Shown here piece by piece: positions 1 to 64,000 of a DNA stretch of 64,000 bases. Origin of the DNA: Rhodosorus marinus CCMP1338 (lineage: Eukaryota > Plantae > Rhodophyta); assembly GCA_029953675.1 (NCBI GenBank), contig JAMWBK010000008.1:1736001-1800000 (forward strand), in the 5' to 3' direction. Every line of letters starts with the position of its first letter. Within the stretch, counting starts at the first letter, position 1. The notes below the pieces were generated by a model. That model did no database searches. It worked only from the letters and a program-made list of their open reading frames with translations, and was not told where the DNA came from. The translations under genes and the position numbers were made by a program.

Positions 1-863
1 GCTGAAATGCTGCTTTGCTTTTAGACACGCGTCATCAGCGTCTTGTCTCTCGCTTCTCGGGGTAGTTAGCCTCAGAATAAACGTTAAGAAAAAATCGAGT
101 CGGAGAGCCTGGAAGGGTTTTCTTCAACACATGTCATCAGAGTCTTGTCTCTCGCTTCTCAGGGTAGTTAGGCTCTGAATAAACGTGAAGGAGATCATTG
201 TCTCTCGCTTCTCAGGGTAGTTAGGCTCTGAATAAACCAAAAGAAGATCATCATCGACCGGGAGGTGGAGTATGAGGTGCCCCTGCCGGTGGCAACGGCA
301 AATACTGAAGTGGCTGATGCCCCGGTGGTGCAACGGGTGTCGGACCTACTGGTCACTGATCTGAGTCCTCGTCGGAGTGAGTACTTCGACCTTTCTATCC
401 CTTGCCCTCACTCAGGCTGCCAGATCTGGTATACCTGCCAGCGTATGTCTGCTCGACGCCTAGGCGCTGCAGCTCGGTCAATGCGGCAACTCAAGGAATC
501 CCAGTACGCTGCGGCTATGTTAGACTCTACGTTTCGCGATTCGGCATTGTCCTAGCGGTTTGTTCCACTCGTCACAGAGTACTTACGTTTAGTTGATAGT
601 GTAGGTTCTCGTTGGCTTCGTGGCCTCTTTCGGACCAACCCAGGTCGTTTTGATAGCCTGCTCACGGCGCGTTATCAGCGTCTTCTCTCTCGCTTCTCAG
701 GGTATAACTACCCTGAGAAGCGAGAGAGAAGACGCTGATAGGCTCTGAATAAACGGATCGAGATGTCCTTGACCTTGTGGCGCTACAACGCTGCTTTACT
801 GTTGGACGCGCGTCAGCGGCGTCTTGTTTCTCGCTTGTCCGGGTAGTTTGGCTCTGAATAAAC
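1..863 (+). repeat. Five tandem copies of the family A 3' end (consensus GTCTTGTCTCTCGCTTCTCAGGGTAGTTAGGCTCTGAATAAAC)
   Basis: Copies at 1-81, 133-184, 198-237, ~262-754 (RLE remnant with internal deletion) and ~762-863. Each ends in AATAAAC; 5' truncation points differ. Confidence 0.9.
673..740. repeat. Perfect 32-bp inverted repeat (fold-back) with 4-nt loop inside a retroelement 3' end
   Basis: 673-704 TATCAGCGTCTTCTCTCTCGCTTCTCAGGGTA is the exact reverse complement of 709-740; the loop is TAAC. Confidence 0.95.
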
Positions 864-1133
864 GGATCATCAAAGACCCCGAGGGGTCTCATGATCACCA
901 TCATCCGTGGTCTCCCTGCTGGACACCGACCGGACACCGACCCGCATTTATTTGGATGAGTAACTCGTGGGTAGTAATGAAGGCTGGAGCGTCCCGAACC
1001 TAATCTTAGAAATGTATTGAACAAGTTTCGCAAAAACCAAAGGGTTTTAAGGCAGTGATGCTTCTCGCTCGCTTCGTCGTTTTTTTCCTCGAGCCCCGGG
1101 CCGCCTTGACAGCCTCCTCACGGAGCTATAACT

Positions 1134-1256
1134 AGGCTTGTGCGAAGTGGGTTGGGTTTTTCGCAGTTTTCCGACCCAGAAGTGGTTAAACCCGCGAAAA
1201 CAGGGGGATTGAGGGGGATATACAGCCAAAAACCCGACCCACTGTGCACAACCCTA
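1134..1256. mobile_element. ~123-bp hAT-like MITE
   Basis: Imperfect ~28-bp terminal inverted repeats (AGGCTTGTGCGAAGTGGGTTGGGTTTTT / AAAAACCCGACCCACTGTGCACAACCCTA) and an 8-bp target duplication with one mismatch (CTATAACT 1126-1133, CTAAAACT 1257-1264). Removing the insert restores the codon spacing of the host retroelement (T-E-L-x-L-S-L). Confidence 0.75.
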
Positions 1257-1659
1257 CTAAAACTGAGTCTCTAGCGTTCGAATGCTGACTTGTTGTTCGA
1301 CGCGCGTCATCATCATCAGCGTCTCCCCTTTCCGCTCCTCATGGTAGATAGTCTCTGAATAAATTGTTGTTGTTGAACTAAGATATTGCGAGGTAGCTCT
1401 GTCTTGTACGACCTCTCTTTTCGCTTTTTACTAAAGGAGACCGGGCTTAGCTACCAACACTCGCGCATCAAGAATTTTTTTCGTCGCGCAAGCGACTTTT
1501 CCCCGGTTTGCACGCTTCCCTCCCTAGTTCTAAGTTCCTTTTCACGCCTTGCGTAGCTCTTCAGGCTATGCTAATAAAGCCCTACCTAGTTCCTAGTGCC
1601 TTTTAACGGTTTGCGTAGCGCTGTAGGCTATGCTAATTAAGCCAATAAAGCCCAGTACC

Positions 1660-2500
1660 ACCGCCGCTCGCCTCCGCGGCATGGGAGGCCATCTTTCACA
1701 TTTGTGGTTAACGGCCCTGCCGTCATCACTGGGTCACCGTCTGGATGCCTTCCAGTTTCGCTCTGCCGCACGGATTTACCTGGGTTTGCCACAAGCTCCG
1801 TGGCATTTCTAATCGGCCGTCTTTCTGTTAGGGATGTGAGAGTTGGATCGATGCTTGTAGTTACCATTTCTTAGGTTCATGCGGACTGTTGAGAGGTCTT
1901 CGTACGAGGCGTCACACTCGCTTCAAGTACATTCTCAGCGAATGTCTGACTCGGGTAGGGCATACGGTTGAGGTGGAATCGGAACTACCCAGATCGGTCT
2001 CAGATAGGGCACCGCCCCGCTGTATCGCAGATCTCCTCGTCTCCGATGCTGCCGCCAGACGCTCAGCATATGTTGACCTCGCGATTACATGCCCTGTGGC
2101 AAGCGCCCATCTCACGGCTGCCGCCCGTCGCCGGGGAGCAGCTGCTTCGGCCCTTCGGCACGTGAAGGAACGACGGTATGCTGAGAGTATGGCCAGCCTG
2201 CCTCGCGCTGAGGGTCGCTCCCACTGGTTCCAGCCTTTCATTGTGCAAAGCTTTGGCCACGTGGAGAAGTCGGGTTTGGAGTGGTTGCGGAAATGTTTCA
2301 CTGAGCATCCTGTTGAATACTTGGAACTTTTGCGGCGCTTAAGTGTCTCTCTGTGGCGATATTCGAGCAGCATGCTTGCCGAGGCGCGCCATCGGCGCCT
2401 GGGTTTGCACGCTTCCCTACCTAGTTCTTAGTTCCTTTTAACGGTTTGCGTAGCGCTGGAGGCTATGCTAATAAAGCCAGTAGGCTAATAAAGCCTAGTT
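1660..2500 (+). pseudogene. Family B RLE retrotransposon 3' part: CCHC zinc finger plus restriction-like endonuclease, degenerate
   Basis: ARLRGMGG..SHLWLTALP...F..A.R..LG.P, then C*GC..IDA..YHF..SC, then RTRRH...VEVE...RCIADLLV...AYVDLAITCP...KERRY...FQPFIVQSFG...LSVSLWR. The 3' UTR with AATAAAGCC is also present at 1505-1655. Confidence 0.85.
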
Positions 2501-3059
2501 GAACTAGTTTTGCGTTAACTTCTTGCCTTGCAAGCCTCCAATCGGGAAGGCTGATTCCCAGTAACCGTGAACGCTTTACTAAAGAACTCCCTATTGGAGC
2601 TGCCAAGAGGGAATATTCTTTAAAAAACACCGAACGGGTTGTGTGGCTACGCTCTACTAGAGGGCGATCTCATAGTTCCCTTCGTCAATTCGGCGTCCCT
2701 GCTTAGCAAGCAGTGAGTGCACCTTTCCTATGAGTGCTCACTGTTTGAGCGTCGCATGTGCTTCGCTGACTTGTGTGGATTGGTGCTGCAAGTGTAGAGT
2801 CACCTCTTTTAAGAATTGATCAGCTTTGTTTTCCCATCCTCAGGAACGCCTCCACGCAGGAGGGCACAAAAACGTCGTCATTGTGGGCTCCATCGCGTCC
2901 CGGCATTTCAACTCCTTAAACTACTCCGCCTTGTGGGCAGTGTTCCCTGTCTCCCAGGACGCGTTGATTAGGTAGGTCTTTTGCAGCGGCGAGCTCGCTT
3001 AACCCAAAAACTCGCCCTAGACAACGTGCGGTTCATCGCGAGACCCTCCGCTCAGGGTT

Positions 3060-3662
3060 GTGGGGTCTGGGCTAGATGGCGCTGTAACGTTGCCCTAGTT
3101 TTGGAGGCGCGCTCTCTACGCCCTTCCTAGAATAGTTCATTCAGGGACCTTTGCCTCGGGCTAAACCGATTCCGAATATTTGGAAGGCCCTGGTGGTCCC
3201 CGAAGAGTTGCTGATCTTGTCGTTTAGGACGCGGACGGCCCCCGCAAACAAGTACGAAGACCTGACTCCTCCTTGTCCGCTTACCTACGTTACTCGTCTT
3301 CTTCGACTCGAGAGCATCATGCCCCGCCGCAAGGAGATGGTGACCAGGAGGTCCTTACGAACGTCACCACCCTGCAGTCGACTGGGTCACACCGGCTCCT
3401 TCCACTTGTTATTGAGATACTTGGATTCATTAAGAGCTCATGTATGGTCACCTACGGACCTGGTTTTGACTGGATAGCTTTTGTTCTCTTTGGCTTCATG
3501 GCCTGCTTCCAGGCGACCCGGCTCGTCTTGATGGCCTCCTCACGAAGCATCAAGACGAGCCGGTCTTTGATATACTGGCGCTCCAATTCTGCTTCATTGT
3601 TGGACGGGCATCCATCATCAGCTTGTTCTTTCAGGCTTCTCGGGGTAGTTGGCCTCTGAATA
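3060..3662 (+). pseudogene. Two further RLE retroelement 3' fragments (family C end at 3060-3175; degenerate RLE at 3183-3662)
   Basis: WRCNVALVLEARSLRPS* at ~3076-3130; RRVADLVV*D...KYEDLTPPCP...LLPLVIE...YWRSNSASLL in shifted frames, ending GGTAGTTGGCCTCTGAATA. Confidence 0.75.
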
Positions 3663-3989
3663 GAATGTCTCTCCTGAGCAAAAACAAGTCGTAAAAAAGT
3701 ATCTAAAAGTATTTTAAAAATATTAAAATGTGCTGCAGGTATTGCAAAAGTACAGAAAATTATAGAAATGCGAAGCTGGAATTGGAGCATCGACTTTAGC
3801 TCGTCGAGTGGAGAGCTCATCGACTGCCACCCTTGGCAATTGAGCGTTGTGGTTTCATGAATTCCGTTGGTTTCCTGTTGGGTTCGCGAAGTGTTCCGCG
3901 AGCACCCCGACTGGCTTTGCTCGTTGTTAACCCGCTTGAGTTTCCTGTGGTGGCGTATGCAGGCTGCTTTTGTGGGAGAAATGCGTGAC

Positions 3990-4290
3990 CTTCATCAGGT
4001 TATTCAGAGCCTAACTTTCCTGGAAGCGAGAGACCAGACGCTGATGACGCGCGTCTACAAACAAAGCAGCATTTCAGCGCCACAGGGTCAAAAAAAGCTC
4101 CGTGAGCAGACTATCTAGACGCCCTGGGTCGTTGCGAAAGATACCTCGCAGCCAGCGAGAACCTACACTATCTATCAAGCCAAAGCATGCAATAATGAGG
4201 GGGACAAACCGATATGTCGAGAGGTAGGGTTTGACATCGCTGCCGCGTACTGCAATTCTGTAACGTGACCTTCGAGTTCAGTAGTCTTTT
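3990..4290 (-). pseudogene. Family A RLE 3' fragment on the minus strand, tail-to-tail with a family D fragment (3790-3990, +)
   Basis: The reverse complement reads DSVGSRWLRGIFRNDPGRLDSLLTELFLTLWR*NAALFVDARHQRLVSRF and matches 590-700 and 1-81. Confidence 0.85.
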
Positions 4291-4899
4291 TTTCCGCTCG
4301 GGCTTTTTGTTGGTCCCTGAATCAACACATTGATTCATTCAATTTTTTGCGCCCTAACTTTTCCACTTGCAAATTCGGTCCACCTTTACTTCAAACTAAC
4401 TCAACAGCCAAGCCTGCTAGAAAGGTTTTATAGCTGTTTGCTACTGCTTGTAGAAGCCCACTCGAGAGGTAAGAATGTAGAGAACACGACTAGTTACTAC
4501 TGTATTGGCCCTTTCTTGACCTGTTCAGCCGTTCAGGGTTCTTTTCTTGATTTCGTCGATCGTTCACAACTCTCTTATTTCTCTTCGGACAGCTTCCCTT
4601 GCTCTCATCCCGGTGGAAAGTTAGCTTCCCACTTTGCGGACTCGCAACAAACTACATAAATTTCCGCTTTGGCTGTCCTTTTCTTTACCTGAGCGGAGCG
4701 GAGCCGACAATGTCCCAGTTTCCCAAGCACCTGTATTTACGAAACCTTCATTAAAAATTCCATGTCCTCTGATGGAGACGATCGATAGCCCTCACGACCG
4801 CTTAAACACTTTGACTACTTACGCTCCGGCGGGTGAAGTGGGCGTGCTGGCTTTAATACGAGGTCTTGGTGAGGGGCGCCTACCTAGGACTCTCTCCTC

Positions 4900-5640
4900 A
4901 CAACTGGGTGACGTTTTCGAGGAGTTAACGACAGCCATGCGGTAGTGTACTGCGCTCGAAAGCGGTACCCAGCCTCGTTATAGCTCCTGGGAGGAGGTTC
5001 TCTCGCCTTTTTGAGTCCTGCTATCGCAGACTCTCGGGCCGCGGCGAGTTTGGACAACGTCGAGACGGTTGCTGGGAACGGCGCCTGTGTTACTGAAGCC
5101 GAACCTATTGTCGACACTGACGGTATCCTTGCCGCAGACGACGGCGAAGCCCCTGCCTGTTTCGCAGACTACCTAAATGACGAACGCCGAGTGGCTGACC
5201 TCGTGGTGACCTGTAACGATAGCCGCCGTACGACGTACGTTGATCTTGCTGCATCTGATGCTCAGGCTAGTCGTTTTTGCCGGCTGCGGGAGAGCGACGT
5301 GGATTTTTGCGGCTGTCAGTGCGAGACGTCGCGAAGAGTTGAAATAGGCGGGGCCTTTTGTCTTCCCCAGGCATTTGTGCTTCGGATCTAGCTCATCGCC
5401 TGGTACCTCTGGTCGTTGAGTGCTTTGGGTTTTTGGATTACGTTAGCTCCCTTCGGCTTCGGGAGTGTTCGGCGAACGCCCTGACCGTCTCTCCTCGTTG
5501 GTCACCCGTTTAAGTTTCTTGCTGTGGCGTATGAACGCTGCTACTATGATGTTGGAAGCGCGCGACCTTAGCCGCGAGTTGTCGTCTCTTTTCCCTCCAG
5601 GTTTTTGCTTTCAGTCTCCGATTAAACAGCTTCAAATTCA
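4900..5640 (+). pseudogene. Family D RLE retroelement 3' fragment
   Basis: ORF 5011-5391 contains RRVADLVV...TYVDLA; 5465-5695 contains PDRLSSLVTRLSFLLWRMNAA..LEAR, which matches 3867-3990. Confidence 0.75.
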
Positions 5641-5989
5641 GCATAATTCTAGTCTTGTCCAGTTTCTTTGGGGCATAAAATCTAAAAGCGTCTAGATCTA
5701 CGGAGATAATATATCTTATCCGCTCTAAACAGGCTTTTGGAATTATTCTGGTAAACTTTTCCACATAGAAGGAGTATTCAAGGGTCAGTTGGCCTTAGAT
5801 ATAGTTTAAAAGGAATAAAAAGTAGGAAAAGTGGGGTTACATGGTTAAAATTCTGTGGCGGATAGCACACAGCATGGGAGTCAACCTCAACACCCCCAGG
5901 CCCACTTGGATCGGGAACTGTTCTATGATGATGTGCCAAGAAGGCAATACATCGTATACTCGAGTGAGTACACTCGTCCCACGGGATTC

Positions 5990-6230
5990 GTTCGTGAATC
6001 GGACAGAAGTTCTCAGGATCAGCAATGAACAATTGTGATTGGGGAACTATTACACCTACGCTTGGTGTGCTGCCCACGTCACATGCGGAGGTAGCCGTGT
6101 CTCAGAGGACAGAAGCTCTCAGGATCTTCAACGACGCAATTGTATTTTCGAGTTTCCGGGTGACAGCATGCAGCTTCGATCCTACGGTTGGTGTCCGACC
6201 CATGTCGCATGCGGAGGCAACTAGCCGAGT
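5990..6230. repeat. Degenerate internal duplication (offsets 105-125 bp), possibly a decayed repeat-protein gene
   Basis: GGACAGAAG(T/C)TCTCAGGATC at 6002 and 6107; CCTACG(C/G)TTGGTGT..CCCA(C/T)GTC(A/G)CATGCGGAGG at 6056 and 6181. Confidence 0.7.
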
Positions 6231-6316
6231 CACAGAGGGGGGTGGCGCTATGGAAATTCATTCAAGGAAACTAACACGGATGTACGGCAACAGGAATGAG
6301 CGTGTTCGTGGGGTGA

Positions 6317-6493
6317 GAGAGCCATTAAAAGCTTGAAACATCAGCCAGTTTATAAAGTTGAGCTCCGCTAGTCAGAAAATTAATCTAATCAGGGCCCCCG
6401 CCTCATTGAGAGCCATTAAAAACTCGAAACATCAGCCAATTTATAAAAGTTGAGCAAGTCACAAAAATTAATCTAATGAGGGGGGGGAACCTC
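6317..6493. repeat. 91-bp-period tandem direct repeat, 2 copies
   Basis: GAGAGCCATTAAAA...GAAACATCAGCCA.TTTATAAA(A)GTTGAGC...AAAATTAATCTAAT starts at 6317 and again at 6408. Confidence 0.85.
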
Positions 6494-6603
6494 AACGCGC
6501 GAGGGTGCCCATTATCCATGGCCTCGTGCAAACCGAACGTATACTTGCTAATCCCGTGACGCTTAGTCGCTGAGATTGGATCTGAGGGAACCACAGAAAG
6601 TAT

Positions 6604-8127
6604 CTAGAAATAGATTTTGTCTGCTCCTGGACCGCCGTTGATGATATCTCGACCACCACCTAGGGTAATCGTGTCGTCTCCATCCCCGCCAAAAATCGTG
6701 TCATCTCCAGAACCAGTGACGATCTTATCATCACCCTCACCTCCTTCAACCCTATTGTCCCCAACCCTGTCCGTTAGTTTGTCTTCACCGTCCCCGCCAT
6801 AGATTTTGTCATCTCCTTCGCCACCGAAGACATCATCATTTCCATCATCTGCGTAAATAACGTCATCTCCACCACCACCGTAAATCTCGTCCTTGCCCTC
6901 TCCACCCCTAACCCTGTCCACTCCATCTCCTCCTCTGATGTAGTCATTGCCGCTGCCACCGAACAGCTGATCGTAGGTATATCCTGTGTCCCGAACGTCA
7001 TCATCGCCCGCACCGCCTTGTGTGAGATCACGGCCACTTCCAGTTTCAATGATGTCATTACCATCGCCACCATAGTTTGTATTGTTTCCCTCTGAATCCT
7101 TGATCGTGTCATTTCCAGCACCCCCGAAGTTCTTATCGTGCCGTGCGCCACCATCCAAAAAGTCCTTACCACCACCACCATCTAGGGTATCATTATTACC
7201 CTCGCCGAAGAGGGAATCTGAACCGGATTCCCCAAATATCTGGTCCTGACCATCACCACCGTAAACAATGTCGTCTCCGGAACCGGCGTAGATCTTATCG
7301 TTTCCACCAAGGCCATAGATGAGATCGTTGCCGTTGGTCCCGAAGATAATATCATCGCCTTCGGTTCCGAAGATGATGTTGTCGATTCCCGGAGGAAGCG
7401 ATGGTTGTGGCTTTCGAGTCGGTGATGGTGACGGAGCCTGAGTCTCTTGCGGAGGGTCAGTAGGATTTGGATTATACGATGTTACAGTGGGAGTCGAGGT
7501 AGGTTCAGGATCGGGAGGATCCCGGCAGGCAAATGGAACCTGACAAAATAGTTCGTCGTCACCATATGTTCTACACTCTTTGCTGGAGGTGTAGAGCCAA
7601 ACCGTCGCTCCTGTAGGGCTTGACGCCTTCACCTGCACTGCAAGGCACGCTTTCGTATTGCAGCAGCTGTCAGCAGTCGACTCGATCTGATCTAAACAGA
7701 TGAGAATTCGATCTTTCGGGTCTGGATCGGTCCTTACATCCTTCACGATCGGATGGCGGGCACTGCCCGTGGGAAGATTGTTGTTGCAATTCTCGAAGAC
7801 CCCGGCATATATCTTCTTAATTTTTATGCCATCGTTAGTTTGGAAGTTCACCCGCATACAAGGACCACGACCAGAGACTTCCCTGTTAACAATGCAATAA
7901 GAGCCCAGCTTTACATTATTTTCATCTCTCAAACTCGAACACAAGGCGCGGAAGAATCCGTTATGCGCAGAACGGTAACCAGCCCTGCACGTCCCCGCAA
8001 CGCCTCTCGCTGCAGGAAGCAACTCAACATCCGTCGAATCCAGGCCTCTCTGTCCTACCCTGACACCTCCAATATCAGAAACGCCCAACACCAAAACCAC
8101 AACAAACGCAACACCCAACTTGCCCAT
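6604..8127 (-). CDS. Secreted protein: signal peptide, 12-Cys domain, Pro/Thr linker and ~28 RTX/hemolysin-type Ca2+-binding nonapeptide repeats
   Basis: 507-aa intronless ORF. Hydrophobic N-terminus MGKLGVAFVVVLVLGVS; uninterrupted GGxGxDxUx repeats (e.g. GGDGQDQIF, GGAGNDTIK, GGEGDDKIY) run to the C-terminus. Confidence 0.9.
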   Translation of the reverse strand: MGKLGVAFVVVLVLGVSDIGGVRVGQRGLDSTDVELLPAARGVAGTCRAGYRSAHNGFFRALCSSLRDENNVKLGSYCIVNREVSGRGPCMRVNFQTNDGIKIKKIYAGVFENCNNNLPTGSARHPIVKDVRTDPDPKDRILICLDQIESTADSCCNTKACLAVQVKASSPTGATVWLYTSSKECRTYGDDELFCQVPFACRDPPDPEPTSTPTVTSYNPNPTDPPQETQAPSPSPTRKPQPSLPPGIDNIIFGTEGDDIIFGTNGNDLIYGLGGNDKIYAGSGDDIVYGGDGQDQIFGESGSDSLFGEGNNDTLDGGGGKDFLDGGARHDKNFGGAGNDTIKDSEGNNTNYGGDGNDIIETGSGRDLTQGGAGDDDVRDTGYTYDQLFGGSGNDYIRGGDGVDRVRGGEGKDEIYGGGGDDVIYADDGNDDVFGGEGDDKIYGGDGEDKLTDRVGDNRVEGGEGDDKIVTGSGDDTIFGGDGDDTITLGGGRDIINGGPGADKIYF

Positions 8128-11100
8128 TTTTTTTCCTGCTCTCCAACCCCCACCCCGTTCAGTTTACCGAAAACAAAGGCTACACCAAGTCCAAGCTAAT
8201 CAATCCTCCTTCCCCATAGACCTCGATCCACTTCATAAACAACCCAAAAAAAGGATGACATGCTCTGCTTCCTTCAGAACAAAAAAAAAAAAACAGAATG
8301 GGACCAATCGCGTTTTTTCCAACAACCTACACCAACCTCCCCTCTCCCTCCTCTCCCTCCTCCCCACCCCACCACTTCCCAATGATATGCCCTTTCAGCC
8401 TACCAGAAACAAAAACCAGACAATTCATCTAGCCGTTCATCCTCCTAATAGAGTGCGAGACACACACACACAACACATACACACACTCATTCACGCTCAG
8501 TCACACTCACGGACACTCTCACAAGTACAAAACATCCATATCACACACCCCCATAATTCAGCTCCTAAATCCTCACTTGCCAACTCTCAATCCCTCAAAA
8601 AAATTACACCAAAAAAAACCGGTGCGAACTTACAAAATTTCCATCCCCCCCTAAAAAAAAACTCACCAGACACACACCTCGAAAACCAGCTGCCTGAGCG
8701 CCCAGGCACTTTCAATGTCCACGTAGTTGTTTCCGTCCCATGATCACTAATGCCGTTAAAAATCCTTTTTTTTAAAACTCGATCATGTATATCATATATA
8801 AAACAAGTTTTGGTTTGGAAAATATTCATAAAATCAATATGACCTTTCTTTCGAAAGGAAAACGCGGGCTTTTTTGCTTTGGTAGTTGTTTTTTTTCATA
8901 GATTAGAATGGGGTTGTATGGAAAGTTCGGTGTCATCCGTTGATGGAATTAGTCTAATCTTTGTCTTTCTCTTTTTCCCGTTTGAGAAAAGAAAATTTTT
9001 TTTCGGTACGTATTTATTTTTTTGGCATTGTGATGATGATTATGGCGGCGAACACCAAAACAAGAAAATATAGGGTGGTTGGATTTCTTTCCGACGACCC
9101 ACCCCCTTTTTCCTTTTTTTTCCAACTCTTTAAATGGTTGCGAACAACGATTGTATTAAATAGTCTCCAGAATACACATTCTAGATAAGGCCGGGTATAA
9201 TTTAGGGGGAACAAGGGGAGGAGGGTGGAGGGGGGTAAAATCAGATGATCCCACCCTCCTCCCCTTTTTCCTTTTAAATTATACGCGGGGACACACACAC
9301 ACTCATGCAACACTCACACAAAAGTCGACTCTGCTTAGCAAAATGTCTTGAAATATTAGAACAAGTTTAATAATTCAGCTTGCAGTAGGAAAGGACAGGA
9401 AAGGACTCTTTTTTGTTGCCTTTGTACCATTTTTGGGGGGAAAAAATGGAATAGAGCGAGGATTGTATCCTCGGGCAACGAGATTTAGAAAAACGTAATA
9501 AAAACGAATACGAATCAGATGTAAAAATGCACGAAAAAAATACCTTATATACTGAAGTAGTTCAGTTGCATGACAAACATCGAAAAAAAAAATGATAAAT
9601 CCGCCGAGCATGAATATGAGTACTAATTTCAAGTATTCTGTTGTTTCCGTTGTTTTTGCTTGACAACTATTGGTTGACAATGGATCTCCGCATCTGCCAT
9701 TCTTTTTTGTTGTATTAATGCTCACACATTTTTTTGGATCCCAGTATATGATCTTTTTCTTTTCGAAATAGAGAGTATTTCTTCCTGTTTTCTACGTACA
9801 TCAAATGGTATTTTTTTTTCCTTCTATGTGGAACAACCTGGCTGGGAATCGTTGTGGGTCAGGATTGGGCCCAGCCGACTTTGTGACGCTGTCTAGAGGA
9901 CGTCAGCTGACGCTTTGCATTCTAACGAGGCTTTCTTGTGCTCGGAATATTTCTCCATCTGTTTTGAGGGCGGAAGATTTGGTTGCACGTTGATGTATCG
10001 GCTATCAGCGGGGTTTTGCTTTTGAGCGCTGTTGGTTGACTACAACCCGGCAAGCAAGATCGACATCCACCCACGAAAAACGGACGATAAACACTAGATG
10101 CGGAACCCCGCCCCGCTCGTTGAAACAAGTCGATTTGCCAGAATTACAACAAGCGCCGAGCGAAAAGCTCACCACCTAGTTTGTAAACTTTGGTTCAAGG
10201 CCAGCTCTCTCCACTTTCATCAAGCCTCTCACTGCACAAGGGGCTGTGTTGTTTTCTTGTTCCATATCATCATCACTCTTTGGAAGCGATTCTGTGGCCG
10301 TGCATATTGGTGCAAGCAGTAATTGAAATCCTGTTTTCGCAATGTGGGAAAATGCCGAGTCGCAATTTTACCATCTGGCGCATTCGTTTCTAGAACGTTG
10401 CTACCGGGAGAAAGAAGAGGACGGTCCCAAACAGAAAGCATGGCAAGAAAAAAAGAGGGTAAATCGCGGCAAATAGGCCGACGCTTTGCGTTGAAACGCG
10501 GCGCTCTTTGACCAAACTAACTACATCTACCAAAGCGCTCCAGAAAAAGTAGTTGTAAGACTTGCTCTAGAACCGGATACTCCGAAAGACTCTTGATCCT
10601 AAGCCAGTAGTTGGCCGAGGAGAGGAGATGTAGAAAAAACAACTAAACCACAACGCTATTTTCCTTTTTGTTTGTTTTGAAGAAGGGAGAGCATCGATTT
10701 TTTTTTTTTTCATAGGCTCTTACGATGCCGCTCGGCTCCAGCTCGTGGGAAAGGAGAGACTACTCCAGCCACAACTGACTTGTGGCATGAGGGACCGTTT
10801 CACTTTTAGGTTTCTGGCGGCAGGATGGTTTGCTCCTCTTTTTTTTTTCTATAACATTTTTTTCACGTATCTGAACACGAGAGAGTGGTTCCTTGGCCCG
10901 TTAAAACTGGCCCGATAAAAAGTGGATGATCTATTTATCAATTTCGCTTTTTTAGGATGAGCAAACTTTCAGAGAAATCCGCCATTTTCATGCCGTGAAA
11001 ATCTACGCCTTGGTCGAGCTCAGAAAATACTTAGACTTAGGAACTATCTATTCTGCTTTTCCAGTACTAAGCCCTGCTAGAGCCGCAAAATTGCGCCAGT

Positions 11101-11769
11101 TAAATATTTAGTACCGATTGGATAGATAGCAAAGTCATTGGTCGAGCAGTTCCGGAGGGCTAGTTCTGTCGTGGGGTTTTTCTTCCAAAACATGGATCTG
11201 GGTCCGTGTCGTCGGCTTACAACTAACAAAACTGGCCTTTTTCGCCCATCGCGAAACCATTTTTTCTTCCTATTTTCCTTAAACTAGAGAAAAATCGTGT
11301 TTAATTTGTTGTGAAGATGCCTAAATTTCTAAACACAGGTTTGCCGCTCCCTGTCAATGACAGTTTTATCAGCGATCTCAGCTCACACAGCAGTGGAGTA
11401 CGTGCCCAGCAGTGATTCATCATCGCCTACTCCTGAACATGAAAAATAAAAAAAAGCAAAAAATTATACTAGTGGTAATATTCAAGAATAATCTCAAAGA
11501 AAGAAAAAGAGAAAAGTACTGGGTTGTGAATATTCTTAGAATTCCCGACGAACTCTCTCTTTCTTTCTTTTTTTCATTTTGTTGCTATTTTTTCCTTTTA
11601 TTTCTGTAACACTACGTTCAGAAGCCGCTTTAAGCGTAGGTAATATTTATCAAAACATGGAAAAATAATGAGCACTCGCTGTCGAGTTCGTTCCATGACA
11701 AAAGGCTTAGGAGAACGACTCCAAAAATGGAGGCCTTCCATCATGAGATTGTTCCTACGAGCCTGACGA

Positions 11770-11860
11770 AACTATACCAGTGAGAAGCGAGAAATAAGAC
11801 GCTGATGACGTATGTCCCAACAGTAAAGTGCTAGCGTTGGAACGGCAGAGTGTGGGACCC
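11770..11860 (-). mobile_element. Solo family A RLE 3' end
   Basis: GAGAAGCGAGAAATAAGACGCTGATGACG is the reverse complement of the family A consensus seen at 1-81. Confidence 0.7.
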
Positions 11861-12329
11861 GCCTCGCCACCTTCGGTGCCTTGTGAAAACTGCTTACTTT
11901 TCAATAAGCCCTTTTTGAGAGTCGTATGAGCAGATTAGACACTCAACGATACCCAAGATGGCAAACACCAATTTGTCCCGTTGGAACGGAAAAAGCGGGA
12001 CAAAAAAACTCAAAACGTACTATCGCAGAATTATCCTCAGCCAGCCAATCATTCCAAAGGTTAGACTTTCATGTCCCGAAAACAAGAACATGTTTTCAAC
12101 TTTGACAAATCCAGGAGACATTGCTGGGTGACGTTGATATTGGTCAGCTGGCTGGGAGTCCCAACAGACTACTACTCCTATTCTCCAAGTTGCTATTGTC
12201 TAATTGCTGATCGAAAAGGCACATACGTTCAGTTTTATCTTGTTTTGAGGTTTGTAAAGGCGGCGTGAATTTGTACACTAAGCTGATTAAGCAAAGGGGA
12301 GGGTGGATTTCTATGCGAAGCGTCACTAT

Positions 12330-13910
12330 CCTCGTCCTTAGGGGGCCGATTGGAATGATGGTGGATGTTTCCACGGACCGGATTTCTGCTTTTGGCCGCG
12401 CCTGCTATTCCGTAGGCTCCCTCCCAACTGAGGAATTAGTTCCGTTTACTTTTGTATCGGACTTCGTTACGCTCGGATAGGGGTGATCTCACGCCGTTTT
12501 CATACAGTTACTGATGATATCCTCCATATCATGTCCGCAGAGTACTCCTCCTGGCATCGAAGAAAAAGTTATAGGCCGGCACTACCTTCCCCCACGTGAT
12601 GCGCCTGGTAGTATGCAGGCTAGTCTCGTCCTTGGGGCGCAATTGGAATGATGGTCCATGTTTCCCCGGACTGGATTTCTGCTTGCGTCTGCTATTACTT
12701 AGGCTCCCAACTGAGGAATTCATTCCGTTTACTTCTGTAACGCACTGCGTTACGCTCGCATAGGGGTGACCTCACAGCCTTTTTTATAGAGTCACTGATG
12801 ATATCCAAGGCCATGCCCGCAGAGTGCTCACCCTGGCATGATCGAAGACTAGCTATATTCCGGCAATGTCTTCCCCACGGGATGTGGGCTGCCTTTCGCA
12901 GATTCCCAACTGAAGAATTGCGTTTACTTCTGTAACAAACTGGGTTGTGCTCGGATAAGGGTGACCTCATGCCATCATAATAGATTCAATGATGATATCC
13001 TAGGCCATGTCAGTGCATCCACCTGCCATGATCATAGACTAAGTATATCCCGACAATGTCTTCACCACGCGACTTCTGCTTGCGCCCGCTGTTGCGCGGG
13101 CTCTCCATCTGTCCAGTTCCGTTTACTCCTGTAATGGACTGCGCATTCTCGGACAGGCGCGACCTCATGTCGTTTTTCATAGAGTCAATGGTGACCTAGG
13201 CCGTGTCTGCAGAGTGCTCCCCCTGACATGATCGAATGCGACTGGATCCCGACAATTGATTGTAGATTCGGGTATTGGAGCGGTACCAAGTTGTTAGTGC
13301 AACTCCCTACTCTATTAGACGTCTCGGTTTGTTTTTAACCATCATCGGTTTAGATCCGAGCCCAAGTTCCCCGAATGAGGTACTCTAGGAAGGCGTGCTG
13401 ATTGCCCCTCTGGACCGTCAGCCCGTGACGGTCCCTACTCACCGTCGAACCCACATTGTGAGTAATCCTTTCATTGCTGTCTAGCAAGTTGGCCTTTTTT
13501 GTGATTGCGGCTTTGAACCAGTAGCGATGGGATCAAATACACCATGCAGATTGAGTCTTATCTGATCTCATTGTGCAAGTTCTGTTTTCGGTCCTCCCCC
13601 CCTGTCGATTTGCTGGACGAATACTTTCGAAATCCTTGTCCTTTGCGGAGGAGCCAAACTCCCGAGTGGGGTTGCGGCTTCTGGAGAGTAGGGAAAGAGC
13701 CATTCATCTCCCCCTCGAGGCGCAACCGGAATACTTGTGAGTGTTTCCACGAAATTTCTGCTTTTGCTTGCCGTCAGGCAGGTTCCCAACTGAGGAATTC
13801 CGTTTCCTCCTGTACCGGGCTGCTGGATGCTTGGAGAGCACTCCATGCCGTTTTCACTGAGTCAACAATGATATCCTAGGTCATGTCCGGAGCGTGCCCC
13901 GGCTAACATG
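12330..13910. repeat. Five degenerate ~170-290-bp repeat units
   Basis: Shared cores TCCCAACTGA(G/A)GAATT..CCGTTTACT.CTGTA and GATGATATCC.AGGCCATG.CCGCAGAGTGCTC..CCTGGCATGATCGA at ~12420, ~12705, ~12903, ~13110 and ~13783. Confidence 0.85.
13340..13400 (-). mobile_element. Family C RLE 3'-end remnant
   Basis: ATCGGTTTAGATCCGAGCCCAAGTTCCCCGAATGAGGTACTCTAGGAAGG matches the reverse complement of 3120-3175 and also matches 17085-17125; a similar remnant lies at 16320-16355. Confidence 0.7.
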
Positions 13911-13944
13911 ATCTAAAAAAAGATAACGGGAGGCTCTAATTCGG

Positions 13945-14070
13945 TTGTTCAGCGGAATTACGGCGGAGCCTGAAGAACCCATGAGCGTAAATGAAGCTAT
14001 GGAGAGTGGTCTTGCCCCCGAATGGCGAGAAGCCATGGATGAAGAAGTGAAATCACTATTGTCCCTCATC
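13945..14070 (+). mobile_element. Ty1/Copia RT N-terminal fragment
   Basis: EPMSVNEAM...PEWREAMDEEVKSL is the canonical Copia pre-RT motif EP.S..EA....W..AM.EE..SL. Confidence 0.8.
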
Positions 14071-14199
14071 GGTCAGGCCCGTGCTTCATCGGATTTAATT
14101 CCTTATCCGTTAATCGCGCTTCTTCAGCAGTCTTTTCTGAGCCTATCTCGTCCAGGAACTCATCGTCCTCGTTTTATTCCTCGTGATGGGTCAAATGTT

Positions 14200-15560
14200 C
14201 CACTACAGCATCGGTGATAGGACTCCTTTGAAGACCTTTACATCGGAACACCTTGGGGTTGATCTTCGCATCCCTCATATATGTAATTTCCCCAGTCTCA
14301 ACCTGAACATCGTAATTGCCGCATGCTCCAAGCCCTCTTCACAATCATTCGCAAAGCGCCTCTGCAACTGTGCTTGTGCACCCAAATGCTTCACGTAATC
14401 ACTGGTCTGCTCCAAAAGATGCATAACGAGATCGCTCTTCATCTCCTCGAGGTATTTCATATACTCTTCCTCATCATTCTCCTTGAGAGCCTTGAACGGG
14501 TCCTGCTCGAGTACTTTTCCGTTTGGAATTCCTGGCGCATCTCCTTTTTGGCTACCGCGTCGATGCCAGTTGAAGCTGCCTTCACAACTTCCTCTCGCTT
14601 TCCGCGCTACTCCGGCGTTTCACCGGTTTCATGTTTCCGTACGTTCGCACGTTTACACCGGCGGAGATCCGTCCGGTTCTTGAGGAGCTACACCGCGAGT
14701 TGGGATGCATTCGACCATAGCTTTGAGTTTCCGATCGAGAACGATTGATTTTCGTCTTGCTGCAGGCATTTTAATCAGCTTTGGGTGATTATCCACGTTC
14801 GATAATTGCTCAGTACTGTCTCAAGAACCCATTACTCACGTGCCTTTACGACCTCGACGTTTTTTTCAGGTTACGCAAAACATCGCCGTCAAGAATTTCC
14901 GCCAAATCTCCAATCTGGCGTAGCCACGGGCTCTCGCAGCAACGTTGAGATGGTTCGTTTTGACCAAAATTCGTCCATAGGCCCTTCAATCAGCCTGAGG
15001 TTCTCTTTGCGCTTTCTCTTGCACTTTTCCCTTCAGAACGAGGTATTTCTTAGTGACTCTGCCCAAGTTCAAGCTGGCCTGAATCCGATTGTTTTGCCAA
15101 CTAGTCCAACATTAAACAGTACTTCTTCACGTACTGACACATTCCGCCCTTGTCTGTTGTGCATCTGGTACATATCCTGGGGTTCAAAACGTCTCCGTCA
15201 GCACGCGCACAGCCTCAACGCCATCAACGACGACACGCCCGCAAGACTTAATGGTAAGCAATTTTCATCAGCCTTCTTCAGCTGCTGAAATACCTACAGA
15301 GTTTGCTGTAAAAGTCCACGTTCTCCCGCTCGTTTGAATCATCGGCAACATAAGCCCGGAGAATCTTATCAAAAGTTTCCAGTCAGTCCGTAGGCGTAGT
15401 CACGACCATAGTTCCAAGAAGATTGGCTCCGCCCTCAGTTGCGCGAACAATATCTACCAAAGTGTCCGGTAAACTACGATAGAGATTCGATCAAGTCCTA
15501 TTTCGCAAAGTACACCATTCTCAGTTTTCCGACTTCAACTTCTCCACGTTGCTGCAATAC
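14200..15560 (-). pseudogene. Decayed fragment of a SNF2/BRM-type chromatin remodeller (pre-HSA/HSA/post-HSA region)
   Basis: FKALKENDEEEY, then a 2-nt loss at ~14460, then MKYLEEMKSDLVMHLLEQTSDYVKHLG; this resembles Snf2/BRM R.ALK.NDEE.Y.KL....K..R...LL.QT..Y...L. Weaker upstream matches (ALRL...R, LIESL.SLPDTL). Several stops and frameshifts; no ATPase domain seen. Confidence 0.55.
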
Positions 15561-16469
15561 TTGTTGCTGTACTTTATGTCTCTGGAGTTGCGACGCGGCA
15601 CCATCGTCATCATGACGGCTACTAAGCTCTCCTTTTCATCGTCCAAGTAATAGCTGTTCAGTCTGTTGAAAAACCAAATCAGTCAATATTGTAAATGATT
15701 GACTTTATGGCTTCAGTCAGCACCGGAGTGGTGGTCGTTGAGCTGGTCGGGGGTGGTTTTCACTGTCACCGGGATGTACTGGGGTTACGTTAGGGGGGAA
15801 ACATAGTCCATGTTCTCCGCCTAGTACAATCATTGTCTCCTTCCTCCCGGTGGTCTTTGAGGCCTTGCTTCACGCGAGTTCGTGGACTCTATGGGTCCAG
15901 TTGACTGCTAGCATCATGATCAATTGCGCACTTCAAACCTCTGCTTCCTGTTCTTCGCCTTGTTACAAGCAGGTAGACAAGACTTTCCTTTGCCAAGGAC
16001 TTCCTCCAACTCTTAACCTTCTGTACCACCCAGTCGCGTCCTCCTTCAGTATCTCTCGTCAAAACCTTCCAATCTCCAACGGGATAATTCAAAGCAGCTT
16101 AAGCTGTTTACAGCATGAGCTGGGCTCATAATCTTTTGGATTGTCTGTTTATTCATCTGAGTGTAACACTTTATCAACGTCATCCAGAGGACTTCATCTT
16201 CATCTCTCACTCGTTGACAGAACAACAACGCGAGTTCAATCCTGCCCTAAGTAGTCCCGAAGCCATGCCTCGTCTGAACTCTCAATGACCCCAAAGATCT
16301 TGATAGCAGACAGATCGGTCTAATCGGACGCTAACGTCCCTGAACGAGGTAAGCTAGAAAGATACGGTTATCTAGTCTGACCTTCCAACTAGGCTAGGGA
16401 CGCAATTCAGCACAGGCCATCACCCGAGGTGCGCCCTATCGGGTTGGGCCACGACACCAAGACTGCGCG

Positions 16470-16600
16470 TCGGTTTGTCCGTACGACCCTTGGTGATTGC
16501 CTCCGTGAAGAAATCGGGAATCATTTCATCCGTGCCGAGATATCTGAGTTGCGCTTCACCCGATACGTGACGCAACATCCTGCAGTGTCCAGTAGTCGCC
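16470..16600 (-). mobile_element. Ty1/Copia RNase H C-terminal fragment
   Basis: GEAQLRYLGTDEMIPDFFTEAITKGRTDKPTRSLGV resembles G.I.L.Y..T.EM.AD.LTK.L......R..LG. Confidence 0.7.
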
Positions 16601-16714
16601 CAACCTAGGCACGAATCACTATCAGTAAATGGGACTTTTTGGACGCAAGTTTGGCGGGTGATGAGGAAACCAGGAAGAGCACCTCGTGACCGTTGGTGAT
16701 GATCGGTGGATCAG

Positions 16715-17330
16715 TAAACCTTGTTTCGAGGGCCAACAACCCCGAGAAGGGAGCACTGCACTCGACGAAAGCAACGAGCCTCAAGGATAAGGGCGGCTGA
16801 ACGCCGCCACAGGGCTAGACTAAGCAGAAATTGGAAACGCGTGCAGAGATCAAGTTGATTCCCAAAGCGCGCACGGAACAGGAGAACTCCTGCACCGTCC
16901 ATGAACCAAAAGACTTCAACAAAAACCGGGACGCGAGTGACTTATCGTTCATGGAGACAACGATCTGCTGCTCAGTCAACCGCGGAAGCCGAATACCAAA
17001 GCACTGGGTGCTAACCCAAAGATGGATTCGAGAGTTTATAGAAGGTTTTTGGGGTAGTTCTTGGCTTAGTTGATCCATCGTTTTAATCGGAGGCTAAGAT
17101 CCCTGAATGAGGTACTCTAGGAAGGGCGTAGGGGGCGAGCCTCCAAAACTAGGGCAGCATTACAGCGCCAGAGGGTCAAACTTAAAGTAGCCAGTCGGGT
17201 GGGAGCATCAGGGCATTCCCGCAACCAAGCACCCCCAGCGCTATCTAAGAATCCAAAGATCTCTCTAACAAAATGGGACAAACCGATAAGCAGCGCAGAA
17301 TGCAAAGCCTCATCGTTGGAAAGCGCCTCC
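16715..17330 (-). mobile_element. Two tandem RLE retroelement 3' fragments on the minus strand
   Basis: LSLALWRRSAALILEAR (~16775-16825) and GFLDSAGGAWLREC.DAPTRLATLSLTLWRCNAALVLEARPLRPS* (17117-17250). Confidence 0.8.
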
Positions 17331-17333
17331 GGC

Positions 17334-17530
17334 GATGGATCAGTGCACGGATTCAAGCCACGGCTCGTAGAGGTTTTGCGCTGGAGCAAGGAATGGACTT
17401 TGAGCAAATCTTCCCCCCTACGGTGGATTTCTCCAGCGTGAGGTTAACTATTGACAATACTGGCGAGAAAATATGGAGCTGGTACAGATTGAATGTTACA
17501 CAACCGCGAACCCGGAACGCGGAGTTGCGT
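17334..17530 (+). mobile_element. Ty1/Copia RT core fragment (frameshifted)
   Basis: DGSVHGFKPRLV, then RGFALEQGMDFEQIFPPTVDFSSVRL...W...LNV; this resembles DGS..R.KARLVARGF.Q..G.DF.ETF.PV....S.R. Confidence 0.8.
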
Positions 17531-20500
17531 AGGGAGCTCTCAACGAGACCAAAGAAAAAATTGGAAAATCTGGATCTACGGAGAGGACGTATTTTATCTG
17601 TTCTGAAGGGTATTCTTGCAATATTATGGTAAATATCTGTACATAAAAGGAGTATTTTAGGCTCGACAGGCCTTAAATACAGCATAATAGAAGTAAAAAG
17701 TATAAAATTCTCGAACGGTTCCACAACATTCAAGTTCCCGGCCCTTGTTGAACTACTAAGCAAAGACGCAAAGGGCATAGTTTCCTTATTACAAGTACGA
17801 CGTCCTCTTTCGTGTGCGGTAAACCGTCGGTGCTGGTTGACCTCTTTACAGCTGGTGAACTAATGAACTCGGACCTTGGATCCTAGTTCAAGAAGGCCAT
17901 ATTTCAAACGCTGCACAGTACACACTCAAACAAAAATTGTGCATTGGACGGATATGCACTGTTGAACATAAGTGACCAGGCCGCCCCAATCTTGATTACA
18001 CGGAAAGCGCGATAAAAAAGTCTAGCGGGCAACCACATGAAGTACCCATCCTCTGCTCACTGCCACTTGCCTGAAAACGAACGTACTCCTCGGTAACGGC
18101 TTCCAGCAATGGGCGCGCAACCCTATATCTGTCCCATCGCCGCGCAGCTGCTCAGTGCTACGGGTTCTTTGCCGGGAGCCCACCCAGAGTCCAGATTCCC
18201 ATACCCCTTGGAATCTTCCTCCACATTGAGGGACGACGGGAGCGATCTTGTCCCATATTGAAAAGGGCTACTCAACTGAAAGCCCCAAATCGATTCATCG
18301 TAAGTGATTCTCAAACGACTGATCTCGCCGTCCCACGTTCATAGCAGGAGTATTTGGACAACAAAGAACTGTGTGTAAGCCCACACACCGACCTTCCACC
18401 ATTCTCGCACTCGCCCTCTGAGCTCTTCTATCAACCCCTCCATGAGCACGCTTTCACCACTACTGATTGCGTTCCCAAAAGACGACTAAAGCAACGACTA
18501 AGGAATAGCCAAAGATCCGGAAGCAAGAAAAAAGTTCCAGTGCCTTCTACTACTGCGACACCGAAGGCCACTCTCGTTGACAGCCCCCGTCCACGTCGGC
18601 AACTATGGACCAGCCGGCGGAACCCAGAACGTACAACTCCCATGACAAGATTGCTCGCCCTATTCCGTGAAAGATAAAAAACCCAGTCAACAAAAACAGA
18701 TATACAAAAAGACTGTGTAGGGGGCGGGGGAAGGGGTATAGTAGAGTATTGGTAGCCATGTCTCGGCTTCAAAATAATTACAAAAGAAGAAAACCAAATA
18801 GAATTGAGTCTTCCTTATCAAGTCTATCTATTTTCCTATCTCCCCAAAACATCAAAAAAATAATGAATATTATATGGCTCGATGGTGGGATCAAATTGCC
18901 CACCAAATTCTATCGAATCTTATCGTTGGTATCATCAACGACAGAGATCAGCTTTAATGGCCCCCCCAAAAAGACACATTGAGCATCGTGTTCGCTAGAG
19001 AAGATCCTGAAGCACATTCATACTTTTCCCATAAATTTTTTTTGATATAGTAATAAGGAGATTCTGGGAAGCGCATGAAAGAAAACGTCGTATTGGAGAT
19101 GACGGAGAATTAACCAGGGAAACTCGGAGGAGAAAAAAAGGGGCATGCTCCACATGATCGAGTTTTTTAATAATTTGGAGCCATATAATGATATTTGGTG
19201 TAGACATCCAAGGGGGGGGGGGGTGGGGTAGTGTTGTATTGAAGAACCCCTCTCAACACGACATGTGTTTAATGTAGTTAACCAATAATATTATATGACT
19301 TCTTTTTTTTCACTTCGTTTCTTCTTTTTTTTCCAGCTGCACAACTTAATTACTCTCCAAAAAAAAAAAAAAACCCGGTCTGAGACCCGCTGGCGAGCAT
19401 TTACGTTTCCGCACAGTACGTCTGCTGTCTGTCGGGACAAGGTCCCCCGCCGTTCCTTGTTTTTCATATATTGTTTTAGTCAAAGTTCTCTCTTAGACTG
19501 ATTAAGAAATTTTGAGGAAAAATCATACTGACTAGTTGGCGTTTTTTTGGTGTATTATAGAGAAAATTGCTTGCCGACGCATAATAAACGACTAACTAAA
19601 AATAATAGTAAATATTGCCATGGTTTTCTAACGGGTTAAGGATTCCAATTTTTCACTACAAAATGATGGCTTGAGTTTGAGAAAACAATGTCCAAAAGCG
19701 GGGAATTCCATTCTAGGGCCCATAAATATAAATATTTCTGGATGTCCAAAAAAAAAATCCTTTCCGATTTCTGTCCTTTTTTGGCCCCAAAGCTGAGAGT
19801 GACGAAGACTTTGAATCTCAATAAAAAAAGAAGAGGGGCCCTCTTCCGACCTCCTTTCCCATCGCATCCGATCCTTTCGGAAATCTTATGAAAACTGATA
19901 AATGCGCTTCCCTAACGAGGAATCTGAACGGTGAATTGTTTTTAATTGACAAGTACTCATGTTGTTGATAGGAGTGATGACGAAGGCTCGTCGTTCCAGA
20001 TTTCTATTGGTAGATTTCTCCAGCAAAAGGTGAATCTAAAGTATGTTCCCGCCACGTATATTTTTGAACAAAAAAAAGATGAAACTTTTTGCAATGTACA
20101 TTCCTGTTTTGGGGTCGAAAAAAAATGCGACTGAATACAAGTACGCAATAGTAAAAACCCCTGAACAACTACCGACGACGCAGCTTTGAGTACACCCCAT
20201 GCAGCCAAGGGTGGGCGCTCGTTTAAGATTGCTGAAGAATTAAGGAGTGTCTGTAAAACATGCGACCCAGGGGTTGTTTCTTAACAAAAGAAAGAAAAAA
20301 AAGAAGGTGACTATCCCCCCTCTTCCCTCCCCTCATTTCATCAACGTTGAACAGGATTTTCCAACCAAAGCTTCCCCCCTCCTCCAAAAACCCGTTACCC
20401 CCCAAAAAACAAGAAAAAACCTCCCCTCTTGAAACGTTTTGGGGCTTTTCGTTCTATGGGCAAAATCACCTTACCCCCCTCCCGGCGTTGCTAGATAGCA

Positions 20501-21162
20501 ATCTTTTTGGTTGTCCTTCCACATTCCGCCACGAAAAAGCCTCTACATTTGTTTTTCCCTTGCGCGAAAATATCACTTGCGTCTTTACCCTCGTCGACAA
20601 CATAGAAAAGTGGAATCCCCGTCAAGCCGAAAAAGGCTTCAAAATATCATAATTAAAGATGGAGTTCTCCTAATCAAGAACAAGATACCTATATTCTAAG
20701 AATTTGACTGCCGAGGAAGAATTTATTTGTTTAGACTAGAGTAGTTGTCCAGTGAATATCCCGAAAATTTTAAAAGTGACTGAATACATGTTTTTATTTT
20801 ATTATACAGTTTTCTGTGGGCAAGCGTCAGCCAGGCGGCTTAAGCAGAAAACTCATTGAGCGATGTGCACTCTGTGTTCGCAGACACCGCTTTTGAAAGG
20901 AGTGCTTCAAGAGTTGGGAGGGAAGTGAAGGGAAGAGCAGGGGCGGAGGGGGAGACTGTAGGGGATGAAACAGCGAGGTTTTGGAAAGGCGGAAAAAGCC
21001 GAATCGTTTCGAACCGCTACAGGGCGGCTTCTGTTTTGGAGGTTGAGGTAAGGGGCGAGTGCCGCTCGGGGTCGTGAGGGAAGGGTTGGGGGTGAGAGGG
21101 GAGGACCAGAATTGGGATTGAAAGTTTGTAGTTGGTTTGGTCTTGTAATTTTCTTCGTCAAG

Positions 21163-23376
21163 ATGGCGGTGGATTTGTACATGGATCCCACCACGGTCAA
21201 CGTGCTGACCGACCTAATCCTTTTGGTTTTGCAAGTCGCTTGGGTGAAGCTCATGGCATGGCTGACCGCGCTTGACTTGAAGCGGAACCTGAGAAAGGGA
21301 AATCGCCTGTTTTCTTACGAGCACTGGGGTACTGGGGCATACTTGTACTTTGGAATTCGAAAATACAGGAAGCTTTCAAAGAAAAGCGCGTTGACTGCGG
21401 AGGAGCGGCGCCACTTCATGTTCCACTCGTGTATTGCCTTCAGCACAGTTATTTTCACACTGGCCTTGATTTTCCTGCACATACTCATTGATTATGGTCT
21501 GGACTTTAGGCAGATACCGCAGCGTACTGGGACGAGCGCTGCCTACGATATGGTTGGATTCTCCCCTAATTCCGAGTATATCACGCTGCTGAACCAGTAC
21601 CAAAACCTGGGCGAGGATCTTGCCAGCTGTGTGAACGAGGGAAAGAGTCCAGAGGATTGCCGAGACAGCGTAGAAGAGGTCTCAGAGTTTGTCAGAGAGA
21701 AGCTGCGCGAGGGAAGCAGCTTCGTCAAGCAACTGTATGAGGCATCTAGCTTAACCCAAGTGGATGTGATCGAAGAAATGGAAATTTCGTATCAGTGTGC
21801 TGATAGCAATGCGATCAATGAAAAGTTGAATTGCAAGGTTGTCGAGGAAACGACGGACTTTTTCAACGGAGAGTTTCGATACACGCCGGAGAATGCGATC
21901 CACCGCAAGAAGCAACTGAGAATGTTGAAGCTTGACATGCGTGCGAAGCAAGTGGTCGCTGAGAGGGCCCTGGTTCGGAAAGGTGCCCACACTGAGGAAC
22001 TTTTGAATAGGCTCCGTGGCGTGGACAAGGACCTTAGCTACGTGTCCTTTGAAAATTTCAAGGATGAGAGACAGACGGCAACAAAGATCACCGTCGAGAA
22101 AGCTCAGGTTGATTCGTTCGCCAAGGTGGAAGCCAAGTATAGGCTAGCCAGAGTGACCACCGACTCTGGGGTCGTCTACAACGGAAACAAGCAGGGTGTC
22201 AAGTTTAGGCAATTGACTCGGAGCAAATTCGGTCGGAAAGCCGATGAGGACTTTACTTTCAAAACGGTGGTGCAGACGAACGTGGCATGGGACGTGAAAT
22301 CTGGCGTTCACTGCGTTAGTCCTCATTTCCGTTCCAGACGTGATGGCGAGAAGTTCCAGCTGGAAATTTCCTACCAGGGCCAGGAGTGTGGGAAGTACCC
22401 CATTACGGGGAACTTCGACTGGTGTTACGCTGAGGATCTCGCCTACGAAAAGTCCGCAAACGAGGAGGACAAGCCAGAGGAGATCAGATTTGGACGGCAG
22501 AGGGCATTTGGAGTCATTGTGTTGACCGTCGGCGACGAGTGCTACGACGAAGTATACTCAGCCTATCGGCCGTTCATGAACGATGATATCCCGGCTGATC
22601 AGAGGACCTTCACACTCGGCATGAGCTTTGAGGTGCTGTGCACTCCGGAACAAGGTGGCCGAACAATGACCTGTGCCTATGGCAGCACAAGACTTTACTA
22701 CGACGGAGAGAATTTTCTCAACGAGGAACCGCCGGAGGTATCGGAGGAAGACCAGGCTAATGGTATTCGCGAGTTGGATCCAATTAAGGCCAAGGCTGAA
22801 ATATCGTTCCACATGGCTGAGATTGACGGTGGTGATCCGAGCGTCAACCGAGAAGTCATTGCAAACGCGAAGGCCGTGATAAATGAGCAGTATACGGAGC
22901 TCCGTGAGTTCACTGATTTCAGGGTGATGAGAGGGCGTTTGTTTGGGTCCCTGGGACATTTTGCGTTCCGGGATACGATCGCCGCGTATTCCTCTCAGAT
23001 TGCTGCAGTTCAACGTACTGTTGGAACATACGAGCTAGTGAACATTGCGGTGCTTCTTGACGAGTACATCGGAGGTTTCCTGGCGGTAGTGTGCATTACG
23101 GGGGTGGCGCTGTTGCTAGTAATTTACCGGTACTTTGCGGAGAGGTATAAATACAGATACCTCAACTTCCACGTGAAGGTACCGTTGACTATAACGGAGT
23201 GGATTCACACCGCTCTCAACGATGACGACAAATTTACGACGGGATCTGGAGATTTGAATCAGAAGTTGGAGTACACTGGTAACCCAGACACGCTCCGATC
23301 TCACAGGGGTGGGAGCATTGTAGGCTTTTTCAATACGCCGGAGGCGTTGGACAAAACCAAGCATGTTGATGAATAG
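21163..23376 (+). CDS. Novel 3-TM membrane protein with a large Cys-containing ectodomain (paralog 1, 737 aa)
   Basis: Intronless ORF. The first ATG is 21163 (the track start at 21112 is TTG) and is colinear with the Met of paralog 2. Hydrophobic segments near aa 12-37 and ~90-110, and YIGGFLAVVCITGVALLLVIY near the C-terminus. Confidence 0.9.
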   Translation: MAVDLYMDPTTVNVLTDLILLVLQVAWVKLMAWLTALDLKRNLRKGNRLFSYEHWGTGAYLYFGIRKYRKLSKKSALTAEERRHFMFHSCIAFSTVIFTLALIFLHILIDYGLDFRQIPQRTGTSAAYDMVGFSPNSEYITLLNQYQNLGEDLASCVNEGKSPEDCRDSVEEVSEFVREKLREGSSFVKQLYEASSLTQVDVIEEMEISYQCADSNAINEKLNCKVVEETTDFFNGEFRYTPENAIHRKKQLRMLKLDMRAKQVVAERALVRKGAHTEELLNRLRGVDKDLSYVSFENFKDERQTATKITVEKAQVDSFAKVEAKYRLARVTTDSGVVYNGNKQGVKFRQLTRSKFGRKADEDFTFKTVVQTNVAWDVKSGVHCVSPHFRSRRDGEKFQLEISYQGQECGKYPITGNFDWCYAEDLAYEKSANEEDKPEEIRFGRQRAFGVIVLTVGDECYDEVYSAYRPFMNDDIPADQRTFTLGMSFEVLCTPEQGGRTMTCAYGSTRLYYDGENFLNEEPPEVSEEDQANGIRELDPIKAKAEISFHMAEIDGGDPSVNREVIANAKAVINEQYTELREFTDFRVMRGRLFGSLGHFAFRDTIAAYSSQIAAVQRTVGTYELVNIAVLLDEYIGGFLAVVCITGVALLLVIYRYFAERYKYRYLNFHVKVPLTITEWIHTALNDDDKFTTGSGDLNQKLEYTGNPDTLRSHRGGSIVGFFNTPEALDKTKHVDE

Positions 23377-23599
23377 GCCACGCCGTTGGAAATTTTTTTA
23401 TACTAGAGTTGTTTGGCAACAGTTTGAACTCGTACGAGTCTCCGAGTTTTCGATATATTCCTTAAAACGTTTTTAATAGACGGAACTCGTAACTCAACTT
23501 AAGGTCCGACTGAACGCCACGTGCATCAAGAAACCTCGCCCAACAAATACGTACGTCGGGCTTGTCGTCCGCTTCCCAGATCGTGACCATTCAGGTGAA

Positions 23600-24330
23600 A
23601 CGGAGAGCGGTCAAAAGTAAAGGGCTGTAGAATTGACAATAGCTCCCTGGCATTTCTCCGGCGGTCCCGGTTGTGCAGCAGAGCTTTATGTCAAGTAAAC
23701 GAGTGTCCACCTGGTCATCTGAAACACCCCAAATCCATGCTGTGCAGATTTTTTATGAGATTGCTCGATGTGGCTAGGAGACGCCCGCGAATGCCTTGGA
23801 GCACGCTCGCATCTGGCGGGGCCCGCTTGCTCAATCTGAACTATGGTGCTCAACGACGAGCTGAAGTTCATTCACCTGGGGAGGGACTCAGCTAGCTGCG
23901 TTGATGGATGCGATGTCCCTTTCGTCAAATGCGGCAGCCCGCATGACTCCCAGGATTACAACGGGAGCTGCGTTTGTCTCTGACAGACATTGGGTACTAA
24001 AACCCGGCGACCGTAAATTGTGTGTTTTTGGATCGGATCTGTCGCAGCTTCTTTAGGATCAGTTTCCGGATGCTGAGCACGCGTTGACATCGGTAAGCAA
24101 GGACGCCTTCCCCTCGATATCACCACTCCGGTTTTACGTTGTGATGATCTTCTTCAAACTGCGTTATTGGAATACCCCATCAAAACGAGTTCTTTTTGCC
24201 ATGTACAAGAGGACTTGTGCTGTGTCGCTCGTATCAGAGCCAGTCTCCGGGCGCCCCGGTCTCGGCTCCCTCGATGAGGTCAATTTTTGCCCCATTTTGA
24301 CATGGACTTGCTTGAGGAGTGGAAGTCAAA
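23600..24330 (-). mobile_element. Degenerate Ty3/Gypsy RT remnant
   Basis: Across shifted frames: VF...P..SP....KIDLIEGAE; RSLKKIITT*NR; KLILKKLRQIR; ATSSNLIK...LGCF...RNARELLSIL. Order is consistent with Gypsy RT. Confidence 0.5.
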
Positions 24331-26567
24331 AACACACGCAGTTCTGTAGTCACCCCACTTCAAGGAGTAGAAGGCGCTCATCAACTGCACCGTCATCCTG
24401 TTCAGACTCTGTGCGGGAGAGAGGGAATTGACTCTCTCACCGTCTTCCCCTTCCCACACTGACAATCGACATCCACCCGGATCGTCTCTATCTTCTTCCA
24501 TCAATCAATTCATAGACTCCTCAGTCAAATAAATTGAACATCATTTAGAACAGGTTGACCAAATATAGATATTGAAATTATACATCAAAAAGAAGCAAAA
24601 AACACACAAAAAAAACTAGAAACTGTTCTCTCGTCAGCGCCAACGAAGGAGCCCCACAGGAAGAGACGCGAGAATTGAGGACATCCCAAAACGTCCATTG
24701 CTGGGCACCACCCCCCCTCCCTTCCACAACAGAACGGGATGTGTAGTATGGAGATATCTTCAACGAACAGGATGCGTCAAGACCAAATAATCCCTGTAAT
24801 GTTTTCCAAAAAAACATTTTGCTTTAATAAATGCAAAAACGGAAGAAAAAAGCAAGGATTCGATGGGAGGGGATGAAGGATGAAGCTATCGGTTCCTCAT
24901 GAAGATTATATTGTATGATGGAATATATTTGCTATGTTTAGACCTTGATTGCTACAAGGTAAGGGGGGGAAGGGAGATAGTTTTGGAGAGAAAAATTTCT
25001 GTTGGCGATGATTATGTTCTCTCGAAAAGCAAATAAATATAGTAGCATTTCTCGTAGGTCTTATCACTGAGGGTCGTCACTCGGGTTTCCTCTAATGAAA
25101 TTTAATTATTTGCAATCCGATGAAAACAATCAGTGAGTGATTGTTGATGTCTCTCTTTCTTCTGAAATGGGGTTGGCTGCACTCTGGAATTCACCGCCCT
25201 TCTTACAGCGTCGGGATACCCTGCAAAATCGTTTTTAAGAAATTATTTTCCATTCTAGATGAAAACCCCCACCCCTCGGTAGACCACAAGCTCACCCCAT
25301 CGGGCTAACCTCGAATTCTTGCCTAGCAACCAAAAAAAAACCAGCTATGTCAAAAGTCAAAAGAACTCAAATCGAGGAGAAGGTAAACACAAAAGGACCC
25401 TTTTCTAAGGAAAAACATTATGTAGTGGTCATGAGAACTGAGAATGACTTACCCTTCTCCGTTTAGACTTTGTATCTTCGTCGATTTTCACATCTAAAAG
25501 TTCAGGAAAGCGTTTTTGGGAGATGGAACGCAAAGGCATGGTCCGTGTAAATTTTTAGGTTAAAACAAATACCCTTTGGTAGGCAAAGCGGGACATAGGG
25601 TAGATAGGTTTTTACTACTATTTTTAACATATACGTACATTCCTCTACTCGGCGGGGGGGGGGGTGCAGGAGCTTACACAATCCCAACCATGCCAAAATG
25701 TCATGTTTTTTTGGGCGCGTTTTCTCACACAAGCGATTAGTTGTGAAAGAGGAAAAATCTTTGGATTCTATAAAAACTTAATAAAAACCCAAAAGTAAAA
25801 AAAAATCCATGTTCTGGATGATCGATCGTCTTTTTAGGAGAAAAAAAAAAAGTTTCTTTTTAGAGAGAGAGGTGCACACAGCGGGCAATTGAATGTGAGG
25901 CATAGAAAAACCTCTCCAAAATGAGGAGAAAAAGAAAGAAATCTAACACCCCAAAATCGAGTCTATACGTACCTGAAGTTTCCACAGCGGAAAGACCAGA
26001 AAATTTATAAAATACAATTTGACAACGGACCCAGCCTCTATTTCTTAGGATAACGAATTGGGCGGAGTTTGGAAAGGGGGTGGGGTTTTAAATAGGGGCC
26101 GGGGGTGGTGTAAGGTAGATTGGTAGTTTCTTTTTTTGGATGTTTTTGTTGCACTAAAAAGATGATGGGACGCTGACGATTTGGGGGTCTCCAAATTGTT
26201 GTTAATGGTGTAATTTTTCACTCGTTACGGGGGGTTGGGTTTTTGGGTATGTGGTGTTTTGAGCGGGTCTCGGCTGTCTTGCAAAGACGGGTGACAAAGG
26301 AATGGTACGGGGAGGGATGTGGGCGAGGGTGTTAAGATAGTGAACTCCTAGATGAGATGGGAAGTGGTGGACTGGTGAGAGGATCTGGTAAAGGTGGGGA
26401 CGGTTTGAGAAGTTGTGAAGGGAAGGTGGTTTTGTAGACCAAAGGTTGGTGAGCCGGCGAACGGCTGAGTGGTGTCGTTCAGGTTTTTTGCTCGGATGAG
26501 TGGGTGTTGAGGGTTTGCGAGCTGACTTGAGGGCAAACAGGCTCAGAGTCTGTGGATTGGAACCGAA

Positions 26568-28769
26568 ATGGCGATTAGGGTAGCGGCGAGTCCCACTATT
26601 GTAAACGTTATCACCGATGCGGTGTTAATTGTTTTGAACTTGTTGTGGTTGAAGTTTATGTCCGTTCTGACCGCTTTGGATCTGAAGAGGGATCTGAGAA
26701 ACGGGGAACGGTTGTTTTCTTATGAGCACCTGGGCACTTTTCACAATCTGCACTACGGTGTGAGTAAGCATAGATATTTGACGAGGGAGAAGATGATGGA
26801 TGATAAGCTGCGTCGACACTTCCGATTGCACACTTTGAAATCAGTGTTCTTGCTTATCGTCGCGATCATGCTTGTTCTCCTCCACATTCTTATTGATTAC
26901 GGACTTGGTTTCGATACGGAGCCGACAGTTTCCAACGAAACAGATATTTACGAAATGATGGGTCTCCAAGCAAACAGCAAGGTCTTCACAAATTTTGAGG
27001 CCTATCGTAGGATGGTTGTCGAAGAGGACTTTTGCGATCATCCTGATGCTCCGTCTACCTGTAATCATGATCAAGTTACAACGCTCATTGCGCGTTTGTG
27101 GGAGCTAAACAGAGAGACGACAGGGTTCGCAAGGACCTTGTACAATTCGCCGTCTATGAGCGACGCTGACTTCCTCGACTACATGGAGGCCGACTATGTG
27201 TCCTTGAGGAAAGATGGGCAGTCTCCAGCGGCCAACGCTTGCCTCATTAGAGACGTAACAGCGCTGGAAAAGTTTGAAGGGAATTTTGCATTCACCGAGG
27301 AGGACTGCCAGATCGATGAGTCGTATGTAACAATGGTCCGGGTTGATGGTCGGGGAAAACCTGTAGTCAACGTAAGATTGTTAGCGCCGAATGCCAAAAT
27401 GCAAGCAATGTATGAGTCTGTTGGCGTGGAGGATGTACTCAGCCAAGTTGCGTACGCTAGTGGCAAGGACGAGAGGCAAGGGGAAACGACCATGTCGATT
27501 AGGAACGTAGATGCGCCCGGAAAGAACCCGAATAATCTTAGCACGATGGCCGTGGAGTTCGACAGTAAGCTTAGTTACGTAGACGGCCAGAAACAGACCT
27601 TCAGCACTGTGCAGTTGACCAGGCGGGGCGAAGGCGTCTTCGCGGATCCAGATTTTGGTTTGCTTATGGAGACGAAAATAGATACCCCTATCCTCGATCG
27701 AGATCCGTGTCTCGCGCTGAACGATGCTCAAGGACGTGGAAGGCTAAATTTGCAACTAAGGGTAACCCACCAAGGGGAATTCTGCGGAGAGTTCCTTCCT
27801 ACGTTTGCTACCCGGACCTGCTCTTCGTACCCCCTGGCAGCTTACGACGAAGTACCAAACGATGGCATAGTTGGCATACAGGTTGCCGGTGTTGTGATAC
27901 TGGTTGACAAGACCAGCAAGTGTGGTAAAGCGGCGTACGAAAAGTACGGAAGCCAAATGGACGAAGATGTTGATGAAGACAGGAATCAATTGTTCTTGAG
28001 TGTGGTCTTGGACATTGCCTGCGTTAGGATAACGGAGCCTGATGCTGAGACCGTTCAGCACAGTTGCGTGTATGGAGCGGATAGTGTGCAGTTCCAAGAC
28101 GGCGAGTGGAAGGCGTTTGAAGACACTACTGGGGATTTAGAGGGTATTGTTCCCATTCCTTTGAGAACCGAGCTCAGCTGGGTGGGTGGATCTGTAAACG
28201 GGGGCTCGTCTACAGAGGTCGCCGCCGTGTTTACGGAGATGAAGAGGAACTTGAATACTTTCTACCCGGAACTCCATTCACAGACAACCTTCAACATGAT
28301 GCGTGGCAAAATTTTCGGTTTGAAAATGCATGAGAGCATGCTCGCAGTGATGGCTACGTTTTCCAGCCAGCTCACCGCAGTGAATCGGGAAATGGGCCTC
28401 ACAGGACAAGAATCTGTGGCCGTGCTGGAGGGACCGTACCTGGGTGGTGTGCTGGCGGTACTGATTATCAGTGGAGTTGCATGCCTGGTTGTTTGTCTCC
28501 GGTATCTGCAAGAATGGTACGAATACCGGAAGCTGGGTGTCCGGGTCAACGTCCCGCTCTCCATAACGGAGTGGGTCGAGGCGGCGCTTACACGAGAGGA
28601 CCTCGAAGATCAAACGCCAGGGGCGGAAGCCGGGGGAACGAAGAAGGACATTGATGGGGTTTACGAGTTGACGGCTAAACGGGTGGATGATCCTACCCAG
28701 CAGGAGTCGCGAAGCTACGTTGCTTTCTCGGAGAACACTCAGCCTTTGGAGAAAAGTGAAAGCAACTAA
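26568..28769 (+). CDS. Novel 3-TM membrane protein with a large Cys-containing ectodomain (paralog 2, 733 aa)
   Basis: Intronless ORF; 34 of the first 56 residues are identical to paralog 1. Shares LTALDLKR.LR.G.RLFSYEH.G, LHILIDYGL, KDERQ, MRG..FG, SSQ..AV.R, GG.LAV..I.GVA and VPL.ITEW. Confidence 0.9.
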   Translation: MAIRVAASPTIVNVITDAVLIVLNLLWLKFMSVLTALDLKRDLRNGERLFSYEHLGTFHNLHYGVSKHRYLTREKMMDDKLRRHFRLHTLKSVFLLIVAIMLVLLHILIDYGLGFDTEPTVSNETDIYEMMGLQANSKVFTNFEAYRRMVVEEDFCDHPDAPSTCNHDQVTTLIARLWELNRETTGFARTLYNSPSMSDADFLDYMEADYVSLRKDGQSPAANACLIRDVTALEKFEGNFAFTEEDCQIDESYVTMVRVDGRGKPVVNVRLLAPNAKMQAMYESVGVEDVLSQVAYASGKDERQGETTMSIRNVDAPGKNPNNLSTMAVEFDSKLSYVDGQKQTFSTVQLTRRGEGVFADPDFGLLMETKIDTPILDRDPCLALNDAQGRGRLNLQLRVTHQGEFCGEFLPTFATRTCSSYPLAAYDEVPNDGIVGIQVAGVVILVDKTSKCGKAAYEKYGSQMDEDVDEDRNQLFLSVVLDIACVRITEPDAETVQHSCVYGADSVQFQDGEWKAFEDTTGDLEGIVPIPLRTELSWVGGSVNGGSSTEVAAVFTEMKRNLNTFYPELHSQTTFNMMRGKIFGLKMHESMLAVMATFSSQLTAVNREMGLTGQESVAVLEGPYLGGVLAVLIISGVACLVVCLRYLQEWYEYRKLGVRVNVPLSITEWVEAALTREDLEDQTPGAEAGGTKKDIDGVYELTAKRVDDPTQQESRSYVAFSENTQPLEKSESN

Positions 28770-29431
28770 AGTTCTCATCTAGAGTAGTTGCGAGGTGCGG
28801 TGTCTCTTCATCGCGTGTGGAGAGGGGAAGCGTTGATTTTGGCACTGCCTGCGTTGTACATTGTCTGTAGAGCTAGGAAGAGCGGTAGAGCGCAAGCAGA
28901 CTCCCGGTGTTCCGTAGTTTTATTAATATTTTTGTATACGGAAGTAAACTTTAAAAATTAGGAAGAGGTGTGGTCGGGTCGAGCGGTTCCGATGCCGAAA
29001 TCCAAGCCAAGGTGCTTTCTGCAACCCTGACCTCTGTCTTTAGAGTTTTGCCGGGAAACGAATCGCCGTCCTGAAACGTTTTCACAAAGGCCGTGTTCGA
29101 CGCCCTTCGCTGTCTCAAAAACAGCTTCCACCGGGGTTTGGATTCGACCCCTGCCGTATTCCCAAAGCAGTTTCTCTGGGACTCGCTCGCGGGTTCGATT
29201 CGTGGAGGAAAAGTGCGACTGCCTTGCGAGTTGTAGGAGGTTTTGAGCAAGGGTGATGGTCCTACTTCAGCATGGGCACTTTCTTACGAAGCTTGAGGCT
29301 GGTGGACTGTGGAGAAGCAACGCCAGTGATTATGATAAAGGTCTTTTCAAAACCTTTGCTTTTAGTTTTTTGATACAAAGCGCCAGAGCTGACTTACTAC
29401 AACTACGCTTTCAGAGGGAAAGCAACCCACC

Positions 29432-30055
29432 CTAGTTAATTGGAATGGACGTGCTCGGAGCCTCCGAAGGGACGCTCTTGGGGATGGTGATCGTCAGAAT
29501 TCCATCCTTGACGTTGGCAGATATTGCTTCCCTCTGTACACTCTTCGGAAGCGGGAACTGCCGTTTAAATTGTTTTGCCGTCGTCCAACCTACAGATTGC
29601 TCAGCCTTTGGTTTCTCTTCCTCCATGTAGGGGGTGGCCTCTGTCGGCTCAGCCGCAGCCTCAGTCTCCTTGACCTGCGCGGTGCTCTTCTGCATCTTCC
29701 CAGAGGCTACCAGAAAATCGCCAACGATCTCAACGTTGATGTCTTCTTTCGCAAACCCAGGCACTTCCAGTCTAACCACGTACTCTGTATCCTTGTTTAT
29801 GAACTCCCCTCTCGGGGCAGTCCGAAAGCTCCCATCCGAGTACCCGCTCGATGCCATCTCCTGAAACAGCGGGTTCAGGATCTCGTTGAAGAGGGGACTG
29901 GTCCAGAACGCATTGTTCATACGCATGGGGCTCACTCGCATGGGTCTCATCATGCCTCGTCGATAACTAGGACCACATCGACAAGTCGTGTTCACCCTAG
30001 TCACCACGGGACTCCCGACTCCCGCTACACTACCAACAAATCCAACAGAGTTCAT
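29432..30055 (-). CDS. HSP20: Small heat-shock protein (HSP20/alpha-crystallin), probably plastid-targeted
   Basis: YVVRLEVPGFAKEDINVEI...L..SG and FKRQFPLPKSV..EAISANVKDGILTITIPK...IPI; Arg/Ser-rich N-terminus with a GFV motif. Confidence 0.92.
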   Translation of the reverse strand: MNSVGFVGSVAGVGSPVVTRVNTTCRCGPSYRRGMMRPMRVSPMRMNNAFWTSPLFNEILNPLFQEMASSGYSDGSFRTAPRGEFINKDTEYVVRLEVPGFAKEDINVEIVGDFLVASGKMQKSTAQVKETEAAAEPTEATPYMEEEKPKAEQSVGWTTAKQFKRQFPLPKSVQREAISANVKDGILTITIPKSVPSEAPSTSIPIN

Positions 30056-30242
30056 CTTTCAAAAACAAAAAAATACTCCCTTTCTTCTCGTACTCTCTTT
30101 CCTCGTTCTCTTCACATTCACCCTCGTCGTCCAACACATGCACTTCATCCATTCACCTCTTCCCGTCGTCCTATAAGTACCCTTCCCAATGCCATTACAC
30201 CATTCCACTTCTCCAGATCCAAATCGCAACTCTGCCACCCGA

Positions 30243-30411
30243 GAAACTTCCATGCCGCCTCTAATAAAATAAAACCGAAAAAAATCCTTTTTCCCATGTT
30301 TCTCGAAATCTAGTGGCTCTAAGAGATATCCTAGAATATTATTTATTAAAATAAATAAACATAGTATCCACCTCAGCTAAAATTCTAGAAATATGTGGAA
30401 TATTCTAGACG
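30243..30411. promoter_or_regulatory. Heat-shock element cluster upstream of HSP20
   Basis: GAAacTTC at 30243-30250, TTCtcGAA at 30300-30307, and a phased array aTTCt-aGAAa-(tatgt)-gGAAt-aTTCt-aGAcg at 30382-30411. Confidence 0.7.
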
Positions 30412-31609
30412 AATCATTTCCTCCTAAATAATATAGTCCCTTTTTATTGGATATCTATCCCGCTTGAGATCTTGAATTAGATAATAATTAGTATGGAATG
30501 TCCTCAACGGATTTATTGTTGGCCTAGAACTAGTTAGGATTTCTGGTTTACTAGATATCGATATGTCTTAATTATGACCTTTTTTAGATGAATACTTTGA
30601 ATTTTAGGGGTATATTGGAAAGAAATGGTATTATTTAGTGTCGGAAATCTTTTTATAGGGTTGTCGTGTTTTTGATGTGGCATCAAAAATAACATTGAGG
30701 TTGGCATTGCTGGCATTCGGTGTTGTCCGAGTTGTGCGTTTTTTTATTTGTGTGCTTTCCGTGCTCACCTCTTTAACCAGCACTAGATTTTGCTGGAAGG
30801 TGCTCTGGCATCGGTATCTGAAAATCCCTCCTTGTATGGTCGGTTTTCACGCTGTATTTACACCCACCGAAGTTCGAGTGCCGATCTCTCCATGAGATCT
30901 GGTGAAACCGGGTTCAGTCCATAGTTGTTCTCAGTTCTTGTAACGTATTTTTGGGGGTGTAAGTGTGTATCCAAGGATTGTTATGTCAGCCACCAGTCTA
31001 AGCCGTATGTGATGCTGAGTTTCTTTATTTCCGTACGCCGCCGCAGACGTTGCGCTTGTAGTCTGTTCGAGGTTTGGCATGACTCATCAGTAAAAACTCC
31101 ACACGACATACATATGCTAGGCATCTTCAGTAACACAACACCAGTAAGCGCCCCATCCAAACAAAGCCCTCCACCACAGACAACAGAGTACTCGATAATC
31201 CCTGCCGTGCCTCCAGACCCTTCCGATCCCCTGAAATCATCCAATCCACTCCGCTCGTGTACGAGCAAATCATTCGATCACCAAGTATCATCTATCATAT
31301 CTGAAATTTGTGATGTGCACCTGCACAGAGGGCGGAAACCTCCCTTCACCTCGCTCGAAGCCTGAAAGGCATTATGATGATTGTTTTCAATCAAAAACAA
31401 TCATCAATCACTAGGATAATAAAGATTGATTCTCACTCAATTTCGCATAATCGATTGACTCTCTATCATTATCCTGGATATTGACTGTAGTTAAGAAAAA
31501 TTCCCACAATTTAGATTTGTCAAGTGGGACAGTAAGCCAGGAGCGTAAAGAGGTCTCTGGAACTATTGCTGTCCCAGATAGTGATGAGACTTGTCTTCTT
31601 GAGCGGAAG

Positions 31610-32055
31610 GCTTTCATCGCCTTTGCCGCTTTTGAGGAGCTTCAGGTTCGGAGGCGTTTGGATTGCCTTTGGACTGTTTGCGATCTAAAGGCTTCTCTGG
31701 TGAGCTTTCAAATGCTTGATTTGTATTGTCCTGTTGAAGTCGTTGAGGCTCTTCTTCGGAGCTCAAGTGTTTCCATCGCCTTTTGTGGATTTGAACAGCT
31801 TCACATTTGGAGTCGTTTCGGATTTGCTTTTGCGCTGCGATTCGTCCTGTTGAAGTCGTGCAAAGGCTCCTCGTCTGAGCTCAAGCGTTTCCATCGCCTT
31901 TGCCGCTTTGAAGAGCTTCAGTTTCGGAGTCGCTTGGATTTCTTTTAGACCGTTTGCGATCCAAAGGCTTCTATGTTGAGCCTTTTAAATGTTTCATCGC
32001 CTTTGTCCTATTGAGGGCCTTCAGTCTCAAGAGTCGTTATGGATTGCCCTTGACT
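31610..32055. repeat. Degenerate modular repeat, 4 copies of a ~60-100-bp core
   Basis: TT(C)CATCGCCTTTG...TTGA..AGCTTCA..TT.GGAG.CG.TTGGAT at ~31614, ~31771, ~31888 and ~31992; GTCCTGTTGAAGTCGT at 31729 and 31844. Confidence 0.8.
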
Positions 32056-32201
32056 TTTTTGTCTAAAGACCTTTTTTTAACGCTTCTCCGCTGAGGTGAG
32101 GTTTGGTGTTGGGCTTGGGGTGGGGGTTTCGTGGAGTGAAGGGGAAGAGCGAAGTGAATGTGTACATATTATACTGGGAGCGGACCCATTTTTGTTTAGC
32201 A

Positions 32202-35200
32202 ATGGGTGAAGTTGCTGAAGGCTTTGAGACTGGGCTGAAGGAATTCGAAAGCCGGATCGGGGGATGCGAGCACGCGCTGAATTTGTTTGCGAGTGCCGGC
32301 GATCGAAAGGCTTTGGAGCTGGTTGAAAGAGAGTTAAAGGCCGTTGGCGGGGTTTTGGAGGATTTAAGTCTTCTACCTGATGAATTGGAAACCAACGAGG
32401 AGTCGGACGCAGCTTGGTCCCGTCTGGAAATTGCAAGGACAAGCCGAGAGGAGTTGTCCAAACAAATGCGTCGGCTTGTGCAGGAAAACCGCGCGGTTCT
32501 TGCAAATGCAGCGAGACAGGAGCTCCTCCAGGCTGCTCAGAAAGATACTGGAAAGGGAGAGAAGTCAAGCATGGGACAACTCGCAACCTCAATCACGTCA
32601 GGCATGAGGAGAACACATGCCCTCCTAGAGAACGAAGTAGCCAGGACGTCCACAATCACAGAGGTAGATGCTGACTTCCAAGCACCACTCCAAGTAGACG
32701 CTCACTAAACGCTCTCATACCAACTCCCCAAAACAGGTCGTTGAGGACCAAACTTCAACCATAACCAAGACCGGAGACGTCTATCGAGATCTAGGCGCTA
32801 AAGTAACCACAGGACAGGGCACAGTACGACGGCTACGAACAAGGTAACCTTTCCAAGCTCCAACACGAATCTGGAATCTCTTCCATAGCACCATCTCGAG
32901 CTCTATCCTAAGGCTACTCCATCCTAAGGCTCTTGCAGCCCGAAGAGAGTACGTCAGGACCCGGCGCTTCGGGTTACTTCGCGGGCCACTTAGCTCAGTA
33001 GAGTTCGCTCAATAGATCCATTTTGGACCCAAGTAGATAAACTTTTAAGACTGGAACCACTAATCTGAACGCACCTTCCCGTCTTCTTCGTCAAATCCAT
33101 TAGAGAGAGAGCTGAGCGATGGGCCGTAAACGTTGCTATGATTTTCTTCCTGGTGTCGGTAGCGTTTGTACTTCAGCGTCGTGTGAGCAACACCTTTGTG
33201 GTTCGAAGAGTGGTAGAACCCGCCAGTCGTGGAGTCTTCATGGCTTTGAAATGGCCTGTCGCTCAGTTGAAAGAGCAGCTTGGGATCGACTTCGATGAGA
33301 CCTCACTGGGTAGCATGTTAGGGAAGAAGGATCCTTTCAGTAGTGGCTCAGCTCTTGTGGATTTAGGGTCTCAAGGCGATGATGAGGATGATGAAGTGGG
33401 GGGTATTAAAGCGTTCAAGAAGCTGGAGAGAGAGAGGCAGTTTAAGAACAAGAAGACTCCGCTTGTGGAGTATGTGGTCATGCCCGAGGAAGAGGATCCA
33501 TCTTGGGAGCCACCGTTCGACTTGGAAGGAGACAACGAAGGTGAGATCGATGAGAAAAGGGAAGAACCTTCCGATGAAAGAGAGCCAGAGCCAGGTTTGG
33601 GAATGGGCGAACAGAAGGAAGCAGTACCTACTGATGCAGGAGAACCAGAACCTGGAACTGGACTAGGTGAACAGAAAGAAGCGAAAGAATCTGATGCAAG
33701 AAGAGAACCAGAGCTGAGTGAGGGAATAGAGGAACAGCAAGAAGCAACAAAATCTGCTGAGATTGGGGACGGTCGAGATGACGACCTTGACGAGCGCGTG
33801 AGGGCCCGACAGGCGCGGATAAGAGAGCGAAGGAGAAGAAGATATGAGCAAGAGGATGCCGGTCCATCCACTGAGATCCTGACGGAAGACCCTGAGCAGG
33901 CCCAGGAGCGTGAGATCGAGCAAAACCTTGAGCAAGAGCGCGTAGAAGAAGAAATCAATGAACATTTCAAGCTGGAGTCGGTCGACGATGAGAGGGATAT
34001 CGAACTCGAGACTTTTTCTGGTGAGTTCACTCTGACTTGTGCTCGCGGGCGCCGTGGAGGTCTTCGACTTGCCCCTTTATTCCTCATTACGTGATCACGG
34101 AGTGCTTCCCCTCATTTTTTTTATCTGTTGTCGTATGAGCTAGAAGACGGAGCGGAGTCTCAGGAGGAAGGCGAGGAAGAAGTGGTAGAACCCGGCTGCG
34201 AAGCCAGCGGAGACGGCCAGTGCAAAGCCGTTGGAGAATCCGAAGAGAAGAAATCGATCGATGATAAACGAGGTGATTTCTTGAACATGTGGAAAGGTCG
34301 ATGTGCTGGGGACGCATTATGTGGCTAAACATCTTTTTCTGTTGTCCAAATGGTTCTGTTCAATCCGTACGGTGTAGATCTTGAACAAGATGATGATGGC
34401 TTTGGAGATGAAAGCGAACTCTCGTCGGAAGATAGCTCTAGCGAAGGTGACTACATAGCAGACGCAGAACAAGAGACAGCGGCTGCAGTCGAGGACGGCG
34501 ATGTCCGGAAAGATCTTGAACAAACTCGCGAGATTTCTTCGGAGTCGGAGCTGGTGACTGATGAACAAGAGAATTTGGTGGAGGACGGAGAGCAGGCTGC
34601 TCTCGAGGTGCTGAACGACGAACCTTCAGGAGTCGGAGAGGATTCAGATGAAGGTGGTCCTGGAATAGAAGGAGACTCCGGCGCCGTGCTTGAGGAGAGC
34701 AACGTGCAGCAGGTGACAGATCACGCAGGAGAGCTTGTGATTGACAAAGAACATGGCCAAATTGAAGCAAAGGAAGAGGAAGAGGAGAGATCCGCGCCTT
34801 TGAGCGACGATAGAGCAGGGAAGGAGAAGGAAGAAGATCTCTCTGTGGCATTCGGAGAGGAAGCCGGTGAGACCCTCCTGACTGGGAATGGAGCTGGACC
34901 GGAGGAAGAGCACGACTCACGAACCAAGAGCGAGGAGGGAATTGTGCGGGAAGCAGAGTACTCGCTGTCTGAGGCTGAGGCTCCTGCCGGCGCTCATAAC
35001 CCTGACATGCACATAAATTCCGATCAGCACCCTGAATCACGTGCAGACGATGATAAGGCCGAAGACACCGAGATGGAGCGTGTCGAGGATGGCATGGACC
35101 ATGGCGATGAAATCAGCGAAGAGCATGTAGTCGAAGTATCTGCCGAAGAGGCTGAGCAGGTTGATCCTGAATCTGCCGTTGATGATCAAAGCTACGACAT

Positions 35201-35867
35201 GGGTATGGGGAAAGAGTCTCAGTACACTGTAGATAGGGTGGAGAGCTTGGAGGAAGAAACTTCAGGAGGAGACAGAGGGAATCTAGAGCAAGGTTCCGAA
35301 GGCAGTTGGGCAGGCGAACCCACTACGCGGGCGCAACAGGCAGAGGAGGAAATGGGTGAAGGGACTGCAGAACATGAAGAGTTCGTGGAAGCGTCGGGTC
35401 AAGAAACTAATGAACTGAACAGCTACTCGCATGTCGCAGTTGACGATGAGAGCTCCGACGAAACTCACCACGGCAACACTGACGGCGATAAACTCAAACG
35501 CGATTCTCAAGCCGCGGAAATGGATGAAGTTATCGATGAGAGCACGATCGCCTCCGACATTGGAGTTCGCTCTGAAGCGCAGGACGTCGAAGGGGACTAT
35601 GAAGAACACGGAGTTGGAGAGGACGAGGACGCCGGGGCGCCAGACGATATTCCAAGTATGGAGGCTCATGTTCGGGTCGGTGCAACTCCTTCAGACACCA
35701 CGGAGTCCACGCTCGAGGAGGAAACCGCTGGGGAGGCTCTCACGCTTGAGCACTTTGCTGATCAAGTGGATCCATCCAGTCCGAACGCGAGTGAAAATCT
35801 ACTTGATGAGGAAGGCAACTACGTTTTCGAGCACGAGGCAAACCAATTCGAAGAATACGAATTATGA
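32202..35867 (+). CDS. SEC20: SEC20 (ER Qb-SNARE) with a very long acidic luminal tail; 5 exons, ~1034 aa
   Basis: Exons 32202-32663, 32737-32843, 33104-34020, 34144-34272 and 34378-35867. All GT-AG phases are compatible and the total is 3105 nt; an alternative donor at 34297 is also in phase. Sec20 motif SITSGMRRTHALLENEVART...DQTSTI, TM WAVNVAMIFFLVSVAFVL followed by QRR, C-terminal EYEL. Confidence 0.75.
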
Positions 35868-36304
35868 GCCTAAAAGCTGTAGATCGTTCAGAGTAAAGAT
35901 ATGCTCGTATGCGCGTGGAGCAGATTCGCAACAGAAAAGCAAATTAGTATAGGAGCTAGCACTGATGCCGATGATCACGAATCCATTGCGGAGACAGTGT
36001 CCGAAGAACATAGTTCCGGGATTTTGGCTTGAACCAAGGGATGGAGTAGTTGAGGAAGGACGAGACCTCGTGCGCGGGAGTTTCTCTTTCTTAAACCCCC
36101 CGGGCTTTCCCAGTCGCTACACCGAGGATGTGGGCTGTTTGGTAGTGCCGCCTTATCGGAATGCAAGAGTTCCCTGTTAAACATGAATGCCAGCTTCTAT
36201 CTCATTTATTTAACAGCTGCAGCTCAATAGGAGGGAGCTCCTGAGGATAGGGGAGCCGTACGCCCTCCTTCAGAAATATCCCGGGCCGGAGTGGCGAGTA
36301 TTGC

Positions 36305-37792
36305 TCAAAACATGGATTGGTTGGGCGGCACGGCACAGATCCCACTATAGTCGAGGAGGGTGCCGTTATACAACGTCGTGGTTACCTCAGATCTGTCCCA
36401 CGGGAGGTTGAAGACGAACCTGGCTTTGATTCTCGCTTTTCCGTACGTCTGCTCGAAGGGCAGGCCCTGGATTTGACGATTGATGGTCGCGGAGTAGAAG
36501 CCGGCCTCATCGATGGTCGTTGAGTACCACCTCGTGCTGAACCCTTTGTTGTTACCGTTCTCGTTCCAAAACACTAGCCAGTAGTGAACCGTTCCAATCG
36601 GACTATCCGCGTGCAGTGTGAACGAAAACTGAAGGTTGAAAGGGCATTCGTCTATTACAGGAGGCGGCGGGCCATGGAAGGACTGCAACTTCAACATCCT
36701 CGCCCTCGTAAAGCTCTTATACTTCACTTGGAAGCACCATTCCAGGGGTGGCAGCTCGACGGGGGTAGGTCCTGGAGGAGGCGGTCCTGATGGATATGGA
36801 GTTGGCGTTGGCGTCCAACCATGGCCACCCCCAACGTTTGTTACTCCCAGAAGCTCAACGTGGTCCGGGAACCAACTTCGAAACGCGGGTATGGAGGTGA
36901 CATGATTTTCGACGGGGTAGGAGGAGGACGCTGCTCCTTGAGTATACCTCGCCTCCCCGAGAAAACGGAAATATAGCTGCTCATAGATCAAGTCGTTGAC
37001 TGGGTCCATTATTGAGGCCTGCACGTGATCCTTGGCGAGCTCCTGCTGGAGGTTCAGGAGGATGCTCGATCCAATCACATCGTTAACCGCCTCGAGCTTG
37101 CCTGAAATATTTGCTATGTGGCTATTCATCCAGAATGGAGATGATATCGAACCCACAGACATCTCAACGGCCTCAGGTGAAAGTTTCAATCGCCACTCCT
37201 GACCCCTTGTGTAGTAGGACTCAAATCCGTAGGTGACGGTGATTTTATAGTCGATTAGATCACCTCCGTAGCCCTGGTACCCGTCCTGACATTTTGTCAT
37301 CGTGTCGTCTCTGAAGCACCCGACTCGGGTTTCCATTCCAGACGTATCCATGGTGAACTCTTGCAGTAGGAAAGAGTCGTCGCTGCCTTGGTGAGTGTCT
37401 ATGAGGTACTTTGTCGAACCAGAAAGTATCTCGCTCAAATAAATCTCGTAATTCCTGTTCGAATTTGGCTCTAGTGGACTCTTCTCCAACGGCGTCGCTG
37501 GGGCGTTCACAAGGTGCTTCGTTCCTCCGTTGGAAAGCTGGATCCAGCTGCCCTGTGGGTCGTGGAACCTTGTCTGTGCGTCTATCCATTGTCCATAGTT
37601 GTTCAGCTGAATTCTGAATTGGCTCAGCTGCGGCACGATGGCGTTGTAAACATAACCAGTGTGTATACAGAAATCCTGCACAACACTCAAATCTCTTGGT
37701 GTCTCGTTGCCCACTTCCTTCGGAGGCGTAGGAGCCCCACAGGCCATTCCAGAAATCACTAGCCAACACCATAAGAGCTGGAATGCCACCAT
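36305..37792 (-). CDS. Secreted protein of unknown function (two domains separated by a Pro/Thr linker)
   Basis: 495-aa intronless ORF; signal peptide MVAFQLLWCWLVISGMACG; linker WTPTPTPYPSGPPPPGPTP. Confidence 0.8.
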   Translation of the reverse strand: MVAFQLLWCWLVISGMACGAPTPPKEVGNETPRDLSVVQDFCIHTGYVYNAIVPQLSQFRIQLNNYGQWIDAQTRFHDPQGSWIQLSNGGTKHLVNAPATPLEKSPLEPNSNRNYEIYLSEILSGSTKYLIDTHQGSDDSFLLQEFTMDTSGMETRVGCFRDDTMTKCQDGYQGYGGDLIDYKITVTYGFESYYTRGQEWRLKLSPEAVEMSVGSISSPFWMNSHIANISGKLEAVNDVIGSSILLNLQQELAKDHVQASIMDPVNDLIYEQLYFRFLGEARYTQGAASSSYPVENHVTSIPAFRSWFPDHVELLGVTNVGGGHGWTPTPTPYPSGPPPPGPTPVELPPLEWCFQVKYKSFTRARMLKLQSFHGPPPPVIDECPFNLQFSFTLHADSPIGTVHYWLVFWNENGNNKGFSTRWYSTTIDEAGFYSATINRQIQGLPFEQTYGKARIKARFVFNLPWDRSEVTTTLYNGTLLDYSGICAVPPNQSMF

Positions 37793-38559
37793 ATTGATCA
37801 GATTCAGACCTCGCTCTCTTATTAATGGATCAGTTTCCTGCGCCCGTCTCCCCTAGGCTATATCACTCCACCACTGATGCCAATCCCCAGTCTAGACTCA
37901 CGGTCAATTGTCTTTATGTACCCACCCAAAGATGCCGTGTTAAGAAGTTCTTTCGTCGTTGTGGAACAATGAGGCACTCCTTAACTCTTTGGATTATTGA
38001 AATAGACGTATCGCCACGGGAACACACTCAGCATTCCTCCAGTCAAGCTACCATCGAATCCATCAGACAAAATGAGGAGGGGTTGGAATTTGAAAAAAGC
38101 AAGTAAAACACACTTCACGCGTCAGGAATTAGAAAGGAAACCATTCTGAACAGGACTATCCACAACCAAAATCAGTGGTACTCCAAAGTTCCATAGCCAA
38201 ACCTACCCCCCTCCTCCCAATACACCGCAGGATGTTGAGAGCCATCCGACCCCCTTCACCGTGCCCTCACCGGGCCCTCACCGGAATCGACATTTTTTGC
38301 TTAATATCGTAATTATATAGCGTATATCTCCCATATATTGTTAAAATCTCTGAAAACAATATTTTTAATAAGTAAAAAAGAGTAACTGGTTTTGGGATTT
38401 TTATTACTATAATATGTTATTTTGATCGTATATATGGTCAATTCGGAAGATCCCGGTATCCAATCATTGATCATCGTTGTGCGAGACCACGCTGAGAGGA
38501 TGGAAACTAGGCTGAGAAGTGGGAACTGGGGCCCATGGAACTAATGTGGAATGAGAATG

Positions 38560-38960
38560 CCACAACGCTACAAGTCACATGCTTGTGACTTCCCTGTCCC
38601 TGTTCAAGGACACCCACTAGAGGTGGCTCCTTTTTTTTTCAGTATGCTGCTGATAGCACTCGGCAGTAGAGATAGAAAACCCGAGGGCTCGTCACCACGG
38701 TGGCAAAATGCAGAAGCCATGAACCGCCAGTGAGTTTCGACATCAAAAGAAACCCGGTGAGGCACAGGTGATTGCAGGGCGGTCACAGTCGTAAGGGCCT
38801 CCTGGTGTATACAACCGCGTTGTTGGAGTACGCACGATTCAATCAGCATCCAACTAAGTACCTTGAGAGTGTCCGAATAAGTTATCTTCTTCAGATGGCC
38901 TGACACCGGGTGAGATCTTCAGTAGTGGCTCTCAACCCTTTGCTTCAATATTTACAAACC
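38560..38960 (-). mobile_element. Degenerate Ty3/Gypsy RT-RNase H remnant
   Basis: EALTTVTALQSPVPHRVSFDVETH...DEPSGFLS resembles K.ALT.APVL..PD...PF.VETDAS...PVAF.S. Confidence 0.55.
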
Positions 38961-39946
38961 AGCCTGTGCGCAGCTCGTCAGTTGCCAGAGTCCACAATCC
39001 GACGCGAAGATACCTGCTCTCCGTGCACAGCAGGGAGACAATTCAGGAGCAGGCCATCGAGTAGGGATGGCTTGGTAACGTTGAATCTGATTTCTCTACC
39101 TCCAGCCTAATCACACCCACAATACATTGATCTGACCACAGCGCGCTCTTTCCCTTTGATAATGATTGATGAACTAATAATGATTGAAGGTCACGTCGCG
39201 GGTGCCTCTTTCAAGCCTCCCACAACTTAGGGACAATTGCTATCGATCTGCTTAACCTTAGAGTGGTTTCGATTTCATAGACTCTGCTGGCTCCCGTTTG
39301 GGTTTGTGTCTTCCTGTGTGCTACACAAGTTTTACGATGTATTGTGTAGCTTGGCTTTGCAGAGATCGGTAATCTTATCCATCCGCGGCGTGGGTGTGTC
39401 TATCTCGACCCTATGAAGCCCCTTTGACAGTCCCATCGGTAGAAAATCTTTTGTAGTAGATCAGTTCGACTTCTCCTAAGCAGTCCAAACCTCTACAAAT
39501 CGAAAGGTTAAACGCGCTAAACGACGTATAGATCGGTCACGGCGATACCCGCAGAAGCGTCCAAGCGGGACCCAAGAGAAGCTTTGAGCTCCTGCATGTG
39601 TTTCACTAGTTCCTTTGGGTGGCGGACTGTGGCTATGAGCTATCGATTAGCAACAAGGTCTCCATTCTTGGACCTACTGCAGGCTCCTTGACCTCCATAG
39701 GGGTTCAGTTACAGAAAAGTATAACTGAAATACTTTTCTGATGGACGAAAAGACCAACAAGAAGAAAGGCTCAACCCGCGAAGGAGTTTGGGTTTCTATT
39801 AAGGTCCTTTCAGTTTGCTGGTGACGGCTTTGGAAGAGGGTAGCAGGTACCTTGCTCATCTTTTTTTTCAAGGAAGAAGGCGAAGGTTGGAGTAGGAGGT
39901 AGGAGCACCGGCCGACTTCGGGAGGAAGTCCATAAATTTTTGTGGT

Positions 39947-40495
39947 ATGATGCAAGCGACAAGGAAAACGATGCACTTTGGGATAAGGAGGCTATTCCAC
40001 ACGAGTAGAAGCAGGTTAAATAAGTTTATGCTTATCCCGTTAACGAAAGAGGATAAGTGCTTGGATAGGAAGGCGTATGACCCGCAAAGGGAGAAGAAGC
40101 GACTAACGGGGTTTCACAAAGAGCTCACGAGAGCCGTGGAGCGCGTTTTGCCGATGAGTGAACTTCTAATGAAAGCCGAAATTTACGTTGATGATATAGT
40201 TTTGGACAAACGCGGTCGCAATGCAACCATTGTTTTCACCAGTGGGCTAGTCCGGAATGGGAATTGGCTGGGTCCGGATCTGATAGAAGCACTTCACAAC
40301 GAATGGATGACCTACCGAGACTATGTGGGCCGTGCCTACCGATCGAAAATTAGAACGGGGCCGTTACCATCAATAAAATTCGAGTACGCTGCAGTCCCGG
40401 AAGGAGGCGGTCACAAGGAGAGAATGGCAGCCTTTATAAGAAACGTGAAGCAGAAAGGGACGAAGTTGAAGGATCCTGTTCCAATGGAAGATTAG
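39947..40495 (+). CDS. Ribosome-binding factor A-like protein, probably mitochondrial
   Basis: Arg-rich presequence; IYVDDIVLDKRGRNATIVF...LIEAL...YRDYVGRAY...PLPSIKFEY follows the RbfA KH-like pattern. Confidence 0.6.
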   Translation: MMQATRKTMHFGIRRLFHTSRSRLNKFMLIPLTKEDKCLDRKAYDPQREKKRLTGFHKELTRAVERVLPMSELLMKAEIYVDDIVLDKRGRNATIVFTSGLVRNGNWLGPDLIEALHNEWMTYRDYVGRAYRSKIRTGPLPSIKFEYAAVPEGGGHKERMAAFIRNVKQKGTKLKDPVPMED

Positions 40496-42313
40496 CCAAA
40501 CTCTACGGCTGAAGAAATTTGCGAAGACTTACAACTCGGGAGAATATGGCTCTATAGACTCAGCGAGGCACTGATATGGAAACGCGAGATGCTTGAGTGG
40601 AGCCTGAAGCATGATAGAAGAGAGTATTAATATACTACTTGCCCTCAAGGTTATGTTGAGCTGGAAAGATCTGTATCGTGTTCACCTAGGCGGATCAAGG
40701 AGCGGTCTTGTCGTCGGACGGGCTTGACATGTGGGAATACTCATGAGCGTCGCTGATCGAGGACCATTGTGCGGTCTCGGAAGTCGGAAGTTGCCTTGTA
40801 TCCTGCTCATCGGGGATACAGAGAGATGAGAATCTGTCCGCACTCCATTTATGCATTCTTGCTCTAGAGTGGAGGACGTGGAAGCGAGTTGGAACGAAAC
40901 CTTTCCCACATCGCAAGTGGATACTCGATCGGAAACAGGGGATTCACCCCCAGAGCGCGCATGTGCACTCAAGCATCGCGAGACTGAGATATGGCTTTCC
41001 AGAAACTTCAAAATACAATGCGTATGGCGTGCCCACATGCACCAAACTGAAGCGCCACTGAGACTGCATGCGAACTCGAGCTTATCGAGTTCCGTGGTAA
41101 CATAAAGAGACAAGACGGTCAAGGCTACAGCAGGATTTAACGCGTAGAAGACAACTCTCACCAGTCTGCAGAGGACAAGGTCTGACCACCTGGGAGTGGA
41201 CAATTCTCATTTTTCTTTTTTCACGAGCTCTTGGAGGCCAATGTCCCAACCCTCAAATGAACATAAGGACGCGTGTTCTGAAATGGTTGCATACAATCAA
41301 ATGAACGAGAAGCGATCATTGGATTTTTGACACGCGTGCAGGGATATCTATGGTGCTTAGAGACACGTGTCAAGTGTTCGTGGGTTAGTCTGGATATGTT
41401 AGGATATTATACCCAAAAACAATAAAAATTCAAATAATCAAGAACGAACTAGAGTTGGTAGGGGTAGATGATAGTGTTGAGAGTTAATATCCTCAGTTAT
41501 TTGATAAACTGTTTTACTTTTTTGCATTGGCGTGTGTTGAGCCCCCCCCCCTAATATTCGGCGGTTGAAGATTTCCTCCGCGCCCCATACTTAATTAAAG
41601 GCCAGTATTTAGGAGGAGTTTTTCATTCATTCCTCCGCAAATGAGTTCTATTGCAAAACCCATCGTCAATTTTGAGGAATATTAAGGACACTATTTGTCG
41701 TAAAAGTCGATCTCAATCACCCCCCCTCCGGTGATGCAAAGGCACAGAAACCCTAAGAAAACTTCGTAGAAAATGACCAAGATATCTCCAAAACTAGAAT
41801 ATGCATCCCATTCCATCAACAAATATCTCTTCGATAAAGATCCGACCATTCAACCCCCCTCCCCTTTTAGAAACGATCAAAACGTAAAAATCCGACATCC
41901 GATTTGAGACGTCATTTTCATACCGAAAACCGGACTCATCTCCGTACAAACTAAAATTACTATAGCAACACCATTAAAAATTATAAATTACATTTATAGT
42001 ACATGTATATTAAGTATTATTTACCGTAAAACTATTCTGCTGTCTCTTATTAAATCCTGATCTAGGTTTTTCCACCGCGGATAAATATCTTCACCCCCTC
42101 AAATATATCCAAAGTTTGTTTTTTATTAGTTTTTAGGGCCAAAACTACACGCGGGGCACATTTCGCGAAATCCGATCTAACGGTGATGCACGGGATTGGT
42201 AAGTCTCTGTCGGGATATGCTTTGGAACTGGAGAGTGAGAAAAAACAAAAGGGGGTTTGGGGGGTGGCTTTGGATTCTGGTATCATATTCTTACTGAGTT
42301 GAGATAGTAATTT

Positions 42314-42314
<1 letters not shown>

Positions 42315-42350
<36 letters not shown>

Positions 42351-42360
42351 AGAGAGAGAG
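42315..42360 (+). repeat. (GA)n microsatellite upstream of THIC
   Basis: Direct reading; ~145 bp upstream of the ATG. Confidence 0.95.
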
Positions 42361-42505
42361 TATATATAGAGTGCCGGGTTGGGTTAGGGGAAGCGTAGGG
42401 GAGGGTGCGGGTGAGGAGAGGATTGGTGTGGAGGCGGTTTTAATATTTGGGAGGGAGAAGTATTTTGGATTTGGTGTTTGGGTTTGGATTTGGTTTTTGG
42501 GAAGG

Positions 42506-44994
<2,489 letters not shown>

Positions 44995-45469
44995 ACATAT
45001 GGACACGGCGAAGGCCAGAGAGGCAGTTTGGACAAAATCATCAACATGGCATATATGAGGAGAGAAACGGAGATCTTTTATTGTTGATTTGTTTGCACAT
45101 CCGTGGTCTCTGCTTTGGGAGAAATTTATTCCGGCGTCTGTAAACAGTAGAAAGCGTGTCAGTCTACAGCTCCCGTCCGGAAGTATCAAAGTCTAGAATT
45201 TTATTTCTTCCCCCTCACCCGGTTGTCTCACATCTTCTTAGTAAGTCTACAGATTTGGTTCGTTTTTAGTCATAGCTTTGTAATCACGAGAAATAAAACA
45301 AAAAATAAAGAAAAAAATTAATAATGTTCGTTCATTATAGTCTTCCAGCTCGATGGCCGGGGGCTTTGCATACGAATTGTTGATGTGTGCCAGCTAGAGC
45401 GGAAGTGGAGTATTTATTGTATAGTAGCGTCGAGCCAGAGATGACTGGACTGTTTTTTGATGGCAATCT

Positions 45470-46099
45470 CTAGTCATTCCTACCGTCGGTAGTTGGATCA
45501 AGCGCGCTTGGATCCATTGTATTCTGACCTTTTCGAGAAGCTCTGTTCTTGCTGTCAATGAGCAAGTATTGCGCGTCAATATCGGCTGGAGTATCCACGT
45601 ACATCAGACCTTTCTTTCCGAGCGGTGCAATGAAATCAAAGTGAAAGTCTTCAACAGTTTCGTCCGGGTTCCTCAATCTGGAATCCATGAGTAGGTGATT
45701 AGGATTCGCCTCTACTCTAATTCCGGACATTAGAAGAGTTTCAAGCATCCCGAAGAGCCTTGCACGATTCAGTCGACGACTTGATTGCTTTTTTCGATCA
45801 GTGGGGTACGCCATTTGCGGACGCAACCACAGCGTTTTTATACCGCGCTCTAAGCATTTTCCCCCGATGATCGAGGCCAATTTCCATGCGGCGGCAGCAC
45901 TGTGCGAAGGTCCGTGGTAGGGTACAAAACGCGTAATGAATTCGTCCTCTGCTGTGGACATGTACAAGACGTTCCGGGAATTGCTGTGGGTGTCCGCAAC
46001 TCCCAACCACGTAGAAGCTGCGTTCAATCCCACTGATAGCATATATCGCCGCTTCATGAACTCACGAAGCCGATCAGGCTGTGGCCATGCAAGAGGCAT
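45470..46099 (-). CDS. Organellar (probably mitochondrial) ribosomal protein uL18-like with C-terminal extension
   Basis: MSTAEDEF...SHSAAAAWKLASIIGGKCLERGIKTL...Y...ARLFGMLETLLMSGI resembles the uL18 pattern AST.E...AA..G..A.R..E.GI. Confidence 0.7.
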   Translation of the reverse strand: MPLAWPQPDRLREFMKRRYMLSVGLNAASTWLGVADTHSNSRNVLYMSTAEDEFITRFVPYHGPSHSAAAAWKLASIIGGKCLERGIKTLWLRPQMAYPTDRKKQSSRRLNRARLFGMLETLLMSGIRVEANPNHLLMDSRLRNPDETVEDFHFDFIAPLGKKGLMYVDTPADIDAQYLLIDSKNRASRKGQNTMDPSALDPTTDGRND

Positions 46100-46855
46100 A
46101 TCTTCAGTTCATCCACGGCTACCCAACAACTTGAATCCTACTCCAACCGCATCTCACCGCAACAAAATTTTCTCTCTTCATCGCTCCCCGCTAACGGATC
46201 CTTCATTACCCGGAAGGCCGGTAAAAGCTTCCAGAGCACAAAATCTTGCTGCCGAACTAACACTGCTTAGCCATGCCCCCCCCCCCCCCAACAACATCCT
46301 CTCCCTCCGACTTGACGCCCCTTTCATGCTTGGGAGCTTGCTAGAGATAAAGGGGTTGCCCACACTGCGACAGAGTGGCGTCTTGCTGTCGACTGCTCTC
46401 CCGAAGGGCTAGCTATAAGATTGTGGCGATTACGTCCATTGAACTGGAATGGCCTGAAAGCTTGGTTTCTCGGCTCTGGCTGGGTCTTGCACATTCTTGT
46501 TCTTGTGTTCGTTTAGAATCAGTAAAAAGCAGTAAAAAGCAGGTGTCCTGACGGAGCTTCTCTCTTAGTACTCTTCTTGTACGTTCGCGTAACGTACGAG
46601 TAGCCGATTGAGGATCTATACATCTAGAAAATAACAATGGCTCCCTTAAGGGGTGACCCTTGTTCCCAGTCGCACCTCCGATTACAGAATAAAGTGAAAA
46701 ATAAAATCCATTTCGGGTTAAGGAATCACATAGCAAGGGCACATAATATGGCTTAGCACACCCACGTTCCCTTTGACATCGGCACTTTGCGGCCCATGTC
46801 CGCAATGCACGCTGAAACAGGATCTTGTCTTTTGCCTATTGGATACGTTTTGCGC

Positions 46856-47818
46856 TCAGTTCTGACCTCGAAGTCCTCTGCCCATTCCCCCCCATCCAAA
46901 TCGGTTTCCTTCCTGCCCACCAGGCTGCCCGCCAGGCTGCCCATCATCCTCCACTGCCGCAGCTACTGCGCTGGCCTCGTCATTGTTTCCTACCAACCAG
47001 CTGAGAATCTATATATTTCGCACAAAATCAGATGAGCGTAAAAGAAGTTTTAGGCAAGGGCCAAGGGGTGATCAATAAATTTCAGATTGCAATTTGTTCA
47101 AGCGAGTAGTCCTTCGCATACCCTTGGCGTCCACAGAATCCTCTTTCCCCCCGTTATTATCGGATAAATGTCATAGAGAAAATAGTAAAAGTGTCCTGCA
47201 ATCACGCCAAGGATGTCCGCTTTGGCATGGTCCTGCGATGAGTTGTTGCTCCCAAGAATAAGGGAGAAGAGCAGCAAAACCCATGGGAGGTATGGAGCCC
47301 GGAAATTGAAGAGTCCTAATCAATATGTATGTGAATTAGAGCATTACCAACGTGCCGATCCCGCCCCTTTTCCACGTGTCGATCTGCATACCGAGAAAAT
47401 TCATTGCCATTCGTTCATTTCGACGTCCCCAAACGTAGACCATCATAAATGTCAGCGAGGGCCCCAGGAAAAGGACACCTGGAGTCAGTCGTGAAACAGC
47501 TAGAAGCAGCGTGCTGCCAAAGATGAGCATATACAGAAAGTCCGCGGTCTTGCCCCGGAATGAGTTGATCTCAAGCAGCTTGCAGTACCGGTACAAGAAG
47601 AACATGTGAAAGAGAAAGTCCAATCCAAACTTCCCAAAGAAGAAAAAGTTCGTCAACAACCGCCACACCTGACCCTCCAAAATCTGCGCCCAGTTCAAGT
47701 ACAGCTTCAAAGGAGATATCATATCCAGTGCACACATCCCCGTCGTGATCACTGACAACGCCACGTACGATCGAGTCACCGGTGGCATCAGCCTAAACCA
47801 TTCCTCAAAAAACGCCAT
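46856..47818 (-). CDS. DER1: Derlin (Der1/Derlin-2-like ERAD membrane protein), 3 exons
   Basis: MPPVTR...LYLNW...QVWRLLTNFFFFG...FLFHMFFLYRYC.LLE..SFRG.TADFL...YVWGRRN; exon 2 GLFNFRAPYLPW...GVIAGHFYYFLYDIYP; exon 3 ends RFGWGGMGRGLRGQN*. The first ATG is 47818 (the track start is GTG). Confidence 0.95.
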
Positions 47819-48184
47819 TTTCTCCACAAACTACCAAAACGAAGAAAAAAAAAACAAAGCCCGAAAACCAACGCGAAGAAAAACCTCAAAATCCCCTCAA
47901 CAAGCACCCCGCTTCTTGCTTCACCAAAAACCACCAAAACGCATACAAAAATCCTTCAAAAAAGCCGCCAATAAACTCAAATATGCCCGCCCACCCTATC
48001 CAACATCATCATCAAACCTACTAATCACAACACGCATCCAACCCATTGATCACTTCCCCCCAGAAAGTCATTACCCCAAAAACCTTTCCCTCCTCCGACT
48101 CACAAACACAAACGAACAACAAAAAAAACACTCACGCCCTCTACTTCATCCAATCTTTATCCTCTAATACACACATCCCATAGC

Positions 48185-48229
48185 TCTTCTCCCTCCCTCC
48201 CTCTCTCTCTCTCTCTCTCCCTCTTCTCC
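48185..48229 (-). repeat. (CT)n tract, equivalent to (GA)n on the Derlin sense strand, upstream of DER1
   Basis: Direct reading. Confidence 0.9.
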
Positions 48230-49133
48230 AAACCTCCCCCAAACCCAAATGCCACCTTCATCTCAATATGTAATCAACAAGAACAGAGTCCACTGTCAAA
48301 CCAAAAAGAACAGCCAATGTTACAGCTACAAAAAAAAAACTAAAAATATCAACTATGCTTGTCCAAAGAAATTCATTGGAATTTCAAAACAAAAATTATA
48401 AAAGAGATATAATCAATCCAAATAAGTTGATAATGACTGAAAACTATTATTATTTGTCTTCTTAATTCTTTGGATGTGATTTTCTTTAAATTTTTAGAAT
48501 TATTGACTGACTTTGTTTTTATTTATTTTATAGGATATATTGTATTTGTATTTTGAGGAAAAATGCTAGCTCAGTCATTGGAGAATTTTTCTCAAAAAGT
48601 GTTTTTAGTAATGTACTAATACGTGTTGGATATTGTACTATGTACTATGTACTATTTTTTTGTTTTGTTTTTTCGTCTGTTGTCTTACCGGAGGTTTTTT
48701 GGTGGTGGATGATGGAGTTTCTTTTGTAGAGAGCTGGTACCTTTTTTGGTGATGATGACTAGGCAAAGGAATCTGAGAACTACCGAGACGAGGAAGGCTT
48801 AAAAATCTCCTATCGGATTTTCTGTCCCCACCACCCCTCACCCCCGCCGCAACATCGTTCGAACGATCCAGCGAGCTAGGTACATCTTTATCGGATTTTG
48901 GAGATCCTCGATGCTGGTAGCACGATCACTATGCTTTGATATAGCTGAGATTCTACTAGTTACTTTTATTGTACGCCCTCCCCAATGACGTGGATGAAAC
49001 CTTATCATGCCTCTACATCTACGAGGATGACTGGCAGCTGCTGACGACTGCGTGTTTGGAGACTGCCGGTTTTATCCGCGGCTTTTAGTTTGCTTTTTTG
49101 CTGCTTTAATATTCTGTAGGATACCATACTAGA

Positions 49134-50578
49134 ATGGCAGAGCGAAATTCATCCTCCTCAGCTGACCTGGCGAGAAAGTAAGCAGTTCTCGTTCTAGTGC
49201 GTCTTGGATGTGGCCTTAGGGTCGATGGTCGCTAATTCTCAGTGCCTTCTGTTTCGTCCAGGCAGATTCATGGGGAGCAAGATCTGAGAGTTTTTCTGGA
49301 GTCCAATACGTTCAAGGTAATCCGCGGAGCTAGTATCCAGAATCAATCGGGAACGATATTTGTGGCTCAAGCGGAGTTCTCGAAACCCCTCGCCTAGGAC
49401 CTCTGGACGTTTGTGCTACGATGTAATGAAGCCGTAAAGAACAGCACAATCAGCAGTTGCCAAGATATGAAAGGATCAACGGCTGTCGACTCGCTCGTGA
49501 TTGTTCTTGACAACTTGAGCAAGCTGGTAGACGAAATCCCACCTGCAAACCAGGTGAGCTTGCACGCTGTGTCTTATCGCTCCAGATATCAGTCTCACAC
49601 CAGCACTTCTTCGATTAACCAGCCAGCGAGATACGGAAATAGCTCGTTCACCGTTTGGCATACAGAACTGGTCTCACGCTCGGAATCAATGATCGGTAAG
49701 TCCCAACTGGAAGGCAGCAGCGGGTTTGCTCTAGATTCATCGAGTCTAAGGCCTTGTCCATGTCTTCGGTTTTTGTCTCAGAATCTTTGCTTCCACCGGA
49801 CAAGTCCTCGCTTTCAGCAGAGCTTGCTCTGTACTTGAACGCGTCCTTCGGACATGAGATAAGAAGAGACTACGGTAGCGGTCACGAAGCAACGTTTCTC
49901 GTTCTGCTTTTTTGCCTCCTGAAGGTGTGAGCAGATCGTACTCAACCGGACACCCGACGCGTATCAAATCGGAGCAACATCCGCTGAATAGGAATCACAT
50001 CGCGTCTCTCACATTAGGTTGGAGCATTTCAAGAGGCAGACTTCAAGCTGCTCGTGCTTCGAGTCTTTACCAAGTACTTGGAGGTTACAAGAAAACTGCA
50101 GACGACCTACTGGTTGGAACCCGCTGGCTCACATGGGGTATGGGGCCTTGACGACTACTCGTTTCTGAACTTTCTTTGGGGTTCCGCTCAGCTGTTTGAC
50201 AACAAAGAGATTACACCGCCAAGCGTCGTCAGTTCCGAACAAGTTCTTAAAGATTGGTCTGATGAGTACCTCTACGTTGACGCCATAAGAGCAATCAAGC
50301 GGGTGAAGAAGGTACTAATTCATGTTTTCTCGTCCAAGCCGAAGCGGTTTTAGTAGATCCGTACTTGTGCCGTTCCACAAGCTGAAGCTTTTCCCGTTCG
50401 TCTGCGTCAGGGACCGTTCTTTGAGCATTCGCCGATGTTACGGGACATTTCAGAGGTACGAGAGGGCTGGCCAAAGATTAACTCAGGTCTTATAAAGATG
50501 TACAGAGCAGAAGTATGGGGCAAACTCCCTGTCGTCCAACACACACTGTTCGGGTCGATTTTCAAGTTCGATGAGTGA
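49134..50578 (+). CDS. PTPA: PP2A phosphotyrosyl phosphatase activator, multi-exon
   Basis: Spliced motifs [59 protein letters not shown] and [19 protein letters not shown]; start codon is tentative. Confidence 0.92.
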
Positions 50579-50899
50579 CACATGTTCGTCAGCAGCTCAA
50601 ACAAATCCCAGTGTACCCCCAACCCCGACCGGCTTGTCAGGAAGCAGAATAGATACTCTGCGTCTAGGACTTCCTTTCTTCAATGTTTGAACGGTTCTGG
50701 TGCTGCTCAGACGGATGCTGTTAAAGACGACGGGAGGTGCGCGAGAGATGCGCGATGTCGTCGAGAGATCTGCTCTGTCCTCAATCGACTGCCTCTGCGT
50801 GGGAGTGAACTTAACAATTACGCGCTAGAGGACGTGGTCAGATTTTGCAGTTCGAGGATCTAGTAAAGTCACACCAGTCTTTCCTCCGGGTCCAAAAAC

Positions 50900-51600
50900 C
50901 AGGTAATGCTTATCAAGAAGAAGCCCAAGCATGTGCGGATTAACAGATCTCCAAAGTCGCCTGTTGGGAATCTCAATCTCAAACAAGCTTATCAAAGAGA
51001 AACTGTTATGTCGAATGTAAAGGTCGATCAACCAAGCCTTCTTCCCCCGTAAAAGCACATACGACCATGATCTCCTTCTTAACGAAGCGGTCAAAAGGAG
51101 AGCCACGAAGTGACGTGGATCACTACTGACTGGAAAACGTGTAAACAGTTGCTGTGTCTCCGTATCTCTTCGAGTATGCCGTGAGTAGCTATTCCCATTT
51201 GGCGGGAAGCGTATCCCTGATGTGTGAATTCCTCTAGAAAACTTTTGTAGCTTTGCATCTTGCTCTCCCCCCAAGGTCATGGGGCAGGTACACACGGCGC
51301 AGGCTGCATACTTTGCTCGAGCAAACACATCACCCATCGCTGGAGAAAGACGGCAGAGTGCGGCAGCGATGGAAGACAATGCGGACTGCAATATTTGAAG
51401 AAGAAATTTGAAAGCCCAATTCATCCGCGAACACATCAAGGATCAGCATCCAGGCAAATCGTAGTAGTGACCTGGCAGTACGCATTCAGAGACACGAAGA
51501 ATAACAAGCAAGCTTCAACACCTTCCACTCTCCGTCAGCTCCGTGACCCATGCCCAACAGTCTTGACTCCTCTTCGGACTAGTTCACCATCAAGATGATC
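50900..51600 (-). mobile_element. Possible highly decayed Gypsy RNase H/integrase remnant
   Basis: Weak matches only (IAAALCRL to VADALSRL; WAFKF); heavily frameshifted. Confidence 0.3.
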
Positions 51601-51759
51601 GTCAAGTGCATTGTGAAGGCGGTGTTGTGGGCTCTTCGATGAGTCAAGAAGTAGGGCCCAGGAGTCAAAGATAGGAGTGCTTTTCTTCACTTATCAAGGA
51701 CAGGTCTTCACATGCGATCGTGAGTTGTAGATACAGAATCGTACAACTAAAACGAAATT

Positions 51760-52070
51760 ACAGACTCGTGACAGATCCTCAGGGAAGCAGGGCTGAGTCG
51801 GCAGATAGTTAAGGCAATCGTCATCAGCGTGCGTGGCGATGGCGCAGTGGTCCATTCGCGTGGGGGAGGAACTCAGCGCGATTGACGTCGCAGATGCCCT
51901 AACTACAGACACGTGACAAATCCGCAGGGAAGCAGGGCTGAGCCTTGACGGATTGTTAAGGCAATCGCCATCAGCGCGCGTGGCGATGACAGTAGGGATC
52001 CTTTCGCGTGGGGGAAGGGTACCCAACTATGCGAGGGAAAATCAGCGCGATCGGCCTCGCAGATGCCGAC
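51760..52070. repeat. Two-copy ~145-bp tandem repeat
   Basis: CAGAC.CGTGACA.ATCC.CAGGGAAGCAGGGCTGAG...GTTAAGGCAATCG.CATCAGCG.GCGTGGCGATG...TCC.TTCGCGTGGGG...CAGCGCGAT...TCGCAGATGCC at ~51761 and ~51906. Confidence 0.9.
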
Positions 52071-52724
52071 GGGACTTGTAAAGTCAAACTGGACCGTCGG
52101 TGTAGCTTCAGATCTGTCAAATATTGGCTCCAAAAACATCCATTCAGATCCCGTCCTCACCAGTACAAAAACGCCAGCTCGACCAGAATCACCATTCCCC
52201 ATGGAGTTCAACTCCCCAAGTGAAAGCCACAAAAATAACATCGGCCTTCTTAAAAACCCTACCGGAGTTTGATTTTTAAAATATTTTGAAGGTTTTATGG
52301 GCTCATTTTTGCACTCGTTTGGGTATCATTAGCCATTAATGTTTAGCCAGGATTCTGTGGAGATTAAGGCATGTAAATCATGTAGGTATAAAATCTGACT
52401 TTTTAGGGCTCGATTGATTGAGGGGGGGGGGTGGGCAGGGTGGGCCGGGAGAGTGGAGAGCTCTGTAGGGATATAGTATGAGATTCTTAACCTTTTTATG
52501 GGAATGGGAATGATCTAGATAAGTTTTGTCTGAGGAACGTGCAATGTAGGGACGGTGAAGGGTTGAAGACGGTGGGAGTCAGGGGCGTACTGTTTTGTTT
52601 AGGTTTCGGGGCTGTGTGGAGAAGGGTTTCGGGTTGGGCATTTGAGTGTCTTCTACTCCTAGCCTGTTTTTTGCTTTTTTTGTCCCGGGACGGGGTTTGA
52701 CATGAAATGTGTTGTGAGTGAGAT

Positions 52725-55250
52725 TTGAGGATGGCACGGGATGAGCAAGCCAATGGGGCGTCGTTTGGACCGGACCACTATTGCTTCCATCGCGAGGTTA
52801 GCAGTAACGCAGAAGCTGAGGATCGCTTCCGTGACGTCGCAAGCGTCGTTTCGAAACTAGTTAGTAGCGGATCGACGACATCTGAGGCTCTCCAAGAGGC
52901 GCAAACTCGGTATGGTGGTGACCTGAACATTGTTGCTGGCGAGAGTTGGGATTTTGGGGGGAATGTGCAGGACGTCCTCATACTTGGTTGCGCGATTTCA
53001 ACCGAGGAGGTTCATATTTTCATGGAAAACGTCGGTTCTACGCCCGTAACTGCGGCACCCCGACTATCGGACATGAAATCGCTCTTGGCGAATTCTAGGG
53101 ACGGGCTTCTGTGGGAACTCTCTGACATCGCAAACCGGCTTCCTTCTGAAACCATCAGAGACGAGGAACTCAGCGATGTGAGGTACTTCAAGGATATCAG
53201 TGCATGGGGAGGATCTGCCTTGTTTCGTCTGAGAATACTCACGCCCGAGGAGACGACGAATGAAGCGATTCACGAATCCCGAATGGACGCCCTATTGCGC
53301 CTCCAGTCGATCACCAGCAAGGAAGAAGCCTCGAGGAACTTGATTGTTTCGGAGCTTGTCGGAGTACTAGATGATTCACGTGCGTTGGTGCGAGTGCTAC
53401 ACAACCTTGCCGTAGTCGCCATGCCGAATGACAGAGACATGCCAATTGAAGTCGGTAAGCTCATGCGTGATCTGGTGTACCTGGTTACGCTTGTTACCGG
53501 ATCGGTTGAAGCAGGTCTAAAACTTGGCTGGCTCCTTGAGATCCTGGCGAGGCTTGGATCCGGCGCTAAAGTCGTAGACTTTGCTAGAGAGTTTTTGAGG
53601 AATGACCAACCTCCAGTGGCAGTGATCGCGTGCGCTGCAAACAGTTCACAATCACCCTGGCTGGGTGAGATGGCAGCGATGGCAGAAAATCTGGCCAACG
53701 CTTTAGATGATCTCGGCTGGATTGTGGTATTGGTCAGCTGCTGTGGGCCAAAAGACACTCTCGCGAACGCAACCAAACTCGCACGCGGTCGTGAAGGAGG
53801 TGCTTGTGACGTTTTCGCGCTGAAGAACTCGGGTATTTCTTCAGCGCACTCGCACTACGTAGTGCGAACGGTACATTCCATCCGGGAGGCTCCAAGGGCG
53901 GAACGCAGTGATTTATGCAGGCTCTTCGCGCAAGAAGGTCTGAAAACTCTCAAGGCAGAAAAGATAAGACCGGGGGCGGTGTTCTCCTGTGGATGGGCAA
54001 CCACACAGTTTGCGGATGTTGCGTTGCGACCTGGAAGAGGATTCGAAAGCGACGATGGTGCTAGTCTCTCTCAGTTCTTTGCCTCTACGGAGTTTGTTCA
54101 CATGGTTGAACCACATGACATCGGAAGTGTTCAGGTTGATGGAGGACAGGACGGAACACTGCTCGCTCTCGAAACTTGCCGCTCGTGGGGCACCGTTGGA
54201 ATGCCCGAGCTGTGGTCGGAGCAACCCGAGAGCGTGATGAAAAAATTAGAGCTCATCCTCGAGGGTAGAGAGCAGGATGGATTTCATTCTAGTATTGGTT
54301 GTGTGATCGATCAGCGGACGGCCCTTATTAGCCATCTCGCAGCGAGGAAGGAACTGGTTCGGCGGAATCTCGTCTCTGGCGCAGAGAACCAAGCTGTTGT
54401 GTGCATCCAGCTCTCAGTTTCCGGCCGATCGGATGCAGCTAGTGCTCAGGCTGTGGACGAAACCTTGAAGGAAATTGAAGGGATGATCCTGGGGCCTAAA
54501 GGAGGGTCGTTCATGTTTCTCTTTGTTCCGTCGTCTCCGTCGTCGACGTTGGCGTCTCCAGCATCGAGCTGGTTGATCTCCCCATCGACTTCAACGCAGC
54601 CGTACCCGGGTCTGGCGCAGCTGCGGCGAAATTATCCGAAACGTGTTGCGATTGTTCCAACAGATCTTAGCCGCCATGCATTTACGGGAGCGGATTGTGC
54701 ACTTCTGTCGGACTCATCTAAGGCGTTTACGAACGGCCTAAGAGGAGTTGGCACTAAAGTCCTTTTCGCCAGTGATGCGGATTGGATAAAGAGGTTAGCA
54801 TCGATGGGTCAGCTCAGCAGCAGATCGCAACCAGCGAGAGCTGCAGTAGTTGCAACAGCACTGCCGCTGCAATCTGTTGTTGAGACCTGGTCGAAGCAGC
54901 TTCAACTGATGCTCAAGCACGTGCCTGTGAGTTGCCCGGCTGATTTCAAGTACGAGCTGGAAGCCACTCAGAAAGCCAGCTGGGCTTTTTTGGATAGCCG
55001 AACGTCCAGAATAGATGTGACCCGACTAGGTGCAAAACGGGTGAATCTCGTCGGTTCGTTCAACGATTGGTCTGGACAGCTTCAGATGACGGGCAGTCCA
55101 GCAGACGGGAAGTTTAGGATCAAGTTGAGACTTCCGAGAAGAAAGCACCTCTTCAAGCTCGTCGTGGACGGCGAATGGACAACAGACTCAAAAAACCCGG
55201 AAGAAGTCGATGCAAATGGGTTCAAGAATAACTATATAGTTGTTAGCTGA
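52725..55250 (+). CDS. Starch/glycogen-synthase-like (GT5/GT-B) protein with degenerate catalytic motifs and a C-terminal CBM48/AMPK-beta-type glycogen-binding domain
   Basis: C-terminus GAKRVNLVGSFNDW...G.F.IKLRLP..KH.FKLVVDGEW...D.NGFKNNYI.V is a CBM48. The centre follows GT5 order: VAVIA...MAENLANALDDLGWIVVLV, CGWAT, ARKELVRR, HAFTGADCALL. Confidence 0.75.
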   Translation: MRMARDEQANGASFGPDHYCFHREVSSNAEAEDRFRDVASVVSKLVSSGSTTSEALQEAQTRYGGDLNIVAGESWDFGGNVQDVLILGCAISTEEVHIFMENVGSTPVTAAPRLSDMKSLLANSRDGLLWELSDIANRLPSETIRDEELSDVRYFKDISAWGGSALFRLRILTPEETTNEAIHESRMDALLRLQSITSKEEASRNLIVSELVGVLDDSRALVRVLHNLAVVAMPNDRDMPIEVGKLMRDLVYLVTLVTGSVEAGLKLGWLLEILARLGSGAKVVDFAREFLRNDQPPVAVIACAANSSQSPWLGEMAAMAENLANALDDLGWIVVLVSCCGPKDTLANATKLARGREGGACDVFALKNSGISSAHSHYVVRTVHSIREAPRAERSDLCRLFAQEGLKTLKAEKIRPGAVFSCGWATTQFADVALRPGRGFESDDGASLSQFFASTEFVHMVEPHDIGSVQVDGGQDGTLLALETCRSWGTVGMPELWSEQPESVMKKLELILEGREQDGFHSSIGCVIDQRTALISHLAARKELVRRNLVSGAENQAVVCIQLSVSGRSDAASAQAVDETLKEIEGMILGPKGGSFMFLFVPSSPSSTLASPASSWLISPSTSTQPYPGLAQLRRNYPKRVAIVPTDLSRHAFTGADCALLSDSSKAFTNGLRGVGTKVLFASDADWIKRLASMGQLSSRSQPARAAVVATALPLQSVVETWSKQLQLMLKHVPVSCPADFKYELEATQKASWAFLDSRTSRIDVTRLGAKRVNLVGSFNDWSGQLQMTGSPADGKFRIKLRLPRRKHLFKLVVDGEWTTDSKNPEEVDANGFKNNYIVVS

Positions 55251-55835
55251 TACTTTCTGCTCTAGTTCTTCATTGCCATCGGTAACCGGAAATGGGAGAA
55301 GTTTGGTTCAGCACATTCTATTGATCGAGGGCCGCTCGCTCATGGTTTCTTTAATAATTATTCACTGAAATGCTTCTGAAAAGCTAGACTGCAGACCATT
55401 GCGTTGCAGGCTGGAACACTCAATCCAGCTGCATCATCAACTTCGATCGACGCGACAGACGAGGACTGTCAGAAGAGTAGTCAAGAGCCTTGGAGGTTCG
55501 CTGAACCTCAGTCGAGCGAAAGACGTGAAAGACAGACATTGGGCAGAGCCTTCTCAACAGCGTTCACCTACGGGCACCATCTCAAACCCGTTGCGACCAT
55601 TTTCACCCCAGTCTATACACCGTGAACGCATCCGCCTGCGGTTCGTCTTGTTTTTTGGCGAGTCTGGAGCGGTTGTTCACAGCGTGCTGGCTCAGGTCAT
55701 CGGGGAGCGCTAGCTGGTGCAGGATATGGCTTTCGTCCTCCCCATGTCGCAGGACAAGTTTCCTTAATAACTTGAGGTTCGCTCGTTGCGCGTATGGATC
55801 AAATACAGCGCTCGCTAGCCTCCGTTCGCGATGCG

Positions 55836-57489
55836 TCAATATTTGATAATGACTGCTTTCCTCTGCGGCGTGGTAACAACGCCTGAACCCCATAAGTACC
55901 TCATTCCGCGGGTCCAATGACGTACACAGCCTCTGTTCTTCGTCTTCATGTTTCGAATCTTTGTAGCAACCTCGCGCTCCCTCCAGAGAATATTCACTTC
56001 ATCGACGCTGTGCTGGGTGTTGAATGAAAGCTCATGGTAGTGATGTACTGTGACGTAGATCTTGAGTTCATTCAACACCGAGCGCAGAGATTCCACCCAT
56101 AATCTATGAAACCCAAAGCTGGAATGGGATTCGTAGTCCTTGAGGATTTTATCCAAAAGCAGTTCAGAGGCGTTTGCCAGCTCCATGGTGAACATGGATG
56201 CCGTCGTCTCAGTGCTAACTACCCAGCTCAGGACTTGAGTCACATCCGCGGCGGCCTAAACCAAAAAAAAAAGGGACGAACGGATAAATGAAGGGAGAGG
56301 GTTTTCAGCTTCTCCAAACCCGCCAGACCCGGGCAATCTAACGGAACAGATGATGAAATGAAACATGACGGACCTTAACGTGCAAGTAGAACGGATCTTC
56401 ACGATCAAGCTCCTCGCTTATGGTGCCAACTTCCGCGATCTCATACATAACCGGCATTACGTACATTCTGGAAACATTTGCTGCTCCCTTATCTAGAGCG
56501 GCAGCTCTCGTAATGAGCTCGTACTCTTTGCTAAAAGCACTGAAGACCAGCTTTGACTGTTTGGCCACATGGCCCCCAAGAAGTTCAGAATGGTGGACGT
56601 ATTCTGCTACTGGACCGTCGACGATCTCCAGGAAGTCAAGGAACGGATGCGCATCGTTTCTCGCTTTGACCTTCTTCTTGACGCGGTAGCCTTCCGGTGC
56701 TGCTCCTCTCAGATAATTCCATCTGAGGCCCGCCGGGTGGTACTCAACGACATAGTCATGAAGCTGCTTTGTGAATCCTTTGATCGCTGTTGCATAGTCG
56801 GAATGGACTGGATCGCAGTTCAGTTGGATAAAGTTGCTCAGGATATTATCACATTCTAGATCGATGACTTGATTGTACTCCTTCACGTGCTTTACCGTGT
56901 TGGGAGCCACAACCCAGCCCAACATTGTTGACAGATCAGCGAGCGCCTGGAAGTGGTGCTTTTTGGGATCATTCGGATCACAATCCCGATTGTACTCAAC
57001 CGCATCGTCAGCACAGTCAGTGAGCGGCTCGCATTTGGCGATAAGGTCATCTCTCGGGGGCATAGAAACTGATGCCGCGTAGGAAATTATTCCGGTTTCT
57101 GCTTCAACGGCTTCCTCAAAAGCCAGCATCTGGTCACGAACATCACCACCTATCTTCTCAGCTAAAGTCGACATCTTCGCAAGATCCGATCTTACAAAAC
57201 TGTTGAAAACCTCTCCAGGATCCGTATCTACGACACGACCAAGCACAACCAAAACATTGCTGAGTCCTCTTTATACCCCCTGAATCGGAGTTTCCATTCA
57301 ACGGCACGTGAGAAACCCCGTCCTGGAGTAAACCATACCGGTCTCAACGGCAAGGAACCCAGTCCGCATACGTCGATCTTTGGGTATCTTCTTCGAGAGC
57401 TCCTCCAACTTTCCAATACTCGCATCCATCGCATTGAAAGTGGATTTGATATTTGGATAGCGTTTCCTAGGAATTGGAGCTAAAAACAT
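55836..57489 (-). CDS. Protein with two tandem CAP_N-like (cyclase-associated protein helical) domains
   Basis: Exons 57489-57339, 57227-56374 and 56255 onward (3' end uncertain). Each unit shows HF.AL.D....LGWV...HP.GLRWN or HVKA.ADV.QVLSWV...HH.HELSFN, and both open with an F..F...GG.V..Q helix. Confidence 0.75.
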
Positions 57490-58399
57490 GGAGAACTCTT
57501 CAACGAAAGGGTCCAAAGCAGAAAGCCCGCCGTTCCTTCACAAAAAAAAAAATTCGGTTAAAGCAATGTTCTGATTGCATCTAGAACTTACCCAGTTCCT
57601 TGTCCTCACAGCGAAACTCAGCAAAGCAGGTAAGACCCCAAAGGTTCTTATCCACGCTCTCAACTACGTCATCGATCGCATACGTACTACTCCCAAACAT
57701 CTTGCCCTCCCTCTAACCCCTTTTACACTTCAAAATCTAATCCTTATCATTTCAAGCGATCCTTAATGCTTCATTCACTCGTTCGTCTCCTCAGCATCCG
57801 TCCAAACATTTCCCGCCTCCCTCCAGACTGCCGCTTTGTGCTAACGCACACACAACCCACTATCCTTATCGTCCATCGCTTTTTCTGTCCCAGAATCTGG
57901 GACAGGACGTTCCATCCATAGCAATGAATGGAACTGTGTCGTGGGCGTGTCGAGGATCTGTAGCGCAGTCTGTGCGAGAAAGGTGCCCATAGAAATAAAG
58001 TAGCATGCCACGAAAAAAAATTGCGCGGAGGTTGTTGAAGATATACAGCTGGATCCTGAGCTGTTCCCTCGCCGTGGAAATTTTTGTGGCAGCAGATTTG
58101 GGACGGGTATTTTATATGCAAAGATCGGGAGTAGCGGCCTGTCGGAAGAAGGTCACCGCATCGAGAGCATCGCCAGACTTTTGCAATGTACTCTCCAGTG
58201 ACGATAGTATCCAGCTCTGAATCTAGACCTGTTTCCCCTCCATCTCGAAAGTCTGGGACAGCAAGAATGGGACAGAAATTCCGTCGTCACCGATGGGCGC
58301 TAGAGGGCCACTTAACAGGTCGTGAGCCCGGTCTATGCGAGGAACGGTGTCGCATCGGCAACGGCGATGGCCTTGCTACGGCAATGACAGAGGTCGGGC

Positions 58400-58560
58400 G
58401 GGTCCATCTCTTCTCGCTGGCTTCGTCATGTTTCTCGCCGTGCCCCCAAGCGTCTTGACAGCCTCCTCACGGGAATTGTCTCTGAATCTCTGGCGTTTGA
58501 ATGCTACTTTGTTGTTGGACGCGCGTCATCAGCGTTTCCCTTTCGGCCGCTAAGTGTAGA
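58400..58560 (+). mobile_element. Isolated family A-like RLE 3' fragment
   Basis: CTTGACAGCCTCCTCACGG...CTCTGGCGTTTGAATGCTACTTTGTTGTTGGACGCGCGTCATCAGCGT (SLNLWRLNATLLLDARHQR) matches 1105-1125 and 1266-1325. Confidence 0.75.
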
Positions 58561-58911
58561 TCCGCTATCGGCTCGGCATAACTTTCTTAGCTCGACAGAA
58601 CTTTTCGCATTGACCCGGGGAAGTACCGTCCATGCGAGGAAGGCCACGGCACCGAGAACGGCACAGACATTCCTTGAAATCTCCGGTGGATGCATTCTCC
58701 AGAACGATATAAACCGGGTCAGCAATCCTGCTCAGTCTCAAACTCTTTCATCCCCGCTTAGAAGTTGGGGCACCAGGAGCGCGGGACGGAAACGGCATGC
58801 AGGACAATTTATTCGGCAAGTAGGCGGACGAGATTTGCTGGGGTTGATGAAGTGGATGGAACCTCTGGAGAGACCTAGACAGCCAGTGCCCTCTGGTTTT
58901 TTCTCGATTGG

Positions 58912-59439
58912 ATGATGAGGTTCTTCTTGAGAAAATCTGGCTTCTCGTTAGTGAGGAGCGTCCAGAATGGGATTCGATCTGGATCGGGGTTGAGGAAGAC
59001 GGTTGGCGGTCGATGGATGATCAGAGCGACTGTGTATGGAGGGGGAGGATTGGCTGCTGCACTAGGAAGAGGAAGTTTATTAAGGACTGCGGAGTTCAGT
59101 CGCGTTCCTGCAGCTTTTGAGGTTGTCGAGGACGATGAGAACGAGGAAAAGGTGGAGACTGAGCTGGATATCGTCCTGGCGCGCGCGATGGAGATCGTTA
59201 AGAGGCTCCTCGCGTCTTTGGTGGTATGCACCGTTCTCGCTGCGGCGGCTTTCCTCGCACAGGCAGCGCTCCCGATCTTTGCAAGTGCCCTAGCCGTGGC
59301 TTTTTTGCTGAAGCCCACACAGGCCAGCTTCGCGAGCTGGTACGAGACGGAGAGACTGAGGGACGCGGCGGATCGAGATGATCTAATCGACAAAATGATA
59401 TCACACGCCGCTTCTGTGATCGATATACAGGTGCGATAG
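58912..59439 (+). CDS. Small membrane protein of unknown function, probable organellar presequence
   Basis: 175-aa ORF; basic N-terminus, acidic patch, long hydrophobic stretch LLASLVVCTVLAAAAFLAQAALPIFASALAVAFLL. Confidence 0.55.
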   Translation: MMRFFLRKSGFSLVRSVQNGIRSGSGLRKTVGGRWMIRATVYGGGGLAAALGRGSLLRTAEFSRVPAAFEVVEDDENEEKVETELDIVLARAMEIVKRLLASLVVCTVLAAAAFLAQAALPIFASALAVAFLLKPTQASFASWYETERLRDAADRDDLIDKMISHAASVIDIQVR

Positions 59440-59664
59440 CCGACTCCATCCGTGCTCCAGAGTCGCCGTTCTCACCATCTTCTCAACTCATCCTGACACT
59501 TAGGGCTATGAGCACGTTGACGCGGGCATTGCTCGCCTTGTTTTCGTGAGGACACCGCGCAACGACCAGGTCCGTGTCTACATCGGCATTCTCCGAGGTT
59601 GGAATTTCCTGATGAGCTACGAAGACAACGGCGCCGGCGTTGAGGAGTCGCAGCATCGGTCCTC

Positions 59665-60526
59665 CTAAGTGGATCGACAGATTTTGGAGGTCTTCCGCAA
59701 GGAGTCTCGCACGAACTTTCTCTGCATAAAGACGACATAAGGCATCGCTAGCCTCGCCAGGAACCCGCGTGGCTTCGAAAATGAGGTAATCTGCATACTG
59801 ACATCGCCGCCTCCTGGCTTGTCCCATTCAACACTCACAACCTCCTCGCCTTGGAGGAAGTGACGGTCGGCTGTACCCCATCCGATTGAGACCCTATGTC
59901 GTTTCTGGGATGAGAGGAAGGAAGCGTTTGTGTACAGATCTGTTCAGCCATTCCGAAGGAGGGTAGAAGGGAAGCTCGTTGGTAGCGTTTACCTCCTCAA
60001 CGAAGAGTAGCTTGGACGCCATGAGTAGCCAGAAGAAAGGAAAAGGAGACTGGGCGACGACGATGGGAACAGATCGATCTTCGAGACGAGGCACGAAGAA
60101 CTCGCACCAGTTGTGAGAAAGTGCTCTTCCCGAACGTATCATTTGCGCTGCTTTGTTGAAATCCTGATCCGATTAGTTGGGAAAGGGTTAGCTTTAGGTG
60201 CGACATCCTGTGCTTTCTTGTTGGTAGCATTTGGGGGGACCTACCTTCTCCCCTCTACCAACCACTCCTTTACCATAGTTTACACGGTAGGAACGAGGTA
60301 CTAATTCACTAAACTCATCCTTAGACACGTCGAGAGCTTTCTGCGTCAACCCGTGCTTGGGATAGGAAGCTAGGTCTGAACTTCCCGGGCGGTTTCTAAA
60401 GGAATCCACAGCAAAGCTCGTCGGGCTTCCTCCCAGGAATAAACCAGGGATCAGCATCGCTCGTCTACGATTTTTTGTTTTTAAACACTCCTCCGTTTTC
60501 TCTGCAACGGATCTCCCGGTCTCCAT
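59665..60526 (-). CDS. DUF1990/UPF0548-family protein, 3 exons
   Basis: Spliced: YRVNYGKGVVGRGEK | DFNKAAQMIR...HNW...FWLLMASKLLFVEE | IGWGTADRHFLQGEEVVSVEW...QITSFSKPRGFLARLAMPYVVFMQRKF; matches the GT...H...GEE.F.V and SFS.P...L...P....Q pattern of the family. Confidence 0.85.
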
Positions 60527-63191
60527 CGTTCCTCAGCCGGCCGAGCGAAACTGGCAGGAAGCGCTCACGTCGTCGGCGGGTATCATGAGATTCGGTTGTT
60601 CGGGGATCTTTGGAACTGACCCTTCCATTATTGTTGAGAATGAAGGCGTTGGTAGAAAGATCCGTTATGCTTTGATGGTACCTCAATGGGGAAATGTCCC
60701 ACTCGAAATGAAGTGAACCAATCCCGAACAGAAGTCGTCTTGCCCTATCGGAGAAGGTGTGATGGAACCGGGAAAACTGTGGGGTGGGAGGGGCCGGGCG
60801 GGGGGGGGGGGGCTCCGTAAGTGCTGCTCACGGAGCTAGTACGAGCAGACAACCACCAAACCTAAAATTGGAAAACGGCTGCCAGAAGGAAAAACGATTT
60901 TCTTCTATCTGTCAGCGCCCCATTTCAGATGACTACGCGTACACAATCCCATTTTGCCAGAAGCTGCCCCCCCGTCGTAGCTATGTGAATAAGTCATGGA
61001 AAACAATTTCACAAAAAGCGAAACAGAGTTCGTATATGCTAAAAGGCGTCTTGTTCTTCTCCATCGATTCTCTAGAATCGATTTCGACATCAATATAACA
61101 AAAACCTTTCCAGTGACTCTCCTCGGACTCTGTTTCAGGCTAGCCCTTTCCCCCCCTCAACCACACCAAACGGAAAGACAGAATGGAAAACGTCAAAAAG
61201 TGTCGAAAAGGCATTTTCTTCAACCCAAACCCTCTCCCTCTCAAAAACCCCTCAAAGTTTTGTCACAAACGGTACATTTGTTCTTTTTTTCATTTCAAAG
61301 AAAAAAACGTCGTTTTCTTTCGTGCGTTTATTAGCGTTTCCCATCAACACAAAAGGTTGTTCGCCTTTTTTAAAAAAAAACAACTGTAATATTGAAAATT
61401 CTGATCTGAGATAAGGGACCATTTTTGTTTTGTTTTTTGAGGAAAACTCAGTTGCTTTTTAATAATAAATAAAATCGCCGGACGAAAAAAACGTAGAAAT
61501 TAGGAGTTCGCCAATAGTTTCGCGTCTGGACGAAACTATGTTCGGTATTTGAATCTAACATGAATATCGTTGTTCCAATTAAGTATGGATATGTTGGGAA
61601 AGGGTTAATTTTCTATATATGATTGGATTTTATTGTTTAGTTTTTTAAAAAACTATTTGAATATTGGATCTTTAAAGATATATGACTGGGTAGAGTGCTT
61701 GACATACTATATTAGATTGTATGGTAATTGGTATTCCGGTTTACTCCTCCGTTCTGGTTGGATATATCGCGCAGAGCGGACGCATTTGTTTAATAGAAAG
61801 CAAAAGTGCCACAGCGCTGAAACCGTATTTTGTCACTAGAGAGCACATTCCTGATTTTCGGATTCCTTGGGGTTTCCTCTCTGAGACTTTGGACTCCGGA
61901 CAGCGTAGAAACTGTTTTTTTGCGTTTTTTTTTTAGCGTGTGCCATGAGGGTTAAAAGGACAGCTGTAAAGACCAAGGATTCCGCATCCTGTTCGTGAAA
62001 ACGCCACAACCACGATTGAAAAGCAAAGGGGGTTAGCCCAACCCCCCCAAACGAACTAGTACTCAATAAAATAAAGAAATATTACAAATGCGATCAGTGG
62101 TTAGTGAAAAGTACTACCCCATTCCATGTTCATTAGTAAGCAAGGACATTGCAGTTTCCCGCATCGAGGGGGTCAATAGGCTGGCACTTCCCTTTTTCCT
62201 TCCCTCGCGGAAATAATTTAAAAATTACAAGGATCCCCTTTCCCCCCCCCCAAAAAAAAAAACAACAAAATCTCAATCAACCTGGCAACCAAAACTTCAC
62301 AAATTTATATTATTTTTTGCTCTCTTCATAAAAGACTCTGATTAAAAACCCCTTAAAAACCCCACCAAAACCCTCCACTACCTCAAAAATTGCAAATCCA
62401 CCCCCTCCCAGTTCTTTCCTCTTTTTAAATCATCTACCCTCTCCACCACCCCCCAAGCACAATCTAAGTTGAAACTATTTTGTGAAAATAAATAGGACGA
62501 TGATATGTAAATGTAACACTAAAGTTAGGGGGGTACAATTTCGGAGCTTATTTTATTGTGGAGAATGATCCTTTTTTTATTGTTTGGTGAGTTAAGTGTT
62601 TTTAATTGATTTTTCTATATTGAAATATTTGGTGTTCAATAATAAAAATTGCTGGGCCAGATTTTTTTTGGGGGGGGGTAGGGGTTTGAGTGGCATTTTT
62701 TTGTATATATATATATATATATATTATTTTTTTCCCAATGTTACCTTTGTAAAAATGATCTTGTTGATGTTTTTTTTTATTATGTTTTGGTGTTGTTTTT
62801 TTGTGTTTGATTTGGGAGAAGTTGAGTGTGAAAAGGAGAGATTTTTTTTTGCTGGGTTTGGAAGTGTGCGTTTAGAGGAGAGGGAAGAGGGAGGGATGGG
62901 AGGGAGGAAGAGGGAGGGAGTGTTGGATGGGATAGGAGTATTTGTATTTGGATGTGAAGAGTTTTTTGTTGTAGGGTGGTATGGATTTGTTATGGGTAGA
63001 GAGGAGGGAAAGGTGGAGAGGTGGTGGGATAAGTTAGGAATTGGAATGGATGACGGTTTATTGGGTGAGTTTAGGGAGGATGTGTTGATTTTGTGAGTAT
63101 TTTCTAGGGAGGGGGGTTTGAGTGGAGGTTGGGATTTTCGTGTTGTTTTTTGTTTGGTTTTCGTTTTCGTGGGAGAGGTGATATCGGCTGA

Positions 63192-64000
63192 ATGATGGAG
63201 GTTCAGAGTTCCTTTGATACCTCTGGTAGGAGGAATTCTGGCAACTCGAGAAGACCAGGGCGCCCGGCGACCTACATATTTGATCGTCCCGATGATGAGC
63301 TGACGGAGGAGGATCGCAAGTTGAAGAATGCGGTGTTGAAAAGGAGAAGTCGCCAGAATAGGTCATATCAGAAACGCAAGATGATGAAACTTGCGCAGAA
63401 GCAGGCAAACGGACAAGCTGTTGATTTCCTGACCGTGGCGGGTGCAAATGGAAGCGCAGCAGGCCCCGAGGATATCAATGAGGATGTTGACGAGGTGACG
63501 GCAGTTGATCTAGTTGATATGGTGTCAAGGGTGGAGACCCAGCCGGAGGTCGTGCCAACCTCAGAGGAGCTAGGGGAGGATCTCGAGGAGTGCGTGCTCA
63601 TGGCCGTGAAAGGTACAATGGATCGCAGTCTGAGCATTTCGCATTCTAGCGGTGTCAAGGATGTCCTCTTTGGAAGCCTGCGAGATCGCTTTGCGGAACT
63701 CCCTGGGGAAGGGCAAGGTGCGCTCCGTGCGCTTTCGGTGTTTCCGAGGGACTTTGACATGGCTTCGGCCGCCGCCGTGATGGGTCGAGGTAGCGGCGAT
63801 GACCTCTCCCAGGCGATCGACCTCATGCAGCCCTTGTTCACCTCCGGCTTTATTTCCTCCTCGAACGGGCGCTTCGAGCTGAACCAGGTGACCAAGCTCT
63901 TCCTTACTGAGGAAGTGCCCTTTGGCGGCGATACCTTAGTCACCGAAAGGCGGGATCCGTCAGTGTCCCGGTATATAGATCATTTCCAAAACTTGCTGAG
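63192..64000 (+). CDS. 5' part of a putative transcription regulator: GRP motif, basic helix and STAND-type winged-helix region (runs off the window)
   Basis: Open frame from ATG 63192 to the window end, absent from the ORF track because no stop is reached. RRPGRPATYIF, KLKNAVLKRRSRQNRSYQKRK, ALRALSVFPRDFDMASAAAV...RFEL. Confidence 0.8.
   Translation, partial: MMEVQSSFDTSGRRNSGNSRRPGRPATYIFDRPDDELTEEDRKLKNAVLKRRSRQNRSYQKRKMMKLAQKQANGQAVDFLTVAGANGSAAGPEDINEDVDEVTAVDLVDMVSRVETQPEVVPTSEELGEDLEECVLMAVKGTMDRSLSISHSSGVKDVLFGSLRDRFAELPGEGQGALRALSVFPRDFDMASAAAVMGRGSGDDLSQAIDLMQPLFTSGFISSSNGRFELNQVTKLFLTEEVPFGGDTLVTERRDPSVSRYIDHFQNLL

Follow-up and report, generated by a model that had tools for sequence, protein, structure and literature searches.

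A gene-flanked island of stacked 3' ends of restriction-like endonuclease retrotransposons in the red alga Rhodosorus marinus

Several non-LTR retrotransposons, including CR1, L2, the I factor and Dong, end in short microsatellite-like tails or reiterated terminal motifs instead of poly(A). Template jumping, studied in vitro by Bibillo and Eickbush, is reportedly a property of R2. Chimeras of U6 with L1 and a tripartite chimera in Magnaporthe have been described (PMC4476161, PMC2104539), and most lineages of elements with a restriction-like endonuclease (RLE) are target-specific (PMC4640811). In green algae, clusters of the Zepp element, 1.5-42 kb in size, were once interpreted as telomeric (PMC3446292, PMC11005252).

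The DNA analysed here (the window) comprised 64 kb, bases 1,736,001-1,800,000 of contig JAMWBK010000008.1 (2,117,290 bp) of R. marinus, its first base being fixed by the position of an RTX-repeat gene (Table 1; positions left of base 1 are negative). Placing the window in the assembly, as had been suggested, showed that base 1 lies 1.736 Mb into a chromosome-sized contig of 2.117 Mb, and not near a contig or chromosome end, the position on which the initial annotation had made its telomeric reading conditional. Leftward of base 1, more fragments were found over about 2.6 kb, to about -2642, followed by unrelated sequence; these copies are mostly on the minus strand, and telomere-type repeats were absent from the window, this left arm and the contig 13 region examined. 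The retroelement cluster thus delimited (-2642 to 5640, contig ~1.7334-1.7416 Mb, with 1-5700 forming its right-hand two thirds) is 1.74 Mb and 0.38 Mb away from the two contig ends and bordered by ordinary genes, the remainder of the window carrying normal genes (ThiC, Der1, CAP, Hsp20 and an AMPK-CBM protein). With genes around it and an internal position, the locus neither forms nor extends a chromosome end.

Within 1-5700, 13 plus-strand 3' ends were counted against one minus-strand copy; they come from four or more related families (A, B, C and E), in agreement with the earlier description of stacked, polar ends from about four families. With up to 3 mismatches allowed, the 34-nt end of family A had four matches and the 31-nt end of family B three, whereas 100 shuffles gave none. 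The short copies measure 17, 40, 52, 62, 77 and 98 nt, and the gap to the following copy is mostly 0-20 nt and once ~50 nt. The 13:1 polarity holds within 1-5700 but results from where the window starts, because the left arm is mostly minus-strand; the cluster as a whole contains 17 plus- and 7 minus-strand fragments (binomial p = 0.064).

Table 1. Coordinates of retroelement copies and associated features (window positions unless stated otherwise).
Feature	Position	Strand	Remarks
Family-A 3' ends	82, 184, 237, 754, 863, 1364, 3664	+	
Family-B 3' ends	1581, 1643, 2478, 2495	+	
Family-E 3' end	~3170	+	degenerate
Family-C 3' end	5627	+	
Left-arm 3' ends	-2640, -2340, -2167	-	plus two further minus fragments
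Family-A copy L, 3' end	1-82	+	starts at -526, ~608 nt in total; 87% identity to A reference 2332-2935; terminus ...TAGCCTCAGAATAAAC
Spacer/tail after copy L	83-132	+	GTTAAGAAAAAATCGAG...
Family-A short copy S3 (52 nt)	133-184	+	96% identity; begins at recurrent TCATCAG truncation point
Family-A short copy S4 (40 nt)	198-237	+	identical with S3 across 40 nt
Older family-A host copy H, 3' half	256-754	+	5' half at -797 to -527
Palindrome, perfect 32-nt with 4-nt loop	673-740		inverted duplication of 3' UTR within copy H, 100% complementary
Palindromic arm	697-739	-	
Family-A short copy S5 (98 nt)	766-863	+	followed by tail GGATCATCA
Diverged A-like copy	1054-1375	+	AATAAA, then (TTG)4 tail; ~135-bp MITE-like insert at 1128-1262
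Full-length U5 snRNA copy	1386-1498	+	RF00020, 58.2 bits (gathering score 40), model positions 1-117
Family-B short copy B1 (77 nt)	1505-1581	+	terminus GCTAATAAAGCC
Family-B short copy B2 (62 nt)	1582-1643	+	9-nt direct repeat AATAAAGCC on either side (1573-1581, 1644-1652)
Family-B long copy (819 nt)	1660-2478	+	endonuclease-domain open frame 1832-2428
Family-B micro-copy (17 nt)	2479-2495	+	AGTAGGCTAATAAAGCC
Family-E 3' fragment	2972-3170	+	...RCNVALVLEARSLRPS; 85% identity with copy at 17077-17170
Diverged A-like copy	3380-3664	+	terminus GCCTCTGAATAGA; 5' limit approximate
C-like fragment	3814-3993	+	without last ~56 nt; tail-to-tail with minus-strand A copy
Family-A copy	3998-4267	-	sole minus-strand copy in 1-5700
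Family-C copy	4853-5627	+	frameshifted endonuclease region; terminus CTCCGATTAAAC
Intervals outside recognised copies	83-132, 864-1053, 2496-2971, 3665-3813, 4268-4852		
RTX-repeat gene	contig JAMWBK010000008.1 1,742,604-1,744,127		exact protein match
Solitary A-type fragment outside cluster	11775-11853	-	
Two 3' fragments	16730-17340	-	A-like 16730-16932; family E 17080-17340
Solitary old A-like fragment	58400-58545	+	

Their motifs identify the elements as RLE-bearing non-LTR retrotransposons, as first proposed, with RT, CCHC knuckle and endonuclease in that order. Related copies on contig 13 carry an RVT_1 domain, then a CCHC knuckle and an RRH motif with a match to the R2 protein 9nl2 (E = 7.6e-4), and next D...D, K..KY and G.RW motifs, arranged as in the published description of the R2 endonuclease (PMC4838377). 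In the window, the open frame of the long family-B copy contains RH, D...D and K..RY motifs. The recovery of a complete element, proposed earlier as a check, yielded a near-full-length C element of 4.75 kb. The lack of an RT domain noted for 1-5700 was confirmed for all 64 kb (tblastn, E <= 1e-3). No apurinic-type endonuclease was detected, and a 477-aa N-terminal frame contained no recognisable zinc-finger or Myb domain. The closest RTs, none of which bears a name, are only ~35% identical, and among 5.8 billion proteins the endonuclease domain had no relatives outside Rhodosorus; modelling of its fold (pLDDT 51) did not confirm it. A small hairpin lies just upstream of the 3' terminus, as would be expected where the RT of an element recognises its own 3' UTR.

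Some copies had been described as ending at AATAAA(C) without a poly(A) tail. Poly(A) is indeed absent, but short simple-repeat tails are present, whose units differ between sister families: GGATC(ATC)n, (TGA)n or (TTG)4 in family A (also given as (ATC)n or (GAT)n), (CCA)n or reiterations of a unit resembling AGTAAAACC in family B and (CATT)n in family C. Across the 67 kb examined on contig 8 and the 44 kb on contig 13, all microsatellites of these kinds with at least four units were element tails, the sole exception being a (CCA)4 run at 7169 within the RTX-repeat gene. The interval 83-132 had no match in the contig 13 region or the remaining window.

Contig 13 contains a second, internal cluster, at least 33 kb long (at 0.81-0.84 of 1.11 Mb) and unpolarised, with 19 plus- and 25 minus-strand fragments among the 44 found in the 44 kb examined. 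A third stack, which is transcribed, is present elsewhere. Head-to-tail junctions (gap <= 25 nt) exceeded the chance level ~8-9-fold in both clusters: the window cluster has 6 where 0.65 are expected, a count reached in none of 5000 simulations, and the cluster on contig 13 has 4 where 0.53 are expected (p = 6e-4). On contig 13, 3' ends with a fragment neighbour within 60 nt had it in the same orientation in 6 cases and in the opposite one in 7, so that tail-directed integration would be a tendency and not a rule. Nesting is evident in copy H, which is split by the inserted block of L, S3 and S4, although its halves adjoin each other in the reference (2428 to 2440). Repeats of 9 bp and 14 bp that start directly after the GCT of the resident's terminal motif border short B copies; B2, with the 9-nt repeat on either side, thus lies inside the terminal motif of B1. 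A 56-nt A copy inside an antisense copy is bounded by a 10-bp duplication (CACCATAATC). Clean target-site duplications were not found in the A-family stack. These repeats support the view that some short copies are true insertions, with target-site duplications at or inside a resident terminal motif.

The U5 snRNA copy is complete and uninterrupted, and begins 10 nt past the A-like tail and ends 6 nt ahead of B1. A full-length U5 fused between two element 3' ends bears the signature of template switching by an RT, and the U5 copy is probably the middle piece of an A-like/U5/B chimera. Together with the junction enrichment and the flanking duplications, this fusion lends weight to the earlier proposal that elements hit each other's 3' ends or form concatemers by template jumping.

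We consider it likely that the locus is a non-telomeric island (~8.3 kb) of dead, 5'-truncated copies that grew by nesting, tail-directed integration and template switching. Copying would often stop after just 40-100 nt and leave a simple-repeat tail instead of poly(A). Growth would have proceeded by nested insertion, as for the block within copy H; by integration of newcomers in or beside a resident terminal motif or tail in the same orientation, giving head-to-tail stacks; and by a switch of the RT to the 3' end of another RNA during an event, giving concatemers that would include the U5 chimera. By inference, priming is guided by pairing between a tail or terminal motif and the 3' end of the RNA, and the number of events behind the stack is likewise inferred; since identity to the reference ranges from 74% to 97% among copies of one stack, there would have been more than one.

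An unlikely alternative is that each chromosome carries one nested LINE cluster that marks or occupies its centromere, as for Zepp-like elements. Two internal clusters on two chromosome-sized contigs (at 1.73 of 2.12 Mb and on contig 13), both within the Zepp size range, fit this reading, and the Zepp clusters were first taken for telomeric as well. However, just two such loci have been seen, genes directly adjoin the cluster, further fragments lie 6-11 kb and 53 kb away in the window, and there is the additional transcribed stack.

Local tandem duplication or rearrangement of a few insertions, by replication slippage or unequal exchange, is a rather improbable origin of the short stacked copies in general. 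It would explain two of the tightest pairs equally well, namely 145-251, where two 53-bp units in tandem can be read (92% match), and contig 13 12810-12857, where two 47-bp units match perfectly and show TTT microhomology, and the cluster does contain inverted duplications (the palindrome in copy H and ~150-nt repeats around -1350 to -180). Yet the 53-bp pair shows no difference across its 40-nt element part, and 4 of its 6 differences are crowded into the 7 nt that directly follow AATAAAC, which does not fit random decay of a duplicate. Moreover, B1 and B2 are closer to the long B copy (89.6% and 93.8%) than to each other (~71-82%), the copies with ends at 82 and -816 have the contig 13 consensus, and not their neighbours, as closest match, and neither the mixture of families with a U5 copy nor the 56-nt copy with its 10-bp duplication is accounted for by duplication in place.

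Repeated classical insertion into one host sequence, for instance an snRNA gene such as U5, would agree with the element ends on both sides of the U5 copy and with the target specificity usual among RLE lineages (PMC4640811), but is very improbable: neither the 44 kb examined on contig 13, with its 44 fragments, nor the rest of the window yielded a U5 or any other Rfam gene, the flanks downstream of the 3' ends differ apart from the tails, insertions lie within coding parts of other copies, and the U5 copy itself is intact.

The telomere-associated or telomere-extending array of the initial annotation, with polar 3' stacks at a chromosome end as in HeT-A/TART or MoTeR, matches the orientation within 1-5700 and the severe 5' truncation of head-to-tail copies but is the most improbable reading, given the internal position, the opposite left arm that gives way to unrelated sequence, the lack of telomere-type repeats, the scattering of fragments in the window, the larger, internal and unpolarised second cluster, and an assembly in which 12 contigs have telomere sequence on one or both ends, 6 of them being telomere-to-telomere (PMC10250338). 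The initial interpretation is supported in part, namely in its identification of RLE retrotransposons and in its proposal of mutual 3'-end targeting or template jumping.

Among known systems, the RLE group (R2, R4/Dong, NeSL, CRE/SLACS/CZAR, Hero and Utopia) shares with the Rhodosorus elements the order of RT, CCHC knuckle, RH, D...D and K..KY, frequent 5' truncation and the absence of poly(A), whereas the search for a host target in rDNA, spliced-leader, snRNA or microsatellite sequence found none here. Simple-repeat 3' tails are shared with CR1, L2, the I factor and Dong, the Rhodosorus elements having their own units. Drosophila HeT-A/TART/TAHRE, Magnaporthe MoTeR and Bombyx SART/TRAS likewise form head-to-tail arrays of 5'-truncated non-LTR copies, but at termini or inside telomere repeats and with uniform polarity, in contrast to an internal island with two opposite arms. 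As in the U6/L1 chimeras of mammals, a full-length small RNA is joined by its 3' end to the 3' end of a 5'-truncated element in the same orientation, and a further element 3' end upstream gives the three-part arrangement of the Magnaporthe chimera (PMC2104539); the Rhodosorus chimera, around which no flanking duplication of the whole was found, differs in that the RT would be that of an RLE element and the RNA is U5, and it is a single example. Zepp of Chlorella and Coccomyxa and the Zepp-like elements of Chlamydomonas also build up, in small algal genomes, mostly internal clusters in which 5'-truncated LINE copies are nested over kilobases to tens of kilobases, but Zepp is an L1-type LINE (LINE/L1; PMC11005252) of green algae, whereas the elements described here are of the RLE type and reside in a red alga.

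The stack of retrotransposon 3' ends at the start of the window is read here as an internal transposon island that was built by TPRT of RLE elements. The initial annotation had counted at least 12 plus-strand 3' ends against one minus-strand copy in window 1-5700; 13 and one were found, the former from families A, B, C and E. The terminal 34-mer of family A and the 31-mer of family B recur at ≤3 mismatches, with no match in 100 shuffles. Several copies are only 17-98 nt long and start 0-20 nt past the previous 3' end, and tblastn queried with segments of related copies (RT, middle and endonuclease) detected C-terminal parts only and no RT in the entire 64 kb; very short abutting copies and the missing RT domain had both been recognized at the outset. 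The claimed polarity, by contrast, depends on where the window starts. Assembly record 1,732,604-1,754,127 (L002, reversed) extends the sequence beyond base 1 by 3,397 nt on the left, where the cluster continues to about -2642, with minus-strand ends in this left arm and unrelated sequence beyond it. The whole ~8.3-kb cluster comprises 17 plus- and 7 minus-strand fragments (binomial p=0.064), and four further fragments, three minus and one plus, lie elsewhere in the window.

Coordinates of features in and beside the window (negative positions lie to the left of base 1)
Feature	Position	Strand	Remarks
Palindrome left of the cluster	around -3396 to -3040		L002 18128-21524; large, near-perfect, arms ~170 nt
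Left-arm 3' ends	-2640, -2340, -2167	-	plus two more minus-strand fragments
Left-arm 3' ends	-2430, -929, -816	+	
Family A 3' ends	82, 184, 237, 754, 863, 1364, 3664	+	
Family B 3' ends	1581, 1643, 2478, 2495	+	
Family E 3' end	about 3170	+	
Family C 3' end	5627	+	
Sole minus-strand copy in 1-5700	3998-4267	-	
Fragment outside the cluster	11775-11853	-	
Fragment outside the cluster	16730-16932	-	
Fragment outside the cluster	17080-17340	-	
Fragment outside the cluster	58400-58545	+	
H, older A host copy (two halves)	-797 to -527; 256-754		halves contiguous in the reference (positions 2428, 2440)
A copy L	-526 to 82		
A copy S3	133-184		
A copy S4	198-237		
Palindrome in an A copy	673-740		perfect, 32 nt, 4-nt loop
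Insert in an A-like copy	1128-1262		~135 bp; terminal inverted repeats CTAGGCTTGTGCGAAGTGGGTTGGGTTTTT ... AAAAACCCGACCCACTGTGCACAACCCTAC
U5 snRNA, complete	1386-1498	+	Rfam 58.2 bits (gathering score 40), model positions 1-117
B1, short B copy	1505-1581	+	77 nt
B2, short B copy	1582-1643		flanked by AATAAAGCC (1573-1581, 1644-1652)
134-nt repeat	5691-5824; 17569-17702		72% identity; an element copy adjoins at both sites
RTX-repeat gene	6607-8127	-	507 aa
Tandem 283-bp unit	12331-12884		~1.9 copies, 78% match
Paralogous open frame	21052-23373	+	774 aa
Paralogous open frame	26526-28766	+	747 aa

The palindrome in the A copy duplicates the family-A 3' UTR in inverted form; it resembles a snap-back or strand-switch product, or is recent, and the copy that bears it is otherwise only ~74% identical to the reference. 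The insert that interrupts an A-like copy looks like a miniature DNA transposon, and the 134-nt repeat may represent either an extended flank of the elements or a further repeat family.

Since the element frames of the window had no Pfam match, domain identity was taken from longer copies on contig 13 (locus L001 and its extension L003). RVT_1 was matched there in copies of families C and A (E=2e-11 and 3e-12), as well as in a near-full-length family-C element of 4.75 kb, in which an N-terminal frame (477 aa, no Pfam domain) is followed by RT, knuckle and putative endonuclease, with a few frameshifts. As in RLE non-LTR elements, the LINE-type RT of the contig 13 copies lies in the same reading frame series. 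A C-x2-C...H-x4-C sequence followed by ARTRRH, after the RT, aligns to residues 944-983 of the R2 protein 9nl2 (E=7.6e-4), giving a CCHC knuckle and an RH motif between RT and putative endonuclease, a motif with a published description (PMC4838377). The next motifs downstream are ADLV...YVDL...KKIKY...GSRW, the R2 endonuclease order being D...D, K..KY, RG.W (PMC4838377); in aligned intact A, B and C copies, ADLV...(Y/C)(V/I)DL...K..(K/Q/R)Y...G..W is readable, with the second D, K and Y invariant. This endonuclease region had no Pfam match, a PDB profile search with the A/B/C alignment was weak (E=0.21; a single sequence did better), and an AlphaFold2 model of the B-family frame in the window, made with a 9-row alignment, was unusable (pLDDT 51.5, pTM 0.27). 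The succession of RVT_1, knuckle with ARTRRH and putative endonuclease motifs in the R2 order argues that the elements are RLE-type non-LTR retrotransposons, as first proposed.

The nearest RTs, ~35% identical, are unnamed, and the best named structural relatives, L1 ORF2p and R2, scored alike. Homologue searches with the endonuclease domain returned no relatives outside Rhodosorus; the third, by profile, gave 13 proteins, all from this genus. The element-derived frame 1832-2428 likewise had relatives in one species alone, the stylonematophycean red alga Rhodosorus marinus: a pair of MMETSP transcripts plus the NCBI proteins NDN08_000222 and NDN08_000223. Annotated element-derived NCBI proteins lie in the contig 13 cluster only, and element transcripts occur in two MMETSP strains (MMETSP0011, MMETSP0315). 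JGI metagenome contigs scanned with the 33-nt family-A end gave no match. A JGI sequence of 2551 nt (L004; 3300017118 Ga0186320_102762), apparently a transcript assembly from Rhodosorus, carries E-, C- and B-type 3' fragments in one orientation, followed by an unrelated gene on the opposite strand; it is a third stacked locus, and transcribed. As far as these searches show, these RLE-type families of a stylonematophycean red alga had not been described before.

The copies lack poly(A), in line with the initial annotation, but they are not tail-less, as families A, B and C end in short simple repeats. Family A terminates in ...CTCTGAATAAAC and is tailed by GGATC(ATC)n, by (TTG)4 or by (TGA)n, which reaches ten units in a copy on contig 13. 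In family B, ...GCTAATAAAGCC leads into (CCA)n or repeated units resembling AGTAAAACC, and in family C, ...CTCCGATTAAAC leads into (CATT)n. Over 67 kb examined on contig 8 and 44 kb on contig 13, every run of at least four such units is an element tail, except for (CCA)4 at window 7169, within the RTX-repeat gene. In families A, B and C, small hairpins with 5-7-nt loops are predicted directly 5' of the A-rich terminal motif. A variant of B carries a compensatory change (GCGUAGC/GCUAUGC to GCGUGGC/GCCACGC), and its folding z-score alone is significant (-3.2; the rest about 0). These predictions suggest a 3' hairpin as an element feature. No sequence-specific host target was found: the 3' flanks differ beyond the tails, no Rfam gene recurs, and neither spliced-leader RNA nor telomere repeats, the targets of the CRE clade (CRE1/2, SLACS, CZAR and MoTeR, the telomere repeats being that of MoTeR), are present in the window, L001 or L003. 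C copies on contig 13 (L003 and L001 merged, 12810-12857 and 35417) end in GATTGAAC and are homologous in the flank that follows (AAAGGCGTTTACTTCAAACC...GTGGTTT..CTGATGTCA...); either the subfamily reaches further 3', or the same repeated target was struck twice.

Head-to-tail junctions, defined as a complete 3' end followed ≤25 nt on by the same-orientation, 5'-truncated start of another copy, number six in the window cluster, with 0.65 expected at random placement (six reached in 0/5000 simulations), and four in the contig 13 cluster, with 0.53 expected (p=6e-4). A general same-orientation rule fits the window cluster (9 same vs 3 opposite among 3' ends with a neighbour ≤60 nt away) and fails on contig 13 (6 vs 7), so the claim is limited to enrichment of head-to-tail junctions. 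Simple nesting accounts for part of the window stack: the two halves of H are parted by a 782-nt block that contains L, S3 and S4, all in H's orientation. The site is a nested cluster of 5'-truncated LINE copies. Nesting alone, with the short copies as remainders of split hosts, holds for H and fails for seven short copies (S1, S2, S3, S4, S5, B1 and B2), for which matching 5' halves were sought and none found; these are therefore separate products.

For some short copies, insertion is demonstrable. Contig 13 has an A copy of 56 nt that lies within an A copy of opposite sense and between the repeats of a 10-bp duplication (CACCATAATC), as well as a 71-nt B copy flanked by a 14-mer (AGTAAATCCATCCA) that starts directly after the GCT of the resident terminal motif. 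The repeat flanking B2 marks the same GCT^A position in B1. Several short A copies begin at one internal TCATCAG, 51-56 nt from the end; since this site resembles the (ATC)n tail, micro-homology at the 5' joining is suggested. Local tandem duplication is a fair alternative for two pairs of copies (window 145-251 and contig 13 12810-12857) and fits poorly elsewhere, where differences are concentrated in the 7 nt past AATAAAC, neighbouring copies are not each other's closest relatives and families are mixed within stacks. The 9-mer beside B2 might alternatively be a reiterated terminal motif of B2's own tail, but it fits the terminus of B1 (9/9) better than that of B2 (8/9). These loci provide genomic evidence for integration at resident 3' ends.

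The complete U5 snRNA in the window cluster begins 10 nt past the (TTG)4 with which an A-like copy is tailed and ends 6 nt before B1, all three on the plus strand. Such a joining of a full-length small RNA, by its 3' end, to a same-orientation, 5'-truncated LINE 3' end has precedents in U6/L1 chimeras and a tripartite Magnaporthe chimera (PMC4476161, PMC2104539). Both mature-RNA boundaries lie at element 3' ends, which is what RT template switching produces, and the sequence is probably a template-switch retrocopy rather than a working gene. Its loop 1 reads GCUUUUUAC instead of GCCUUUUAC in the model, a change consistent with a decaying copy without proving it. RLE elements often make no target-site duplication, so the lack of a repeat flanking the whole chimera (1054-1652), on reading of the sequence, is weak counter-evidence. 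No other U5 was found near the 44 fragments examined on contig 13, and U5 is thus not a general target. Two independent insertions bracketing a live U5 gene at its exact boundaries would be a coincidence and would remove its promoter. The probable retrocopy provides genomic evidence for RT template switching; with the head-to-tail enrichment and the insertions at resident termini, it sustains the initial suggestion that elements target each other's 3' ends or jump between templates.

In the proposed build-up, copies would undergo extreme 5' truncation during TPRT and integrate preferentially at or next to the 3' termini and tails of resident copies, probably because the RNA pairs through its terminal motif or tail with the nicked DNA, by which orientation is fixed. 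Occasional template jumps would join several 3' ends, once including U5 RNA, in one event. Identity to a young reference varies between 74% and 97% among copies of one stack, which therefore did not arise all at once. The window cluster is older than that on contig 13, since its A ends are more diverged, often with TAGGC instead of TAGCC.

The initial annotation had made a telomere-associated or telomere-extending array conditional on base 1 lying near a contig or chromosome end. Bases 1 and 64000 correspond to positions 1,736,001 and 1,800,000 of JAMWBK010000008.1 (GCA_029953675.1; 2,117,290 bp); the window is internal, and base 1 lies near neither kind of end. The RTX-repeat gene, which directly adjoins the island, matches exactly an annotated gene of this contig in the nuclear assembly. 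Calcium-binding nonapeptide repeats of the RTX type make up most of it (12 stretches; Pfam HemolysinCabind, E=8e-58); such repeats are chiefly familiar from proteins of bacteria. The remaining window holds ordinary nuclear genes (ThiC, in pieces; Der1; CAP; Hsp20; an AMPK-CBM protein). The two paralogous open frames, which lie ~5 kb from each other, have a conserved N-terminal stretch in common (...VNV(L/I)TD...LTALDLKR(N/D)LR(K/N)G(N/E)RLFSYEH...) and had no Pfam match; frame 36308-37792 had no exact match among protein records, and a tRNA scan found no genes in window 1-20000.

The contig 13 cluster is internal as well. It starts at about 809.9 kb and reaches at least 842.8 kb on a contig of 1,106,935 bp, and genes for a ubiquitin-conjugating enzyme and DXP synthase adjoin it on the side examined. 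Inside this island, at L001 19148-19852, a long tandem array of perfect repeats encodes the nonapeptide AEPAAFVTG more than 20 times over. The contig 13 cluster contains 19 plus- and 25 minus-strand fragments, and the uniform polarity of a telomeric array was found in neither cluster. Telomere-motif and tandem-repeat searches detected no telomere-type repeats in the window, L002, L001 or L003. The R. marinus genome comprises 13 large contigs, of which 12 have one or more telomeres and six are telomere-to-telomere, with 15% repeats (PMC10250338). The analogy with HeT-A/TART and MoTeR telomeres breaks down over both location and polarity. A false lead is thereby cleared; it would have been remarkable to find chromosome ends built by retroelements in an alga.

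It seems improbable, although conceivable, that a preference of RLE elements for the terminal motif or tail of their own copies (B nick GCT^AATAAAGCC; priming by pairing of the RNA tail) leads through self-propagating head-to-tail stacks to one nested cluster per chromosome that serves as or marks the centromere, as a red-algal, RLE-type counterpart of Zepp. If there were one cluster per chromosome, the clusters would point to red-algal centromeres, which to our knowledge are poorly known outside Cyanidioschyzon. Zepp forms nested LINE clusters that were first taken as telomeric and later found to occur once per chromosome, mostly internally, and to be probably centromeric (PMC3446292). It is the closest algal precedent for the nested clusters of Rhodosorus and differs from them in element type, Zepp being classed as LINE/L1 (PMC11005252) and the Rhodosorus elements appearing to be RLE-type.

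Follow-up and report, generated by a model that had tools for sequence, protein, structure and literature searches.

Positions 32202 to 35867 on the forward strand of the window, the 64,000-nucleotide stretch of Rhodosorus marinus DNA analysed here, are occupied by a single five-exon gene, which we confirmed to encode a Sec20 SNARE with a long acidic tail. Its four introns (73, 260, 123, and 105 nt) all begin with GT and end with AG, and their removal leaves one open frame of 1034 amino acids that ends in EYEL and a stop codon. The exons and introns, all on the + strand, are:

32202-32663, +, exon 1: aa 1-154, with the start codon, the N-terminal helical bundle and the first half of the SNARE motif
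32202-32552, +, N-terminal helical bundle: aa 1-117
32664-32736, +, intron 1: 73 nt, GT-AG; junction peptide TEV/VEDQ identical in the MMETSP product P0001
32737-32843, +, exon 2: aa 155-190, with the second half of the SNARE motif and Q159 in the zero-layer column
32844-33103, +, intron 2: 260 nt, GT-AG; its retention brings an immediate TAA stop
33104-34020, +, exon 3: aa 190-495, with a membrane-proximal basic stretch, the transmembrane helix and the initial 280 aa of the tail in the lumen
34021-34143, +, intron 3: 123 nt, GT-AG; contains a stop in the sequenced strain
34144-34272, +, exon 4: aa 496-538, with both cysteines of the tail
34273-34377, +, intron 4: 105 nt, GT-AG; read through by the public annotation
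34378-35867, +, exon 5: aa 538-1034 and the stop, most of the acidic, disordered tail

Gene structure and transcript support

The earlier note had joined what look like separate open reading frames through four phase-compatible GT-AG introns, and had held that removal of the 260-nt intron restores a Sec20 transmembrane (TM) helix that is otherwise missing. Both points stand: splicing yields the one 1034-aa frame, the TM helix is encoded in exon 3, and a transcript from a sister strain has the same four junctions, that of the 260-nt intron included. This transcript evidence comes from Rhodosorus marinus MMETSP0011, whose product is only 77% identical to the model. The fully spliced Transcript_33055 encodes 1046 aa collinear with 100% of the model, its product contains the predicted junction peptides TEVVEDQ, RTRERAERW, ETLSEDGAE, and DDTRDLEQ exactly, and the start of exon 1, MGEVAE, is identical in the two orthologs.

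Two further sister-strain isoforms retain introns. In P0003 intron 3 is kept in frame, giving 1087 aa; in the sequenced strain, the open reading frame at 33138-34094 terminates within this intron. Transcript_33057 keeps intron 2 and carries a 190-aa and an 845-aa open reading frame on one transcript. The intron-retaining isoforms thus hold the Sec20 part and the acidic part on one RNA. Rfam searches detected no family in or near the gene, the 260-nt intron 2 included.

The public annotation (GCA_029953675.1) calls two genes at this locus, at 32202-34328 (556 aa, 'Sec20') and 34350-35867 (505 aa), and UniRef names the 556-aa product 'Sec20 C-terminal domain-containing protein'. The split results from reading through intron 4 to a TAA stop at 34326-34328, with the second 'gene' begun at the ATG at 34350. 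Two adjacent genes, with the long product a read-through or an assembly artefact, would agree with that annotation and with the frequent intron retention in the sister-strain assembly. However, just 21 nt lie between the first stop and the second ATG, which leaves no space for a terminator or promoter, and a canonical GT-AG intron excises exactly that stretch with the frame kept. The complete sister transcript joins DDTR/DLEQ and has no counterpart of GDFLNMWKGRCAGDALCG or MVLFNPYGV, conserved sequence flanks the intron 4 junction on both sides, and the conserved terminal signal is absent from the 556-aa product. On the strength of the 21-nt gap, the in-frame intron, and the transcript spanning the junction, two genes are highly improbable and were rejected. 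KAJ8903057.1 (556 aa) and the separate 505-aa 'gene' should be merged into one 1034-aa product, a correction to the annotation.

SNARE motif, transmembrane helix and N-terminal domain

The assignment to Sec20 made in the earlier note is borne out by a full-length Pfam match, a single TM helix, and a profile match to yeast Sec20. The Sec20 family (PF03908) aligns with aa 128-217 over profile positions 3-92 of 92, at 42.5 bits and E=6e-11 against a curated cut-off of 27 bits; aa 1-281 alone score 44.5 bits. The match spans junctions 1 and 2, runs uninterrupted through exon 2, and includes the membrane helix:

33120-33176, +, transmembrane helix WAVNVAMIFFLVSVAFVLQ: aa 196-214; Kyte-Doolittle 19-residue maximum 2.11

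This helix is the sole hydrophobic segment of the protein, the next Kyte-Doolittle peak reaching 0.69, and directly before it lies a heptad SNARE motif at about aa 128-190. The 16 layer columns of the motif, from M135 to L187, agree with the family consensus. The zero-layer column holds Q159, a residue found there in 5 of 64 homologs (49 have S), and R216, just after the TM helix, is conserved in 63 of the 64.

With a profile built from 150 homologs, the best PDB match was yeast SEC20 (8eki_A, E=9.1e-8). Yeast Sec20 was reached with the family profile only; a single-sequence phmmer search of the PDB gave no match, the pairwise identity of the two proteins being below phmmer detection. AF2, run with a 64-sequence alignment, predicted helices at 2-32, 35-55, 65-95, and 97-116 with pLDDT above 90, and the N-terminal bundle together with a continuous helix at 123-231 was modelled at pLDDT 89.6. 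The N-terminal helical domain of the Sec20 type binds Tip20. A Foldseek search of the PDB with the N-terminal model from Rhodosorus returned nothing at E<=1e-3, just generic three-helix bundles and syntaxin Habc domains.

The domain order is that of Saccharomyces cerevisiae Sec20p, a type II ER SNARE whose N-domain and SNARE motif are cytosolic and are followed by a single TM helix and a luminal domain with an -EL retrieval signal at its end; the Pfam Sec20 domain is common to both proteins. The luminal domain of the yeast protein has about 90 residues and ends in HDEL, whereas the Rhodosorus luminal part is 820 aa long, polyanionic, disordered, and ends in EYEL. The yeast SEC20 product is reported to be a membrane glycoprotein that the HDEL system sorts (Sweet & Pelham 1992, cited in PMC2120172 and PMC2140024). 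Human BNIP1 and other short-tailed Sec20 proteins have the SNARE family and the predicted role in Golgi-to-ER fusion in common with the Rhodosorus protein, but are true tail-anchored proteins with just 5-20 residues after the TM helix.

The luminal tail

With the SNARE motif necessarily on the cytosolic side, the tail is expected in the ER lumen; the luminal location given in the earlier note follows from this topology, and the length and composition it gave, some 820 residues rich in D and E, agree with ours. After the TM helix come 820-821 aa with 31% D+E and 8.5% K+R, a net charge of -186, and a pI of 4.05; the fraction of charged residues is 0.40 and the net charge per residue -0.23. The full-length AF2 model has a pLDDT of 39, and of about 30 over most of the tail, which is predicted to be mostly disordered. 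Searches found no Pfam family in the tail and no tandem repeats in the coding DNA. Word-indexed homolog searches, with the whole protein, its Sec20 part, or its tail as the query, returned Rhodosorus sequences only, the acidic low-complexity words saturating the candidates, and two metagenome scans for peptides from exons 3 and 5 found no ortholog DNA.

The frame is open for about 2.4 kb in both Rhodosorus strains, with 72% identity between strains in the tail against 92% in the cytosolic part. Along the tail, conserved positions are distributed significantly unevenly (chi-square p=1.5e-4), and islands stand out clearly at aa 215-248, 290-330, 405-445, and 976-1034. Its main features are:

33402-33524, +, conserved tail island GIKAFKKLERERQFKNKKTPLVEYVVMPEEEDPSWEPPFDL: aa 290-330; at least 93% sister-strain identity in 15-aa windows
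33774-33857, +, predicted helix DDDLDERVRARQARIRERRRRRYEQED: aa 414-441, modelled at pLDDT about 80 by AF2 on the full-length protein; inside the island 405-445
35688-35864, +, conserved C-terminal segment: aa 976-1034; 82-88% sister-strain identity over the last 74 residues
35853-35864, +, terminal tetrapeptide EYEL: candidate KDEL-receptor retrieval signal; DYEL in the sister strain

The predicted helix at aa 414-441 forms a conserved basic patch within the acidic tail. The only two cysteines of the tail, C514 and C522 (34197-34223), are both conserved, and the only conserved N-glycosylation sequon is at N1008 (NAS here, NSS in the sister strain). The islands, the cysteine pair, and the basic helix show that the tail is more than a neutral spacer and speak against a pure linker; the conserved islands probably bind luminal partners.

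Tails across the Sec20 family

A tail of this length might seem exceptional, as the earlier note had taken it to be. A survey of 146 Sec20 representatives did not uphold this: tail lengths form a continuum between 5 and 1185 aa, and tails of at least 500 aa occur in 12 representatives. These belong to red algae (the Gracilariaceae Gracilariopsis and Gracilaria), green algae (Tetraselmis and Chlorella), and Microbotryomycetes yeasts, and most of them are acidic, with H/K/RDEL-like ends (HDEL, RDEL, HVEL). The longer the tail, the higher its share of D+E (Spearman rho 0.66, p=2e-14). At the other extreme, tails shorter than 20 aa occur in 23 of the 146 representatives, none of which has an -EL end.

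Long-tailed Sec20 proteins elsewhere resemble that of Rhodosorus in having a Sec20 domain, a TM helix, and a tail of 372-1185 aa with 20-33% D+E and little K+R. They include Gracilariopsis chorda PXF47109.1 (984 aa) and Gracilaria domingensis KAI0566197.1 (962 aa), neither of which ends in -EL as modelled; the 3' ends of these two Gracilariaceae models may be mis-annotated. The Tetraselmis sp. GSL018 protein (1416 aa) ends in RDEL and that of Chlorella sp. A99 (590 aa) in HDEL, while those of Phenoliferia, Sporobolomyces, Pseudohyphozyma, and Microbotryomycetes sp. (947-1500 aa) end in HDEL, HVEL, RVEL, or RDEL.

The long tails of other lineages are without detectable sequence similarity to that of Rhodosorus, BLASTP and hhalign comparisons of the Rhodosorus tails with all other long Sec20 tails giving no similarity. 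Divergence is also marked among closer relatives: between Gracilariopsis and Gracilaria the cytosolic part and TM helix are 66% identical and the tail 23%. The BLASTP and hhalign comparisons speak neither for nor against a common ancestral tail sequence; acidic Sec20 linkers are best read as having expanded repeatedly in several lineages. The literature searched contained no relevant treatment of long or acidic luminal Sec20 tails.

The terminal tetrapeptide

The -EYEL end reported in the earlier note was read in the spliced product, which finishes in FEEYEL; the sister protein finishes in FEDYEL, so that an (E/D)YEL end is conserved. Measured against the PROSITE pattern [KRHQSA]-[DENQ]-E-L, the tetrapeptide has E at -2, L at -1, and the extreme C-terminal position, and departs from it at -4, which is E here and D in the sister protein, and at -3, which is Y in both.

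Among the surveyed Sec20 tails of at least 40 aa, 61 of 105 have -EL ends, and an H/KDEL-like end appears to be usual in Sec20 proteins with longer tails. In these 61, position -4 is H, R, or K in 47 and D in four, but never E; a Y at -3 is confined to Rhodosorus. The -4 residue is basic in the Microbotryomycetes, Tetraselmis, and Chlorella tails, whereas in Rhodosorus it is acidic and followed by Tyr. The -3 position of the retrieval signal tolerates any residue but Pro, and EDEL works on ERp18, which is ER-localised (PMC2140024). DDEL is excluded by canonical receptors, and DDEL and ADEL are in use where receptor gatekeeper residues differ (PMC8248988). We regard EYEL as a plausible retrieval signal, given that -EL is the norm of the Sec20 family, although an acidic residue at -4 and a Tyr at -3 are unusual.

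Proposed role of the protein and its tail

On balance, we think it likely that the protein is what Rhodosorus marinus has as its ortholog of Sec20, the ER Qb-SNARE known in animals as BNIP1, with a hugely expanded, fast-evolving acidic luminal linker and a variant ER-retrieval signal. The 820 residues after the TM helix would preclude the post-translational tail-anchor (GET) route and call for co-translational insertion; the protein would enter the membrane as a type II signal-anchor protein, its tail threaded through Sec61. For BNIP1-type Sec20 proteins, with 5-20 residues after the TM helix, a different route is expected. In the ER, the partners of Rhodosorus Sec20 in the fusion of COPI vesicles from the Golgi would be Ufe1/syntaxin-18, Use1, Sec22, and the Dsl1/NRZ tether. 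Molecules that escape would be recognised by their C-terminal -EL and brought back by the KDEL receptor, as shown for yeast Sec20p with its HDEL. The tail would then be a fast-evolving linker joining the TM helix to the retrieval signal, its acidic, soluble, and disordered composition constrained and most of its sequence unconstrained. Weak Ca2+ binding by such a tail would be a physical consequence of its charge.

The earlier note had gone further and proposed a Ca2+ buffer or luminal spacer, possibly one that couples ER Ca2+ to Golgi-to-ER fusion. As a buffer or sensor, the tail would take up luminal Ca2+ with high capacity and low affinity, in the manner of calsequestrin, the calreticulin C-domain, HRC, or junctate. 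The 31% D+E and the net charge of -186 over 820 aa are compatible with this, the tail would occupy a compartment with high free Ca2+, and the family-wide increase in acidity with tail length could mean selection for charge. A precedent is junctate, likewise a type II protein of the ER membrane, whose acidic luminal tail binds Ca2+. The proposal had been drawn from composition, however, and beyond composition we found nothing to sustain it: the tail contains no Ca2+-binding domain or motif (Pfam; D.[DN].[DN]G and EF-hand-like loops) and no repeats, and its longest D/E run is 6 residues. An acidic luminal polypeptide is what it shares with junctate, the calreticulin C-domain, calsequestrin, and HRC, to none of which Pfam or PDB searches revealed a sequence or domain relationship, and unlike these acidic Ca2+ buffers it lacks long acidic runs or repeats. 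ER SNAREs are generally of low abundance, and their share of bulk buffering would be small. Moreover, the sequence of the tail turns over very fast, and functional Sec20 proteins have tails of anywhere between 5 and 1185 aa, so the core of the fusion machinery does not require it. We consider a Ca2+ buffer or sensor unlikely.

A steric or entropic role, in which a polyanionic brush holds Sec20 in the ER, limits its entry into budding vesicles, or spaces the lumen, with the terminal signal as a back-up, is doubtful. The tail is strongly charged and disordered, and its random-coil end-to-end distance of about 16-28 nm is comparable to the width of the ER lumen. Long tails of like composition and unrelated sequence in unrelated lineages would be the signature of a physical rather than a sequence-specific function. 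Yet the argument is purely inferential, tails of 5-200 aa suffice for most Sec20 proteins, and the conserved C-terminal 59 residues with the -EL end point to the tip, not the bulk, as the selected part.

We give still less credence to a broader proposition: that the long polyanionic Sec20 tails of Rhodosorus, Gracilariaceae, Tetraselmis, Chlorella, and Microbotryomycetes are a recurrent, selected luminal module, ion-responsive (Ca2+/pH) or steric, by which the retrograde SNARE is adjusted in its retention or its activity, as opposed to neutral linker growth, with the acidic-Tyr-Glu-Leu signal of Rhodosorus having a changed specificity that would imply a co-evolved KDEL receptor.

Implications

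The biological points made by Rhodosorus Sec20 are modest and touch none of the long-standing open questions, and the Ca2+ hypothesis is speculative. If functional, an acidic-Y-E-L end would extend the known range of retrieval signals. As a family, Sec20 includes true tail-anchored proteins, type II proteins whose luminal tails reach about 1,000 residues, and everything in between, which implies that members of a single SNARE family are inserted into the membrane by different routes.

Gene Structure and Transcript Evidence

On the forward strand of this contig (JAMWBK010000008.1, assembly GCA_029953675.1) from Rhodosorus marinus, a red alga of the Stylonematophyceae, the ORF list for 32202-35867 contains two short exon-sized pieces and three long ORFs. 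An earlier note on this DNA had read them as one gene, and five exons do join into one uninterrupted reading frame, which has 1034 codons and ends ...FEEYEL-TGA.

Exons of the Sec20 gene
32202-32663, forward strand, exon 1
32737-32843, forward strand, exon 2
33104-34020, forward strand, exon 3
34144-34272, forward strand, exon 4
34378-35867, forward strand, exon 5

The introns measure 73, 260, 123 and 105 nt; all four are GT...AG, with plausible donor contexts (gag/GTAGAT, aag/GTAACC, ctg/GTGAGT and gag/GTGATT). The public annotation joins exons 1-4 and reads through intron 4, producing KAJ8903057.1, a 556-aa protein ending ...DDKRGDFLNMWKGRCAGDALCG, and places a second gene, of 505 aa, at an ATG at 34350, 21 nt past the stop of the first.

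Public gene pair (locus L001 coordinate + 26201 = window coordinate)
32202-34328, forward strand, first gene (L001 6001-8127)
34350-35867, forward strand, second gene (L001 8149-9666)

Although annotated in this way, two separate adjacent genes are highly improbable, given the narrowness of the gap between the models, the canonical intron that spans it, and a contradicting transcript from the sister strain MMETSP0011. In a collection of 5.8 billion proteins, the sole close relative of the 1034-aa model is P0001, the complete 1046-aa product of that transcript, with 75-77% identity over 100% of the query. P0001 is collinear with the model from MGEVAE to ...FEDYEL and contains the predicted junction peptides exactly. 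The single-gene reading would have been in doubt had the acidic ORFs possessed a transcription start of their own; in the sister strain they do not, since Transcript_33057, which retains intron 2, bears both a 190-aa ORF (P0004) and an 845-aa ORF (P0002). The transcript, its isoforms and a Pfam match thus uphold one gene with four introns. The merged model is better supported than the split annotation, its transcript evidence coming from the sister strain, and the annotation of GCA_029953675.1 should be amended by replacing KAJ8903057.1 and the 505-aa protein with one 1034-aa product.

A further sister-strain isoform, P0003 (1087 aa), retains intron 3 in frame. This intron (34021-34143) is a multiple of three in length, and its retention in P0003 is stop-free, adding 41 residues; in the window strain it includes a stop (ORF 33138-34094).

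Neighboring Features

Other features in the window
1386-1498, forward strand, full-length U5 spliceosomal snRNA gene
26568-28769, forward strand, long ORF of 733 aa, annotated as a 733-aa gene
29432-30055, reverse strand, small heat-shock protein gene
31587-32061, degenerate direct-repeat array
36305-37792, reverse strand, long ORF of 495 aa, annotated as a 480-aa gene

The U5 gene (RF00020, scoring 58.2 bits where the gathering score is 40) was the only match in an Rfam scan of the whole window. The heat-shock gene (Pfam HSP20, E=6.5e-19) lies ~2 kb upstream of Sec20 on the opposite strand. Neither flanking long ORF matched Pfam at E<=0.01; the 495-aa product has a signal-peptide-like N-terminal stretch and a proline-rich patch. 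The array, just upstream of the Sec20 start, comprises three to four copies of a ~105-160 nt unit that are 60-89% alike, with the core TTTCATCGCCTTTGCCGCTTT..GAGCTTCAG; it was not reported by TRF, and could represent a decayed element or a repeat of the promoter region.

Sec20 Identity

Exons 1, 2 and 3 together build a match to PF03908 (Sec20) at aa 128-217, spanning 3-92 of the profile's 92 positions and scoring 42.5 bits (gathering score 27), and junctions 1 and 2 therefore restore an intact domain including the transmembrane segment (TM). Removal of the 260-nt intron 2 supplies this TM, as had been proposed, for the match runs end to end once exon 3 is joined. The TM, WAVNVAMIFFLVSVAFVLQ (aa 196-214), is the sole hydrophobic segment of the protein, with a 19-residue Kyte-Doolittle score of 2.11 against 0.69 at the next-highest peak. 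An AF2 model with a 64-sequence Sec20 alignment (mean pLDDT 89.6) has helices at 2-32, 35-55, 65-95 and 97-116, followed by a single unbroken helix at 123-231. The heptad layers agree with the family consensus all the way from M135 to L187, and the zero-layer column holds Q159 here and Ser in most relatives. R216, on the luminal side two residues past the TM, is shared by 63 of 64 homologs (alignment A3); to our knowledge, no function has been assigned to this juxtamembrane arginine. A juxtamembrane motif, RR(V/L)..S....F(V/I)VRP, is common to many red-alga-like Sec20 relatives. The top PDB match of a 150-homolog profile was the solved yeast SEC20 (8eki_A, E=9e-8). The domain match, layer residues, R216 and profile match bear out the SNARE identity, and by sequence the protein is most likely the Rhodosorus Sec20 Qb-SNARE of Golgi-to-ER retrograde fusion.

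The Acidic Tail

The ~820-residue, D/E-rich tail ending in EYEL is likewise confirmed: aa 215-1034 contain 31% D+E and 8.5% K+R, with net charge -186, pI 4.05, a charged-residue fraction of 0.40 and a net charge per residue of -0.23. Its two cysteines, C514 and C522, and one N-glycosylation sequon, N1008, are conserved in the sister strain. Identity between the strains is 92% in the cytosolic part and TM and 72% in the tail, where seven small indels occur. The degree of conservation differs significantly from one part of the tail to another (chi-square p=1.5e-4), with islands at 215-248, 290-330, 405-445, 478-493, 562-580 and 976-1034. The frame is open for ~2.4 kb in both strains, indicating that the tail is maintained coding sequence. 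Full-length AF2 on an alignment of two sequences only gave pLDDT ~30 over nearly the whole tail, with helices at 414-441 (containing a basic RVRARQARIRERRRRRY patch) and 453-482.

The earlier note had suggested that the tail is a Ca2+ buffer or luminal spacer. Its charge, the sole feature favoring a role as Ca2+ buffer or sensor, makes some weak Ca2+ binding physically inevitable; however, the tail has no EF-hand-like loops, Pfam matches, homology to known buffers or acidic run longer than six residues, the coding DNA of the gene has no tandem repeats, and a low-abundance SNARE would be a poor bulk buffer. We consider this role quite unlikely.

Tail Length Across the Sec20 Family

With aa 1-281 as query, phmmer was run exhaustively against 1.84 billion cluster representatives and matched 167 proteins at E<=1e-3, all distant Sec20s of 17-36% identity. 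Of the best 150, 146 have a TM at the aligned position, and among these 146 the length past the TM varies continuously from 5 to 1185 aa, with tails of at least 500 aa in 12, so the Rhodosorus tail is less of an exception than it had seemed. D+E rises from 3% in tails under 20 aa to 26% in those of at least 500 aa (Spearman rho 0.66, p=2e-14), and K+R drops with length. Among 105 tails of at least 40 aa, 61 end in -EL (47 of these with H, R or K at -4) and 78 in [DE][LIF].

Long-tailed Sec20 proteins with a nameable source
Gracilariopsis chorda, 984 aa, end not -EL
Gracilaria domingensis, 962 aa, end not -EL
Tetraselmis sp. GSL018, 1416 aa, RDEL
Chlorella sp. A99, 590 aa, HDEL
Phenoliferia psychrophenolica, 947 aa, HDEL
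Sporobolomyces pararoseus, 1195 aa, HVEL
Sporobolomyces roseus, 1125 aa, RVEL
Microbotryomycetes sp., 1200 aa, RDEL
Pseudohyphozyma bogoriensis, 1500 aa, RDEL

The occurrence of long tails in several sources indicates that Sec20 plus TM, long acidic tail and H/KDEL-like end is a recurrent architecture; a literature search found no paper discussing it. The Rhodosorus tail had no BLASTP similarity to any other long Sec20 tail, hhalign of the Rhodosorus against the Gracilariaceae tail pair gave a probability of 0.1%, and a dedicated tail-query search returned the window's own products only. Even Gracilariopsis and Gracilaria share 66% identity in the cytosolic part and TM and 23% in the tail. By sequence comparison, then, Sec20 tails of different lineages cannot be aligned. 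Their likeness in composition, coupled with unrelated sequence, would suit a steric or entropic luminal element, and the random-coil end-to-end distance of the Rhodosorus tail is estimated at 16-28 nm; such a role is possible, if doubtful.

The Gracilaria homolog KAI0566197.1 (P0074) is labelled 'lipase' in GenBank, probably a misnomer. This model and that of Gracilariopsis chorda (PXF47109.1, P0009/P0155) have non-acidic, Cys- or Leu-rich ends, suggesting wrong 3' exons. A 1020-nt JGI metagenome contig encodes a 194-aa fragment (P0005) with 90-91% identity to exon 1, which reveals a third, closer Rhodosorus-like organism in environmental data; nothing of its tail region was found in the data searched.

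Proposed Topology and Retrieval

What is established about SNAREs and the ER requires a cytosolic SNARE motif and would thereby place the tail in the ER lumen, a location compatible with its conserved Cys pair and sequon. With 820 residues past the TM, the tail-anchor (GET) route should be excluded, and Sec20 would be inserted co-translationally as a type II protein through SRP and Sec61. The conserved -EL would most likely serve KDEL-receptor (ERD2) retrieval, by analogy with yeast Sec20p-HDEL (Sweet & Pelham 1992, as cited in PMC2120172 and PMC2140024). EYEL is atypical in its acidic -4 residue (D in 4 and E in none of the 61 -EL members), and Tyr at -3 is confined to Rhodosorus among the surveyed -EL ends. 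In human cells, any residue but Pro is accepted at -3, and ERp18, ending in EDEL, is ER-resident (PMC2140024); the canonical human receptor excludes DDEL and ADEL, yet K. lactis and S. pombe, whose receptors have changed gatekeeper residues D50 and E117, use them as true signals (PMC8248988). These precedents make EYEL a plausible but unproven candidate retrieval signal, which predicts that Rhodosorus has either weak retrieval or an altered receptor. Most of the tail would be a linker, constrained in composition, fast-evolving in sequence and repeatedly expanded in the family, and a handful of conserved segments specific to Rhodosorus probably bind partners in the lumen.

What the earlier note observed is confirmed, and its interpretation is borne out in part. 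The gene is of a known kind, a Sec20 with a luminal tail bearing a retrieval signal; the enlarged form seen here is absent from the literature, and it is present in other lineages too. In practical terms, the analysis chiefly yields a corrected gene model and a family-wide view of Sec20 tail-length variation.
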